Notes under the pieces: model-generated | Database searches by the model: none | What the model saw: the letters and a program-made list of their open reading frames with translations, nothing else | What the model was told of the DNA's origin: nothing | Shown here: positions 1 to 46,654 of the stretch, piece by piece | Numbering within the stretch: the stretch's first letter is position 1 | Layout: each line of letters begins with the position of its first letter | Source: Myxococcales bacterium | GTDB taxonomy: Bacteria; Myxococcota; Myxococcia; Myxococcales; Myxococcaceae | DNA length: 46,654 nucleotides | Direction of reading: 5' to 3' | Assembly (NCBI GenBank): GCA_038206395.1 | Contig: JBBRAX010000061.1 | Location: 1-46,654 of the forward strand | Position numbers and translations under genes: made by a program

Positions 1-187
1 GGTCATCCGCCAGCACCGCGGCAACGTTCACCTCACGTCGTCGCCAGTCTTCTGGCCGAGCACGGTGTTCGGCCGCATCTACACAGGTCACCAGGCCAGA
101 ATCACTGCCTCCGTCTGGGCGCCCGGCGGCACCAGCCGACCGCCAGGCGACGACGTCATTCAGCAGCTCCTGCTTCCGAACCTACCT

Positions 188-1762
188 TTAGCGAAAGTGC
201 CGCTGCACGGGCCGGCCTTCCGCGCGTTCTGGCGGAGCGATGCCGAGCATCGCGGCCAGCGTCGGAGCGGCGTCCTGCGGCTCGACCGGCGTGAAGTTGC
301 GGCCGGCCTTTACGTTCGGGCCCACCACGAACAGCGGGACGCGGCGGTCGTACGCGTTGCCCGACGAGTGGTCGGTGCCGGCGTCGTAGCCCCCTCCGAA
401 GACGAAGTACGCGTTGAGATCGAAGAGCACCGTGCCGCAGCGATCTTCGTAATTCGACCGCAACGCCAGCGCCTCGGCCGAACCCGGAATGCGCACGCCC
501 GGCACCGTCGACAGGCCCAGCGTCACCGCCGCGCGAAGCCTCGCCTTCTCATCCACCGTCAGGCCCTTCTCATCGAGGTACACGTGCGGCGGGGCGATCG
601 CTATCACCCGTGCCGACAGCTTCGGGCCGACCGCTGCCTTCGCCGCCGTCATCAGGGCGTCCGTGCTGATGCGCGCCGTCTTCAGCTTCAGCGCCGCGCT
701 CGCCTCGACCAGCGGGGCCGCTCCGTGATCGCTCGACACCACCATCGACCAGCCCGTCTTCCCGAACTTCGCGTCCAGCGTCTGGTTGAAGGCGCGAAGC
801 TCGCCGCTGAGCCGCTCGAGCAGATCGATCTTCTCTGCGCTGCCCGGGCCCCAGTTGTGACCTGCGTAGTCGGCCGCCGAGATTGAGATCATCAGCAGGT
901 CTGGCGTGCCGCGCTTGCCCAGCTGCTCGCCGTCGATCGCCGCCAGCGCAAGCTTGAACAGGTCGGACACCGAGGTCGGCGTCAGCCGGTAAGCCTTCGC
1001 ACGCTGGGCCTCGGGCAACGACTTGAGGTCGTGCGGGAAGGTGATGTCGAAGCCATCGGGCCGCGACTCGCCAGCGCGGGCGTCTTCGACGCGTGACGCT
1101 CCGCCATCGGGAAGCGGTGACCACTGGGCCGTGGCGAACGAACGGCCCGGCAGGTCAGCTTGCGCCGCCGCCCACGCCGGAAGCTCGGCCGCGTACGCCT
1201 TGCTGGTGGTGTACCGGCCGATCGCCGGCTCGTACCAGAGCGCTAGATCCGCCGTCGGGCCCGCCAGCAGAATTGCCGCACGATCCTTGCCGCTGACCGA
1301 GATGACCTTGCTCTTCGGGAAGCGCGACTTCAGCGTGTCGCCCAGCGTCGGCGCCTCGAGAAACCGCGCGCTCTTGCCGATGCCTTCTTTCGCACCCAGC
1401 ACCTGCTGGCCCGGGTCATCGATCGCGTTCCTTCCCTTCGCGTCCAGCATCCACTCGTTCGCGCAGATGCCGTGCGTGGGAACACCCGCGCCCGTCGACA
1501 GCGTCGCGTGCCCCGGCGCAGTCTCGGTCGACAGGTTGTCGTACCAGGCGTCGAACCGCGTGCCTCGGGACTCGAGCCCGCCGAAGTCCGACAGCTGCAG
1601 CGCCTCAAGGTCCGCGCTGCCCAGCTGATCAACGACGACGAACACCCCGAGCCGCGGAGGCGCCGCTTCCACTTTCGGCGCCGCACCGAGCAACACCGCG
1701 ACCAGGATTGCCGTAACCAAGGGGCGCTTTCTAAACCAAACGGATTGCAAAAGGGGTTGCAC
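188..1762 (-). CDS. Alkaline-phosphatase-superfamily protein, type I phosphodiesterase/nucleotide pyrophosphatase-like, secreted
   Basis: 576-aa ORF at 188..1918, trimmed to an in-frame GTG at 1762. This start gives a canonical signal peptide (M-QPLLQSVWFRKRPLVTAILVAVLLGAAPKVEA|APP). The mature protein opens with VFVVVDQLG and a Thr-rich PGHATLSTGAGVPTHGI segment typical of AlkP/NPP enzymes. GC3 is high throughout. Confidence 0.6.
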   Translation of the reverse strand: MQPLLQSVWFRKRPLVTAILVAVLLGAAPKVEAAPPRLGVFVVVDQLGSADLEALQLSDFGGLESRGTRFDAWYDNLSTETAPGHATLSTGAGVPTHGICANEWMLDAKGRNAIDDPGQQVLGAKEGIGKSARFLEAPTLGDTLKSRFPKSKVISVSGKDRAAILLAGPTADLALWYEPAIGRYTTSKAYAAELPAWAAAQADLPGRSFATAQWSPLPDGGASRVEDARAGESRPDGFDITFPHDLKSLPEAQRAKAYRLTPTSVSDLFKLALAAIDGEQLGKRGTPDLLMISISAADYAGHNWGPGSAEKIDLLERLSGELRAFNQTLDAKFGKTGWSMVVSSDHGAAPLVEASAALKLKTARISTDALMTAAKAAVGPKLSARVIAIAPPHVYLDEKGLTVDEKARLRAAVTLGLSTVPGVRIPGSAEALALRSNYEDRCGTVLFDLNAYFVFGGGYDAGTDHSSGNAYDRRVPLFVVGPNVKAGRNFTPVEPQDAAPTLAAMLGIAPPERAEGRPVQRHFR

Positions 1763-1796
1763 CGGCGCGACGCATCGACCACAAGCGCCCGCTCGA

Positions 1797-2711
1797 ATGG
1801 CGAAAGGCTCGTTCACGTTGATGGTGATCTCGGCGCACGACGTGCCCGTGCGCAGCTTCCACGTGCGCGCCCGCGTCTTCGTCTGGGCGGCGATCGCCGT
1901 CACCGCGATTGTCACCACCGCGTTGGTTGCCTCGAGCCACTACGCGTCGATTGTCGATGTCGCCGCCGAGAACCAGCCGCTGCGCCACGAGAACGCCGCC
2001 CTGCGTGCCGAGCTCGACGCCGTCTCTGGAAAGCTCGAGTCGATTGGCGGCACCCTCGATCGCGTTCAGCGGTTCGACCAGAAGCTGCGCACCAGCACCG
2101 TTTCCGAGGCCGGCTTCAAAAACCTCGCGATGGGCCCGACGCAGGCGCTCGCCTATACGCCCCGTGTGGATCCCGACGAGGTGACGGGGACGCGGGTGGT
2201 GGTGGAAGGCCTCCCGGCCGAAGCCGAGCGGCTGTCGACCGAAGCCATGCGCCGCGAGAACAGCCTTCAGCAGCTGCAGGCGTACTTCCAGGACCAGAAG
2301 TCTCTGCTCGCCGCGACGCCTTCTATCTGGCCGATTCGCGGAGTCGTCACCAGCGACTTCGGCGGCCGCGCGGATCCGTTCTCGATGGAGAGCGCGATTC
2401 ACTCGGGCATCGACATCGCGGCGCCGACTGGGAAGGAAGTGGTCGCTCCGTCTGACGGCACTGTCGTCTTCGCGGGCCTCGAGGGCGGCTATGGCAACGT
2501 GCTCGTCATCGATCACGGCTACGGCCTCAAGACCCGCTACGGCCACCTGTCGCACATTCAGGTCATTCAGGGCGCCCGAGTGAAGCGCGGCGATCGGATC
2601 GCGAATATCGGCAGCACCGGCAAGTCCACCGGGCCCCACCTTCACTACGAAGTGCGGGTCGACGGCCACCCGCGCAACCCCCGCGCCTACATTCTCGAAG
2701 ACCTCGAGTAG
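1797..2711 (+). CDS. M23 family (LytM-domain) metallopeptidase with N-terminal membrane anchor and coiled coil
   Basis: 304-aa ORF. The N-terminus has a hydrophobic segment (VFVWAAIAVTAIVTTALVA). It is followed by a coiled-coil region. The C-terminus has LytM hallmarks: GIDIAAPTGKEVVAPSDGTVVFAG...GYGNVLVIDHGYGLKTRYGHL...GSTGKSTGPHLHYEVRVDG (HxxxD...HLH). Confidence 0.8.
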   Translation: MAKGSFTLMVISAHDVPVRSFHVRARVFVWAAIAVTAIVTTALVASSHYASIVDVAAENQPLRHENAALRAELDAVSGKLESIGGTLDRVQRFDQKLRTSTVSEAGFKNLAMGPTQALAYTPRVDPDEVTGTRVVVEGLPAEAERLSTEAMRRENSLQQLQAYFQDQKSLLAATPSIWPIRGVVTSDFGGRADPFSMESAIHSGIDIAAPTGKEVVAPSDGTVVFAGLEGGYGNVLVIDHGYGLKTRYGHLSHIQVIQGARVKRGDRIANIGSTGKSTGPHLHYEVRVDGHPRNPRAYILEDLE

Positions 2712-5030
2712 TCAGTCGTCAATCACCACCGACACGGCCGCGCTCTGGCCCTCGCGGTGCGCGAAGGCGGCGCGAATGGTGTGCGCTCCAGGGGAAAGGG
2801 GCACGCGCAATTCGTGGGGCCAGCCGACCTGGGCCACGGGGCTGCCGTCGACGAGCCAGACGATCTCTTCGGTCGCGGGCGCCACTTTCGCGGCGAGCCG
2901 AATCGTCGAGAGCTCGCGCGGGGTGTCGGGGTCGTAGAGGAAACGCGACAGCGCCCGCGGCTCGGTGATCGCAATCTTTGCCACCGCCGGCGCCGCGCTC
3001 GGACACAGCGGGCTCTCGCGCGTCGGAGCAATCTCCAGCCGCTGCCTTCTCGCCCACGTGCCGTACACCTCGGGCAGCATCAGCATCGCCTTCGACACCA
3101 CGTGCTTCACGGGACATGCCGCCGTCGCCAGCAGGCCGTTGCGCGCGTCGAGCTTCACCTTCGCGTGGAAGGGGCAGGGCGCAGACGGCTCGGTGCCCGG
3201 CGCGAAGAACTCGGTCTTCGACGACGTGCACTCGGGGCCGACGAGGCGGCCAGACAGCGGGCAGACTTCGCGCGGCACCCAGTGCGTCGGCGGCGCGAAC
3301 GCCGAGGCCCACGCGAGGTGCGGCGCGCGGAGCGGCATTACCGCTTCCATGATCTTGTGAGCGGCCGGTGCTGCGCCTCCTGCTCCGCTCACGCCGTTCA
3401 TCTTTCGCCAGTCGTGGTTGCCGACCCAGACGACGACCGACAGGCGATCGCTGAGCGCCACCGCCCACGCGTCGCGGTAGCCCTGGCTCGTGCCCGTCTT
3501 CACTGCCACGGCGTGGTCGAAGTCGAGCGGGCCCCCCTGCGGGAAGCCAGGCCGCCGCGCTTCGGGGTCCGCCAACAGGTGCGCGGTCATCTGCGCCGCG
3601 TCGCGCGAGATGAGCCGCGCGCTTTCCGCCGCGGGCTTGCCGACCCATCGCTGCAGCGGGCGTGTCTCGCCGCCATTGCCCAGCGACGAGTAGAGGTTCG
3701 CGAGCTCCAGCGGCGTCAGGTGAAGGCTGCCGATCGCGAGCGAGAGGCCGTAGCGATCGGGCGACCAGTCGATGCCTTTGACTCCGCCCCGCTCGAACAC
3801 GTTCAGCGCGCGTTCGACGCCGAGCTCGGAAAGAAGGTTGAGCGCGGGGATGTTTCGCGAGTTGCCGAGCGCCTGCCGCAGCAGCATCGGGCCCATGAAG
3901 GTGTGGCCCATGTTCTCGGGCACGTAGGCGCCGCCCTGCACGGTCGCGAACTCCGTCGGCACGTCGGGCATTTCGCTGGCCGCGGTGTGTGAGCCCTTCT
4001 CGAGCGCGAGCGCGTAGATGAAGGGCTTCAGCGTCGAGCCCGGCGAACGCTTCGTCGCGAGGAAATCGATCGCGCCCTTCGCTTCTTCGTCGAAGTAGTC
4101 GGCCGAGCCGACGTAGGCGAGGATCTCACCCGTCGAGACGTCAGACACCACCGCTGCCGAGTTCGTCGCGTTCGCCCAGTGCAGCCGGCGCAGGTTCTCG
4201 ACGACCGCGCGCGCGGTGAGCTTCTGGATGTCGAGATCGAGCGTCGAGGTGGAGATCAGCGGCGCGCCCGGCGCTCTGAGCTCGCGGCTCCAGGCGAGGA
4301 CGGCGTGCATCGCGGCAGGCGTGCGTTGCGGGCGCGGCACGAGGCCGAGGTTGGAAATGGTCGCCTGCCGGTAGTCTTCGCCGGTGAGAATTCCGCGGTC
4401 GCGCAGGTTCTGCAGGATGCGGCGCGACCGCTTCAGCGCGCGCGCTCTGCCTTCCTCCGTCCACGGGCTCATCCGCCCCGGCTGCTGCGGCAGCGCGGCG
4501 AGGAAGGCGGCCTGCTGCCACGAGAGGTCTTCCGCCGGCTTGTCGAAGTAGAGGCGGGCCGCGCGGACGACGCCGTGCGCGCGATTCCCGTACGGCGCGA
4601 GCGTCAGGTACTGCCGCAGCACCTGGTCGTGCCCATGCCTGCGAATCAGCAGCAGCGCCTCGCCGGCCTCGCGCGCTTTTGCCCACAGCGACCTCGACGC
4701 GGGGTGCTGCATACGGGCGACCTGCATCGCGAGCGTCGACGCGCCCGAGACCACCCGCCCATTGCGCAGGTTCTGCCAGACGGCCCGGATGATCGATGGC
4801 GCGTGCACGCCCGCGTGGTCGTGGAAGTAGCGGTCTTCCGTTTCGATCGTCGCGATCGCGACCTTCTCGGGAAGCGCCGCCGGCAACGGCCAATAACCGA
4901 GCGCGTCGTTCGGTGACGGCACCTCGCCGAGGTAGCGACCCCGGCGGTCGAGCAGCAGGTGCGACGGCGCGTGCGTCTGCAGCTCCGAGCTCAGCGCGTG
5001 GACGTAGAGCGCGCCCAGAAGAATCAGCAT
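2712..5030 (-). CDS. pbpC: Penicillin-binding protein 1C (bifunctional class A PBP: transglycosylase + transpeptidase)
   Basis: The ORF is open from 5264; the likely start is the ATG at 5030 (M-LILLGALYVHAL signal anchor), giving 772 aa, typical for PbpC. GT51-like N-terminal half (ATIETEDRYFHDHAGV, RVVSGASTLAMQVAR). Transpeptidase motifs: SPGSTLKPFIY (SxxK), SRN, KTGT. It has the C-terminal extension seen in PbpC. It lies immediately downstream of an alpha-2-macroglobulin gene, the classic yfhM-pbpC pairing. Confidence 0.8.
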   Translation of the reverse strand: MLILLGALYVHALSSELQTHAPSHLLLDRRGRYLGEVPSPNDALGYWPLPAALPEKVAIATIETEDRYFHDHAGVHAPSIIRAVWQNLRNGRVVSGASTLAMQVARMQHPASRSLWAKAREAGEALLLIRRHGHDQVLRQYLTLAPYGNRAHGVVRAARLYFDKPAEDLSWQQAAFLAALPQQPGRMSPWTEEGRARALKRSRRILQNLRDRGILTGEDYRQATISNLGLVPRPQRTPAAMHAVLAWSRELRAPGAPLISTSTLDLDIQKLTARAVVENLRRLHWANATNSAAVVSDVSTGEILAYVGSADYFDEEAKGAIDFLATKRSPGSTLKPFIYALALEKGSHTAASEMPDVPTEFATVQGGAYVPENMGHTFMGPMLLRQALGNSRNIPALNLLSELGVERALNVFERGGVKGIDWSPDRYGLSLAIGSLHLTPLELANLYSSLGNGGETRPLQRWVGKPAAESARLISRDAAQMTAHLLADPEARRPGFPQGGPLDFDHAVAVKTGTSQGYRDAWAVALSDRLSVVVWVGNHDWRKMNGVSGAGGAAPAAHKIMEAVMPLRAPHLAWASAFAPPTHWVPREVCPLSGRLVGPECTSSKTEFFAPGTEPSAPCPFHAKVKLDARNGLLATAACPVKHVVSKAMLMLPEVYGTWARRQRLEIAPTRESPLCPSAAPAVAKIAITEPRALSRFLYDPDTPRELSTIRLAAKVAPATEEIVWLVDGSPVAQVGWPHELRVPLSPGAHTIRAAFAHREGQSAAVSVVIDD

Positions 5031-5066
5031 TGAAGCGAGTCCGATCCGTTTGACGCGCTTCCGGGG

Positions 5067-5163
5067 ATCCCGAGAGAAGTCCCGCTGCCGTTCATCCCGA
5101 GAGAAGTCCCGCTGCCGTTCATCCCGAGAGAAGTCCCGCTGCCGTTCATCCCGAGAGAAGTCG
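5067..5163. repeat. 27-bp direct tandem repeat, about 3.6 copies (unit ATCCCGAGAGAAGTCCCGCTGCCGTTC)
   Basis: Three perfect copies at 5067-5093, 5094-5120 and 5121-5147, then a 16-bp partial copy at 5148-5163 that diverges. The repeat is open in all three frames on both strands; ORF-track peptides show DFSRDERQR x4, SREKSRCRS x4 and SLGMNGSGT x4. It lies in the spacer between the macroglobulin stop (5265) and the proposed pbpC start (5030). Confidence 0.9.
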
Positions 5164-5237
5164 AGGGATGATCTTCCTCCGCGCCCGGCACCTGAAGCCG
5201 TGCCACCGAGGCGGCCCATCCCTCGACTTCTCTCGGG
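5150..5237. repeat. 20-bp perfect inverted repeat (CCCGAGAGAAGTCGAGGGAT / ATCCCTCGACTTCTCTCGGG) with a 48-nt spacer; the left arm continues the tandem repeat
   Basis: 5150-5169 is the exact reverse complement of 5218-5237. The loop carries a further small inverted repeat (GGCAC...GTGCC near 5188-5204). The transcript of either strand could form a long hairpin. Confidence 0.85.
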
Positions 5238-5264
5238 ACGAACGGGCTGAAGCCGGGGCGCCAT

Positions 5265-8200
5265 CTACTTCTCGCGCGACCCGGTGACAGCGATGCGCAT
5301 GCCCTGGCCGCGGCCGCGAATGGACTCGCGGTACATCATCTCGGCGTACGGAGCGGGGTGCACGAAGCTGCCTTCTGAGCTGGCGCGCACGCGGAAGTGG
5401 AACCCGTACGTCCCCGCGGGAAGCTCGTTGAAGTAGTACCGAACCTCGTGGTCGAGGCGCTGGACGAAGGTCGGCGTCAGCGAGTCCGACCGCGAAGGCG
5501 TCGCGTCCGAGCCACTGGTCGCGAGGGCCGGGTTCAGCGGCTCGAGGCCCGCCGCGAAAGGCACCACGAAGGCGACATGGTTCCGCGTCTGGTCATTGAC
5601 GATCTGCGCGTGAAGCTCGAGCACATCGCCGATTCCCACCTTCAGCGTCTTCCCCGCCGCGTCGTCGTGGTTTGTCGGCGCCGAGTTGTCCGGGTGCAGC
5701 CACGTCAGCCCCCGGCTCACGACTAGGCCATCGTTCTTCGCCACCACGCGGTCGCCCGGCGCTTCCGGCAGGTAGCTGTACGCGACGCGGGCGCCCACCG
5801 GCGCTCCGCTGACCGTCACCAGCTGCTGCGTCGCCTGGTTGAGGAACCGCTTCGCCGCCTTGCCCTTGTCATCGAGGATCACGTTCGGCGTCCCCGGAAT
5901 TTCGACAGTGATTCGCGGCGTCTCGACGCGGGCCTTCTCGAAGTAGAGCCCCAGCGCCACGATGCCGCGGCGGTTGTCGTGCGTCGTCCCGAAGCCCCAC
6001 CGCGCGCTGCCCTTCGCAATCAAGCCGTCGCGCAGCAGCGCCAGCCTTTCGTCCTTCGGATCCATCGCCAGCAGCGCTTCCATCACCGCGGCCAGCGAGG
6101 ACGTGCTCGAGCCCAGGTAGTACCCGTTCCACGCGCTGCGATCTCCGCGGATCGAGTCGAACACCTTCTTGCCCTTCACCTGCTTGAACACCACCGCGTC
6201 CCACAGCTCGCTCTTCATCGCGGTGAGGTTCGAGGCGAACACGTTCGAGCGTTCGCCCATCGCGGCCGCGAGGTCGGCGAGGCTGGTCGGGTCGAGCTCC
6301 TTCCGGCGCTGGAAGAGCTCGATCATGTAGTGCTCGTCCAGCGCGTTGGCCTGAGCGAGCGCTCGAATTGCCGCCGCCTGCTGGTTCCACCGGTACTGCG
6401 CGTAGAAGCCGTTGAAGTCGCTGCGCAGCACCCGCTTCAGCGCCTCCATCGCGCGCGTCCGCACCTTCTCGTCCACCGGCAGCCCCAGCTTCTTCGCCGA
6501 CGTCATGAACTCGACGCCCTGCGCGGTGAGCGCCACGTCCCCTTTGCTGCCCGGCCAGTACGCGAAGAAGCCACCGTCGTCCTGGTTCTGCGACAGCTCT
6601 TCCAGCAGCCGCTTTACGTTCGAGTTGAGCATCGGCGTGAAGCGCGTCTCGAGCTCCAGCTGCTTCAGCATCTTGCCCAGCACCAGATCCGGAGCCACCT
6701 GGCTCATGCGCTGCTCCAGACACCCGTGCGGGTACTCAGACAGGTACTCGAGCCCGCTGGCCAGCTCCAACACGCCGGGCAGGCTCGTGACGACGAAGCT
6801 CTGCGTGATGGTTCCCGGCCGCGCCGGCTCGGGGAAGGGCTTCATCTGCGTCTTCCCGGGCTGCAGCGTCTCGATCCACGAGAACTTCTCGACGGTGCGA
6901 TCGGGCAACAGCGGCAGCTTCACCTCGAACGCATCGCCCGCCTTGTCCGACTGCCGCGTCACGTCCATTCGCACGGTGATCGACGTCGCGGCGATCGTCG
7001 GCACCGCCTTCACCGTCACTGGCGTCAGCACCGACTGCGCCTTGGCTGCCTTCAGGTCGATCTTCGTCGACGCGATCGGCGTGCCCTCGACCGCGCCCGT
7101 GACCTTGATGTCGATCGACGCCGGCCCTTCGGCCCCTTCGACCAGCCGCGCGACCCCGCCCGGCCAGAAGCGGTCTCCGACGCGGACGAAGCGCGGCAGC
7201 TGCGGCTGCACCAGCACCGGCAACCGAACCTTCAGCGTCGTCTGCTTGAACCCGAACCGCTGCGCGCCCGCCACCGCGACGACGCGCACCTTGAAGTTGG
7301 TGAGGTCGTCCGAGAGCGTCACTGGAATCACCACCTTCCCCGACGGAGGCACCGTCACCGTCGCCGCGTAGAAGGGCACCGTCTTGAAGTTCTTGCGAAC
7401 GAGGCGCTTGCCCTCGCCGTTCTCGTCGTCGCTGCCGTCACCGCCTGGGTCCTCTTCGAGCTCGGTGACGCGGCCGACCACCAGGTTGCGCGTGTCGCGA
7501 ATCGAGGTGCCGCGGCTGTTGCGGCGAATGAGCTCGCTCAACGGATCCAGCGTCGCCTCGCGCGCCAGTGACAGCACCGCTTCGTCGACCAGCCAGAAAG
7601 TGACTTCGCCGCCCACCGGGCGCTTCTGGTCGTCGGTGAGCAGAATCGTGAAGTCCTGCTTCGTGCCCGGCTTCGCCACCTCGGCGTGAAGCACCTCGAG
7701 CTTGACCAGGTTCTTCACCGGCTCGACCTCGAGATCCACGCTCGCCGCCGACGACGCTGGCTTGTAGCGCGCGTCGTCCGTCTTTCCCTCGCCCAGCCGG
7801 CCGCGCATCAGCACCACATGCACGGGGACGTTCGGCACGAACTTGTCGGTCACACGCACGTCGATGACCGCCTTGCCGCCGCTGACGTTGTGCCAGGTGT
7901 ACGTGTTGCCCGTCGGCTCTTCGACGATGACCAGCGCGCGGGCCGACGTGTACGGGCTCTGCACCAGCAGGTGCGCGGTGTCGCCCGGTGCGTACGTCTT
8001 CTTGTCCGGCTTCAGCTCGAAGACGCCTTCTTTCGATTTGTTCCACGACAGAGGCGTCTGCCCTCCGATGTAGAGGTCGGCCTGCATCGTCTGCACGCGG
8101 CCCAGCTTGTCGCGGCTGAAGAGCTCGACCACGTAGACGCCCGCTTCCTTCACGTCGAACGACAGAGGCAGCGGCTTGTCACCCGAGGTGACGATCTTCT

Positions 8201-11006
8201 CGGCGACCTGCAGGTCTTCCTGCTCGGTGACGTACTTTGCCTTTCCTGTGGCGAAGCTCGTCTCGCGAAGGTTCGAGTGCCACACCCGCCGAAACAGCCG
8301 GACGCGGACTTCCTGGCCCTTGACCAGCTTGTCGTCGACGCCGACTGCGAGCACCGACGGCTCGAGCGTGGTCGCCTTCTCGAGGTAGCGCGGCAGCTTC
8401 ATGCCCAGCACGAACGGCGGCAGCGCCTTCACCTCGGTCGTCGCGGTAATCGGCTGCTCATCGGGGCCGGTGACGGTCGCCTCGAACGTGTAGACGCGCG
8501 CGCTGCCGTCGAGGTCGAGCTGGGGGTTGATGGTGATGTCGGCCGCTCCGGTGTCGTCGAGCTCGCCAGCCTGCGTGGTGACGTCGGGCGCGCGCGCGCT
8601 GCCAGGCCTTGCGAACTGCGTCGAGCTGGCGAACAGGTAGCCGTCGAGGCCCTTCGGCATCCAGTGGTAGGGACGCTGCGTCACCGACCAGGCGATCGCC
8701 TGGTTCCCGACGTTGCCGCCCGCGTAGTAGCGCGCGACTGCCTTCACCTTGAACGCCGCATCCAACGGGACCTTCGTCTTCCCCGTCAGCTGCACCTCGA
8801 ACGTCGGCACGCGGTACGCCTCGATGCGGAACTGGCGGGTAGAAATCGTGCGCGACGGGTCGGCCTCGTACAGCGACGCGGTGAAGGTGCCCGTCGGGGT
8901 GTTCTTCTCGTCGAAGGTGCCCGCGAAGCCCGCGAGCGCAGACGTGGTGAGGGGAATCTTCCATTGCTGGCCGTCGGGCCCGGTGACGATGCAGCCGATC
9001 GACTTCTGCTGCGCCGCGGTCGGCAGCTTCAGCTCGCCGGCCTGCTTCACCCGCGCGAACCCCTTGAGAAACACCGGCTCGCCCGGCTTGTAGATGGCGC
9101 GCTCGCTGAAGAGAAAGCCCAGGGTGCCTTCGTTGGGAGACGCCGGCATCAGCTTCGTGGTGAGCCAGCCGAGCCAGTCGCCGCTGCTCGACCAGTGGTT
9201 GTTCGCGAAGCGCGGTGGGCTCTCGCGCGGGTCGAGCACGAGGGAGTCGTCGCCGCTGACGACGCTGATGCGGGTGATCGCTTCCCAGCCCACGCGCGGG
9301 CCGAGGTTGGCGCGGCCTTCGGCGTCGGTGGTGAAGGACTCTTTGACGATCGGGCTCCAGTTCTTCGGCGCCTGGAAGGGCTTGATGAGGCGGCCTTCGA
9401 GGGTGACGGTCGCTGAGCGAACGGCGTCGCCATCGTCGAGGGTGCGAACGTAGATGATTGCCTTGTCGCGCTCTTCCACCGAGGTGAGGGTCAGGTTGGT
9501 GACCTGCACGCGGACCCACGCGCGCTCTGAACGTCCCGTGAGCCGGCGCAGGCCGACCAGGTAGGTGCCTGGCTTGCTGGCGCCAGTGACCGGGTCGAGC
9601 AGCCCTTTCAAGTCGAGCCCGAACTGGGTGGTGTTGCCCTTGTCGCCCAGCGGCAGATCGATGACCTTGCTCACCAGTGGAGTGCCGAGCAGCCGGATGT
9701 GCTTCTGCAGGCTGTTGCTGTCGACGTAGCCCGGCATCGCCGGCACCTCGGGCTCTTCACCGGGAAACGGCGGCGCCGTCTGTTCGTCGATCACGATCGG
9801 CGACGACGGCCAGGGCCACAGCCCGTTGTGGAGCGCGTCGACCCGGTAGATCCGCACGTCCGCGCGCGCATCGCCGTAGCCGGTGATGGGCAGCATCCGT
9901 GGACCTTTCGATTCAACGATCGCGGTCGACTGGTTCCACTTGAGGAAGGCCGACTTCCACCCGAGGTGGAAGAAGACCTCGGCGGGCTTCACCTCGCGAA
10001 GGCCGCGGCCGCTGTCGTCGACAATCGGCGCGGGGCCCAGCGTCATCTTGTAGAGCGTGTCGGGCACGAAGCGGCCGGCCAGCTGCACGCGGCTGCCCGA
10101 GCTGGTGAAGCGCAGGTCGGCGACGGCGGGCTCGAGGCGCACGAGCTTGCGAAGGCTGGTGAGGGTGAGGTCGGCGACGGGCGCAGAGAACTCGAGCTGC
10201 GGAGCGTCGCCGCGGTTGCCGCACGCGAGGGCCAGGTCTTTCGGGGTCGACGCTCCGCCGAGAAGAGAGAACGCGTTGCTGCCGCAGCGCACGCTGGTGA
10301 GGCTGAAGGCGGTGCGGGTCGACGCGCGCCCCGTCCACAGCGTGGTGCCTTCGTTGCCCAGGGCGAGCGCGAGGCTGACCACCAGCTGCTTGCCTTCGGG
10401 CACGTCGTCTTCGAGGGTCAGCGCGTAGGTAGCGGGGTCGCGCTGCGACGCGCGCGGCAGTGGGGCGACGGCCCAGGTGTTGATCTTCCGGCGCGGCGAA
10501 TCGGCGAGGCCCGGCAGATCGCGCACCTCGAGGGTGAGCATCTTCTTCAGGCTCGGCAGGGCGAGCGCCTGCGGGAAGGTGAGGGTGACGACGCGGAAGG
10601 GCTTGAGGCCTTCAGCTGACGGGGCGGGCGACATCGCGCTCGGCGCGGACATCATCGTGGTCAGCGTGCGGGTGGTGCTGCCAGCGGTGAACTGAAAGCG
10701 CGCCAGCGCGGGCCACGGCTCGGCCGGTCGGAACTGCAGCGTGCGGCGGTCGACCCAGACGAAAGCGCCCGGCCAGTCGGGCACCATCTTCATCCGCTTC
10801 GGCCCGTCGTCCGCGTTCGCCTTCGACGCGACCACGTCGTCGGGGAAGTAGACGGTCACCGGGTCGTAGCCGCGCAGGAAGTCGTCCGGGAGGATCTTGA
10901 GGCCGCCCGCCGGGCGCTGCCCCTGGTCGGCCGGTGCGTACGTCTGGGCGTGAACGGGGAAGCTGAGCAGCGCCGTGAGGAGGACGGCGGAACAAGGCAC
11001 TTTCAC
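5265..11006 (-). CDS. Bacterial alpha-2-macroglobulin family protein (YfhM/ECAM-like, thioester-containing), secreted
   Basis: The ORF is open to 11183. The GTG at 11006 gives an ideal signal peptide (M-KVPCSAVLLTALLSFPVHA|QTYAP) and 1913 aa. An intact thioester motif YPHGCLEQRMSQ lies at nt 6711-6725 (GCLEQ). The long N-terminal region is compatible with an MG-domain array. pbpC follows downstream on the same strand. Confidence 0.85.
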   Translation of the reverse strand: MKVPCSAVLLTALLSFPVHAQTYAPADQGQRPAGGLKILPDDFLRGYDPVTVYFPDDVVASKANADDGPKRMKMVPDWPGAFVWVDRRTLQFRPAEPWPALARFQFTAGSTTRTLTTMMSAPSAMSPAPSAEGLKPFRVVTLTFPQALALPSLKKMLTLEVRDLPGLADSPRRKINTWAVAPLPRASQRDPATYALTLEDDVPEGKQLVVSLALALGNEGTTLWTGRASTRTAFSLTSVRCGSNAFSLLGGASTPKDLALACGNRGDAPQLEFSAPVADLTLTSLRKLVRLEPAVADLRFTSSGSRVQLAGRFVPDTLYKMTLGPAPIVDDSGRGLREVKPAEVFFHLGWKSAFLKWNQSTAIVESKGPRMLPITGYGDARADVRIYRVDALHNGLWPWPSSPIVIDEQTAPPFPGEEPEVPAMPGYVDSNSLQKHIRLLGTPLVSKVIDLPLGDKGNTTQFGLDLKGLLDPVTGASKPGTYLVGLRRLTGRSERAWVRVQVTNLTLTSVEERDKAIIYVRTLDDGDAVRSATVTLEGRLIKPFQAPKNWSPIVKESFTTDAEGRANLGPRVGWEAITRISVVSGDDSLVLDPRESPPRFANNHWSSSGDWLGWLTTKLMPASPNEGTLGFLFSERAIYKPGEPVFLKGFARVKQAGELKLPTAAQQKSIGCIVTGPDGQQWKIPLTTSALAGFAGTFDEKNTPTGTFTASLYEADPSRTISTRQFRIEAYRVPTFEVQLTGKTKVPLDAAFKVKAVARYYAGGNVGNQAIAWSVTQRPYHWMPKGLDGYLFASSTQFARPGSARAPDVTTQAGELDDTGAADITINPQLDLDGSARVYTFEATVTGPDEQPITATTEVKALPPFVLGMKLPRYLEKATTLEPSVLAVGVDDKLVKGQEVRVRLFRRVWHSNLRETSFATGKAKYVTEQEDLQVAEKIVTSGDKPLPLSFDVKEAGVYVVELFSRDKLGRVQTMQADLYIGGQTPLSWNKSKEGVFELKPDKKTYAPGDTAHLLVQSPYTSARALVIVEEPTGNTYTWHNVSGGKAVIDVRVTDKFVPNVPVHVVLMRGRLGEGKTDDARYKPASSAASVDLEVEPVKNLVKLEVLHAEVAKPGTKQDFTILLTDDQKRPVGGEVTFWLVDEAVLSLAREATLDPLSELIRRNSRGTSIRDTRNLVVGRVTELEEDPGGDGSDDENGEGKRLVRKNFKTVPFYAATVTVPPSGKVVIPVTLSDDLTNFKVRVVAVAGAQRFGFKQTTLKVRLPVLVQPQLPRFVRVGDRFWPGGVARLVEGAEGPASIDIKVTGAVEGTPIASTKIDLKAAKAQSVLTPVTVKAVPTIAATSITVRMDVTRQSDKAGDAFEVKLPLLPDRTVEKFSWIETLQPGKTQMKPFPEPARPGTITQSFVVTSLPGVLELASGLEYLSEYPHGCLEQRMSQVAPDLVLGKMLKQLELETRFTPMLNSNVKRLLEELSQNQDDGGFFAYWPGSKGDVALTAQGVEFMTSAKKLGLPVDEKVRTRAMEALKRVLRSDFNGFYAQYRWNQQAAAIRALAQANALDEHYMIELFQRRKELDPTSLADLAAAMGERSNVFASNLTAMKSELWDAVVFKQVKGKKVFDSIRGDRSAWNGYYLGSSTSSLAAVMEALLAMDPKDERLALLRDGLIAKGSARWGFGTTHDNRRGIVALGLYFEKARVETPRITVEIPGTPNVILDDKGKAAKRFLNQATQQLVTVSGAPVGARVAYSYLPEAPGDRVVAKNDGLVVSRGLTWLHPDNSAPTNHDDAAGKTLKVGIGDVLELHAQIVNDQTRNHVAFVVPFAAGLEPLNPALATSGSDATPSRSDSLTPTFVQRLDHEVRYYFNELPAGTYGFHFRVRASSEGSFVHPAPYAEMMYRESIRGRGQGMRIAVTGSREK

Positions 11007-14000
11007 TTGGCGACTCCGATGCGATTGAAGAGATCTCTGAGGTACTCGTCGGGCACGTCGGCCTTCGCGCCGGCGAGGCCCACGAGAACGGGCTTGAAGC
11101 GAAGCGCCGCGTTGCCGGACTTCGGCGGCTGGCGCACGGTGAGCAAGTAGCTGCCTTTGTCGAGCGACAGCAGCTGCTGGCACCCTTCGCCGAGCAGCTG
11201 GTACCCGTCGTTGTAGACGGCGCAGTCCAGCGACTCGCTGCGCGCCTGAATGCCGAGGCCGACCTTCCCCTTGCTGGCGGTCTGGAACCGGTAGACGCGC
11301 ACCTCTGCCGGGGAAATCCAGTCTTCCGCGCCGACCCCTTCTTTGAGCGCCGCGACGGGCTCAGAGGTCCACCGCAAGAGCCCAGGCCCGGTCTGACCTG
11401 CGAAGGGCCGCACCACGAGCCGGTAGGTGCCGGGCGACAACAGCCGCACCAGCTCACAGCCCGCGTCGAGCCCGTCGACGGCGAGCAGATCGTTTCCCTT
11501 GAACAACGCGCACACGCCCGACTCGGCCGTCACGCGCACCACCGCGTCCTTCTCGACCACGATCGCGCGATCCATCTTCGTGGTGCCAATCGGCACTGCG
11601 ACCGCGGGAAGCAGCGCAGCTGCTGGCGTCGCCGCGGGCTCGACCCCCAACCGTCCCTGCCGATCGCGGCCGGTGGGAAAGACGGCGGCGCGCATCGCTC
11701 CGGGGCGGTGCTCGAGAATCAGCTCGGCCGACGCACCCGCCGGAATCGTGGCGCGGCAGCCAGTGCTTCTCACGCCGTCCGACAGCGCGAGCAGGCAGCG
11801 GTCGACGTTGCCCTCGACCAGCACGGTGCGCTCGGCCGAACCGGTGGGGATCTTCAGCCGCATCGTGCCGGGCACCCGCGGCGCGTCTTCGTACAGGCCC
11901 GTCAGCGTCGAGCCCTTCTCGGCAGAATCGAGCAGCACGGTCGTCACGTCCGCCGCCGGCTCGGCCGAGGTGATCGCGACCCGCCCGCCCTTGCCCGTCA
12001 GCACGCACCGCGCGAGCACGCTGCCGCTGGGCGCGCAGAAGTCCACCGCGCCGCCCTTGTCGTCGAGCAGCACCGCCCACGCATCGACCGGCAGCGTGAG
12101 CTCGAGCCGCGCGCGCGCACCGGGCGGCAGCGCGAAGACGCCCGCCTCGTCGACCCAGTTCAACCGGCGGCGGCCTGGCACCAACGCCTCGGCCTTCGAC
12201 GGCAACTTCAGCGCTCGGTACTCGAGCTTCGCCGTCACGGGAGTCTCGGGGTTGACCGGCGTCCAGGCGCGCATCACCGCCGTCGAGGTCACGCCCGTCG
12301 CTGCGAAGCACGTGCTGTCGCGCCCTTCACGAACGTTGCCCGGCCCATCGAAGCCACACGACGGCGACGTGCGCTCGCCGTGCGGCACCTGCCCGGTGAG
12401 CAGGAAGAGCGCCGTCGGCCCTTCGAACGCTTGAAGGTACGGCAGCCGCGACAAGCCTGCCTGGCTCGACTCGAGCTTCGACGAGAGCTCGAGGTTGACC
12501 GGATCCAGCGACACCTTCTGGTCGTCCTTGCCGAACGCCGCGAACACCGCCGGCCCCGCTTCCAGCGACACCTCGGGCCCACACGCGCGCAGCAGGCCGC
12601 GCTGATTCCCGGCGATGCAGAAGACGAAGGGCGAAGTCTTGAATCTGCCGGCGCTCTGCAAATTCTTCGAGCCGGCCGTCGCGCCATCGAGCGTGCTGCC
12701 GGTGAAGGGCTCGATCGGCCGCGACTTGTAGCCGACCGTCACCTGCGCACTGCCGTCGGTGGTCCACACCCGCACCCGGAACTTCTCGGTCATTGGGCGC
12801 ACCAGCAGGCCGCAGCTCGTGACGCGGCTCTGGCGATGCACGACCTGGCCCTGGCCGTCTTCCAGCGCGCAGGAAATCGGGGTCTTGTTGCTCTTGAAGG
12901 TCAGCTCGGCCACCGAGTCCTTCTCGGCTACGGGAATCGCGAAGGTCTGAACGGACGCCGCGAGCTTGAGCGCCGCAGCGTCGGTGACCAGGCCCTTGTC
13001 TTCCACCGCCGCGAGGGCGACCGACAGCTTCGTCTCGCCGCGCTGCTGGGTCTCGCTCTCGAGCACCAGCGTGTAGTTGCCCTTCACCACCGGCTCGGCG
13101 AGCGCGCAGTTCCAGTCGGCGCCGTTGTCGCTTCCTTCGAACACCAGCGTGCCCTTCTCGTCGAACAGCCGGCAGCGCACGTCGGCCTCGCCTTCGGTGC
13201 GCAGGCGCAGCGTGCCGTCACGGGGGACTTTCAGCGGCAGCGTGGTGGGCGTCGGCAGCGTGCGCGTCATCCCCGGCACCAGGGTGTCGCTGCCGAGGTG
13301 CAGCCGGTAGTCGACCCCCACGTTGCCGCGGCTGTGCTCGGCGACAATCTTGTACTGGCCCGGCGGCAGCGTGACCTTCACGCCCGACGGCGTCGTCGGC
13401 GGTCTGACTGCCTGCACAGCGGCGGCGCCCGCCGTCGTCCGTTCTTCTTCCTGCTCGCCTTCTTCTCCGCCGTCCTCGTCGTTCTCTTCGCGAGGCGGTT
13501 CTTCTTCGCGGTAGCCCTCTTCCTCGTCGCTGTCCTCGTTCGACGACTCGGCAATGGCTCGCGGGGGAATCACCTCGACCGCGCGCGGCGCCTTGTCCGT
13601 CTCGAGCAGGAAGATGCGGCCCTGCATTCCGCCCGTCAGCACCACGTCCAGCGTCAGCTCGCCCTCGAGCTTGAAGGTGAACTCGTCTTTTCCGTCGGGC
13701 CCAAGCTTCGCCGCGTACCAGGTGTGGAAATCGATTCCGTGCGGCTTGTTGCCCTTCAGCACCAGCGCCTCTTTCACCTTCTCGAGCCGCGTGCGGCGCA
13801 TCGACTCGACGGTCAGCGGCAGCTGCGTCCACAGGTAGGTGCCCGCGGGCAGGAAGCGGTTGCCGACGCACGCGGAAGGCACGGTCTCGATTGGCCAACC
13901 CTGCGCGTCATCGAGGCGGCACAGCAGCGATACGCCCTGGCCGGTGGTGCCCAGCGCGAAGTCCGCGTCGGCCTTCACGTTCAGCTTCTGCTGCACCAGC

Positions 14001-16252
14001 ACGCCGGGGTCGACGCGAAAGTACGCCTCACCATCGGTCGCGACGCTGGAAAATTCGCGAGGGCTGCTGCGCGTCATCACGACTCCGGCGCGCCCCTTCG
14101 AGCTGCCGGTGGTGGTGACGGTGACCATGTAGCGGCCGGGGCGCAAGTAGCCCGAGACGAGGCAGTTGCGGCCGCGGCCTCCCGAGGTGTCGCTGGCGAC
14201 CGCAGGGACCACGGGCGTGCGCATCCGGCACTGCGTCGTCAGCAGCCCGACGGTGGTGATGTTGTAGAGGCCCGCAGTGTCGACATCGAAGACCATCGAG
14301 TGCGACTGATTCCGTTCGAAGTCGAAGAACGCCGGAGCGTCCACCGGCACTCGCGGCAACGGCCTCGACGCCGGATTCCAGCCGGCCAGCGCCGGCACGG
14401 GCGCAGGCACCGGCAGCGTGCGCATCAACGTGATCGCCGCCACGCCATCGGTCGGGTTGGTCAGCGTCAGCACCTCGCCCTTCGCCGACGCCGGCACCGC
14501 GCAGCTACCGTCCTTCGAGTCTTGCAGCGCCGCGCCGTAGCCACACTTGAACGCAGCGCCCGCGGCCGAGCGGATGATCGGCACCAGCCCTGGGCCCAGC
14601 GGCAGCTTCACGGTGCGCCGCGCATCGAGGGTGAGGTGCAGGGGGGCAGCCAGCAGCAGAGGAAAGGGCTCGCTGACGAGCCCACGGGCGGTGATCGCTC
14701 CGACGCGGCTGAGCACGAGGCGGTACCGGCCCCCGTCGATGGGCGCGGTGAGCAGACAGCCGGCCTTCGGCGCGGTGGGCTTCAGCGCGCGCTGGTTGTC
14801 CTCGCGCACCACCAGCCGTTCGATTCCCGAGAGGCCGTTGTAGATCGACACCTGGTACGCGCCGGCCGTCAGCACCAGCGACTCGTTGCACAGCGCGTCT
14901 TTCGTGTCGGTCAGCTGCTTCAGGGTGCCGTTGTTCTCCTGCCGCGACACGTTGCAGCGGGTCTTGCGGTCGCCCTTCGTCTGAATGCGGTAGCGCTCGG
15001 ACTTCTTCACCTCGAACCAGACCGCCGCGCTGCTGCCGTCGTATTTGAACTGGGCGTCGATCATCTGGCCGTCTTCGATGGTGACGACGTCGCGCGCCAC
15101 CACCTCGGGCGTGTCGTCTGTGCGCAGGCGTTCGACCTGGCAGCCCAGCGGAGCGGCGTCGGTGTCGGCCGGCAGATCGTGCACGCCCAGCAGCGCGTCC
15201 CCATTCCACCCCTCGAAGAGAATCTGGGTCTGCATCCCGCCGTACCAGCCGCCGCGCCACGGCGTGCCTTCCTGGCCGTGGTTCGCCCACTCGATGGTGC
15301 CGCGCGTGTTCGGAGCGCCCCGTACCACCAGCAGGTGCTTCAGACTGGAAGTGGCGAACGCCGAGCACTGAGGCACCAGCTGCTTCGCTTCGATGTCGCA
15401 GGTGCGGCCGCCGCTGAGGCTGTTGTCGTTGTTGAAGTCGGCCAGCGCGAGGGTCGTCGTCGCCGCCAGTGTTCCATCGAGCGACAGCAGCGCCGCCGTC
15501 GACGCCGCAGGAATCTGCCAGGCCGCGAAGCCCGACGCGGGAAGCACGAAGGACAGCATGCGTTCGGAAGGGCCTAAGCGGTGGCCGAGCTCGATCGTCA
15601 GCGCGTCGCTGACCCCCGAGCCCGCCCACGGACGTTCGGCGGTGCCGTAGACGGTGACCAGGTAGTCGCCCGCTTCGAGCCGCGTGTTCAGGTTCCACTC
15701 GTGAATGCTGCGGCCCGGCTCGGGCGTGGCCAACGACTGCTCGAAGGGCACCTGCTCGAGCCACTCACCGTTTCTCCACACGGTGACCACGCCGGCGGTG
15801 CGGCCGAAGATGCGAAGGTTTGGAACCTCGGGCTTGTCCAAAGACAGCCAGAAGCTCGCTTGCTCGCCCGAGCGCAGCGTCTGTTCTTGCGGCCCCTTGT
15901 TCCGCTCGAGCTTCAGCGGCTTCGCGTTGAGTTCAGTGAACGCCTTCGCGGTGACGTCGACCTTGCCCTTGCCGCGCTTCGGCGACTGCAGGCGCAGCTT
16001 GTAGCTGCCGATGTCGAGCAGCAGGTCGGTGTCGCAGCTCGACTTTCCGGAGACGCCCGAGGTGGTGAAGGGGCCGCGCACTTTGTCGACGACGGTGCAC
16101 GAGGTGCCGCTGGGCGACTTCGCGGTGACGCGCACCATCGCGGGCGCGTCGAGGGTGACGACGGACTCCTGTTTCCCGGTCGCAGGGACAAGGGCCGGCG
16201 AGACGTTCACTGCACTCATCAGCAAAGCGATCGTCGGAATCAGAGAGGTCAT
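11003..16252 (-). CDS. Giant secreted Cys-rich repeat protein of unknown function (1749 aa), translationally coupled to the alpha-2-macroglobulin gene
   Basis: Continuous 1749-aa ORF with high GC3. N-terminal signal peptide MTSLIPTIALLMSAVNVSPALVPA. About 10 recurrences of a [AGP]G-x-Y-x-[LV]-x-[LV] motif (e.g. AGDYLVTVYG, GGRYRLVLSR, PGRYMVTVTT, AGTYLWTQLP, KGNYTLVLES, PGTYRLVVRP, KGSYLLTVRQ), suggesting tandem beta-sandwich modules (PPC-like). An acidic stretch SSNEDSDEEEGYREEEPPREENDEDGGEEGEQEEE is encoded at 13441-13552. No CxEQ thioester motif and no catalytic motif that I recognise. Its TGA stop at 11003-11005 overlaps the macroglobulin GTG at 11004-11006 (GTGA). Confidence 0.7.
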   Translation of the reverse strand: MTSLIPTIALLMSAVNVSPALVPATGKQESVVTLDAPAMVRVTAKSPSGTSCTVVDKVRGPFTTSGVSGKSSCDTDLLLDIGSYKLRLQSPKRGKGKVDVTAKAFTELNAKPLKLERNKGPQEQTLRSGEQASFWLSLDKPEVPNLRIFGRTAGVVTVWRNGEWLEQVPFEQSLATPEPGRSIHEWNLNTRLEAGDYLVTVYGTAERPWAGSGVSDALTIELGHRLGPSERMLSFVLPASGFAAWQIPAASTAALLSLDGTLAATTTLALADFNNDNSLSGGRTCDIEAKQLVPQCSAFATSSLKHLLVVRGAPNTRGTIEWANHGQEGTPWRGGWYGGMQTQILFEGWNGDALLGVHDLPADTDAAPLGCQVERLRTDDTPEVVARDVVTIEDGQMIDAQFKYDGSSAAVWFEVKKSERYRIQTKGDRKTRCNVSRQENNGTLKQLTDTKDALCNESLVLTAGAYQVSIYNGLSGIERLVVREDNQRALKPTAPKAGCLLTAPIDGGRYRLVLSRVGAITARGLVSEPFPLLLAAPLHLTLDARRTVKLPLGPGLVPIIRSAAGAAFKCGYGAALQDSKDGSCAVPASAKGEVLTLTNPTDGVAAITLMRTLPVPAPVPALAGWNPASRPLPRVPVDAPAFFDFERNQSHSMVFDVDTAGLYNITTVGLLTTQCRMRTPVVPAVASDTSGGRGRNCLVSGYLRPGRYMVTVTTTGSSKGRAGVVMTRSSPREFSSVATDGEAYFRVDPGVLVQQKLNVKADADFALGTTGQGVSLLCRLDDAQGWPIETVPSACVGNRFLPAGTYLWTQLPLTVESMRRTRLEKVKEALVLKGNKPHGIDFHTWYAAKLGPDGKDEFTFKLEGELTLDVVLTGGMQGRIFLLETDKAPRAVEVIPPRAIAESSNEDSDEEEGYREEEPPREENDEDGGEEGEQEEERTTAGAAAVQAVRPPTTPSGVKVTLPPGQYKIVAEHSRGNVGVDYRLHLGSDTLVPGMTRTLPTPTTLPLKVPRDGTLRLRTEGEADVRCRLFDEKGTLVFEGSDNGADWNCALAEPVVKGNYTLVLESETQQRGETKLSVALAAVEDKGLVTDAAALKLAASVQTFAIPVAEKDSVAELTFKSNKTPISCALEDGQGQVVHRQSRVTSCGLLVRPMTEKFRVRVWTTDGSAQVTVGYKSRPIEPFTGSTLDGATAGSKNLQSAGRFKTSPFVFCIAGNQRGLLRACGPEVSLEAGPAVFAAFGKDDQKVSLDPVNLELSSKLESSQAGLSRLPYLQAFEGPTALFLLTGQVPHGERTSPSCGFDGPGNVREGRDSTCFAATGVTSTAVMRAWTPVNPETPVTAKLEYRALKLPSKAEALVPGRRRLNWVDEAGVFALPPGARARLELTLPVDAWAVLLDDKGGAVDFCAPSGSVLARCVLTGKGGRVAITSAEPAADVTTVLLDSAEKGSTLTGLYEDAPRVPGTMRLKIPTGSAERTVLVEGNVDRCLLALSDGVRSTGCRATIPAGASAELILEHRPGAMRAAVFPTGRDRQGRLGVEPAATPAAALLPAVAVPIGTTKMDRAIVVEKDAVVRVTAESGVCALFKGNDLLAVDGLDAGCELVRLLSPGTYRLVVRPFAGQTGPGLLRWTSEPVAALKEGVGAEDWISPAEVRVYRFQTASKGKVGLGIQARSESLDCAVYNDGYQLLGEGCQQLLSLDKGSYLLTVRQPPKSGNAALRFKPVLVGLAGAKADVPDEYLRDLFNRIGVAK

Positions 16253-16440
16253 TGGGGCGCACGCACGCTAGCGGCTGGGGTCGCTACAGCAAGGTGCAAG
16301 CCACTTTCGTTGCAGAGGGAGCAGCGCTTTGTGGCCGCAATTCTTCGAGGGCCGCGGGCCGCTGTTTCGTGGGTGCTGGACAGCGTGTGCGACAAGGTGC
16401 TACCTGCGCCTACCTATTCTAAAGGAGCGGGGAAAAACAG

Positions 16441-17355
16441 ATGAAGAACGCACTGCTGGTGGCTGCACTGATGCTGACGGGTTGTGGGGTTTCGCAGACG
16501 GAAGAGACCGGGCCGGACGCGCTCGACACCGAAGGAAACGAGCTGTCGGCGAGCTCGCGGTCGTACGTCACGTTTCAGCGCGACTTCCGCAAGTGCGCTT
16601 CGCCGATGTGCGGCGGCTTCTTCGTGACGGACGTGAACCGGGTGAACCCGACCCCGAAGTACGTCACGGCGCTCGACTTCAAGGCCTCGGGCCTCGACCA
16701 GAAGGCGATCGACGAAGTGCTCGGCGCCGAGCTGCAGAACGTGGTGCTGCGCGGGAAGCTGGGCGCGCCCATCACCCAGGGCAACACGCTGCGCCCGTTC
16801 ATCGTCAGCGACGCCTTTCGCGGTATGCCCGGCGTGACCGCGGTCGCCGGCCAGCCGTACTTCAAGGTCGAGAGCATCAACGTCAACTGCATCAAGGCCC
16901 CGTGCCCGACGATGAAGGCGACGAAGCTGAACGCCGGTGGCAGCACGATGATCGACGGCCTCAGCGTGGCTGACGCGTCGCTGACCCGCGTGGATCATCA
17001 GTGGCTCGGTAACCGCGTCGCCGAGCACGGCGCGCTTCTCACCGCGAAGGTCATCAACGGCCAGCTGGTCTCTGGCACGTACGAGAAGATCCTCTCGGGA
17101 AGCCAGGTGTTCGTGAAGCTGCCCGAGGTCGCCGGCCCGTGCCCGTTGGTCAAGATGCCGCCGTGCCCGAACGGCAAGGTCCGCACGTACGAGCGCAACG
17201 AAGACCGCTGCGTGCTGCCGAGCTTCACCTGCGTCACCGGCGGCGCGTGCGCCCAGTTCGTCCCCGTGTGCGACCCAGGGTATGAGCTGCAGTCGTGGAC
17301 GGGCGGCAACTTCGCCTGCACCGTCTACGCGTGCGACCCGCAGTTTTCGCTGTAA
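16441..17355 (+). CDS. Lipoprotein of unknown function with Cys-rich C-terminal region
   Basis: AGGAG at 16421-16425 lies upstream of the ATG at 16441. Lipobox MKNALLVAALMLTG|C. C-terminal third is Cys-rich (CPLVKMPPCPNGK...CVTGGACAQFVPVCDPGYELQSW...CTVYACDP). Codon bias looks coding. Confidence 0.75.
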   Translation: MKNALLVAALMLTGCGVSQTEETGPDALDTEGNELSASSRSYVTFQRDFRKCASPMCGGFFVTDVNRVNPTPKYVTALDFKASGLDQKAIDEVLGAELQNVVLRGKLGAPITQGNTLRPFIVSDAFRGMPGVTAVAGQPYFKVESINVNCIKAPCPTMKATKLNAGGSTMIDGLSVADASLTRVDHQWLGNRVAEHGALLTAKVINGQLVSGTYEKILSGSQVFVKLPEVAGPCPLVKMPPCPNGKVRTYERNEDRCVLPSFTCVTGGACAQFVPVCDPGYELQSWTGGNFACTVYACDPQFSL

Positions 17356-17447
17356 GCGGCTACCCGCCGTCGAACGAGCAGTGACCGGCGACGCAGGAGC
17401 TGCGGCCGACGCAGGCTTCGCTGGCGCTGATTGTCATCGCGCCGATC

Positions 17448-17627
17448 GTGCTCAGCCTCTTTGCGTTCCACGCGCTCTACGCCCAATCGGGCCTCGGCGT
17501 GGGAATCGTGCTCGTCGGCCTCACCGCGTCCCTCGCCTGGACCCACCGCGCTGCCTATGCCCCGCTGTTTGCCGCGGCGGCGCTGGTGCCTGGGTCCGCT
17601 CCGTCGCGGCGCGCGGTGACGGAGTAG
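17448..17627 (+). CDS. Possible small two-helix membrane protein (start codon uncertain)
   Basis: A frame is open from 17385 to the TAG at 17625-17627 with very high GC3. It encodes ...LIVIAPIVLSLFAFHALYAQSGLGVGIVLVGLTASLAWTHRAAYAPLFAAAALVPGSAPSRRAVTE. There is no in-frame ATG; the first GTG is at 17448. This is why the ORF track did not list it. Confidence 0.25.
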   Translation: MLSLFAFHALYAQSGLGVGIVLVGLTASLAWTHRAAYAPLFAAAALVPGSAPSRRAVTE

Positions 17628-17650
17628 GCGCTGGAGCCCACCCGAAAACC

Positions 17651-17674
17651 TCTTCGATCGAATTCGATCGAAGA
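17651..17674. promoter_or_regulatory. Perfect 24-bp palindrome TCTTCGATCGAATTCGATCGAAGA (two tandem copies of the 10-bp palindrome TTCGATCGAA); candidate operator, copy 1
   Basis: Exactly self-complementary. Embedded in a locally lower-GC stretch. Flanked by CCCACCCG at 17636-17643 and GGTGGGTT at 17693-17700, an imperfect outer inverted repeat. Confidence 0.5.
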
Positions 17675-17767
17675 CCGAAATTGCTTTAACGGCGGTGGGT
17701 TGGCCAGAACCTGCGGAGGCTTCCTCGCCGCAGTGCGTTAGGGCTTCGATGGCAGCCGGCGCACTGC

Positions 17768-17787
17768 GTCAAAGTTTTCGATCGAAT
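17768..17787. promoter_or_regulatory. Second copy of the perfect 20-bp palindrome TTCGATCGAATTCGATCGAA; candidate operator, copy 2
   Basis: Identical 20-mer 115 bp from copy 1 (centre to centre). About 225 bp upstream of the NfeD/flotillin/ATPase gene block. A 9-bp inverted repeat CGCAGTGCG/CGCACTGCG lies just upstream (about 17738-17755). Confidence 0.5.
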
Positions 17788-18012
17788 TCGATCGAATCGC
17801 TTTCGGGTCTCGCGGCAGCGACGGGAGTCGTCGCGGCGAGGTGGTCGCCCGCCCGGCGGTGGTGAGCCGATCAAGCCAGCCAATCGGAATCGGCCAGCGT
17901 CCTCGGCGCGGGGCTCAGGCGGATCGCTGCCAGGAAGCCGAGACGGGGCGGCGCGATCGCCGTGAAGCGCTTCACTCGATTCACTGGCTGCCTTGTAGAC
18001 TCGCGCGCACGC

Positions 18013-18777
18013 ATGGACCAATTCCTCCGCACCATCGTGGCCTTTCCGGTCATGCCGATGACGGTCTTGCTGGGCGTGGTGCTCTGCTACTGGCTCTTCG
18101 TCATCCTCGGCGCAGTCGGCTTCGAAGGCGGCCACGACGGCATCACCGCAGGAGCCAAGGCTGCTGGCGAGGGCCTCACGGGTGGAATGAAGGCGGCGGG
18201 GGAAGCGGCCACCGGGTCGGCGAAGGCAGTCGGAGCGAAGGACGCCGGCGGCGAGGCCGACGGCAGCATCCTCGACATGCTCGGCCTCGGCAGCATCCCG
18301 ATCACCATCACCGGCAGCGCGGTCGCCTTCTTCGGCTGGCTCCTCACCATCTTCGGCACGAACCTGCTGGGCGGCGGAGCGCTGATTCAATCGGGCGTGC
18401 TGCTCGGCTCCCTGGTACTCGCGCTTCTGTGCAGCGCGGTCGTGCTTCGACCACTGCGGCGCGTCTTCGACGGGCACAGCGCGATCAGCCGCAAAGAGCT
18501 GCGCGGCAAGATCTGCGTGATCTCGTCGGGCTCGGTCGACAAGGCGTTCGGTACAGCCACGATGGAAGACGGTGGGGCCGGCCTGATGATCCACGTCACG
18601 TGTGCGCGCGCGAACCCGCTGAAGAAGGGCGATCGCGCGCTGATCATCGACTTCGATCCAGCCAAAGACTCTTACGAGATCGAGCCCATCGACTGGCTCG
18701 AGCCGCGTGAAATCGAGGCCTTGAAGGATCCAGCGATGGCGGCCGGCGTGCTCGATGCGCGCCTTCGCCAGCGTTGA
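18013..18777 (+). CDS. NfeD-like / YqiJ-like (DUF1449-type) inner-membrane protein, partner of flotillin
   Basis: The ORF is open from 17962; the ATG at 18013 begins MDQFLRTIVAFPVMPMTVLLGVVLCYWLFVILGAV (TM helix). Then a Gly/Ala-rich loop, further TM helices (ITITGSAVAFFGWLLTIFGTNLLGGGALIQSGVLLGSLVLALL), and a C-terminal soluble beta-rich domain (GKICVISSGSVDKAFGTATMEDGGAGLMIHVTCARANPLKKGDRALIIDFD) resembling the NfeD OB-fold. Directly upstream of a flotillin gene, as for E. coli yqiJ-yqiK. Confidence 0.6.
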   Translation: MDQFLRTIVAFPVMPMTVLLGVVLCYWLFVILGAVGFEGGHDGITAGAKAAGEGLTGGMKAAGEAATGSAKAVGAKDAGGEADGSILDMLGLGSIPITITGSAVAFFGWLLTIFGTNLLGGGALIQSGVLLGSLVLALLCSAVVLRPLRRVFDGHSAISRKELRGKICVISSGSVDKAFGTATMEDGGAGLMIHVTCARANPLKKGDRALIIDFDPAKDSYEIEPIDWLEPREIEALKDPAMAAGVLDARLRQR

Positions 18778-18867
18778 AAAAAGCAGCGCCTGACCTCGAT
18801 AAATCGGCCCACGCCGCGATGCGCTCCGTACTAGAAATTGCCCCTCGCCTAAGGGGGCCTCGTACAC

Positions 18868-20958
18868 ATGGATCAGAACATCATCACTTTGCTGATGGCC
18901 ATCGGCATCGGGTTCGTTGTCGTGCTCGGCATCGCGGTCATCGTCGCCCGCTTCTACCGCCAAGTCTCGCAGGGCCAGGTGTTGATCATCAACACCATGA
19001 AGAGCGAGCCGCGCGTCAGCTTCACCGGCTCCATCGTTCTGCCGATCATCAACCGGCACGAGATCATGGACATCTCGCTGAAGACGATCGAGATCGCGCG
19101 CCACGGCCGCGAAGGCTTGATCTGCGCCGACAACATCCGCGCCGACATCAAGGTCAGCTTCTTCGTCCGCGTGAACAAGACGGTCGAAGACGTGCTGAAG
19201 GTCGCGCAGTCAGTCGGCTGCGCGCGCGCGAGCGACGAAGGCACGCTGCAGGAACTCTTCGAGGCCAAGTTCTCTGAAGGCCTCAAGTCCGTCGGTAAGC
19301 GCTTCAACTTCGAAGACCTGTACCAGGAGCGCGAGAAGTTCAAAGACCAGATCGTGCAGGTCATCGGCAAGGACCTGAACGGCTACTTCCTCGAAGACGC
19401 GGCGATCGACCAGCTCGAGCAGACGCCGATCGAGCTGCTCAACAAAGAGAACATTCTCGACGCGCAGGGCATCCGGAAGATCACCGAGCTCACCACCGTG
19501 CAGAACGTGCTCACGAACGAGTTCCGGCAAACCGAGCGCAAGCAGATCACCAAGCAGAACGTCGAGGCCGACGAAGCCGTCTTCGCGCTCGAGCGCCAGC
19601 GCGCCGAAGCCGCCGCCAAGCAGAAGCGCGAGATCGAGACCATTCAGGCCCGCGAGTTCGCCGAGACCTCGCGCGTGCAGCAGGAAGAGCACACCAAGTC
19701 CGAGAACGCGCGCATCAAGGCCGAGGAAGAGGTGCAGATCAACGAGCAGAACAAGCTGCGCCAGATCGAGGTCGCCGGGAAGAACCGCGAGCGCGTCGTC
19801 GGCATCGAGGCCGAGCGCGTGCAGAAAGACCGCAACCTCGAGGCGATTCTTCGAGAGCGCGAAGTCGAGCTGATGCGCATCGGGAAGGAAAAGGCGCTGG
19901 AAGGAGAGCGCAAGGCCATCGCTGACATCGTGAGCACGCGCATCGCCGTCGAAAAGAAGGTCGCCGTCGAGGAAGAGCTGATCAAGGACCTGCGCGTCAC
20001 CGCCGATGCGCAGCGCAAGAAGTCCGCCGCGATCATCACCGCCGAAGGCGTCGCGCAGGAAGCCGTCGTCGCCAAGGTGAAGAACGCCGAGGCCGATGAA
20101 GAGGCGGCCCGTCACGAAGCGAAGACGCGCATCATCCAGGCCGACGCCGCGCTCGAGGCCGCCGACAAGGACGCGCGCGCCAAGATTCGCCTCGCCGAAG
20201 GCATTCAGGCTGAGGAAGCCGCCTCCGGTCTCGCTGACGCCCGCGTGAAGGAAGCGCAGGCCGTCGCGGCCGAGAAGCAGGGCATGGCGCAGGTTCGCGT
20301 GCGGGAAGCCGACGCGGCGGCGATCGAGAAGCGCGGCGCCGCGGAAGCCGCGGTCGAAGAGGCGAAGGGCATGGCGCTGGTTCGCGTGCACGCTGCCGAA
20401 GCCGACGTGCTTCGCACCAAGGGGCTCGCCGAAGCGGCCGGCATCGAAGCGCACGTCAAGGCCGAAGCGATGGGCATCCAGGAAAAGCTGCTCGCCGAGG
20501 CGCGCGGCATCAAGGAGAAGGCCGAGGCGATGAAGCTGCTGCAGGGCGCGACCAAGGACCACGAAGAGTTCCGCCTGCGCCTCGACAAGGATCGCGCGAT
20601 TGAAATGGAAGAGCTCAACGTCCGCCGCGATGTCGCGGGTCACCAGGCAAAGGTGATGGGCGAGGCCTTCAAGACCGCCAAGATCAACATCGTCGGGGGC
20701 GACGGTCAGTTCTTCGACCAGTTCATGAAGGCGGTCACCCTGGGCCAGCAGGTCGACGGAGCGATTCAGCAGTCCGAGTCCCTTCAGACCTTCCTCAAGC
20801 AGTACCTCGACGGTGAGGCCAACCTCCCGGCCGACCTGAAAGAGATCCTCAGCCGCCCGGGCCTCACGCAGGACGCCCAGAACATGGCGGTCGCCTCGCT
20901 GCTCACCCGGCTCGCGAAGTCGCCGGGCGAGATCATCGAAGGCAAGAAGAAGGGCTAG
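18868..20958 (+). CDS. Flotillin family (SPFH/band-7) protein, YqiK-like
   Basis: 696 aa. A GGGGG Shine-Dalgarno lies 7 nt upstream. N-terminal TM (IITLLMAIGIGFVVVLGIAVIVARFY). SPFH core (QVLIINTMKSEPRVSFTGSIVLPIINRHEIMDISLKTIEI...ADNIRADIKVSFFVRV). Long Ala/Glu-rich coiled-coil (EAxA-like) region. C-terminal flotillin tail. Confidence 0.85.
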   Translation: MDQNIITLLMAIGIGFVVVLGIAVIVARFYRQVSQGQVLIINTMKSEPRVSFTGSIVLPIINRHEIMDISLKTIEIARHGREGLICADNIRADIKVSFFVRVNKTVEDVLKVAQSVGCARASDEGTLQELFEAKFSEGLKSVGKRFNFEDLYQEREKFKDQIVQVIGKDLNGYFLEDAAIDQLEQTPIELLNKENILDAQGIRKITELTTVQNVLTNEFRQTERKQITKQNVEADEAVFALERQRAEAAAKQKREIETIQAREFAETSRVQQEEHTKSENARIKAEEEVQINEQNKLRQIEVAGKNRERVVGIEAERVQKDRNLEAILREREVELMRIGKEKALEGERKAIADIVSTRIAVEKKVAVEEELIKDLRVTADAQRKKSAAIITAEGVAQEAVVAKVKNAEADEEAARHEAKTRIIQADAALEAADKDARAKIRLAEGIQAEEAASGLADARVKEAQAVAAEKQGMAQVRVREADAAAIEKRGAAEAAVEEAKGMALVRVHAAEADVLRTKGLAEAAGIEAHVKAEAMGIQEKLLAEARGIKEKAEAMKLLQGATKDHEEFRLRLDKDRAIEMEELNVRRDVAGHQAKVMGEAFKTAKINIVGGDGQFFDQFMKAVTLGQQVDGAIQQSESLQTFLKQYLDGEANLPADLKEILSRPGLTQDAQNMAVASLLTRLAKSPGEIIEGKKKG

Positions 20959-20970
20959 CGACCAAGCCCG

Positions 20971-23900
20971 ATGGCCGAGCAGCCTGAACAGAAAGAAGCT
21001 GCCCTCGAAGGAGGCAGCTACGAGGTCATTCGCGCGCGCCTGCTCAAGCAGGCCGGTGAGCTCGGCGCGCGCGTCGAGGCGCTCAACGCACGCCGCAGGC
21101 AGGAGTTCGGCGGCCAGGAGCTCACCGTCATCGGAAACGATCGCGTCCGCACCGAGCACAACTGCGTGCCGCGCAACATCGTGCCCGTCGGCCGCCACCT
21201 GCTGCTCGGCTTCAACGTCTTCATGGGCCTCAAGCAGGAACGCGCGCTGAGCGACGTGTTCTCACTTCACAAGTTCGAGAAGACGGGTGAGGGCGCCTTC
21301 GACTTCGGGCCGGTGCCTGCCACCGAGGCAGGCGGCTTCCTCGTCGATCGCCGCTTGCAGAAGGACTTCGACGAGCTGACGCGGTACTACAAGGACGCCA
21401 AGCTCGATCGCCTCACCCGCACCGACGCGCGGATGTTGGCGGTGTTTCGCACCGGGCAGACCGCGCGCGACATCAAGGTGCTGCGCTTCTCGGTCGACGG
21501 CCAGGGGCTGCCGACCTACCTCGACAACCGCGGCGAGGCAGACCTGCCGCAGGCGAAGACGCACGACTTCGAGTGGACCCGCTGCAGCCGCGAGGCGCAC
21601 GTCACCGGCAAGCACCCGCACATCAACGTGCTCGATGAGATCTTCGTCGAGACCGTGAAGGGCGACCTCACCATCAAGGTCGAGAACAACACCGAGACAG
21701 GGCAAGGCGTCTACTCCGAGCCTGTCGATGACCCTGACCAGGCGCTCGACGACGCCGAGTTCTATTTTGCGAAGGTCGGCGTCCTCATTCTGTTGAAGGT
21801 GCTGCCGTTTCGAGAACAGAAGTACCGCTACCTCGTCTTCAACTCGCGCACCCAGTCGGTCGCGCGGCTCGACGCAATCGGCGTCTCGTGCATCGGGCTT
21901 CCGGAAGACCAGGGCATCATCTTCCCCGGCGGCTACGTGCTGCAGACGGGCGAGGTGAAGACCTTCGAAGGTGACGTCACCAACCTCACCTTCAAGCGCG
22001 TGGTGCGCAGCCCGAATGGCGAAGACGTGCTCTACGTCTTCTACAGTCCGGTTGATGGGCGCTACGTGCTGTTGCCGTACAACCTCGTCCGCAAGGAAGT
22101 GCTGAACCCGATTCACTGCCACGGGTACGCGCTGTTTCCCGATGGGCAGATGGTCACCTTCCGCTCGGCCAGCAGCGAGCCGACGCGCGTCCACCCGATG
22201 CAGGTGTGGACGACGCCTTTCGTGTCGGCGGAGGTGGCGGCGGCGGCTCCGAAGAGCACCTCGTTTCTGGGCAAGGTGGGCAATGCCGAGCTCGTGCGTG
22301 GGGTGTCTGACGCCTTCACGCTCAAGCGCATGGCCGAGGCGCCGAGCCCGACGCGCCGCACTTTCGAAGACTTGTCGAAGGCGTGCGAGCGGCTCACCGA
22401 CGCGTACTACTGGCTGGGCAACGCCGAGATTGGGCTGCGCGAGGTGGTCGCCGAGCTTCAGCGCGCTTCCGAGCTGATCGTCGACGAGTTCGAGAAGGTG
22501 CAGGCGCTGCAGCGCACCGCGCGCGAGGCGATTGCCACCGCGGCGACCCAGCAGGACGAGCTCATCAAACGGCTCACGCCGGAAGACCTGCGATCCACCG
22601 ACGCGTTCATGGACGCGCTGTCGTCGCTGCGCAAGCAGCGCGGCCGGTTGATCACCCTCAAAGACCTGCGCTTCATCGACGCCGAGAAGCTGCAGACGCT
22701 CGAGCAGCAGATCGTCGCCGCCTTCGAGAACGTGAGCCTCGGCTGCGTCGCCTTTCTCGCGCAAGACTCCGCGCTGACGCCGGTGGTCGAGAACATCGAT
22801 CGCATCGGGGCGCAGGCGCCGCAGGTGACGCGGAACTCCGAGCTGCAGCCGATTGCGGCCGAGCTCGAGAAGGTGGGCGAAGGGCTCGACGTGCTGGGCG
22901 AAGTCGTCGGCGGGCTGAAGGTCGGCGATCCCACCGTTCGCGCCGGAATTCTCGAGCGCATCAGCGACGTGTTCGGCCGGCTCAACCGCGTGCGCGCCAT
23001 CATCCAGGGCCGCGCGAAGGACCTCGGAAGCAAGGAACGCAGGTCTGAGTTCGGCGCCCAGTTCAAGCTGCTCTCTTTGAGCATCGAGAGCGCCCTCTCG
23101 CTCACCGACACCCCCGACAAGGCCGACGAGCAGCTGGCCCGCCTGTCGACCCAGCTCGAAGAGCTCGAAGGCCGCTTCTCTGAGTTCGACGAGTTCACGG
23201 GCGAGGTCGGTAACAAGAGAGAAGAGCTCTTCGAGGCGTTCGGAGCGCGCAAGCAGGCGCTGGTCGACGAGAGGCAGCGGCGCGCCGCGAACATGTTCAC
23301 CGCGGCCGAACGGATCCTCGAGGGCGTGGGGCGTCGCGCGAAGGCGTTGAAAGACGACGACGCGCTGAACGCGTACTTCGCCGGCGACCCGATGATCGAC
23401 AAGCTGCGCGCGCTCTCGGCCCAGCTGCTCGAGCTCGGCGACAGCGTGAAGTCCGACGAGCTCGACTCGCGGCTGAAGACGGCCCGCCAGGATGCGCTGC
23501 GGTCGATGCGCGACCAGCAAGAGCTGTTCGAGGAAGGCACGAACGTCATCAAGCTCGGCACCCACCGCTTCAACGTCAACACCCAGCCGCTGGAGCTCAC
23601 CGTGCTGCCGAAAGACGGCGCCCTTCACGAGCACCTCACCGGCACCGACTTCTCGCAGCGCCTCGACGCGCCCGAGCTGCTCGCCGCGAAGGACCTGTGG
23701 GACCAGACGCTGCCTTCCGAGTCGCCCGACGTGTACCGGGCCGAGTTCCTCGCCGCGCAGGTGCTGTTTGCGGCAGAGGCCGGTGACCAGGGCCTCACGC
23801 TCGAGACGCTGCGCGAGGCGGCGCGCGAAAAGGATGCGCTGACGGTGGTTTGCCGGAAGTGGGCGGCCGATCGCTTCGACGAAGGCTACGAGCGCGGGCT

Positions 23901-26415
23901 GCACGACGCCGACGCCGCGCTGATTCTCGACACAGTGCTGAAGCTTCGCGATGCCGCGGGGCTGCTGCGGTTCGGTGGGACGCCTCGCGCCTGGGCGACG
24001 CTGTACTGGGCCGAGCTCGAAGACGCGGCGCTGCGGGCGACCCTTCACCGCCGGGCGCAGAGCCTGGGGCGCTTGAAGGAAAAATGGGCGGCCGCGAAGG
24101 AAGGCGATCAGCTCGCTGCCGAGCTCGCGGCGAAGATTCAAGCGTTCGCCGATGCGCAGAACCTCACCGCCACGTCCTCCGACCTCGCCAGCGCCGGCCG
24201 TTACCTCGTCGAAGAGCTCGCCAGTGCCACTGCGCGGTTCGTGGTCAGCGCCGACGCGGTGTCCTTGCGCGAAGGCCTCTGGCAGCAACTCGAGGTCGCG
24301 GGCAGCCGTGCGTCGCTCGAAGCGGACCTCGAAGCGCTCGCGAAGCAGCCCGGTGAGAAGTTTCGCCTCGCCCGCGCGTGGCTCGCGGCCTTCGTCGGGA
24401 GCCAGGGCGTCGCCGGTGCGCGGTGGTCGCGATCAATCGACGAGGCGGCCGCGCTGCTGGCGGTGGACGAACGGAAGGTTGCGCGCGCCCCGTCGGCGGC
24501 GGCGCTCGAGGCAGAGGTCAGCGGGCTGTTGGGTCTTCACCCGCGGGTGAGCGCGAATCGTTTGACCGTGCGGCTCGACGGGTTCATGGGCCGGCTCACT
24601 GCCTTCGTGACCGAGCGTCTGCCCCGCTACCAGGCGTACCGTGCGACACTGCGAGATTTGCTCGAGCGTGAAAGGAAGCGGCTCAAGCTCGACGAGCTGA
24701 AGCCCAAGGTGCTCTCGAGCTTCGTGCGCAACCGGCTGATCGACGAGGTCTACCTGCCGCTGATCGGCTCGAACCTCGCCAAGCAGTTGGGAGCGGCCGG
24801 CGCTGCCAAGCGCACCGACAACATGGGCCTGCTGCTGCTCATCTCGCCGCCCGGCTACGGCAAGACGACGCTGATGGAGTACGTCGCGGCGCGCCTGGGG
24901 CTCACCTTCGTGAAGGTGAACGGGCCGGCGCTGGGGCACGAGGTGTCGTCGGTGGATCCGGCGGAAGCTCCGAACGCGACGGCGCGGCAGGAGGTCGAGC
25001 GCATCAACTTCGCGTTCGAGCTCGGCAACAACGTGATGCTGTACCTCGACGACATCCAGCACACGAACCCCGAGCTGCTGCAGAAGTTCATCTCGTTGTG
25101 CGACGCCCAGCGAAAGGTCGAAGGCGTGTGGGGCGGGGTCACGCGCACCTACGACTTCCGCGGCAAGAAGTTCTGCGTGGTGATGGCGGGCAACCCGTAC
25201 ACCGAGTCGGGCGATCGCTTTCAGATCCCCGACATGCTCGCGAACCGCGCCGACACCTACAACCTGGGTGATCTGGTCGCGGGGAAAGAGCATCTCTTTT
25301 CGCTCAGCTACCTCGAGAACTCGCTGACCTCGAACCCGGCGCTCGCTGCGCTGGCGACGCGGCCGCCGAAAGACGTGCACGCGTTGATTCGGATGGCGCA
25401 GGGCGAAGACGTGCCGCAGACCGAGCTGTCGCACGCGTACTCGGCGGTCGAGCTGTCAGAGATCACCGAGGTGATGAAGCGGCTGTTCCGGGTGCAGAAC
25501 ACGCTGCTCAAGGTGAACCAGCAGTACATCGCGTCGGCCAGCCAGGACGATCGCTTTCGCACCGAGCCGCCCTTCAAGTTGCAGGGCAGCTACCGCAACA
25601 TGAACAAGATTTCCGAGAAGGTCGCCGCGGTGATGACCGAGGACGAGGTCGAACGCGTGCTCGACGCCCACTACAACGGCGAGTCGCAGACGCTGACCAC
25701 TGCTGCCGAAGTGAACCTGTTGAAGCTCGCGGAGCTCCGCGGCCGCCAGTCGCCGCAGCAGATCGAACGGTGGAAAGAACTGAAGGGCGGGTACGTGCGG
25801 GTGCTGCGCATGGGTGGCGCCGAGGATGATCCAGTGGTTCGGGTCACCGGTACGCTCGCCGCGCTGGGCACCGAGCTGGCGAGCATTCGAGATGCAGTCG
25901 CCGCGCCCGAGGCCCTGGGGCCGAAGCTCGATGCGCTCGCCGAAGCACTTCGCGGTGGGACGCTGGGTGACAAGCTCGATGAGCTGCGCGGCGCGGTGGT
26001 CACGGCGGCGAAGCACTTCCCTCATGCGGCGGATTTCGAGCCGGTGCTCAAGCAGCTGCTGGCCGTTCGTCCTGCGACTCCTGATTTGTCGCCGCTGCTC
26101 GAGAAGCTCGCCGCCCATCGGGCTCCCGACTTGTCACCGCTGCTCGAGAAGCTCGTCGCTGCGATGGCTGAACGGCCGGCGACGACCGTCGTACCGCCCG
26201 GCCTGGCGCCGAAGAAGTCGCGCGAGATGCTGCCCGAGGACGTCGACAAGCAGCTCGCGTTGCTTCGCGAAAGTCTGGCCCCACTCGCCAGGGCCGCGCG
26301 TGCGTCGCTGCAGGCCGACACCGAAGGCTCGCTGAGCGCCGTCGTCGTCTGGGAACAGGTGAACCAGGCGCTCGAGCTGCTCAAGCTGCTCGGCGTGCGC
26401 GCGTCACGGAAGTAG
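20971..26415 (+). CDS. Giant (1814 aa) uncharacterized protein with C-terminal MoxR/AAA_5-type AAA+ ATPase module
   Basis: The ORF starts 12 bp after the flotillin stop. Walker A LLLISPPGYGKTTLMEY (GYGKTT at nt 24853-24870, residues 1295-1300). Walker B-like VMLYLDDIQHTNPELLQKF. Sensor-1/Arg-finger-like KKFCVVMAGNPY...IPDMLANRADTYNLG, resembling MoxR (FFVLATQNP...LDRF). About 1250 N-terminal residues without motifs I recognise; the middle is coiled-coil rich (about residues 480-900). Near-duplicate PDLSPLLEKLAA peptide at 26079-26159. Confidence 0.8.
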   Translation: MAEQPEQKEAALEGGSYEVIRARLLKQAGELGARVEALNARRRQEFGGQELTVIGNDRVRTEHNCVPRNIVPVGRHLLLGFNVFMGLKQERALSDVFSLHKFEKTGEGAFDFGPVPATEAGGFLVDRRLQKDFDELTRYYKDAKLDRLTRTDARMLAVFRTGQTARDIKVLRFSVDGQGLPTYLDNRGEADLPQAKTHDFEWTRCSREAHVTGKHPHINVLDEIFVETVKGDLTIKVENNTETGQGVYSEPVDDPDQALDDAEFYFAKVGVLILLKVLPFREQKYRYLVFNSRTQSVARLDAIGVSCIGLPEDQGIIFPGGYVLQTGEVKTFEGDVTNLTFKRVVRSPNGEDVLYVFYSPVDGRYVLLPYNLVRKEVLNPIHCHGYALFPDGQMVTFRSASSEPTRVHPMQVWTTPFVSAEVAAAAPKSTSFLGKVGNAELVRGVSDAFTLKRMAEAPSPTRRTFEDLSKACERLTDAYYWLGNAEIGLREVVAELQRASELIVDEFEKVQALQRTAREAIATAATQQDELIKRLTPEDLRSTDAFMDALSSLRKQRGRLITLKDLRFIDAEKLQTLEQQIVAAFENVSLGCVAFLAQDSALTPVVENIDRIGAQAPQVTRNSELQPIAAELEKVGEGLDVLGEVVGGLKVGDPTVRAGILERISDVFGRLNRVRAIIQGRAKDLGSKERRSEFGAQFKLLSLSIESALSLTDTPDKADEQLARLSTQLEELEGRFSEFDEFTGEVGNKREELFEAFGARKQALVDERQRRAANMFTAAERILEGVGRRAKALKDDDALNAYFAGDPMIDKLRALSAQLLELGDSVKSDELDSRLKTARQDALRSMRDQQELFEEGTNVIKLGTHRFNVNTQPLELTVLPKDGALHEHLTGTDFSQRLDAPELLAAKDLWDQTLPSESPDVYRAEFLAAQVLFAAEAGDQGLTLETLREAAREKDALTVVCRKWAADRFDEGYERGLHDADAALILDTVLKLRDAAGLLRFGGTPRAWATLYWAELEDAALRATLHRRAQSLGRLKEKWAAAKEGDQLAAELAAKIQAFADAQNLTATSSDLASAGRYLVEELASATARFVVSADAVSLREGLWQQLEVAGSRASLEADLEALAKQPGEKFRLARAWLAAFVGSQGVAGARWSRSIDEAAALLAVDERKVARAPSAAALEAEVSGLLGLHPRVSANRLTVRLDGFMGRLTAFVTERLPRYQAYRATLRDLLERERKRLKLDELKPKVLSSFVRNRLIDEVYLPLIGSNLAKQLGAAGAAKRTDNMGLLLLISPPGYGKTTLMEYVAARLGLTFVKVNGPALGHEVSSVDPAEAPNATARQEVERINFAFELGNNVMLYLDDIQHTNPELLQKFISLCDAQRKVEGVWGGVTRTYDFRGKKFCVVMAGNPYTESGDRFQIPDMLANRADTYNLGDLVAGKEHLFSLSYLENSLTSNPALAALATRPPKDVHALIRMAQGEDVPQTELSHAYSAVELSEITEVMKRLFRVQNTLLKVNQQYIASASQDDRFRTEPPFKLQGSYRNMNKISEKVAAVMTEDEVERVLDAHYNGESQTLTTAAEVNLLKLAELRGRQSPQQIERWKELKGGYVRVLRMGGAEDDPVVRVTGTLAALGTELASIRDAVAAPEALGPKLDALAEALRGGTLGDKLDELRGAVVTAAKHFPHAADFEPVLKQLLAVRPATPDLSPLLEKLAAHRAPDLSPLLEKLVAAMAERPATTVVPPGLAPKKSREMLPEDVDKQLALLRESLAPLARAARASLQADTEGSLSAVVVWEQVNQALELLKLLGVRASRK

Positions 26416-26419
26416 CGAC

Positions 26420-28651
26420 CTACTTCGGCGTGTTCGTGAACGGCACGTGGTCGCGGCACGGCTGGCCGCGCAGCGACGGGCAGGGCGGCGCCATCGGCGG
26501 AGCGACGACTCCCATCACCACCGGCAACACCACGCTCGACGGCCTCAGCGCGTCGTGGCCGATCGCGTGCTTCACCTCGACGTCGTACTTCGCGTTGTCG
26601 AAGCGCCAGTCGGCCCGCGTGCCGCCGGGCGTATCGACGGTGACCTTCACCTTAGAGCCGGCCCGCATCACGTGCGCGAAGCCCGCAGTCGGCACGCGCA
26701 CCAGCGTCCACGCACCGGGAACCAGCGGCGCCCAGTTCTTCTGCTCGAAGGTCTGGTCTGGCCAGGTCTGCGTCGACGCCGGCCCCGGCATGCGGTGGCC
26801 CGCGCGCATCCACCCCGACTGCACGTACATCTCTTTTCCGTCGGCCCGCACTTCCGACAGCGTCACCTGCAGGTCGGCCCCCGTCACCTTGGCATTCACC
26901 CAGAGGTCGACGCTCGCCGTCCCAATCATCGCCAGGTCCGCAGCGAGCGCCGCGCCTTCGAACACCACCCCGTCGCCGGCGACGGGCTGCTTCCAGTCGT
27001 ACTTCGGCAGCTTGTCCCAGATGCCTCCACCAGCCGCGAGCACACCGCGCGCCCCCTGGAGCGGATCGAGCCGGAAGGTCGAGGCCGAGTCGGCGACCGT
27101 CGGCGCGACCGCGTCCAGCGACCCGTTCGGCTGGAAGAAGAGCCGCGTCGCCACCGTCGGCGGCGGCCACGACGGGAAGCTCTGTTCGTAGAGTCCCTTC
27201 GGCGCGCCGAGATCGTTCGGGTCACCCGCGCCGTTCTCGAAGATGACGCGCAGCTTTGGCTCGGCCTTCCACGCGGCCACCGCTTCGTCGTACGTCGCGT
27301 AGTTGCGAAAGCGCGTCTCGGGGAAGGTCATCTTCGATTGGTAGACGCTGTCGAAGATGAAGGGCGCGAAGTTCCGCAGTTTCGGATCGAGCGGGATCCG
27401 CTTCGCGACGAACAGCTCGAGGAACACCTGCCACTCGGCCAGCACCTGCGGCGCCAGGCCGTCGATGTGGACGCCGTTCGTCGCCGTCATCCGCAGCGCC
27501 GGCGCGTTCTTGAACTTGTCGAACAACGTGAAGAAGTAGGGCCCGGTCTGCTCGTCTTGCCACTGGTTCACCAGGAACACCGGCACTTCAATCTTCTCGG
27601 CCAGCACCGTCGGGTTCAGCCGGTCGTGCTCGCGCGGATCGTAGAACTCGATCAACCGCGCCTGCGCGACGTTGTCGATCAGCTGCCCGTGCAGCAGCTG
27701 GTTCTCTTTGCAGAGCTCGTCTCCGGCATCGACGCGCGCCTGTTCCCAGCCCTGCCCATACGGCACCGCCTTGCTGAGCACGTTCTTCACCCAGCTCAGC
27801 GCGAAGCCGTCGTTCAGGATTCCGCCCGGCAACAGCGTCGACGCCGTATTGCCAATCACGCTCATCGGAGCGATCGCTGCCAGGCTCGGCGGCTTCTCGG
27901 CCGCGACGAACATCTGCGAGATGCCCGGGTACGAGAGGCCGACCATGCCGACCTTGTGGTGCAGCGCCCAGCTCTGCGCGGCGACGATCTCGATGATGTC
28001 GTAGCCGTCGAGCACCTGCATCGGCTCGAAGTAGTCATACGCGCCGCCCGAGCAGCCCGTGCCGCGCATGTTCACGCTCACCGTCGCGTACCCCGACATG
28101 CCCGCCAGCAACGCGCTGCCGTCGTACGGCGGGGTGCAGACCACTGGAAAATCAGAGCAGAGGAACTCGAAGCCCATCTGCGGCTTGCCCGGCTTCGACG
28201 CCGAGTAGCCCGAGTAGTTCACCACCGTCGGGAAGCGGCCCTTGTCCGAGCCGGGCAGGGTGACCCAGGCCGACAGCGTGGTGCCATCGCGCATCGTCAG
28301 GTAGTTGAAGCCCGCGACCAGCGGCTGCGACGTGTACAGGTCGGGCTTCGGCGTGCTGGATGCGACGGACATCACCGTCATCGCCTTGCTCTGCTCCGTC
28401 GGGTTCGCGTCCTTGATGCGGACCACGTAGCCCTCGCCCGGTGGCAGCTTGCGGAAGACGAAGCTGCCGAGCGTGTCGGCGGTGCCGGTGGCGATGACTG
28501 CGCCTTTGCCGTCGCGCGCCTCGAGCACGGTGCCCGGCTCCGCGTGGGTGACGTGCAGCTGCTCGACGCTGGCGAGCACGGTGAACTTCGCTTCCTTGAC
28601 TGGGTTGCAGGCCAGCATCAACAGGGTGGCGACGGCGAACCAGGTGCGCAT
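26420..28651 (-). CDS. CocE/NonD family hydrolase (S15 Xaa-Pro dipeptidyl-peptidase-like), lipoprotein/secreted
   Basis: 743 aa. N-terminus MRTWFAVATLLMLAC (lipobox-like). GMVGLSYPG nucleophile elbow (GxSxG-type) in an alpha/beta hydrolase context. Large C-terminal beta domain typical of the CocE/NonD family. Confidence 0.8.
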   Translation of the reverse strand: MRTWFAVATLLMLACNPVKEAKFTVLASVEQLHVTHAEPGTVLEARDGKGAVIATGTADTLGSFVFRKLPPGEGYVVRIKDANPTEQSKAMTVMSVASSTPKPDLYTSQPLVAGFNYLTMRDGTTLSAWVTLPGSDKGRFPTVVNYSGYSASKPGKPQMGFEFLCSDFPVVCTPPYDGSALLAGMSGYATVSVNMRGTGCSGGAYDYFEPMQVLDGYDIIEIVAAQSWALHHKVGMVGLSYPGISQMFVAAEKPPSLAAIAPMSVIGNTASTLLPGGILNDGFALSWVKNVLSKAVPYGQGWEQARVDAGDELCKENQLLHGQLIDNVAQARLIEFYDPREHDRLNPTVLAEKIEVPVFLVNQWQDEQTGPYFFTLFDKFKNAPALRMTATNGVHIDGLAPQVLAEWQVFLELFVAKRIPLDPKLRNFAPFIFDSVYQSKMTFPETRFRNYATYDEAVAAWKAEPKLRVIFENGAGDPNDLGAPKGLYEQSFPSWPPPTVATRLFFQPNGSLDAVAPTVADSASTFRLDPLQGARGVLAAGGGIWDKLPKYDWKQPVAGDGVVFEGAALAADLAMIGTASVDLWVNAKVTGADLQVTLSEVRADGKEMYVQSGWMRAGHRMPGPASTQTWPDQTFEQKNWAPLVPGAWTLVRVPTAGFAHVMRAGSKVKVTVDTPGGTRADWRFDNAKYDVEVKHAIGHDALRPSSVVLPVVMGVVAPPMAPPCPSLRGQPCRDHVPFTNTPK

Positions 28652-28661
28652 GCTGACGTCC

Positions 28662-29093
28662 TTACTTCTTTTCGGCCCGCTGGGCGTCGTACCACTGGGG
28701 CAGCGACCTCACCTGGGCCTGGTCGTCGATCGCGATGTTCAGCGCCCGCAGCCGGTCGAACAGCTGATTCGTCGCCTCGCCGGGCAGCGCTCTGGGCCCC
28801 TTGATGCGGTGACAGAAGAACGTTCGGCACCCCAGCGGGCGGTGCTCGTAGACGGTGCACCGCAACCCGGCCGCATCGAGAAACGGGCAGCCGCCATCGG
28901 GGCGTGGAGGAGGCAGGGGCCCCTGCTGAACCAGGAGCTGCCACTCGCTGGGCCACAGCCACGGCGGGCGGCCAGTGGTCTTCAGCTGGCAGCACTCGGC
29001 GCTGCCGGGACACGAGTGCCTGCCCCACTCGGCGTCGGCCTTCTTCAACACCGAGCGCGTCTCGTTCAACGCTTTGCGAAGCAGGGGGTCCAT
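28662..29093 (-). CDS. YkgJ family cysteine-cluster protein (putative zinc/iron-chelating domain, UPF0153)
   Basis: 143 aa. Cys pattern HSCPGSAECCQL...GCPFLD...LRCTVYEHRPLGCRTFFC, characteristic of the CxxCxxCC YkgJ family. 10 bp upstream of the CocE/NonD gene on the same strand. Confidence 0.7.
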   Translation of the reverse strand: MDPLLRKALNETRSVLKKADAEWGRHSCPGSAECCQLKTTGRPPWLWPSEWQLLVQQGPLPPPRPDGGCPFLDAAGLRCTVYEHRPLGCRTFFCHRIKGPRALPGEATNQLFDRLRALNIAIDDQAQVRSLPQWYDAQRAEKK

Positions 29094-29133
29094 TCGTCAG
29101 TTCGTGAGTGTACGCGCAGGCTAGGCGCGTTAG

Positions 29134-29158
29134 CTTGCCGCGCCTCATTCGCGGCAAG
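29134..29158 (+). promoter_or_regulatory. 9-bp stem hairpin (CTTGCCGCG / CGCGGCAAG, 7-nt loop) overlapping the Shine-Dalgarno of the downstream zinc-ribbon membrane protein gene
   Basis: 29134-29142 is the reverse complement of 29150-29158. The GGGGGAAG RBS (29158-29165) overlaps the 3' arm; the ATG is at 29168. The hairpin could occlude the RBS. Confidence 0.3.
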
Positions 29159-29167
29159 GGGGAAGCC

Positions 29168-30160
29168 ATGCAGGATCCACAGATGATTGGCGGCGGAGCG
29201 AAGTGCGCTGTTCACGTCGACCGCATCGCCACCCGCACCTGCGCGCGCTGCGGCAATTTCACCTGCGACGAATGCAACCTGGGCGGCTCTGAGCCCCAGT
29301 GCCCGGCCTGCCGCGCCATCTCGGGCAGCGACGCCTGGCCCTTCTCTCGCGACGCCTACAGCTTCGACGGCATCTGGACCCAGGCGCTCGAACGCTTCAA
29401 GGCCGAGTGGATCATGCTGTCGGTCAGCGTCCTGATTCTGATGGCGGTCGGCATGGTGGCCGGCATCTTCAACTCGATTTTCCAGACTGTGGCGCGGCTC
29501 GCGGTCGGTGAGCGCGGCGGTACGATGGGCATCATCTGGGTCACCGTCGTCTCGACGCTGATGTCGCAGCTGGTGTCGATGATCATTCAGGGCACCTTCA
29601 CGATGGGGCTCTTCCGGATCATCATCGACGTCCTGCACGGCAAGAAGGCAGACGTTGGCCGCATCCTCACCCAGCTGCCGAAGCTTCCCCGGTACATCGT
29701 TCAGACCTTCCTCTTCTTCGTGATGATCGGCCTCCCGATGCTGCTGTACGTCGTCCTGCTCGGCGTCGTGGCGGCAGTGGTGACGGGCGTCGGGCTTTCG
29801 GACCCGAGCAACTTCGATCGCCTCTTCAAGGGCGCCGGCATCGGGGTGCTCGTGATCGGCTTCCTCGCGGCGCTGCCCATCATCTACTACTTCACGTTGC
29901 CGCTGATGTTCGCGACGATGGAGCTGGTCTACGGCGACTCGCCGCCCGTCGAATCGATTCGCCGCGCGTTCGTGATCGCCAGGGGCCACCGTTGGAGCAT
30001 CATCGGCTTCGGCCTGATCTCGTTACTTGTCGTGCTCGTTGGTCTCCTCGCGTGCTGCGTCGGCATCATCCCGGCCGTCGCGCTCGTTTACATGTTGCTG
30101 GTCGGCCTCTACCTCTCGCTGCGAAACGGCTCGGGCCTGCCGCCCCCGGTCGAGAGCTAA
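29168..30160 (+). CDS. Membrane protein with N-terminal double zinc ribbon (CxxC x4)
   Basis: The ORF is open from the GTG at 29108; the ATG at 29168 (MQDPQMIGGGAKCAVH) is preceded by GGGGGAAG. N-terminal CAVH...CARCGNFTCDECN...CPACR, followed by about 6 predicted TM helices. Family unknown. Confidence 0.65.
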   Translation: MQDPQMIGGGAKCAVHVDRIATRTCARCGNFTCDECNLGGSEPQCPACRAISGSDAWPFSRDAYSFDGIWTQALERFKAEWIMLSVSVLILMAVGMVAGIFNSIFQTVARLAVGERGGTMGIIWVTVVSTLMSQLVSMIIQGTFTMGLFRIIIDVLHGKKADVGRILTQLPKLPRYIVQTFLFFVMIGLPMLLYVVLLGVVAAVVTGVGLSDPSNFDRLFKGAGIGVLVIGFLAALPIIYYFTLPLMFATMELVYGDSPPVESIRRAFVIARGHRWSIIGFGLISLLVVLVGLLACCVGIIPAVALVYMLLVGLYLSLRNGSGLPPPVES

Positions 30161-31326
30161 CTCGCCCGCAGCACGAAGCACTTCAGGTAGCGCGTCTCGC
30201 GAAGGCCCAGCAACACTGGGTGGTCCTTTCCCGCGCCGCGCTTTTCGACAATCTGAATCCGGCGCTTCGCGTCGGCTGCGGCCGAGTCGAGCATGGCTTC
30301 GAACTCGTTCTCGGGCACGTGGTAGGTGCAGCTCGCCGTGATCAGGTACCCGCCCGGGTTCAGCAGCTGCATCGCCCGCAGGTTGATTTCCTTGTACCCG
30401 CGAATGGCCGCTTCGATCGCGTTCTTGTTCTTCGCGAAGCTCGGCGGGTCGAGGACGATCGTGTCGTACTTCTTTCCCTCGTCGACCATGTCACGAAGAA
30501 AGTCGAAGGCGTTGGCGGTGACGACGTCGACGTTCGAGAGGTTGTTCAGCTTCGCGGCGACGACAATCTGCCCGCACGCCGCGTCTGAGATCTCGACCGC
30601 GGTGACCCGCTTCGCCTTCCGCGCCAGCTGCAGCGCGAAGCCGCCGTGGTACGAAAAGCAGTCCAGCGACTCGCCGAACGCGTAGTTGCCCGCGACGACG
30701 TGGTTCTCACGCTGGTCGAGAAACGCACCAGTCTTCTGCCCATTGATCAGGTCGGCGCGGAGCTCGATCGAACCTTCGTTGTAGCTGACCGCGGGGGGCA
30801 CCTCGCCGCGCATCACTCCCTTCTCGAGCGCGAGGCCTTCGAGCGCGCGAACGCCGACGTCTGACCGGTTCACGATGCCCTTCGGCTTGAAGTGCGCGAC
30901 CAGCAGGTCGGCGATCAGCTCTTTTCTCTGCTCGACGCCGGGCACGAGGAACTGCACGGAAAGATAGTCACCGAAGCGGTCGACGACCAGACCCGGAATG
31001 CCGTCGGCCTCGCCGTGAATGACGCGGTAGGTGGTCTCGCCCGGGTAGGCGTCTTTGCGAAGCTGATCGGCCGAGACGATGCGCGCCTTGAAGAACGCTT
31101 CGTCGATCGGCCGGTCTTCCCAGGTCAGCCAGCGCAGCGAGATCTTCGACTCGCGCGAGAAGAAGGCCTGCCCGAGGAAGAAGTTCCGGTGGTCGGTGAC
31201 CTGCACCACCTCGCCCCCCATCAGCGACTTCGGGGCCTCGACATCCGATTGGTAGATCCACGGGTGGGCGTTCGTCCAACGTTCGACGCCCCGGCGCGAC
31301 AGCTTCACCTTCTTGCCTTCGCTCAC
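30157..31326 (-). CDS. rlmI: 23S rRNA (cytosine1962-C5)-methyltransferase RlmI-like (PUA + class I SAM methyltransferase)
   Basis: The ORF is open to 31422; the GTG at 31326 gives 389 aa beginning VSEGKKVKLSRRGVERWTNAHPWIY, as E. coli RlmI (LVLAKGREKSLLRRHPWVF). SAM-MTase core with DPPSFAKNK, as DPPKF in RlmI. Confidence 0.75.
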   Translation of the reverse strand: MSEGKKVKLSRRGVERWTNAHPWIYQSDVEAPKSLMGGEVVQVTDHRNFFLGQAFFSRESKISLRWLTWEDRPIDEAFFKARIVSADQLRKDAYPGETTYRVIHGEADGIPGLVVDRFGDYLSVQFLVPGVEQRKELIADLLVAHFKPKGIVNRSDVGVRALEGLALEKGVMRGEVPPAVSYNEGSIELRADLINGQKTGAFLDQRENHVVAGNYAFGESLDCFSYHGGFALQLARKAKRVTAVEISDAACGQIVVAAKLNNLSNVDVVTANAFDFLRDMVDEGKKYDTIVLDPPSFAKNKNAIEAAIRGYKEINLRAMQLLNPGGYLITASCTYHVPENEFEAMLDSAAADAKRRIQIVEKRGAGKDHPVLLGLRETRYLKCFVLRAS

Positions 31327-32174
31327 AGCGAGATCACCTCGTCCACCGTCACCTGCCCCGTGCCTTCTTCTTTCACTGTGCACGCCGCGATGTGCGGGTC
31401 GTGCTCGAGGAAGAGGATCCACTTCTCTTCCAGCGCCTGCGCCAGCAGCTGGCGCTTCTCTTCGATCACCGTCAAGGGATACAGGTCGTACGCCGCCACC
31501 CAGGGCGCGCGAAGGTGCGACGCAGTGGGGACGAGATCGCCGCAGTACACCAGCGTCTGGTCAGCGTCTTCGACGCGCACCAGCTGTAGCCCGACGGTGT
31601 GCCCTTCGCTGACGAAGAGGTGCAGCCCTTCGTAGAGCTCGGTGGCGCCTTCGAGCAGGTGCAAGCGGCCGCTGGACTCGAGCGCGGCAAAGTCTTCGCG
31701 GCGAAAGCTGGCGGCGTCTTTCTCGCTGGGCTGGTGGGCCCATTTCCAGTGGCGGCGCTGCAGGTGGTAGGTCGCGTTCGGAAAAGCGAGGCAGCCATCG
31801 CGCGTGGTGCCGCCCGCGTGGTCGAAGTGCAGGTGGGTGAGCACGACGTCGGTGATGTCGGCGCGGGTCAGGCCCGCGCGCAACAGCTCGCGCTCGAGAT
31901 CCGTCTTGCTGTGATCGATGCCATACATGTCGCGGAACTTGCCTGACCACGCGCTGCCAATGCCGTCGTCGACGAGCACCCGGCGCTTGCCGTCGACGAT
32001 GAGCAGGCAGCGCACCGCCAGCTGAATGCGGTTTCGTTCGTCGGGAGGAAACTTCTTTTCCCACAGCGGCCGCGGGACGACGCCAAACATCGCCCCGCCG
32101 TCGAGGGCGATCGCGCCATCGCGAACTTCGTGCAAGGTGAACCGGCCCAGGGTGTACGGCATCGCGGGGCGCAT
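31323..32174 (-). CDS. MBL-fold metallo-hydrolase
   Basis: 283 aa. Metallo-beta-lactamase motif VVLTHLHFDHAGG (HxHxDH) plus downstream His/Asp ligands. Its TGA stop overlaps the rlmI GTG start. Confidence 0.75.
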   Translation of the reverse strand: MRPAMPYTLGRFTLHEVRDGAIALDGGAMFGVVPRPLWEKKFPPDERNRIQLAVRCLLIVDGKRRVLVDDGIGSAWSGKFRDMYGIDHSKTDLERELLRAGLTRADITDVVLTHLHFDHAGGTTRDGCLAFPNATYHLQRRHWKWAHQPSEKDAASFRREDFAALESSGRLHLLEGATELYEGLHLFVSEGHTVGLQLVRVEDADQTLVYCGDLVPTASHLRAPWVAAYDLYPLTVIEEKRQLLAQALEEKWILFLEHDPHIAACTVKEEGTGQVTVDEVISL

Positions 32175-32182
32175 CCTCGCAC

Positions 32183-32704
32183 GTGTATAAGGACAAAGTG
32201 CGCTACGAGCTGCTGGTTCAGCCTCAAGAGCCCAACGTTCCCTGGGACCCGGCGGCCTTCGATCTGCTGCTCAGCCAAAAGGCGACGGCTCCCAATGCCG
32301 ATGGCTCGCGCACCTGGCGGCTGAAGCACGGCGATGTGCAGGTGCGGCTGCTGATCGAAGCCGGGAAGCCCATCGCCACCGAGCTTCGCGTCGAGCTGTC
32401 AGACAAGCTGGATCTGATTCGCGAGCTGGTCGTCGAAGGCGTCGCGCTCGCCGCCATCGCGGGCGCCCGGGTGGTCGACCCCCAGCTCTCGAAGACGCTG
32501 ATCGCCACCGATGACGGCCTCGTCGCCGACCAGTACCTGCGCACCGCCCAGTACGCGGGGCAGTACGCGGGCGTGTCGAGCGCGGTGATCGCCAGCTACG
32601 GGCGCGTCGAGGAAGACGAGGAGTGGAAGCCCAGCACCAAGCTCACCATCGCCGTCGTCGTCTTCTTCGCCGCGATCTACCTGTTCATCGAGAAGCTGCT
32701 GTAG
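32183..32704 (+). CDS. Hypothetical protein with C-terminal transmembrane tail anchor
   Basis: 173-aa ORF from the GTG at 32183. Very high GC3. C-terminus LTIAVVVFFAAIYLFIEKLL is a single TM helix. No recognisable domain. Confidence 0.55.
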   Translation: MYKDKVRYELLVQPQEPNVPWDPAAFDLLLSQKATAPNADGSRTWRLKHGDVQVRLLIEAGKPIATELRVELSDKLDLIRELVVEGVALAAIAGARVVDPQLSKTLIATDDGLVADQYLRTAQYAGQYAGVSSAVIASYGRVEEDEEWKPSTKLTIAVVVFFAAIYLFIEKLL

Positions 32705-32707
32705 CGA

Positions 32708-33769
32708 CTACGGCAGGATCTTGAAGGTCGTGTTCAGCCACGGCCACCACTGCGAATAAGTGGCAGCGGTGGCGCCGAAACCCACGACAGCGGCCGCGAG
32801 CACCCAGCGCCAGCGCCGCGGCGGCGGAGCAGGATTGTCGAACTCCCGCATGATCGTCATCTCGGTCAAGCTCAGCCGGCCCAGCGCCTCGGACTCGGTA
32901 ATTTTTCCGCGGTGGCGCAGGAACGCCATCAGCAGCGAGTGCTCGGACATCGTCAGGTGGTTCGAGACCCAGCTGTCGAGCGCGCGCCGCAATTCGGCGA
33001 CGTCGAAGTAGCGCTTCTCGGGCTTCAGCTGCATCGCGCGCGTCACGATCGCCCGCAGCTCAGACGGGGCGTGCGGCGCAGCCTTCTTCAGCTTCTCGAG
33101 CTTCCCCTGCGCAATCTTCGCGAACACCTCGCCCGCGGTGGCGCCGGTGAACGCACGCTTCCCGCTGAGGCTCTCGTACAGCAAGACGCCCAGCGAATAG
33201 ATGTCGCTGCGGTTGTCGACCTCGCCGCCGGTGCACTGCTCGGGCGACATGTATGCGGGCGTGCCGACGGCGGTGCCGGTGCGGGTGAGCTTGTCGAGGC
33301 CTTCGTCCTTCGCGATCCCGAAATCCATCAGCTTCACTTCGCCTGTCTTCGTGATCATCACGTTCGACGGCTTCAGGTCGCGGTGGATGATTCGCGCGAA
33401 GTGCGCGTGCTCGAGTGCGGCAGCGATCTGCGCCGCAATCACGGCCGCCACTTCCGGAGGCAGCGCCCCTTCCTTCAGCAGATCGCCGAGGGTGGGCCCG
33501 TCGACGAGCTCCATCACCATGTACAGCGCGTCGCCCTTCTCGATCAGGTCGTAGAGGGTGACGATGTTCTGGTGGCGGAAGGCGCCCAGGGCCAGCGCCT
33601 CGCGGCGGAAGCGAGACAGCGTTTCCTTGTTCTTCGCGAGGTCGGCGGGCAGCTCTTTGATCGCGACCTCGCGCTGCAGCGGCTCGTGCACCGCGCGATA
33701 CACGGTCGCCATGCCACCCTTGCCGAGCTCGCCGAGGATCCGGCACTCGCCCACCTTGCGGGGCTTCAT
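32708..33769 (-). CDS. Serine/threonine protein kinase (Hanks-type) with C-terminal TM segment
   Basis: The ATG at 33769 gives MKPRKVGECRILGELGKGGMATVYRA (Gly loop). VAIK, HRDLKPSN, DFG (MDFGIA), GTPAYMSPE. C-terminal hydrophobic WVLAAAVVGFGATAATY. Confidence 0.85.
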   Translation of the reverse strand: MKPRKVGECRILGELGKGGMATVYRAVHEPLQREVAIKELPADLAKNKETLSRFRREALALGAFRHQNIVTLYDLIEKGDALYMVMELVDGPTLGDLLKEGALPPEVAAVIAAQIAAALEHAHFARIIHRDLKPSNVMITKTGEVKLMDFGIAKDEGLDKLTRTGTAVGTPAYMSPEQCTGGEVDNRSDIYSLGVLLYESLSGKRAFTGATAGEVFAKIAQGKLEKLKKAAPHAPSELRAIVTRAMQLKPEKRYFDVAELRRALDSWVSNHLTMSEHSLLMAFLRHRGKITESEALGRLSLTEMTIMREFDNPAPPPRRWRWVLAAAVVGFGATAATYSQWWPWLNTTFKILP

Positions 33770-34668
33770 TTTTGAAACCTCCAGCACCGGTGAACGGTGC
33801 GCCGAAAATCTTCGGGCAGGGACTTCGGGGTCAGCTCTTCACCATCGGCCAGGTCGACATCCAACTCGAAGCCGAGAAAGTTCGTCGAGAAATACAGCGT
33901 GCCGCCTGGCGCCAGCAGCCCTTCGACCTGGGAAATCAAGTGCGCGTGGTCGCGCTGCACGTCCCACGATCGGCCCATCTTCTTCGAGGTCGAGAACGAC
34001 GGAGGGTCGACCACCGCCAGATCGAACCCGCCCTTCGCCGACTCGAGCCACTGCAGCACGTCGGCACGAATGACCGTGTGCTGGGCCCCGGAAGCGAACC
34101 CGTTCAGCTTCAGGTTCCTTTCTGCCCAGTCGCAGTACGTGTTCGAGAGGTCGACGGTGGTCGTCTGCTTCGCGCCACCCGCCGCCGCGTAGACGCTGAA
34201 GCTGCCCGTGTACGCGAAGAGGTTCAGCACGCGCTTGTCCGCCGCTTCGCTTCGGACCCGCGCGCGCGTGTCGCGGTGATCGAGGAAGAGCCCGGCGTCG
34301 AGGTAGTCGGACAGGTTCACTTCGAAGGTGAGCCCGTTTTCCTTCACCGTGAAGACCGCCTGGTCGGCCGCCACCTTCTCGTACTGCCCCCCAATTCGTT
34401 CGTGCGTCTTGGTGAACACCGCCGCGCCGGGGAAGACCTGGCCGATCGCCGCCAACACTTCGTCGCGCTGCGCTACCGCCGTGCCGTCTTTCACTTTCGC
34501 GCGGCGCGGGTATTCCATCACATGCACCCGGCCACCGTAGACGTCGACCGCGAACGGGTAGTCGGGCATGTCGAGGTCGTAGATGCGGTACGCCTCGAGC
34601 CCGCGCCGCTTCGCCCACTTCGTCCAGTGGCGGGCGTTCTTGGCGAGCCGGTTCTCGAACGCGGACAT
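33766..34668 (-). CDS. Class I SAM-dependent rRNA methyltransferase, RlmK-like (stand-alone homologue of the C-terminal m7G2069 domain of E. coli RlmKL)
   Basis: 300 aa. LAVVDPPSFSTSKKMGRSWDVQRDHAHL closely resembles the RlmKL C-terminal IDPPTFSNSKRM...FDVQRDH. The N-terminus is like the RlmK domain (KWAKRRGLEAYRIYDLDMPDYPFAVDVY). Its stop overlaps the downstream kinase ATG (ATGA). Confidence 0.65.
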   Translation of the reverse strand: MSAFENRLAKNARHWTKWAKRRGLEAYRIYDLDMPDYPFAVDVYGGRVHVMEYPRRAKVKDGTAVAQRDEVLAAIGQVFPGAAVFTKTHERIGGQYEKVAADQAVFTVKENGLTFEVNLSDYLDAGLFLDHRDTRARVRSEAADKRVLNLFAYTGSFSVYAAAGGAKQTTTVDLSNTYCDWAERNLKLNGFASGAQHTVIRADVLQWLESAKGGFDLAVVDPPSFSTSKKMGRSWDVQRDHAHLISQVEGLLAPGGTLYFSTNFLGFELDVDLADGEELTPKSLPEDFRRTVHRCWRFQK

Positions 34669-34760
34669 TGGCGTTCTGTGTACCGCGCCACCTCGGCCAA
34701 GGCAGCCACAGATGACGCTTGGTTGTTACGCTGACGCGCGCTTTCCACTTCCAGGTGCTG

Positions 34761-36701
34761 ATGCCCGCTGACGACTTCGAAGCTCAATACTCCCGACTGG
34801 GGCTCGACCCGGCGGCGGCGATCGACGCAACCTTCGTCTCGGGCGAGCAGGGCGCCACGATTTCCCGGTCGTCGCTGTCGACCTCCGAGCTCGGCACCAC
34901 CGGCACGCTTCCGCGGCTGACGCTCGGCAGCCCCGACGCTGCCTTCGTCAGCGGCGAAGACCCGGCCGAACTCGTCGTCGTTCACGTCCTCGGCGAAGGC
35001 GGCATGGGCCAGGTGCTGCTTGCCCGCCAGCACTCGCTGGGCCGCGAAGTCGCGGTGAAGGTGCTGAAGCCCTCGGCGACAAACAAGGCTGCCGCCGAAG
35101 CGCTGGTCGAAGAGGCGCGCACCACCGGCTCGCTCGAGCACCCCGGAATCGTCCCCGTCTACGCGCTCGCCCGCGACGCCACCGGACTTCCCGCCTTGGT
35201 GATGAAGCGGGTCGACGGCGTCAGCTGGCGTTCGCTGCTCCAGGCCCCGAACCACCCGTCGTGGCAGCGCATCGCCAGCGGCCGAGACCGCCTCGAAGCC
35301 AACCTCGAGATCCTCATTCAGGTCTGCAACGCCACCGCGCATGCCCACCAGCGCGGCGTCATTCACCGCGACCTCAAGCCCGCCAACATCCTCATCGGCG
35401 AGCTCGGCGAGGTGTACGTCGCCGACTGGGGCGTCGCGATTCAGAAGGCGCGGCTCACCCCTGGGCCGCCGCGATTGGTCGGGACCCCGGCATACCTGGC
35501 GCCCGAGATGGTGACGGGCGACCCGTCGATGACCGACGAACGCACGGACATCTATCTGCTTGGTGGCACGCTGCACGAAGTCCTCACCGGCGAGCCGACC
35601 CATGGCGGCACGTCGGTGCACGACGTGCTGCAGCGAGCTTTCGTGGCCGCTCCGCCCGTGTTGCCGACCGAGATTCCCGCCGAGCTCGCCGCGCTCTGTA
35701 CGAAGGCGCTCGCGCAGGATCCGAAGACGCGATTCCAATCGGCGCTCGAGTTTCGCGACGCGCTCCGCCTCTTCCTTCAGCACCGCGGCTCGATTCGCCT
35801 CGCCGATGCCGCGACCCATCGCCTGCGCCTGCTGGAGGCGATGGCGAAGGTGCCGCTGGCCGCCGACCAGGAACGCAGCTGGTACTCGCTGATCTCCGAG
35901 TGCCGCTTCGGCTTCGCGCAGGCACTGGAGGCCGACCCGCAGAGTCCGGTCGCCCAGCGAGGGCTCGAACGCTGTCTCGAGGTCGCCACCGCCCGCGAGC
36001 TCGAACGCGGGTCGAGCCACGCCGCACGCGCTTTTCTGGTCGAGATGAAGTCGCCACCCGCTGCGCTCGCTGATGCAGTCAAACTGCTCGAGGCGAAGGA
36101 CCTCGAACGCACTGCACGCGAAGCGCTGCACCTGAAAGAAAGGCACGAGCTGAACCCGATGGTCTCGGTGCGCGAGCGCAACAAGATGGTGCTCGTGCTC
36201 GCCGTCGCCGTTGGGGCAGTCGTCGTTCTCTTCAGCGCTTTCCCTTCCGTCCGCGAGGCCGTCAACGCCCAGCTCGGCCGCTGGGCGCGCCTCGTGCCGA
36301 TGGGCATCGTCGCCGCCGTCTACCTCATCTGCCTGTTCGTCGGCCGCCGCTCGCTGCTGACCACCCGCATCAACCGCCAGCTGATGGCGATGATTGGCGT
36401 CGGCATCTTCTCGATGGAGCTCGGCCGCATCCAGTTCATGTTGCTCGGCCTCACGATGCGGGTGTCGCTGATGCACGACGCCTGGATGATGGCGTCGGTG
36501 CTGGTCGTCTGCGCCTTCATTCTCCACTGGGGCTTCGCAGTGACGGGCGCCGTCTTTCTCGTCGCCGGGCTTGCGGTGGGCGCATCACCCGATGAACACG
36601 CGATTCCGATTTTCAGCGGGCTCTCGATGGTCGCTTTTGTGTCGACGGTGGTGATGTTCCGCGTCTGGCAGAAGGATCTCGAAAGGGCGCAGCGCGTTTG
36701 A
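34761..36701 (+). CDS. Serine/threonine protein kinase with C-terminal polytopic membrane domain
   Basis: The ORF is open from 34719; ATG at 34761. LGEGGMGQVLLARQ, VAVK, HRDLKPANIL, ADWGVA (DFG variant), GTPAYLAPE. After a helical linker, 4-5 predicted TM helices (MVLVLAVAVGAVVVLF..., GIVAAVYLICLFVG..., MAMIGVGIFSM..., ASVLVVCAFILHWGFAVTGAVFLVAGLAVGA). Confidence 0.8.
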   Translation: MPADDFEAQYSRLGLDPAAAIDATFVSGEQGATISRSSLSTSELGTTGTLPRLTLGSPDAAFVSGEDPAELVVVHVLGEGGMGQVLLARQHSLGREVAVKVLKPSATNKAAAEALVEEARTTGSLEHPGIVPVYALARDATGLPALVMKRVDGVSWRSLLQAPNHPSWQRIASGRDRLEANLEILIQVCNATAHAHQRGVIHRDLKPANILIGELGEVYVADWGVAIQKARLTPGPPRLVGTPAYLAPEMVTGDPSMTDERTDIYLLGGTLHEVLTGEPTHGGTSVHDVLQRAFVAAPPVLPTEIPAELAALCTKALAQDPKTRFQSALEFRDALRLFLQHRGSIRLADAATHRLRLLEAMAKVPLAADQERSWYSLISECRFGFAQALEADPQSPVAQRGLERCLEVATARELERGSSHAARAFLVEMKSPPAALADAVKLLEAKDLERTAREALHLKERHELNPMVSVRERNKMVLVLAVAVGAVVVLFSAFPSVREAVNAQLGRWARLVPMGIVAAVYLICLFVGRRSLLTTRINRQLMAMIGVGIFSMELGRIQFMLLGLTMRVSLMHDAWMMASVLVVCAFILHWGFAVTGAVFLVAGLAVGASPDEHAIPIFSGLSMVAFVSTVVMFRVWQKDLERAQRV

Positions 36702-37477
36702 GCACCGCGCTTTTGATCGCAGATCTCGAAGGAATCGCGGCGGTCACCACGCTCGAGTCATTGGTCTTCGGTGGGGCAGGACACCTCGAGGCGTGCGCGG
36801 CGATGACGCGAGAGGTGAACGCGGCGATCGAAGGCCTCGTCGCGCAGGGCTTCACCCACGTCCGGGTCAGCGACACGCACCGGTCGGGCAGCGGCGCACC
36901 GAACCTCGAGGCGCTGCACCCGGCCGCCCAGCCCTTCTTCGTCGACCCCGACTGCTACGGCGGGGCCCTGCTCGACGGCGTCTCGGCAATTGCCTGCGTC
37001 GGCATGCACGCGGCGGGCGGCACTTCGGGCTTCGCGGCCCACACCGTCGAGGCGCACTGCGCGTGGCTGCTGAACGGGCGCCCCATCAGTGAGGCCGAGC
37101 TTGCGCTGTGGCTCGCGGCCGACCGCGGCATTCCGGGAATCTTCGTCGCGGGCGACGACGTGCTCGCCGCGTCACTGGCCGGCACCCTGCGCACCGTGGT
37201 CACCAAACAATCCACCGGTCTCGATTCGGCGATTCCGAACGCCGATGTCGAGGCGGCGATTCGCGCCGCGGCGCAGGCGGGGCCGGTGCCGATTGCGGTC
37301 GCTCCGTCGGGGCCGCTGTCCTTGAGGTTCAAGACGACCCCGGTCGAGCGGGAAGTCGCTGGTGGCTCCTTCACCGATCGGTACCAGCGCGCGCTGGCCG
37401 CGGTGCTCGAGACGGAGTCGACGCTCGACGGCTCGAGTGCCAGGGCACTGGAATTGCTGCGCAAGCCGTTCTTCTAG
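36698..37477 (+). CDS. Peptidase M55 family protein (D-aminopeptidase DppA-like)
   Basis: 259 aa. Collinear similarity to B. subtilis DppA: LLIADLEGIAAV ~ LYMSVDMEGISGL; VRVSDTHRSG ~ VLVNDSHSKM; CVGMHAAGGTSGFAAHTV ~ FLGYHARASTPGVMSHSM; LNGRPISEAELALWLAADRGIPGIFVAGDD ~ INDRPVGELGLNAYVAGYYDVPVLMVAGDD. The TTG start overlaps the kinase stop (TTGA). Confidence 0.7.
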   Translation: MSTALLIADLEGIAAVTTLESLVFGGAGHLEACAAMTREVNAAIEGLVAQGFTHVRVSDTHRSGSGAPNLEALHPAAQPFFVDPDCYGGALLDGVSAIACVGMHAAGGTSGFAAHTVEAHCAWLLNGRPISEAELALWLAADRGIPGIFVAGDDVLAASLAGTLRTVVTKQSTGLDSAIPNADVEAAIRAAAQAGPVPIAVAPSGPLSLRFKTTPVEREVAGGSFTDRYQRALAAVLETESTLDGSSARALELLRKPFF

Positions 37478-37689
37478 ATCCGCCGCGCCGCGGCGCCGTT
37501 CGAGGGAACGCATCGAAGACGCGCGCAAGAAGGGCATTGCGCTCTCACACGACGCGGCGTCGGCGGCCCCGCTGAGCCAGAAGCAATGGTCGAAGCACGG
37601 CCAGAAGGTCAAAGACCGCGGGTACCAAGGCATGTCGCTGGACGAAGCGAACGAGCGACAGGCTGAGATTCAGAAGAAGTGAAGCGGGC

Positions 37690-38199
37690 TCACCTCTCTG
37701 AATGAATCGACCGGAGGATTCGCGCGTGCAGCTCGGCGGCGGGAAGAAAGATGAAGTGCGCGCGCCCGAACCCCAGCTGTTCTCCGTTCGCCATCGCGAC
37801 GGAGCCCGACAGCTTCTTGCCGTTGACGAAGGTGCCGTTGGCGCTGCCGAGGTCGACGACCACGGCCTGCGCGCCGTCCCAGCGAATCGTGGCGTGGCGG
37901 CTCGACACCGCGGCGTCGTCGACGACCAGGTCAGACTCGGGGCTGCGGCCGATGACGAGCTCCATCGTGCCGTCAGCCTGAGGTGGAGGAAGAATCGCCA
38001 CGATCAGCTCTTCGAACTCGACGGGCGAAGGGATTTTTTCCAACACCTGCTGCGGCAACCCGACGGTCAGCAACCGGCGCGCGCGGCCCTGGACGTCGGC
38101 CACCGGGCGCTGCATCAGCGCGAACGGCCCCATCTGGCCCTCGAAGGCGGCCACATCGAGGCGGCGGGCGAGCCCGGCCAGTTCACGAACGCGAAGCAT
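37690..38199 (-). CDS. FHA domain-containing protein
   Basis: 169 aa. The C-terminal half has canonical FHA signatures: LVIGRSPESDLVVDDAAVSSRHATIRWDG...VVVDLGSANGTFVNGKKL. It sits in a neighbourhood with two Ser/Thr kinases. Confidence 0.75.
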   Translation of the reverse strand: MLRVRELAGLARRLDVAAFEGQMGPFALMQRPVADVQGRARRLLTVGLPQQVLEKIPSPVEFEELIVAILPPPQADGTMELVIGRSPESDLVVDDAAVSSRHATIRWDGAQAVVVDLGSANGTFVNGKKLSGSVAMANGEQLGFGRAHFIFLPAAELHARILRSIHSER

Positions 38200-38260
38200 C
38201 CGGCCTGGGAGTCTACGACTACGGCTTCCGCGTCACTTGGTTTTGTGGTGTGTCGCAAGG

Positions 38261-39403
38261 ATGCGCTTCGACACGGATGCCATTCACGCAGGCCAGAGCC
38301 CCGACCCCACCACCGGCGCCATCATGACCCCGGTGTACCTCACGTCGACCTACGTCCAGGACGGCCCGGGTGAGCACAAGGGGTACGAGTATTCGCGCAC
38401 CAAGAACCCGACCCGCGGCGCGCTCGAAGCCTGCCTCGCCGCGCTCGAAGGCGCGAAGTACGGCGCCGCCTTCGCCTCGGGCTGTGCCGCCGCGGACATG
38501 CTGATGCATCACCTCGAAGCTGGCGATCACGTCGTGTGCTCCGACGACGTGTACGGCGGCACCTTTCGGCTCTTCGACAAGGTCTTCAAGAAGATGGGCC
38601 TGAGCTTCAGCTTCGTCGACCTCGCCGACGTGGCGAACCTCGAGAAGGCGATTACCCCGAAGACGAAGATGCTCTGGGTCGAGACGCCGACCAACCCGAT
38701 GCTGAAGCTCATCGACCTCGCGCGCGCCGCCGAGGTCGCGAAGAAGCACAAGCTCATCTCGGTCGCCGACAACACCTTCATGACGCCGTACTTCCAGCGC
38801 CCGCTGGAGTTCGGCTTCGACGTCGTCACCCACTCGACCACCAAGTACCTGAACGGGCACTCGGACGTGGTCGGCGGCTTCGTCTGCACGTCGAACAAGG
38901 AGATCGCCGAGAAGATGTACTTCCTTCAGAACGCGATCGGCGGCGTGCAGGGCCCGATGGACGCGTTCCTGGTGCTGCGCGGCGTGAAGACGCTGCACGT
39001 GCGAATGGATCGCCACGAGAAGAACGCGCAGAAGATTGCCGCTTTCCTGCAGACGCACCCGAAGGCGACGAAGGTGAACTGGCCAGGCCTCGAGACGCAC
39101 CCGCAGCACAAGCTGGCGCGGGCGCAGATGAAGGGCTTCGGCGGCATGATGACCTTCGACATCAAGGGCGGCCTCGAGTCGGCGCGGAAGTTCCTCAAGA
39201 CGACGAAGGTCTTCGCGTGCGCGGAATCGCTGGGCGGCGTCGAGTCACTGATCGAGCACCCCGCGATCATGACCCACGCGTCGATTCCGAAAGAGAACCG
39301 CGAGAAGCTCGGCATCACCGACGGCTTCATCCGCCTGTCGGTCGGCATCGAAGACGCACAGGATTTGATCGACGATCTGGAGCAAGCTCTGAAGGTCGTC
39401 TGA
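38261..39403 (+). CDS. Cystathionine gamma-lyase / gamma-synthase family PLP enzyme (trans-sulfuration)
   Basis: ATG at 38261 (MRFDTDAIHAGQ). YEYSRTKNPTR, PLP-lysine motif region THSTTKYLNGHSDVVGG, C-terminal FIRLSVGIED. All typical of the MetB/MetC/CGL family. Confidence 0.85.
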   Translation: MRFDTDAIHAGQSPDPTTGAIMTPVYLTSTYVQDGPGEHKGYEYSRTKNPTRGALEACLAALEGAKYGAAFASGCAAADMLMHHLEAGDHVVCSDDVYGGTFRLFDKVFKKMGLSFSFVDLADVANLEKAITPKTKMLWVETPTNPMLKLIDLARAAEVAKKHKLISVADNTFMTPYFQRPLEFGFDVVTHSTTKYLNGHSDVVGGFVCTSNKEIAEKMYFLQNAIGGVQGPMDAFLVLRGVKTLHVRMDRHEKNAQKIAAFLQTHPKATKVNWPGLETHPQHKLARAQMKGFGGMMTFDIKGGLESARKFLKTTKVFACAESLGGVESLIEHPAIMTHASIPKENREKLGITDGFIRLSVGIEDAQDLIDDLEQALKVV

Positions 39404-39409
39404 CCCTCG

Positions 39410-41260
39410 ATGCTCTTCTCGACCCTCTTCTTGATCGTGGCCGCGGCGCCTCTTCCCAAAGAGTGCGAGCCGCCGCCGCTGCGTGACGTCGCGCCAATCA
39501 AGGAACTCGCCAACCTCGACGGCGCCTTCTCGGCCGGCCTCGACGCCGTCGCCACCTGGTGCTTCGACAGCGCAGGCAACTGGAACGCGGGCCAGCTGGG
39601 AAAGCCGAAGAAGCCGATTGCGGCCGACGCTCCGCCGCAGGGCGATTGTCTGAAGGCGATTGCCTCGTGTGAGGGCACCAACGAGACGGTGACGAACAAG
39701 GCGCCGCTTCGAGAGCTCGCCAACAACGCGCTCGCCGACTTCGATCGTCCGTACCGCAACGCGAAGTACGTGCCGAAGCGGTCGGGGTTGAAGGAAGCGC
39801 CGTCGCAGGCCGCGAACTGCCGCAGCAAGAGCCGCACCGAGCTGTTCGCGATGGCGCAGCAGCGCATGGACGTCGCGCGGCTCACCTCTCAGGTGCTCAA
39901 CGAGTACGCGAACTACAAGACGTGGCTCTTCAGCAAGGGCATCGACTGCAAGAACGAGGTTGCCGCCGCGCCGAAGAAGGACTCGACGAAGACGGGCCTG
40001 TCGATCGACTCGAACATCGATCCAAATGCGATCGCGACACCGGTGCTCGCGTCGAAGGACCCCGAGACGGCCGCCGCGCTCAAGTTGCCGATGGTCGACA
40101 AGTGGAAGTTCTTCTCGAAGCAGCAGGCAAGGGTGGAGGCCGACCGCGACTACACGCTCGGCTTCCTCGCTTCGCGCGAGCTGCGCACGTGTGACTGCGC
40201 CCGCGTGAATCCGGCCGCGGTCGTTCGTGCGCTCGAGAGCAAGACGGGCGAGGCGGGCATCGCGCTGCTGACCTCAGAAGATCCGGCCAACACCCGCTGC
40301 GCCGTCTGCATGTTCGAGGTCTTCCCGCTGTGGAGCACCCGCGCGCAGAAGCAGTGTTCTTCTCTCGACGGACTCTCGGATGCCGACCTCGCCAAGCTCG
40401 AGAAGTCTGACGACGCCAGCGGCCTTCCTCCGCGCTGCCTCGAAGAGACGAAGGCGAATCGCGCAGCCAAGGTCGCGGCGCGCGTGCCCGTGACCACGGC
40501 AGTCTCGCCGACTGTTTCGCTGTCGACCGCTCCGGGCGCCAAGCCGGGGACGCCGGGTGGGCCCGTGACTGCGCCTCCCGTGGCTCCACCTGGAAATGTT
40601 GCCGCGACGGGAACTGCGGCGGCGCCCGTCGCTCCAGTCGCGAAGGCACCGGGAAGTGGCATCGCGCCGCTCGCGATGAACCCGATGGATGCCGGGGTCA
40701 GTGTTGCGAGGGCGCCGGGCAGCGGCATCGCGCCGCTCGCGATGACTCCGATGGATGCGGGGGCCACTGTCGCGAATCCCCACCTTCAGACGGTTGACGG
40801 CTACACGTACTACCGCCCGCCCACCGCCGGCTCGCCCAACACCGCGGCGGTTCCCGCGACGGGTGGGACCCCTTCGCCCGCGGCTGTCGCTGCAAAGCCC
40901 GTCGATGCCGGAGCGCCGGCTCCGGTCGCCGCCGCTGCCCCTCTCACCGGCCCAGGCATTCCCACCGGGCCGCTCGGCTATGTGGCCCCCGCGACCTGGG
41001 CCCCGATTCCGCAGCGCGAAGACGGCCGCATCTACGTGCGCCTCTTCATGAGCAGCTCGTGCATTGCCGACGTCGAGCCCGGCCCGTTGCAGGCGCGCAC
41101 CGGCGACCTGTTGTTGCTGCCCTTCGAAGCCAAAGCGCTGCAGGTGAAGAGCCCCTGCGGAGGACTTGCCGAGGTGTACTTCGGCCGCGAGGCCCGCCCC
41201 CGCGTGTCAGAGAATTTCGGTAGCAACCGGCCGCTCAAGTTCGAGTTCAAGAGACAGTGA
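39410..41260 (+). CDS. Secreted hypothetical protein with Pro/Ala-rich linker and internal 22-aa tandem repeat
   Basis: 616 aa. Signal peptide MLFSTLFLIVAAAPLP. Cys-containing N-terminal domain. Pro/Ala/Gly-rich low-complexity middle with tandem APGSGIAPLAM[NT]PMDAG[VA][ST]VA (nt about 40645-40776). Conserved-looking C-terminal domain (RIYVRLFMSSSCIADVEPG...). The start is 6 bp after the CGL stop. Confidence 0.6.
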   Translation: MLFSTLFLIVAAAPLPKECEPPPLRDVAPIKELANLDGAFSAGLDAVATWCFDSAGNWNAGQLGKPKKPIAADAPPQGDCLKAIASCEGTNETVTNKAPLRELANNALADFDRPYRNAKYVPKRSGLKEAPSQAANCRSKSRTELFAMAQQRMDVARLTSQVLNEYANYKTWLFSKGIDCKNEVAAAPKKDSTKTGLSIDSNIDPNAIATPVLASKDPETAAALKLPMVDKWKFFSKQQARVEADRDYTLGFLASRELRTCDCARVNPAAVVRALESKTGEAGIALLTSEDPANTRCAVCMFEVFPLWSTRAQKQCSSLDGLSDADLAKLEKSDDASGLPPRCLEETKANRAAKVAARVPVTTAVSPTVSLSTAPGAKPGTPGGPVTAPPVAPPGNVAATGTAAAPVAPVAKAPGSGIAPLAMNPMDAGVSVARAPGSGIAPLAMTPMDAGATVANPHLQTVDGYTYYRPPTAGSPNTAAVPATGGTPSPAAVAAKPVDAGAPAPVAAAAPLTGPGIPTGPLGYVAPATWAPIPQREDGRIYVRLFMSSSCIADVEPGPLQARTGDLLLLPFEAKALQVKSPCGGLAEVYFGREARPRVSENFGSNRPLKFEFKRQ

Positions 41261-41799
41261 GCCACACCCCCCACGTCAGCGGAAGGCTCGTCGCCGGCCT
41301 CTTCGAGAAGGGGCTCGCCGGTCAGGTCACTCCGCAGCTCGAGGCGCGCCTTGCGTCCGAAGGCATCGAGCTCAACAACTTCAAGGCGACCTACCCGTAC
41401 GCCGCCTGGGTTCGCGGCCTCGAGATCACTGCCGCCGAGCTCTACAGCGGCGAGGTGCTCAGCGATGCCCTTCGCAAGCTCGGCTCTCGCGTCGTCCGCA
41501 CGCTGAAAGACCAGGGCGTCGTCAACGGGCCGATGATCAGCATGGGCAAGCTGATGGGTCCCCGACGCGTGCTCAAGCAGATCCACAACCAGCCCGTGCG
41601 CGGCGCCGCCTTTCTGAAAGTGCAGGTGGTCGAGAAGGGGAAGACCCACCTCGAGATCCACTGCAACGACGGAGCGATCGGCGACTTCGTCTCTGGCGCC
41701 CTCGAGGCCATCGTCGAGTTGCTCGGTGGCCACGCCCCGCGCGTGCAGCCGGCGATCACCACCCCCGAGCGCTGCGTTCTCGACGTCGTCTGGCGCTAG
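41257..41799 (+). CDS. Hypothetical protein, DUF2378-like (myxobacterial paralogous family)
   Basis: 180-aa ORF with high GC3. The GTG start overlaps the upstream stop (GTGA). The sequence (VSGRLVAGLFEKGLAG...ATYPYAAWVRGLEI...) resembles DUF2378, a family I recall as myxobacteria-specific. That assignment is from memory and unverified. Confidence 0.45.
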   Translation: MSHTPHVSGRLVAGLFEKGLAGQVTPQLEARLASEGIELNNFKATYPYAAWVRGLEITAAELYSGEVLSDALRKLGSRVVRTLKDQGVVNGPMISMGKLMGPRRVLKQIHNQPVRGAAFLKVQVVEKGKTHLEIHCNDGAIGDFVSGALEAIVELLGGHAPRVQPAITTPERCVLDVVWR

Positions 41800-41822
41800 G
41801 CCGTCCGCACGTGTTCCGTGTC

Positions 41823-41849
41823 TGCGTAAGGCTCACCCCTCGACTTCTC
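41823..41849. terminator. Candidate bidirectional terminator hairpin between convergent genes (TCACCCC-N13-GGGGTGA)
   Basis: A 7-bp GC-rich inverted repeat at 41823-41829 / 41843-41849 in the 72-bp gap between two convergent stops. No clear U-tract. Confidence 0.3.
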
Positions 41850-41871
41850 GGCGGGGTGAACTGAACGCACC

Positions 41872-43242
41872 TCAGCTCGCCTTCGCGGCGAGGAACTCGA
41901 TCAGGTCGATCTTGGTGACGACGGCCGTCACCTTCTGACCTTCGCGAACCACGGCCACGTTGTCCTGCGCGAACACGCCGCGCAGCGTGGTGATGCTCGT
42001 CTCAGGGGTGACGACGCCCTGCAGCGGCGCCACCAGCTTGTCGATGGTGTCGGTCAGCTTGCCGGTGCCGTTGATCAGCGCGTTCAGCAGGTCGTACTCG
42101 TGGAGCATGCCGATCGCGCTGCCGTTGTCCTCGACCACCGGCATCTGGCTGATGCCGTGGCGCTTCATCTCTTCGACCTTCGCGCCAATCTTCTCGCCCT
42201 TCTTGCCGGTGATCAGCGTCTGCTTCCGGCCCTTGGTGATGTCGGCCACCGTGCCCGGGCCCTTCTCGTCGAGGAAGCCGTTGTCGCGCATCCACTCGTC
42301 TGAATAGAACTTCGACACGTAGCTGCTGCCGCCATCGGGGAGCAGCACGACGACGATCTTGCCCTTGCCGGCCTCCTTCGCGATCTCGAGCGCGACGTGA
42401 ACTGCGCCGCCCGAGCTGCCACCACTGAAGATGCCCTCTTCCCGCGCCAGCCTCCGCGCCGCGGTGAAGCACTGGCGGTCATCGACCTGGCGAACCTGGT
42501 CGACGACTTTGAAGTTCATCGCGCCACACACCATGTCTTCGCCGATGCCTTCGACCTTGTAGGTGTGGGCCTCGCCGATCTTTCCGGTCTTGAAGAAGCC
42601 CGTGTAGATCGAGCCGATCGGGTCGACGCCGATGTTCTGGATCTTCGGGTTCTTCTCCTTCAGGTACTTGCCCGCGCCGCTCATCGTGCCGCCGGTGCCG
42701 AGGCCGGTGACGAAGTAGTCGATCTTCCCGTCCAGCTGCTCGTAGAGCTCGGGGCCCGTCGACAGGTAGTGCGCCTCGATGTTGTCGGGCGTGTGGTACT
42801 GGTTTGGGTAGAACGAGTTCGGCGTCTCGCGCGCCAGCCGCTTCGCCGTCTCGTAGTAGCTGCGCGGATCTTCAGCGGCCACGTTCGTCGGCGTCACCAC
42901 CACCTGCGCGCCCAGCGCCTTGAGGCGGTTGATCTTCTCCAGCGACATCTTGTCCGGCATCGTGAAGATGCACTTGTAGCCCTTCACCGCCGCGATCAAC
43001 GCGAGGCCCATGCCGGTGTTGCCCGACGTGTTCTCGATGATGGTGCCGCCCGGCTTCAGGGCCCCTGACTTCTCGGCCTTGTCGATGATGTGCACGGCCA
43101 TGCGGTCTTTGATGCTGCCGCCGGGGTTCATGAACTCGAGCTTGGTGTAGACGGTCGCGTCGTCAGGCCCGGTGAGCTTGTTGAGCTTCACCATCGGGGT
43201 ACGGCCAATGGCCAAAAGGACGTTGTCGTGAACGTTGTTCAT
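41872..43242 (-). CDS. Cystathionine beta-synthase (PLP domain + tandem CBS domains)
   Basis: 456 aa. Fold-type II PLP enzyme motifs (EFMNPGGSIKDRMA with PLP lysine, TSGNTGMGLA, GTGGTMSG). C-terminal Bateman (CBS) pair. Domain order as in CBS. Confidence 0.85.
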   Translation of the reverse strand: MNNVHDNVLLAIGRTPMVKLNKLTGPDDATVYTKLEFMNPGGSIKDRMAVHIIDKAEKSGALKPGGTIIENTSGNTGMGLALIAAVKGYKCIFTMPDKMSLEKINRLKALGAQVVVTPTNVAAEDPRSYYETAKRLARETPNSFYPNQYHTPDNIEAHYLSTGPELYEQLDGKIDYFVTGLGTGGTMSGAGKYLKEKNPKIQNIGVDPIGSIYTGFFKTGKIGEAHTYKVEGIGEDMVCGAMNFKVVDQVRQVDDRQCFTAARRLAREEGIFSGGSSGGAVHVALEIAKEAGKGKIVVVLLPDGGSSYVSKFYSDEWMRDNGFLDEKGPGTVADITKGRKQTLITGKKGEKIGAKVEEMKRHGISQMPVVEDNGSAIGMLHEYDLLNALINGTGKLTDTIDKLVAPLQGVVTPETSITTLRGVFAQDNVAVVREGQKVTAVVTKIDLIEFLAAKAS

Positions 43243-43264
43243 GACGAAGCCCTATATCCGACTG

Positions 43265-43489
43265 TTACTGGAACCTGCGAACCCGATCGGCCTTCATCAA
43301 GGACTCGATGCGTTCGAGCGTCTCGGCCTTGTAAACGCGGGAGCCGCAGTTGGGGCAGGCGCCCTGGGGCACGTCGGTGAGGACGACGATCTTCTCGCTG
43401 ACGGTCATCCGGACTTCGACGAAGCGCTGCTCGTACTGCCCGCTGCAGGGGCACCGGCCGTAGTCCTTCTTTCCGTAGTCGGCTCCCAT
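43265..43489 (-). CDS. YgiT-type zinc-finger protein (MqsA N-terminal-like zinc ribbon)
   Basis: 74 aa. CPCSG...CPNCGSRVY, as in the zf-YgiT family. 22 bp upstream of the CBS gene on the same strand. Confidence 0.55.
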   Translation of the reverse strand: MGADYGKKDYGRCPCSGQYEQRFVEVRMTVSEKIVVLTDVPQGACPNCGSRVYKAETLERIESLMKADRVRRFQ

Positions 43490-43516
43490 GCGGCGGCCCT
43501 ACAATAACAACCAACC

Positions 43517-44413
43517 GTGAATCGCGTTCCTCCTTCTATCCGCCCGCCTTCGGCGAAGCCCGCGAGCAAGCCGGCTTCAGCCCCTGCACCGGGTGGGGCG
43601 CCGTCGAAGCTGCGCAAGGCCCTGGTGCCCAAGCACCTCGAGAAGGAAAAGCCGCAGAAGCTGAAGACGGGCACCGACGAAGCCGACGGCCCTTCGCCCA
43701 CCGAGAACAAGCCGCAAGAGGGCAGCGAGCCGTCGAAGGACGCCCACCTCCACGCCCGGCTGGCCGAGGCCTGGACGCCCGAGTCGAAGGCCGAGAAAGA
43801 AGAAAAGAAGGAAGAGGCGCAGGAGTCCGGCGAGAAAGAAGGCACCCACGGCAGCGGCCAGGCGCTCAAGAGCCAGGCGGGGTTCTTGAAGCAGATCAAG
43901 CCGGCGCTCAACGCGCCCAACAGCCCCGTTCACCAGCAGGCCCAGAAGAAAGACAGCTTCGCGGGGATGCAGCACGCGCAAGCCGCAGGCTCCACCGGGC
44001 AGACGGGCCAGACGCGCGCGCTGGTGCCATCGAAGTCTGTCGCCGCCGTGCAGGCGCCGCAGCCGGCAGCTCCCGCGAAGCCCGCGCGTCCGCCCGATGC
44101 GTTCAGCGTGCTCCACGCCGCGCAGGAACCCGGCGTCTACTTCAAGGAAGAAGGCAGCCACGGCAGAGCCGAACAGCAGGACCCTGAGCTCTCGGCGGCG
44201 ATCGAAGAAGCGATTCGCCTGCTCTTCGGCGTCCGTGGAATCCTGCGCGTCTCGGGCGGCTTCGACCAGGAACAGAAGCCCGCCATCATCGTCGTCGCCA
44301 CCCAGGGCTTCGGCGAGGCCTCGATGAAGCTCGTGCCTCCGAAGGTTCACCGCTTCGAGACGATTCTCGCCGTCCCGTACGACATGCTCCCGCTGAAGCG
44401 CGAAAGGCTATGA
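43517..44413 (+). CDS. Hypothetical protein with long disordered Pro/Lys/Glu-rich N-terminus and small C-terminal domain
   Basis: 298 aa from the GTG at 43517. High GC3 in this frame. About 200 N-terminal residues of low complexity (PSAKPASKPASAPAP...KAEKEEKKEEAQESGEKEG). C-terminal about 80 aa look globular. The stop overlaps the next gene's ATG (ATGA). Confidence 0.5.
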   Translation: MNRVPPSIRPPSAKPASKPASAPAPGGAPSKLRKALVPKHLEKEKPQKLKTGTDEADGPSPTENKPQEGSEPSKDAHLHARLAEAWTPESKAEKEEKKEEAQESGEKEGTHGSGQALKSQAGFLKQIKPALNAPNSPVHQQAQKKDSFAGMQHAQAAGSTGQTGQTRALVPSKSVAAVQAPQPAAPAKPARPPDAFSVLHAAQEPGVYFKEEGSHGRAEQQDPELSAAIEEAIRLLFGVRGILRVSGGFDQEQKPAIIVVATQGFGEASMKLVPPKVHRFETILAVPYDMLPLKRERL

Positions 44414-45450
44414 CCGAACCCGAGCTCGAAACCTCCCTGCGCACGCAGGTGAACCTCGCCACTGGCGCCGACACGAAGGCCCACCCGGTGACGAAGCTGA
44501 AGGGTGAGGCGTCGGGGCGCAGCTACTACCGCGTCGGCACCGCCCCCGATTCGAAGGTGCTGATGGTGATGCCGAAGGACGCGCTGAAGAGCGACGAGGC
44601 CACCAGGGGCGCGCCCCCGAAAGAGCTGCCCTTTCTCAACGTCCACCGCTACCTCTCTTCCATCGGCGTCCGCGTCCCGCTGATTCACCGCTACGACGAG
44701 CCCGCGGGGATGATGGTGCTCGAGGATTTGACGGACCAGACGTTCGAAGCCGGGCTGAACGACAGCACCCGCCATGCGCTGTACGCGAAGGCGGTGAAGC
44801 TGCTGGCTCGCCTGCGCGCCGACGCCGAGAGCCGGCCCGACGCGACCTGCCTCGCCTTCACCCGGTCATTCGACGAAGAGCTCTACGACTGGGAGTTTCA
44901 CCACTTCCGCGAGTGGGGCATGGAAGCGTGGAGCGGCCAGAAGCCAACCGACGCCGAACGCGCCGAGCTCGACGGCATCTTCAAGAAGCTGTCGGCGCAG
45001 CTGGCCGCCGCTCCCAAAGGCTTCACCCACCGCGACTACCAGAGCCGAAACCTGATGCTGAAGGGCGACGAGCTGGTGGTGATCGACTTCCAGGACGCGT
45101 TGCTCGGGCCGCGCCAGTACGACCTGGTCGCGCTGCTCCGCGACAGCTACGTCGAGCTCGAGCGCAAGTTCGTCGAAGAGATGCTGGCCATCTACGCCGC
45201 CGAGTTCGCGTTGAAGACGGGCGAACGCATCGCGCTGCCTGAGTTCACCCGCTTCTTCGATTTGCTCACCGTGCAGCGGAAGCTCAAAGACGCCGCGCGC
45301 TTCGAGTTCATCAACCGGGTGAAGGGCAACCCCGGCTTCCTGGTCTCGATCCCTGCTTCGCTGCGCTACGTAAAGACCGCGCTCGATCAGCAGCCGCAGC
45401 TGAACGACCTGCGCCGCATCGCCAGCAGGTACGTGCCGGAGCTGCAGTGA
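44410..45450 (+). CDS. Aminoglycoside-phosphotransferase-fold kinase, AmgK-like (candidate anomeric MurNAc/GlcNAc kinase)
   Basis: 346 aa. APH/protein-kinase-like motifs: HRDYQSRNLML (HxDxxxxN catalytic loop) and VIDFQDA (DFG-like). Followed and overlapped by a sugar-1-phosphate nucleotidyltransferase gene, the AmgK-MurU arrangement. Confidence 0.65.
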   Translation: MTEPELETSLRTQVNLATGADTKAHPVTKLKGEASGRSYYRVGTAPDSKVLMVMPKDALKSDEATRGAPPKELPFLNVHRYLSSIGVRVPLIHRYDEPAGMMVLEDLTDQTFEAGLNDSTRHALYAKAVKLLARLRADAESRPDATCLAFTRSFDEELYDWEFHHFREWGMEAWSGQKPTDAERAELDGIFKKLSAQLAAAPKGFTHRDYQSRNLMLKGDELVVIDFQDALLGPRQYDLVALLRDSYVELERKFVEEMLAIYAAEFALKTGERIALPEFTRFFDLLTVQRKLKDAARFEFINRVKGNPGFLVSIPASLRYVKTALDQQPQLNDLRRIASRYVPELQ

Positions 45451-45455
45451 AGGCG

Positions 45456-46526
45456 ATGGTGCTGTGCGCGGGCCTCGGCACGCGCCTGCGCCCGCTGACG
45501 CTCAAGTGGCCGAAGCCCGCGATGCCCCTGCTCGGGCAGCCGCTGTTCCGCTACGCGCTGGCCACGCTGACCCGCGGCGGAGTGACTGAAGTCGGCATCA
45601 ACACCCACCACCTCCCCGACGTGATGCAGGCCGTCGCCGAGGCCGAGTGCAAGCGCGTCGACGTGAAGCTCACCGTCAGCGAAGAGCAGGGCGAGATTCA
45701 GGGTACGGGCGGCGGCATTCGCGGGCTGCGCAGCTTTCTCGAAGACGACACCTTCGTGGTGCTCAACGGCGACGTGCTGTTCGGGGTCGACCTCGCCGCG
45801 GTGATTGCCGCCCACAAGGCCGCCGAAGCCTCCGCGACGATGGTGCTCGCGCCGATGCCTCCGGGTGAAAAGTACAACCCGGTCGAGCTCGACTTCGGCC
45901 ACTGCGTGCGCCGCATTGCTGGTGTCGGCCCCGGCGGCGATCGGCTCACCCCGTGGCACTTCACCGGCGTTCACGTGATGAGCCCCGACGTCTTCGACTT
46001 CATGAACGCCAGCGGCCCCGAAGACATCAACCGCGACGTCTACCCGCGCATGATGGAAAAGGGCCTCACCATTCACGGGCACCGCATCGACCCGTACGCG
46101 CACTACTGGTCGGACCTCGGCACGCCTGCGCGCTACGCCGCCACCCACAAAGATCTGCTCTTTCAGCAGGTCGGGCTCGGGCCTTTCAAAGGCGCTTCCC
46201 CTTTCGAAGACACGCCGCGCGGCACTGGCAACTGGTGGGCGCATGAGACGGCCCAGCTCGGAAACCTTCGCGGTGCAGGGCCTGCGTACTTCGCCGAAGG
46301 CTCGGTGCTCGAGGGTGACGTCACCGTTGGATCCGCCGTGTCGGTGGGGAAGGGCGCCCGCGTGAAAGCCGGAGCGAAGCTCAACCGCGTCGCCGTGCTC
46401 GACGGCACCGAGGTCGAAGGCAACCAGCTCTACGAAGACTGTTTGCTCGGGCCCGGCGGCATTCGCATCTCGCTCGTCAGCCAGCGCATGACCGGGCTTG
46501 AGGGGCTTGCGTCGAGCACGGAGTGA
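45456..46526 (+). CDS. Sugar-1-phosphate nucleotidyltransferase (MurU/RmlA/GlmU-like) with C-terminal left-handed beta-helix (hexapeptide repeats)
   Basis: ATG at 45456 gives MVLCAGLGTRLRPLT (canonical NTP-transferase G-x-G-T-R-x-x-P-x-T). In-frame GTG at 45447 is an alternative start. The C-terminal about 110 aa carry hexapeptide-like repeats (VLEGDVTVGSAVSVGKGARVKAGAKLNRVAVLDGTEVEG). Confidence 0.75.
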   Translation: MVLCAGLGTRLRPLTLKWPKPAMPLLGQPLFRYALATLTRGGVTEVGINTHHLPDVMQAVAEAECKRVDVKLTVSEEQGEIQGTGGGIRGLRSFLEDDTFVVLNGDVLFGVDLAAVIAAHKAAEASATMVLAPMPPGEKYNPVELDFGHCVRRIAGVGPGGDRLTPWHFTGVHVMSPDVFDFMNASGPEDINRDVYPRMMEKGLTIHGHRIDPYAHYWSDLGTPARYAATHKDLLFQQVGLGPFKGASPFEDTPRGTGNWWAHETAQLGNLRGAGPAYFAEGSVLEGDVTVGSAVSVGKGARVKAGAKLNRVAVLDGTEVEGNQLYEDCLLGPGGIRISLVSQRMTGLEGLASSTE

Positions 46527-46528
46527 CC

Positions 46529-46654
46529 ATGGAAATGCCGGCGCCCGCCAAAAGCAGAGGTCTGCTGTTCTGGACAGCGATCGTCTTTGGCGGCTCGTGC
46601 GCCCTCTGCTCGGTGTTCGGCCTCGGGGTGGCCGCGCTCGGGCTGATGGGCGAC
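46529..46654 (+). CDS. 5' end of a membrane protein gene (partial, runs off window)
   Basis: ATG at 46529, 3 bp after the previous stop. Encodes MEMPAPAKSRGLLFWTAIVFGGSCALCSVFGLGVAALGLMGD (hydrophobic). Confidence 0.35.
   Translation, partial: MEMPAPAKSRGLLFWTAIVFGGSCALCSVFGLGVAALGLMGD

What the first reader, a model, noticed from the sequence alone, without database searches (positions are those of the whole stretch)
5031..5264. Structured 234-bp spacer between the macroglobulin gene and pbpC: 27-bp tandem repeat (3.6x) fused to a 20-bp perfect inverted repeat
In E. coli, yfhM and pbpC abut. Here they are separated by a spacer containing three perfect plus one partial copy of ATCCCGAGAGAAGTCCCGCTGCCGTTC (5067-5163). 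The last copy forms the left arm of a 20-bp perfect inverted repeat (5150-5169 with 5218-5237) with a 48-nt loop, and the loop carries its own small hairpin. All three frames on both strands stay open across the repeat, typical of GC-rich repeats but also the source of the misleading extended pbpC ORF. Candidate roles: an intra-operon attenuator or RNase processing site setting the macroglobulin:PbpC ratio; a REP/MITE-like element (88 bp with 20-bp terminal inverted repeats); or a slippage-prone contingency locus. It is not CRISPR, because there are no spacers.
Basis: seen in the sequence. Interest (0 to 1): 0.6.

Follow-up and report, generated by a model that had tools for sequence, protein, structure and literature searches.

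The report
Dispersed palindromic repeat inside pbpC start
The "structured spacer" between the macroglobulin gene and pbpC is one copy of a short palindromic repeat (REP-like) found at dozens of sites in this myxobacterial genome; here it sits in frame at the very start of pbpC and varies in copy number between strains, so it is an ordinary kind of selfish repeat, not a purpose-built regulator.

Summary
The sequence features are real: a perfect 27-nt x3.6 tandem array (5067-5162) joined to a long inverted repeat (38-nt arms, 5142-5179/5208-5245) that folds at -84.6 kcal/mol. It is not locus-specific. The 21-nt core of the repeat and arm occurs at 51 or more distinct loci in metagenome contigs of the same population. 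It appears there as single small hairpins, inverted doublets, and end-derived tandem arrays with periods of 19-66 nt. That is a REP/REPIN-like dispersed family without target-site duplications. Here the element lies on the coding strand, directly after an ATG that abuts the macroglobulin stop codon (TAGATG). It is stop-free and in frame with pbpC. The annotated start (ATG 5030) cuts the membrane anchor in half and drops its basic patch, so the repeat is probably translated as a 68-residue cytoplasmic N-terminal extension, (DFSRDERQR)n. This step is inferred, at about 60%. Near-identical populations carry 1.6, 3.6 or 4.6 copies, always in frame. Other family members sit in frame inside real genes, for example a benzoate-CoA ligase homologue. 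Regulatory side effects, such as an RNase III substrate or a translation barrier, are possible but untested. Verdict: new member of a known kind, modest interest.

The parts
5265..11183 (-). Alpha-2-macroglobulin (YfhM-like) gene. Its stop codon TAG is at 5265-5267.
   Evidence: ORF list. Pfam MG2, A2M_BRD, A2M and bMG10 domains.
2712..5264 (-). Longest pbpC ORF (850 aa). It starts at ATG 5262-5264, directly abutting the macroglobulin stop codon (TAGATG).
   Evidence: TIGR02073 PBP_1c scores 495.6 bits. The insert-free relative L002 has the same ...GAGAAGTAGATG junction.
5208..5245 (-). REP-like unit A, the 5' arm of the hairpin in mRNA sense, in inverted orientation (CCGTTCGTCCCGAGAGAAGTCGAGGGATGGGCCGCCTC). 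It contains the in-frame ATG 5217-5219 buried in the stem.
   Evidence: the repeat finder I1. nhmmer family model hit 5205-5245, E = 1.4e-13.
5180..5207 (-). Locus-specific 28-nt loop between the two REP units. It forms a weaker imperfect extension of the stem.
   Evidence: Loop sequence and length differ between family copies; doublets are 97-151 nt.
5142..5179 (-). REP-like unit B, the 3' arm of the hairpin. Its outer 21 nt are also the first unit of the tandem array.
   Evidence: nhmmer hit 5142-5182, E = 3.4e-14.
5067..5162 (-). Minisatellite derived from the REP end: 27 nt x 3.6 = [GACTTCTCTCGGGATGAACGG + CAGCGG]n. In the pbpC frame it encodes (DFSRDERQR)n. It is a VNTR with alleles of 1.6, 3.6 and 4.6 copies.
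5046..5063 (-). Codons 68-73, RKRVKR: the basic patch that precedes the membrane anchor. It aligns with the MKRxxRR N-termini of homologues, but no start codon precedes it here (CGG AAG CGC instead of ATG AAG CGC).
   Evidence: Alignment A1.
4989..5045 (-). Codons 74-92, IGLASMLILLGALYVHALS: the predicted transmembrane anchor. The annotated start ATG 5028-5030 (M79) lies inside it.
   Evidence: Kyte-Doolittle 19-residue mean is 1.92 for the full segment and 1.20 when started at M79. Homologues give 2.0-2.5.
41829..41863 (+). Second, diverged single copy of the same repeat family (GGCTCACCCCTCGACTTCTCGGCGGGGTGAAC), lying between convergent ORFs. The stem is kept by a compensatory change (CACCCC/GGGGTG instead of CATCCC/GGGATG).
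   Evidence: nhmmer E = 0.0017; sequence; ORFs; fold -16.7 kcal/mol, z = -3.0.

Best explanation
The 234 bp between the annotated pbpC start and the macroglobulin stop codon is a copy of a dispersed REP/REPIN-like palindromic repeat family of this uncultured Myxococcota lineage. The copy has two parts. One is an inverted doublet of two ~38-nt units (104 nt, 5142-5245). The other is a minisatellite (27 nt x 3.6) made of the outer 21 nt of the unit plus a 6-nt linker, a form of reiteration seen at more than half of the family's loci. The element sits just downstream of an ATG that abuts the macroglobulin stop codon, and it is stop-free and in frame with pbpC. The most likely reading (inferred, about 60%) is that PbpC initiates at ATG 5264 by coupling to termination of the upstream gene. 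The ribosome then reads through the element, giving PbpC a disordered Arg/Asp-rich cytoplasmic tail 68 residues longer than in insert-free relatives. The tail length changes in 9-residue steps as the array expands or contracts by slippage. The element is best seen as tolerated selfish or neutral DNA. Its very stable 30-bp hairpin may incidentally affect the operon mRNA, as an RNase III substrate, a decay barrier or a ribosome pause, but that is a generic by-product and not a dedicated control device.
For: Shown by tool results:
- The repeat and inverted repeat are real and highly non-random.
- The 21-nt core occurs in 66 metagenome stretches, 51 distinct loci. These lie on many large contigs of the same samples that hold >=99.5%-identical copies of this locus. 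Their GC content (0.65-0.69) and tetranucleotide correlation with the window (0.97-0.99) are compatible with, though do not prove, the same genome.
- Family anatomy: a single unit is a small hairpin. Inverted doublets of 97-151 nt have sharp CCGTTC...GAACGG ends and no target-site duplication. Of 51 loci, 28 carry end-derived tandem arrays with periods of 19-66 nt.
- Most copies lie between ORFs. Some lie in frame inside real genes. A benzoate-CoA-ligase homologue carries a ~47-residue insertion, relative to PDB 2v7b, exactly at the array. Others are a Ser/Thr kinase and a FecR protein.
- All 5 ORF-embedded arrays have periods divisible by 3, against 11 of 23 elsewhere (p = 0.044).
- At this locus there is no ATG, GTG or TTG in frame between 5219 and 5030.
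- Residues 68-78 upstream of M79 align with the basic patch and first half of the membrane anchor of homologues. Hydropathy is 1.92 against 1.20.
- The TAGATG junction is identical in insert-free L002.
- Alleles with 1, 3 and 4 full units are all open and in frame.

Inferred:
- Use of ATG 5264 as the start.
- Translation of the repeat.
- Slippage as the source of copy-number change.
- Any effect on the mRNA.
Against: - Both JGI and NCBI gene callers start pbpC at ATG 5030, giving 772 aa.
- Many homologues are also called with short, uncharged hydrophobic N-termini, so a truncated anchor might suffice.
- GC3 of codons 1-78 is 0.63, against 0.89 for the rest of the gene. The region therefore does not look like host coding sequence, although this is expected for a recent insertion.
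- An open in-frame insert is not rare by chance in this GC-rich DNA: about 47% of random 204-nt segments lack stops, times 1/3 for frame.
- A -84.6 kcal/mol hairpin starting at +20 would hinder elongation.
- There is no expression, proteomic or ribosome-profiling data.
- No cognate transposase was found, so mobility is inferred from the distribution only.
- Copy-number differences come from short-read assemblies and could in part be assembly artefacts.
Confidence: 0.6

Rival explanations
1. The same dispersed REP-like element, but extragenic. On this reading pbpC starts at the annotated ATG 5030. The element is an untranslated intercistronic insert whose hairpin acts like classical intercistronic REPs. 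It would protect the upstream macroglobulin mRNA segment from 3' exonucleases, or be cut by RNase III, uncoupling and lowering pbpC expression.
For: Gene callers choose ATG 5030. Codon-position GC of the region is non-coding-like. The 30-bp duplex is long enough in principle for RNase III (established knowledge of RNase III substrates). Relatives L086 and L088 have a REP unit in a truly non-coding spacer just upstream of their pbpC ATG. REPs are mostly extragenic in this family.
Against: Starting at M79 removes the basic patch and 5 residues of the anchor that are conserved in frame upstream. There is no recognisable Shine-Dalgarno sequence before ATG 5030. The frame stays open from the coupled ATG through every copy-number allele.
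Confidence: 0.3
2. A dedicated, locus-specific regulator (attenuator or processing site) evolved to set the macroglobulin:PbpC ratio.
For: There is a strong hairpin at an operon junction. A REP-type unit is found at the same junction in at least four related lineages: the window, L086, L088 and L090. In L088 its GAGGGA lies 7 nt before the pbpC ATG.
Against: The same sequence is present at 51 or more unrelated loci. The closest insert-free relative (84% PbpC identity) has none. There is no U-run or terminator motif and no Rfam family. Copy number drifts between near-identical populations.
Confidence: 0.07
3. A classical MITE mobilised by a DDE transposase that recognises the terminal inverted repeats.
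For: Terminal inverted repeats of ~38-45 nt, small size (97-151 nt), and many copies.
Against: There are no target-site duplications at 17 doublets. The internal sequence and length are variable. Solitary half-units are common and are hairpins themselves. No full-length element with these ends was found; the 1.3-kb-spaced pair in L043 just flanks an ordinary gene.
Confidence: 0.08
4. A slippage-prone contingency locus that switches pbpC on and off.
For: A perfect tandem array with copy-number polymorphism of 1.6, 3.6 and 4.6.
Against: The unit is 27 nt (9 codons), so no allele changes the frame. Only the tail length would vary.
Confidence: 0.04

Closest known systems
REP / REPIN elements (repetitive extragenic palindromes; doublets mobilised by RAYT transposases), including REP clusters reiterated in tandem (BIME-like)
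   Same: The basic unit is a ~33-nt imperfect palindrome. It occurs at many dispersed copies, mostly just downstream of genes or between convergent genes. Inverted doublets fold into long hairpins and there is no target-site duplication. Clusters occur in which units are reiterated in tandem together with short pieces of flanking DNA, and occasional copies lie inside ORFs, especially near N-termini. Both of the last two features are described for REPs in PMC3733652.
   Different: The majority of copies carry no terminal GTAG or CGTC tag. No RAYT gene was found in the 724 kb available (a weak test). The reiterated unit is only the outer 14-21 nt of the repeat plus a 0-12-nt linker, and such arrays occur at more than half of the loci.
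Rickettsia palindromic elements (RPEs)
   Same: Palindromic dispersed repeats that insert in frame into protein-coding genes and are carried as extra peptide segments (review PMC10969869). Here five of the six frames of the core are open, and copies lie in frame in a CoA ligase, a kinase, a FecR protein and probably PbpC.
   Different: RPEs are ~100-150 bp, belong to Rickettsia, and are predominantly intragenic. This family is unrelated in sequence and mostly intergenic, and it adds tandem arrays.
MIRUs (mycobacterial interspersed repetitive units)
   Same: From my own knowledge (Supply et al. 1997): these are dispersed minisatellites located between genes of operons. Their small ORFs overlap the stop and start codons of the flanking genes, and they are copy-number polymorphic (used for VNTR typing). 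The window's array is likewise a VNTR at an operon junction, opening at a TAGATG stop/start junction.
   Different: MIRU units are 46-101 bp and are not built on a palindromic REP. The sequences are unrelated. Here the array is continuous with the downstream gene rather than forming a separate mini-ORF.
Intercistronic REP in E. coli malE-malF, and Correia/NEMIS elements as RNase III substrates
   Same: From my own knowledge: transcribed palindromic repeats inside operons form stable hairpins that stabilise upstream mRNA or are cleaved by RNase III, changing the relative expression of neighbouring genes. The 30-bp stem here could act in the same way.
   Different: No expression data exist for this locus. 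Here the hairpin lies inside the probable coding sequence of the downstream gene.

Membership tests
REP/REPIN | Short (20-40 nt) imperfect palindromic unit | tested here: met
   The 33-nt consensus unit folds as a 7-9-bp stem with an inner 2-bp helix. Energies are -10.7 and -17.4 kcal/mol on the two strands, z = -2.5 and -5.7.
REP/REPIN | Many dispersed copies, predominantly extragenic, close to gene ends | tested here: met
   51 distinct loci in metagenome contigs of the same population. Most are bounded by ORF ends. The complete genome was not available, so the total copy number is unknown.
REP/REPIN | Inverted doublets of two units separated by a short spacer (REPIN) | tested here: met
   17 distinct doublets of 34-151 nt, most of them 97-151 nt, including the window's 104-nt one.
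REP/REPIN | Conserved GTAG or CGTC tetranucleotide at one end (superfamilies of PMC3733652) | tested here: inconclusive
   The outer end is CCGTTCATCCC in most copies. Only the minority CCGTTCGTCCC variant (the window's unit A) contains CGTC, and there it is internal. No fixed GTAG appears in the column consensus.
REP/REPIN | Cognate RAYT (Y1 transposase) gene, usually flanked by the repeats | tested here: inconclusive
   tblastn with RAYT and IS200 TnpA sequences recalled from memory found nothing below E = 0.6 in 724 kb of fetched loci. This covers only part of the genome and the queries are unverified.
MITE | Terminal inverted repeats | tested here: met
   38-nt arms, 87% complementary. The family consensus extends to ~42 nt.
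MITE | Target-site duplication flanking the element | tested here: not met
   No direct repeats flank any of the 17 doublets. The CCCCGG on both sides in the window is 7 nt away from the left end and is not seen elsewhere.
MITE | Parent insertion sequence with the same ends | not testable with these tools
   This needs the complete genome. The only widely spaced inverted pair examined (L043) flanks a Gly-rich lipoprotein gene, not a transposase.
RPE-like in-frame coding insertion | Element lies inside an ORF, in frame, with homologous protein sequence on both sides | tested here: met
   Met for the family. In L061 the PF00501 match spans the insert. The alignment to 2v7b breaks at query residues 124-190 against chain residues 151-170. 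For the window the insert lies between the start codon and the membrane anchor, so only the downstream side can be compared.
Intrinsic terminator / attenuator | GC-rich hairpin followed by a U-run | tested here: not met
   No terminator-like site in 5031-5264 on either strand. The hairpin is followed by CAGCGGGAC.
Known structured RNA family (Rfam) | Match at or above the gathering score | tested here: not met
   The only hits are sub-threshold matches of the long hairpin to plant and animal miRNA precursors, 33.5 bits against a threshold of 75.
CRISPR | Repeats separated by unique spacers of similar length | tested here: not met
   Units are contiguous and identical, including the 6-nt linker.

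The most novel reading that the evidence does not exclude
The REP unit at the macroglobulin-pbpC junction is not just tolerated but has been co-opted. It is present at this same junction in at least four lineages. It would supply the ribosome-binding region or start context for pbpC, together with a long RNase III-type hairpin. In this lineage it would also supply a length-variable Arg/Asp-rich cytoplasmic tail whose copy number tunes PbpC level or activity relative to the macroglobulin it is thought to partner. More broadly, this repeat family would be a generator of in-frame peptide minisatellites in myxobacterial proteins.
Probability: 0.1. Interest if true: 0.6.

Novelty: new member of a known kind. 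Interest (0 to 1): 0.3.

Why it matters
The practical consequence is for annotation. The pbpC start in this lineage is probably mis-called, and the apparent intergenic spacer is repeat-derived coding sequence. The repeat family also breaks short-read assemblies and creates copy-number artefacts. Biologically it adds a myxobacterial example to the short list of palindromic repeats that are carried in frame inside genes (RPEs, and some REPs), with the twist that its ends seed minisatellites. If the tail is translated, a peptidoglycan synthase carries a hypervariable cytoplasmic extension. The finding does not reveal a new regulatory principle.

Tried and rejected
- Rfam scan of 4700-5600 at a permissive threshold: only sub-threshold miRNA-precursor noise caused by the long hairpin.
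- Promoter and terminator scan: nothing in the spacer.
- Search for a transposase. The inverted pair 1.3 kb apart in L043 flanks an ordinary Gly-rich lipoprotein gene. tblastn with recalled RAYT and IS200 sequences found nothing. This test is weak, because it covers only part of the genome and the queries came from memory.
- Target-site duplication test on 17 doublets: none found.
- Full-text literature search for four 13-14-nt pieces of the consensus, and for myxobacterial REP or MITE reports: no description of this family.
- ATG 5219 as the start: rejected as unlikely. It is buried in the 30-bp stem and GAGGG abuts it with no spacing.
- Assembly artefact for the whole feature: rejected, because seven further assembled contigs plus the window carry it with identical sequence outside the array.
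- Using L090 as independent proof of read-through: rejected, because it has the same ambiguity, an internal GTG inside the anchor.

Full report
**1. Observation**

Both genes are on the minus strand. The macroglobulin ORF is 5265-11183 (MG2, A2M_BRD, A2M and bMG10 domains). The pbpC ORF is 2712-5264, and matches TIGR02073 PBP_1c at 495.6 bits.

Tandem Repeats Finder confirms a perfect 27-nt array at 5067-5162 with 3.6 copies. The perfect 20-nt inverted repeat is at 5149-5168 / 5219-5238. It extends to 38-nt arms at 5142-5179 / 5208-5245.

On the mRNA-sense strand, 5141-5246 folds into an uninterrupted 30-bp stem at -84.6 kcal/mol, z = -11.5. The array alone is not unusually structured (z = 0.17).

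Two details of the finding do not hold. One minus-strand frame carries a TGA in each unit, so not all six frames are open. The palindromic unit is 104 nt, not 88. E. coli yfhM and pbpC do abut exactly.

**2. The region is in frame with pbpC**

Read on the coding strand, the sequence is ...GAGAAG TAG ATG GCG..., so an ATG (5262-5264) directly follows the macroglobulin stop. The frame then runs without a stop through the hairpin and the array into pbpC:

MAPRLQPVRPERSRGMGRLGGTASGAGRGGRSSL(DFSRDERQR)3DFSRDPRKRVKRIGLASM79LILLGALYVHAL....

There is no ATG, GTG or TTG in frame between 5219 and 5030.

The annotated start (M79; JGI and NCBI both aa) lies inside the hydrophobic anchor. Residues 68-78 (RKRVKRIGLAS) align with the MKRxxRRxAxAS N-termini of close homologues. 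The best 19-residue hydropathy mean is 1.92 for I74-S92 and 1.20 from M79; homologues give 2.0-2.5.

The nearest insert-free relative, L002/L003 (84% PbpC identity), has the same ...CGCGAGAAGTAGATG junction followed at once by MKKRAAAIVVLL.... Relative to it, the window has 68 extra codons.

Codon-position GC of codons 1-78 is 0.73/0.60/0.63, against 0.70/0.51/0.89 for the rest. The extension therefore has the composition of foreign or non-coding DNA. That is expected of a recent insert and does not settle whether it is translated.

**3. The element is dispersed**

The 21-mer shared by the array unit and both hairpin arms is GACTTCTCTCGGGAYGAACGG. It was searched in the public collections.
- It occurs in 66 metagenome stretches, which collapse to 51 distinct loci.
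- Most are on large contigs of the very samples (Ga0209181, Ga0105046-48, Ga0335397) that also hold >=99.5%-identical copies of this pbpC locus.
- These loci have GC 0.65-0.69 and tetranucleotide correlations of 0.97-0.99 with the window. Chance hits in unrelated organisms give 0.87-0.90 or lower.
- In the species-representative genomes, the 21-mer recurs on 11 contigs of an Archangium sp. MAG and on 2 contigs of an Archangiaceae MAG.
- Inside the 46.6-kb window there is only the pbpC copy, plus one diverged singlet at 41829-41863 between convergent ORFs. The singlet keeps its stem through a compensatory CACCCC/GGGGTG change.

**4. Anatomy of the family**

- The conserved end is about CTCTGCGGAGGCTCATCCCTCGACTTCTCTCGGGATGAACGG, and conservation stops sharply after GAACGG.
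- A single unit is itself a small hairpin (TCATCCC...GGGATGA).
- Units occur alone, or as inverted doublets with variable inner sequence: 34-151 nt overall, mostly 97-151 nt. No doublet has a target-site duplication.
- At 28 of 51 loci the outer end is followed by a tandem array of [0-12-nt locus-specific linker + outer 14-21 nt of the unit]. In some cases whole units are reiterated. Periods are 19, 21, 22, 23, 24, 25, 26, 27, 29, 33, 36, 42, 45, 58 and 66.
- Contigs often end in these arrays.

[quoted passage not shown] The window's 27-nt repeat is thus the local instance of a family-wide habit, not a special device.

**5. Coding context elsewhere**

Most copies lie between ORF ends. Several are in frame inside genuine genes.
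- In L061 the array lies within the AMP-binding domain match. The alignment to benzoate-CoA ligase 2v7b is interrupted exactly there: 66 query residues against 19 in the structure.
- In L045 the array lies in the linker of a Ser/Thr kinase.
- In L047 it lies in a FecR protein.
- In L062 the element bridges a topoisomerase and a RecQ reading frame.

All five ORF-embedded arrays, counting the window's, have periods divisible by three, against 11 of 23 others (one-sided Fisher p = 0.044). This is weaker if the window is left out. It is the pattern known from Rickettsia palindromic elements (PMC10969869). It makes translation of the pbpC copy plausible.

**6. Copy-number variation**

Seven further assembled contigs carry the complete locus, and their pbpC coding sequence differs from the window's by only 10-12 of 2319 nt. 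An eighth contig, L097 (3 differences), breaks off inside the array, so its copy number cannot be read. The seven carry 1 full unit (L092), 3 full units (L051 and L095, two fetches of contig Ga0105047_10000206, as in the window) or 4 full units (L001, L093, L094, L096). The rest of the 234 bp is identical in all of them.

The array is therefore a VNTR. Because the unit is nine codons, no allele shifts the frame, which rules out frameshift phase variation. Short-read assembly could distort copy numbers, so this needs long-read confirmation.

**7. The junction in relatives**

- L087, L089 and L090 have overlapping stop/start calls.
- L086 (76% identity) has a 217-nt non-coding spacer ending in a degenerate unit, CCGCTCACCCCGAGCGAAGTGGAGAGGAG, 3 nt before its ATG AAG CGC.
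- The L088 contig begins with CCGTTCATCCCGAGCGAAGTCGAGGGAC, 7 nt before ATG AAG CGT.
- L090 has a degenerate unit read in frame as AAVHPERARK.

The short segment between the stop codon and the unit is alignable between the window, L090 and L086. A REP-type unit at this junction is therefore either old, and lost in L002, or the site is a hot spot. In the window the position of the relatives' ATG reads CGG AAG CGC, which again pushes initiation upstream or downstream. I could not decide between ancestry and recurrent insertion.

**8. Mechanism**

Shown: identity as a dispersed REP-like element, in-frame placement, the hairpin, and the VNTR.

Inferred:
- Initiation at ATG 5264 by termination-reinitiation at TAGATG. 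The hairpin starts at +20, just beyond the region that an initiating 30S subunit covers (established ribosome-footprint knowledge).
- Read-through giving a longer, disordered cytoplasmic tail, with 22 K+R and 12 D+E in residues 1-78.
- Array length changes by replication slippage.

ATG 5219 is unlikely, because it is buried in the stem and has no spacing to GAGGG. No promoter-like or terminator-like motif lies in the region, and no Rfam family matches. A 30-bp duplex is a plausible RNase III substrate or decay barrier, as for REPs and Correia elements in other operons (my own knowledge). I treat this as a generic by-product.

**9. Classification and verdict**

The element meets the structural and distributional features of REP/REPIN families. 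The GTAG/CGTC tag and the cognate RAYT could not be established. The MITE criterion of target-site duplication is not met. No paper in the searchable library describes this sequence.

I file it as a new member of a known kind. Its preferred reading as a locus-specific structured spacer is not supported, while its REP/MITE alternative is. The 'misleading' long ORF is probably the real one. My confidence that the element is a dispersed REP-like repeat is about 0.9. My confidence in the full explanation, including translation of the repeat, is about 0.6. Interest is modest (0.3).

Noticed in passing
window 41829-41863: A diverged single copy of the same repeat family lies between convergent ORFs (ending at 41799 or 41864 on the plus strand, and 41872 on the minus strand). 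Its stem is kept by a compensatory change, CACCCC/GGGGTG instead of CATCCC/GGGATG.
   Followed up: partly
L061 4513-4665 (also L029): A repeat unit plus a 24-nt x6 array lies in frame inside the AMP-binding domain of a benzoate-CoA-ligase homologue. It adds about 47 residues (STSLGMNGTDALGMNG...) just before the YTSGSTGxPK motif.
   Followed up: yes
L062 5706-5919: A repeat doublet plus a 42-nt array joins a topoisomerase III-like ORF and a RecQ-like ORF in one open frame of 1454 aa. This is either a gene fusion or a stop-free intergenic region. RecG (L027) also has a 66-nt array at its 5' end. PMC3733652 notes REPs inside replication and repair genes.
   Followed up: partly
L011, L014, L036, L040/L048/L068 (flanks of the repeat ends): Unrelated microsatellites directly abut the outer ends of the elements, for example CTTCTTCTCCCC, CTCTCCT and GGACAGGAGGAGTGGAAG arrays. 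The element ends seem to seed tandem repeats of whatever lies next to them. The mechanism is unexplained.
   Followed up: no
L086 2960-3003; L088 1-39; L090 395-425: Related lineages (74-76% PbpC identity) also carry a unit of this repeat type at the macroglobulin-pbpC junction. In L088 its GAGGGA lies 7 nt upstream of the pbpC ATG, like a ribosome-binding site. This reflects either an ancestral insertion or an insertion hot spot.
   Followed up: partly
L070-L085 (Archangium sp. MAG GL44_UP_metabat_111): In this MAG the same 21-mer is embedded in a longer composite repeat of ~200 nt, present on at least 11 contigs. The composite has several CCCGAGCGxAGTCGAGGG hairpins and an AT-rich core (GAAATAGAAATGACTCC).
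   Followed up: no
L005, L018, L029, L038, L097 and others (contig ends): Many metagenome contigs terminate inside these arrays. The family is therefore a frequent assembly breakpoint, and copy numbers from short reads should be treated with caution.
   Followed up: no
window 40637-40776; 17653-17672 and 17777-17797: A 66-nt x2.1 tandem repeat (83% matches), and two nearby TTCGATCGAA x2 palindromic mini-repeats, were listed by Tandem Repeats Finder. They were not examined.
   Followed up: no
window 5265-11183: The macroglobulin ORF is 1972 aa from the first GTG, but it is called as 1913 aa in the sibling contigs. Its start is also uncertain.
   Followed up: no

What the first reader, a model, noticed from the sequence alone, without database searches (positions are those of the whole stretch)
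17620..17800. Twin perfect palindromes TTCGATCGAATTCGATCGAA in a lower-GC island upstream of the NfeD/flotillin/ATPase block
Two exact copies of a 20-bp palindrome lie 115 bp apart, in the lowest-GC stretch of the window (17636-17700 and 17760-17800). Copy 1 extends to a perfect 24-mer (17651-17674). Each palindrome is itself a tandem duplication of the 10-bp palindrome TTCGATCGAA. The first copy is nested in an outer imperfect inverted repeat (CCCACCCG...CGGTGGGT). Perfect tandem-dimer palindromes of this length are the signature of an operator bound by a dimer-of-dimers repressor, or of a small mobile or structured element. A candidate small two-TM ORF (17385-17627) ends just upstream. The motifs contain GATC and TCGA methylation or restriction sites.
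Basis: seen in the sequence. Interest (0 to 1): 0.6.

Follow-up and report, generated by a model that had tools for sequence, protein, structure and literature searches.

The report
Dispersed mosaic palindrome repeat, not operator
The twin 20-bp palindromes are real, but they are the core of one 200-bp copy of an undescribed repeat family scattered through intergenic DNA of this uncultured myxobacterium and a related species, so they are not a switch dedicated to the neighbouring flotillin operon.

Summary
TTCGATCGAATTCGATCGAA occurs exactly twice, at 17653-17672 and 17777-17796, against 0 expected by chance. The operator reading does not hold.

- **Dispersal.** The same 20-mer (PAL) lies at 22 distinct intergenic loci in metagenome contigs from the samples that carry this organism. 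It also lies on 19 contigs of a related Archangiaceae MAG.
- **Shared modules.** PAL is always embedded in the same accessory modules: a GACGCnnnGCGTC unit, a GGCGGGnGGTTGG arm and a CTCCAGC arm. They come in variable number and order, with 1-4 PALs at 41-133 bp spacing. Profiles built only from other loci recognise every arm of the window copy, which defines a 200-bp element at 17628-17827. It folds as one long hairpin.
- **Context.** Copies sit between convergent, divergent and tandem genes of unrelated function.
- **Orthologous operons.** Seven related yqiJ-flotillin-DUF3686 operons have 30-240 bp upstream gaps. The six whose DNA could be read contain no PAL.
- **Turnover.** One orthologous site is filled in this organism and empty in the MAG. 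Five other sites are filled in both.

Best reading: a lineage-specific REPIN/BIME/MITE-like mosaic repeat. Its perfectly conserved palindrome is probably the recognition site of an unidentified trans-acting protein. This is a new member of a known kind, of modest interest.

The parts
17628..17827 (.). Whole repeat element (about 200 bp): B' arm, PAL1, A arm, GACGC units, PAL2, B arm.
   Evidence: Profile HMMs built only from other loci hit 17653-17745, 17796-17719, 17672-17628 and 17777-17827, and nothing else in the window. A 47-nt inverted repeat joins the two ends. The stretch folds as one long hairpin: RNA -98.1 kcal/mol, z -4.0; DNA -54.1 kcal/mol, z -4.0.
17628..17652 (-). Outer arm of type B, read away from PAL1: GAGGTTTTCGGGTGGGCTCCAGCGC.
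   Evidence: Model B scores E=1.4e-10 and 36.6 bits over 17672-17628, against about 22 bits for the palindrome alone. The same arm occurs in L066, L051, L034 and L065.
17653..17672 (.). PAL1, the exact 20-bp palindrome. The perfect 24-mer spans 17651-17674.
17673..17745 (+). A arm: 18 nt, then GGCGGTGGGTTGG (17691-17703), about 22 nt, then a GACGC-like unit TCGCCGCAGTGCG (17725-17737).
   Evidence: Model A scores E=2.1e-15 and 51.8 bits over 17653-17745. The GGCGGGnGGTTG motif sits 17-18 nt after PAL in 14 arms of the MAG and 11 arms in this organism.
17729..17768 (.). Inner hairpin formed by the two GACGC-type units, CGCAGTGCG and CGCACTGCG: a 9-bp stem with a 22-nt loop.
   Evidence: inverted repeat I19; also present in the predicted folds.
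17758..17776 (-). Inner arm of PAL2, read away from PAL2: AACTTT then GACGCAGTGCGCC.
   Evidence: Model I scores E=8.4e-15 and 50.4 bits over 17796-17719. The same arm occurs in 56 arms of other loci.
17777..17796 (.). PAL2, the exact 20-bp palindrome.
17797..17827 (+). Outer arm of type B: TCGCTTTCGGGTCTCGCGGCAGCGACGGGAG.
   Evidence: Model B scores E=3.3e-9 and 32.2 bits over 17777-17827. It pairs with the left B arm in the fold.
17448..17627 (+). Flanking small ORF (59 aa, hydrophobic). Its stop codon TAG (17625-17627) is immediately followed by the element, which starts at 17628. It is not part of the repeat.
   Evidence: GC3 is 0.88 over the open frame. The ORF is called in 4 of 6 metagenome annotations. 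No homology search was run.
17996..18001 (+). Putative -10 element TAGACT of the yqiJ operon, 200 bp downstream of PAL2. It is not part of the repeat.
   Evidence: A TAnnCT-like hexamer lies 11-14 nt before the ATG in 7 orthologous upstream regions. This is an inference with no transcript data.
18013..18777 (+). Downstream gene yqiJ (DUF1449 family), the first gene of the yqiJ / flotillin (18868-20958) / DUF3686-AAA (20971-26415) operon. It is not part of the repeat.
   Evidence: Names given by sources; Pfam hits; synteny.

Best explanation
**What it is.** The two palindromes are the conserved cores (PAL) of a single ~200-bp copy (17628-17827) of a lineage-specific, dispersed, mosaic intergenic repeat family.

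**What is shown.**
- The family is built from a few modules: the 20-bp PAL, GACGCnnnGCGTC units, a GGCGGGnGGTTGG arm (A) and a CTCCAGC arm (B). They are combined in variable number and order.
- The family occurs at tens of unrelated intergenic sites in this organism and in a related Archangiaceae species.
- Many sites are inherited vertically, and at least one site has been gained or lost since the two species split.
- PAL stays exact while the other modules diverge to about 50-70% identity.

**What is inferred.**
- PAL is the recognition, and possibly cleavage or recombination, site of a trans-acting protein encoded elsewhere. A transposase or recombinase of the kind that serves REPINs and MITEs is the most likely candidate. 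That protein spreads, rearranges or homogenises the elements.
- The inverted arms let the element extrude as a hairpin or cruciform.
- At this locus the element is a passenger inserted directly after the stop codon of a small ORF, about 200 bp upstream of the yqiJ-flotillin-DUF3686 promoter.
- Its most plausible local effect is as a strong hairpin that terminates or insulates read-through from the upstream genes. It does not act as an operator.

**Sub-probabilities.** Dispersed repeat rather than dedicated operator: about 0.95. Spread by a PAL-specific trans-acting enzyme: about 0.5.
For: **Dispersal**
- Exact PAL is on 19 contigs of one Archangiaceae MAG and in only 5 unrelated singleton hits among 185,579 species genomes.
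- There are 44 metagenome loci. After removing duplicates, 22 distinct GC-rich loci come from the same samples that hold the window's contig.

**Common descent**
- The shared modules sit at fixed offsets from PAL.
- GACGC units are 11-13 times denser within 300 bp of PALs than elsewhere.
- Profiles built without the window recognise all four of its arms, with E from 1e-9 to 1e-15.
- L051, L066 and L065 have the same whole architecture as the window copy.

**PAL as the functional core**
- PALs are invariant, while inner regions are 49-67% identical.
- After discounting one ascertained PAL per locus, 11 of 17 and 6 of 11 further PAL-like sites are still exact.

**Not regulatory for this operon**
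- Contexts are 11 convergent, 8 divergent and 8 tandem.
- Neighbouring genes are unrelated in function.
- Seven orthologous operons have upstream gaps too short for the element, and the six with readable DNA lack it.
- The conserved -10-like element is next to the ATG.

**Turnover**
- Five orthologous sites are filled in both species, with the modules rearranged.
- The ArgG site holds an element in this organism and only a 17-nt spacer in the MAG, with flanks 87-89% identical.

**Structure**
- The element folds as a long hairpin with z = -4.
Against: - No transposase or RAYT was found among about 30 flanking ORFs, and no autonomous parent element was seen.
- No convincing target-site duplication was found. 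There is only GACGGAGT (17618-17625) against GACGGGAGT (17820-17828), and the B-arm profile runs through the right-hand one.
- Copy number is tens of loci, not the hundreds typical of REPs.
- Copies are old and diverged, so current mobility is unproven. The single filled/empty site could be a deletion rather than an insertion.
- The assignment of the 22 loci to the same genome as the window rests on shared samples, GC content and the shared repeat family, not on a closed genome.
- A host DNA-binding protein that uses PAL for a cellular function is not excluded.
Confidence: 0.85

Rival explanations
1. PAL is the high-affinity site of a host DNA-binding protein, such as a global regulator, a nucleoid-associated protein or a chromosome-organising protein. 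The repeats persist because the host uses them, as IHF and gyrase use BIMEs. This does not exclude a repeat-family origin.
For: - The 20-mer is perfectly conserved against 50-67% identity in the flanks.
- Five sites are retained across two species.
- The tandem-dimer palindrome geometry suits two dimers.
- Arrays with a 44-bp period occur in L042 and L052.
Against: - Independently evolved binding sites would not share 70-nt accessory modules.
- Sites occur between convergent genes.
- PALs decay or are lost at some orthologous sites.
- No candidate protein has been identified.
Confidence: 0.25
2. The element acts mainly at the RNA level. When transcribed, the long hairpin serves as a terminator, a 3'-end stabiliser or a processing site, as REP, BOX and Correia elements do. 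That function is what selection maintains.
For: - The predicted RNA hairpin is very stable: -98 kcal/mol, z -4.
- Many copies lie 5-130 bp after a stop codon: 26 bp in the window, 5 bp in L059 and L019, 32 bp in L061, 41 bp in L042.
Against: - There is no U-tract and no terminator-like call.
- Eight of 27 copies lie between divergent genes.
- RNA function would select for pairing rather than for an exact 20-mer sequence.
- The bias toward convergent gene pairs is not significant; my chi-square on the counts gives p of about 0.08.
- There is no Rfam match.
Confidence: 0.2
3. The twin palindromes are the operator of a local dimer-of-dimers repressor that controls the downstream yqiJ-flotillin-ATPase operon.
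For: - There are two identical perfect palindromes upstream of an operon on the same strand.
- The 124-bp spacing could in principle allow DNA looping.
Against: - The same motif with the same flanking modules lies at 40 or more unrelated loci in two species.
- No regulator gene is adjacent.
- None of the six orthologous operons with readable DNA has the motif, and upstream gaps in all seven are only 30-240 bp.
- The putative promoter is 200 bp downstream of PAL2.
- None of the other PAL loci examined neighbours a flotillin or yqiJ gene.
Confidence: 0.03
4. The palindromes are an assembly or cloning artefact, for example a chimeric join or adapter-like sequence containing EcoRI and PvuI sites.
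For: The 20-mer is made of restriction-site palindromes: GAATTC, CGATCG and GATC.
Against: - The locus is 99.5-99.75% identical, element included, in six metagenome assemblies from JGI and ENA.
- The family has diverged copies and orthologous copies in a separate MAG.
Confidence: 0.01

Closest known systems
REPINs and REP clusters served by RAYT transposases (Bertels and Rainey 2011, PMC3116915 and PMC3337134)
   Same: - Short non-coding extragenic repeats.
- Two inverted units plus a spacer that fold as a hairpin in ssDNA or RNA.
- Doublets, clusters and tandem arrays all occur.
- Long persistence and mostly vertical inheritance, with occasional gain or loss.
   Different: - The core is a perfect 20-bp tandem-dimer palindrome, so a single unit is already self-complementary. 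REPs are imperfect palindromes of about 20-35 nt.
- There are tens of loci rather than hundreds.
- No RAYT gene was found next to any copy examined.
- REPIN-RAYT systems are, to my knowledge, not described in Myxococcota. The literature search found none.
BIMEs of Escherichia coli and BOX elements of Streptococcus pneumoniae (modular mosaic intergenic repeats; from my own knowledge)
   Same: A mosaic of a few short modules is combined in variable number and order. Here that is B-PAL-(GACGC unit-PAL)n-A/B with 1-4 PALs. Location is strictly intergenic, often just after stop codons, with strong predicted secondary structure.
   Different: The module sequences are unrelated. No protein partner is known here, unlike IHF, gyrase and Pol I for BIMEs. 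Copy number is lower.
MITEs such as Correia/NEMIS elements of Neisseria (from my own knowledge)
   Same: - Size about 100-270 bp.
- Imperfect terminal inverted repeats (47 nt at 74% in the window).
- Non-coding.
- A filled versus empty orthologous site exists.
   Different: - No clear target-site duplication.
- No parent IS with matching ends.
- The best conserved part is 25-65 nt inside the ends rather than at the termini.
- Internal module number varies.
Operators bound by two dimers, for example QacR on IR1
   Same: A long perfect palindrome that can be read as two adjacent dyads.
   Different: Operators are local to the regulated genes and do not carry shared 70-nt flanking modules. This motif is dispersed, occurs between convergent genes and is absent from orthologous operons.

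Membership tests
REPIN / REP-RAYT system | Extragenic location of all or nearly all copies. | tested here: met
   All 40 loci examined are intergenic by a GC3-based gene call, apart from a few ORF ends that run into an arm.
REPIN / REP-RAYT system | Two inverted units plus a spacer that form a hairpin. | tested here: met
   Inverted arms 17629-17675 and 17774-17820. The minimum-free-energy fold is a single long hairpin with z -4.
REPIN / REP-RAYT system | A RAYT (Y1 transposase) gene flanked by the repeats. | tested here: inconclusive
   About 30 ORFs flanking PAL loci were scanned against Pfam and none is a transposase. The whole genome could not be searched.
REPIN / REP-RAYT system | High copy number, typically a hundred or more per genome. 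| tested here: not met
   There are 22 distinct loci in this organism's samples and 19 contigs in the MAG carrying exact PALs. These are lower bounds, because only exact 20-mers were searched and both genomes are fragmentary.
BIME / BOX-type mosaic repeat | A small set of modules combined in variable order and number. | tested here: met
   Arms of types A, B and inner surround 1-4 PALs at 41-133 bp spacing.
BIME / BOX-type mosaic repeat | Sequence homology to the E. coli PU/REP modules or the pneumococcal boxA, boxB and boxC modules. | not tested
   No reference sequences for these modules were compared. There is no Rfam match. From my own knowledge the sequences are unrelated.
MITE | Terminal inverted repeats. 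| tested here: met
   47-nt arms at 74% complementarity. The best conserved part is internal (PAL), not terminal.
MITE | Target-site duplication flanking the element. | tested here: inconclusive
   Only GACGGAGT (17618-17625) against GACGGGAGT (17820-17828), read. No duplication is visible at the filled/empty ArgG site.
MITE | Filled and empty sites at orthologous positions. | tested here: met
   L035 holds an element of about 160 bp. The orthologous MAG site L084 has a 17-nt spacer, with flanks 87-89% identical. This is one case, and a deletion is not excluded.
MITE | An autonomous IS with the same ends. | tested here: inconclusive
   No PAL pair flanks a gene in any locus fetched. There are no hits in viral contigs, plasmids or phages. 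The whole genome was not searchable.
Local operator of a repressor | The site overlaps or adjoins the promoter of the regulated operon and is conserved with that operon. | tested here: not met
   The motif is absent from the six orthologous operons with readable DNA, and all seven have short upstream gaps. PAL2 lies 200 bp upstream of the conserved -10-like element.
Local operator of a repressor | Only the motif, not the flanking sequence, is shared between sites, and the sites lie upstream of functionally related genes. | tested here: not met
   Flanking modules are shared. Neighbouring genes are unrelated and 11 of 27 sites lie between convergent genes.
Intrinsic terminator | A GC-rich stem followed by a U-tract. 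| tested here: not met
   The terminator scan found none in 17200-18200, and no T-run follows either palindrome.

The most novel reading that the evidence does not exclude
PAL is the recognition and recombination site of a dedicated, still unidentified protein, in a long-lived, vertically inherited partnership new to Myxococcota. The partner could be a domesticated transposase or recombinase analogous to a RAYT, or a chromosome-organising factor. Breakage or exchange would occur at the palindrome's dyad.

This would explain four observations:
- The exact 20-mer is conserved among strongly diverged arms.
- Modules are reshuffled at PAL boundaries.
- A half-PAL is fused to an A arm in L047 where its ortholog L021 has a full PAL.
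- Strain differences are confined to the outer arms of one element (L051 against L069).
Probability: 0.25. Interest if true: 0.55.

Novelty: new member of a known kind. Interest (0 to 1): 0.3.

Why it matters
- **Annotation.** The palindromes should not be read as a regulatory site of the yqiJ-flotillin-DUF3686 operon.
- **Genome biology.** Dispersed mosaic repeats of the REP/BIME/REPIN kind are well studied in gamma-proteobacteria and little described in Myxococcota. A family whose core is a perfect 20-bp tandem-dimer palindrome gives a simple sequence handle for finding the protein that recognises it, and the shared and differing sites in two related species give a way to date gains and losses.
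- **Practical consequence.** Such repeats break or confuse metagenome assemblies. Many of the MAG contigs that carry PAL are short or end near it.

Tried and rejected
- **Rfam.** The whole window at gathering threshold and 17300-18100 at E up to 1 gave nothing credible; the best hit was nhaA-I at E 0.14.
- **Promoter and terminator scan.** Nothing was found in 17200-18200.
- **Literature.** Searches for the 10-mer and for REP, MITE, REPIN and RAYT in myxobacteria found no description of this motif.
- **Mobile-element collections.** Viral contigs, plasmids and phages gave no match, so there is no link to a known mobile element.
- **Transposase or RAYT next to copies.** Three Pfam batches covering about 30 ORFs, including ORFs in regions of weak coding signal, found none.
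- **Two PAL loci on one contig flanking a gene.** The fetched loci do not overlap, so adjacency could not be decided.
- **Target-site duplication.** Only a weak 8-9 nt candidate was found.
- **Orientation bias.** The counts of 11 convergent, 8 tandem and 8 divergent are not significantly different from 1:2:1 and rest on a crude gene caller.
- **Other copies or relics in the window.** None was found, either by motif or by profile.
- **Non-myxobacterial exact hits.** The cyanobacterial, Streptomyces and Flavobacteriaceae hits and several other metagenome contigs lack the accessory modules. They are near the number expected by chance for a 20-mer in 596 Gb, so I treated them as unrelated.

Full report
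**1. Observation**

The sequence is as described. TTCGATCGAATTCGATCGAA (PAL) occurs exactly at 17653-17672 and 17777-17796, with no other match in the 46.6-kb window even at 3 mismatches and none in 100 shuffles. Copy 1 is a perfect 24-mer (17651-17674), and each 20-mer is a tandem dimer of the 10-bp palindrome TTCGATCGAA.

Three details need correcting:
- The copies are 124 bp apart start to start, with a 104-bp gap, not 115.
- They are the lowest-GC spots only at the 41-65 nt scale.
- The small 'outer' inverted repeat around copy 1 is weak. The real larger symmetry is a 47-nt, 74% complementary inverted repeat (17629-17675 against 17774-17820) that embraces both palindromes.

**2. Surroundings**

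- Upstream on the + strand lie a DUF6748 gene (16441-17355) and a small hydrophobic ORF (17448-17627). The ORF has coding-like GC3, and its stop codon directly abuts the repeat.
- Downstream lie yqiJ/DUF1449 (18013-18777), a flotillin/Band_7 gene (18868-20958) and a 1814-aa DUF3686-AAA protein (20971-26415).
- The window is 99.65% identical to contigs in six metagenome assemblies. All contain the element, so it is not an artefact.

**3. The motif is dispersed**

A scan of one genome per species (185,579 species) found the exact 20-mer on 19 contigs of a single Archangiaceae MAG (JAYUXE01), often in pairs 67-155 bp apart. Elsewhere there were only five unrelated singleton hits, about what chance allows.

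A metagenome scan found 44 loci. After removing cross-assembly duplicates, 22 distinct loci of GC 0.65-0.68 come from the very samples that carry the window's contig, many on 40-220 kb contigs. They hold 1 to 4 PALs at spacings of 41-133 bp.

**4. It is a repeat family, not just a shared binding motif**

Reading outward from each PAL, the flanks fall into three recurrent arm types:
- **Inner arm:** GATTTT followed by GACGCnnnGCGTC.
- **A arm:** about 18 nt, then GGCGGGnGGTTGG, about 25 nt, then another GACGC unit.
- **B arm:** TGGnTTTGnGGGTnGGCTCCAGC...

GACGC units are 11-13 times denser within 300 bp of PALs than in the rest of about 300 kb of fetched sequence.

Profile HMMs built only from other loci recognise all four arms of the window copy. 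Scores are 32-52 bits, against about 22 bits for PAL alone, and they hit nothing else in the window. That defines the element as 17628-17827: B', PAL1, A arm, GACGC units, PAL2, B.

Three other loci (L051/L069, L066, L065) share this whole architecture. The element is predicted to fold as one long hairpin in which PAL1 pairs with PAL2 and B' with B. The RNA energy is -98 kcal/mol and the DNA energy -54 kcal/mol, both at z = -4.

**5. Context argues against regulation of a gene set**

- All copies are intergenic. With a crude GC3-based gene caller, 11 lie between convergent genes, 8 between divergent genes and 8 between tandem genes.
- Neighbouring genes are unrelated: HAD hydrolase, acyl-CoA dehydrogenase, methyltransferases, pirin, argininosuccinate synthase, SDR, a response regulator, M23 peptidase, PGA_cap, EcsC, YjbR, Sir2, OmpA and others. 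None is a flotillin, a yqiJ or a transposase.

**6. The downstream operon does not need the element**

Seven related yqiJ-flotillin(-DUF3686) operons, at 50-75% YqiJ identity, have upstream gaps of only 30-240 bp and different upstream neighbours. The six whose DNA could be read contain no PAL, no 10-mer and no GACGC unit. For the seventh (P0003) only the gene table was available.

All seven aligned upstream regions, the window among them, share a -10-like hexamer 11-14 nt before the ATG; the window's is TAGACT at 17996-18001. The probable promoter is therefore about 200 bp downstream of PAL2. This is an inference, since no transcript data exist.

**7. Evolutionary behaviour**

- The MAG and the window's organism are related species, with 80-92% nucleotide identity in flanking genes.
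- At five orthologous intergenic sites both carry the element, but with modules added, lost or degraded.
- At the ArgG site the window's organism has an element of about 160 bp where the MAG has a 17-nt spacer, with flanks 87-89% identical.
- The family is therefore old and mostly inherited vertically, but it turns over.
- PAL is far better conserved than its surroundings. It is invariant where inner regions are 49-67% identical. After discounting the one exact PAL per locus that the search required, 11 of 17 and 6 of 11 additional PAL-like sites are still exact.
- That points to PAL as the part under selection or homogenisation, most simply as a protein recognition site.

**8. Mechanism**

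Shown: this is one copy of a dispersed, modular, hairpin-forming intergenic repeat family, with conserved palindromic cores and evidence of gain or loss.

Inferred: a trans-acting protein recognises PAL and spreads or rearranges the elements, as RAYTs do for REPINs or transposases do for MITEs. Locally, the hairpin may stop read-through from the small ORF into the yqiJ operon.

Not found: a transposase, a parent element or a clear target-site duplication. Host use of PAL by a nucleoid or regulatory protein, and an RNA-level role, remain possible and are not exclusive. A dedicated operator is very unlikely.

**9. Comparison with known kinds**

- It works like REPINs and REP clusters (PMC3116915, PMC3337134), BIMEs, BOX elements and MITEs.
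- It meets the extragenic, hairpin, mosaic and filled/empty criteria.
- It fails the high-copy-number criterion.
- It is untested or inconclusive for an associated transposase and for target-site duplications.
- It differs in having a perfect 20-bp tandem-dimer palindrome as its core.
- No paper in the library describes this motif in myxobacteria.

**10. Verdict**

This is a new member of a known kind, of modest interest (0.3). It would be more interesting if a dedicated PAL-recognising enzyme or chromosome-organising protein were found.

Noticed in passing
L051:2247-2574 versus L069 (the same locus in two metagenome assemblies): The two strains are 99.57% identical over 6.27 kb, yet 28 of the 29 differences lie in the outer arms of one PAL element. 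22 fall in the 130 nt left of PAL1 and 6 fall 36-46 nt right of PAL2. PAL-inner-PAL is 100% identical. Several L069 variants match the paralogous copy L066. This suggests gene conversion between copies or a local mutation hotspot. An assembly chimera at a repeat is not excluded.
   Followed up: partly
L047:~3740-3880 versus L021:7676-7772 (orthologous sites in two species): Where L021 has a full PAL, L047 has a half-PAL (TTCGATCGAA) joined directly to an A-type arm. It looks as if exchange occurred at the centre of the palindrome.
   Followed up: no
L042:1920-2075 (the same locus as L052:5188-5294): There is a tandem array of four or five units of PAL plus GTCGCAGTGCGTCAC at a strict 44-bp period, directly after the stop codon of an SDR gene. 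The layout recalls centromere-like arrays such as sopC, which is my own recollection.
   Followed up: no
window 17953-18027, and L075, L076, L078, L079, L081, L082: The yqiJ-flotillin-DUF3686/AAA three-gene block is conserved across Myxococcota relatives. It carries a shared -10-like hexamer (TAGACT, TACACT or TAAGCT) only 11-14 nt before the ATG, which suggests a leaderless or very short-leader mRNA.
   Followed up: partly
window 17448-17627: A small hydrophobic ORF (59 aa, with coding-like GC3 of 0.88 over an 80-codon open frame) ends with a TAG directly abutting the repeat element at 17628. Several other copies also start within 5-40 nt of a stop codon, and in L065 the neighbouring ORF runs into the element. 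No homology search was run.
   Followed up: partly
L036, L043, L049, L060, L070, L071 (metagenome contigs, GC 0.42-0.48): An unrelated low-GC repeat also contains the exact 20-mer. It is rich in TTCGATCGAA, AATCGAA and TTCGATTCGA strings and is bounded by TAGGAGCCCTA-like ends. It recurs in several soil or plant-associated samples and looks like a different transposable element, possibly eukaryotic.
   Followed up: no
window 11003-16252 (- strand): A 1749-aa protein with no Pfam match sits between the alpha-2-macroglobulin/PBP1C pair (2712-11183) and the DUF6748 gene. It is conserved in all six metagenome copies.
   Followed up: no
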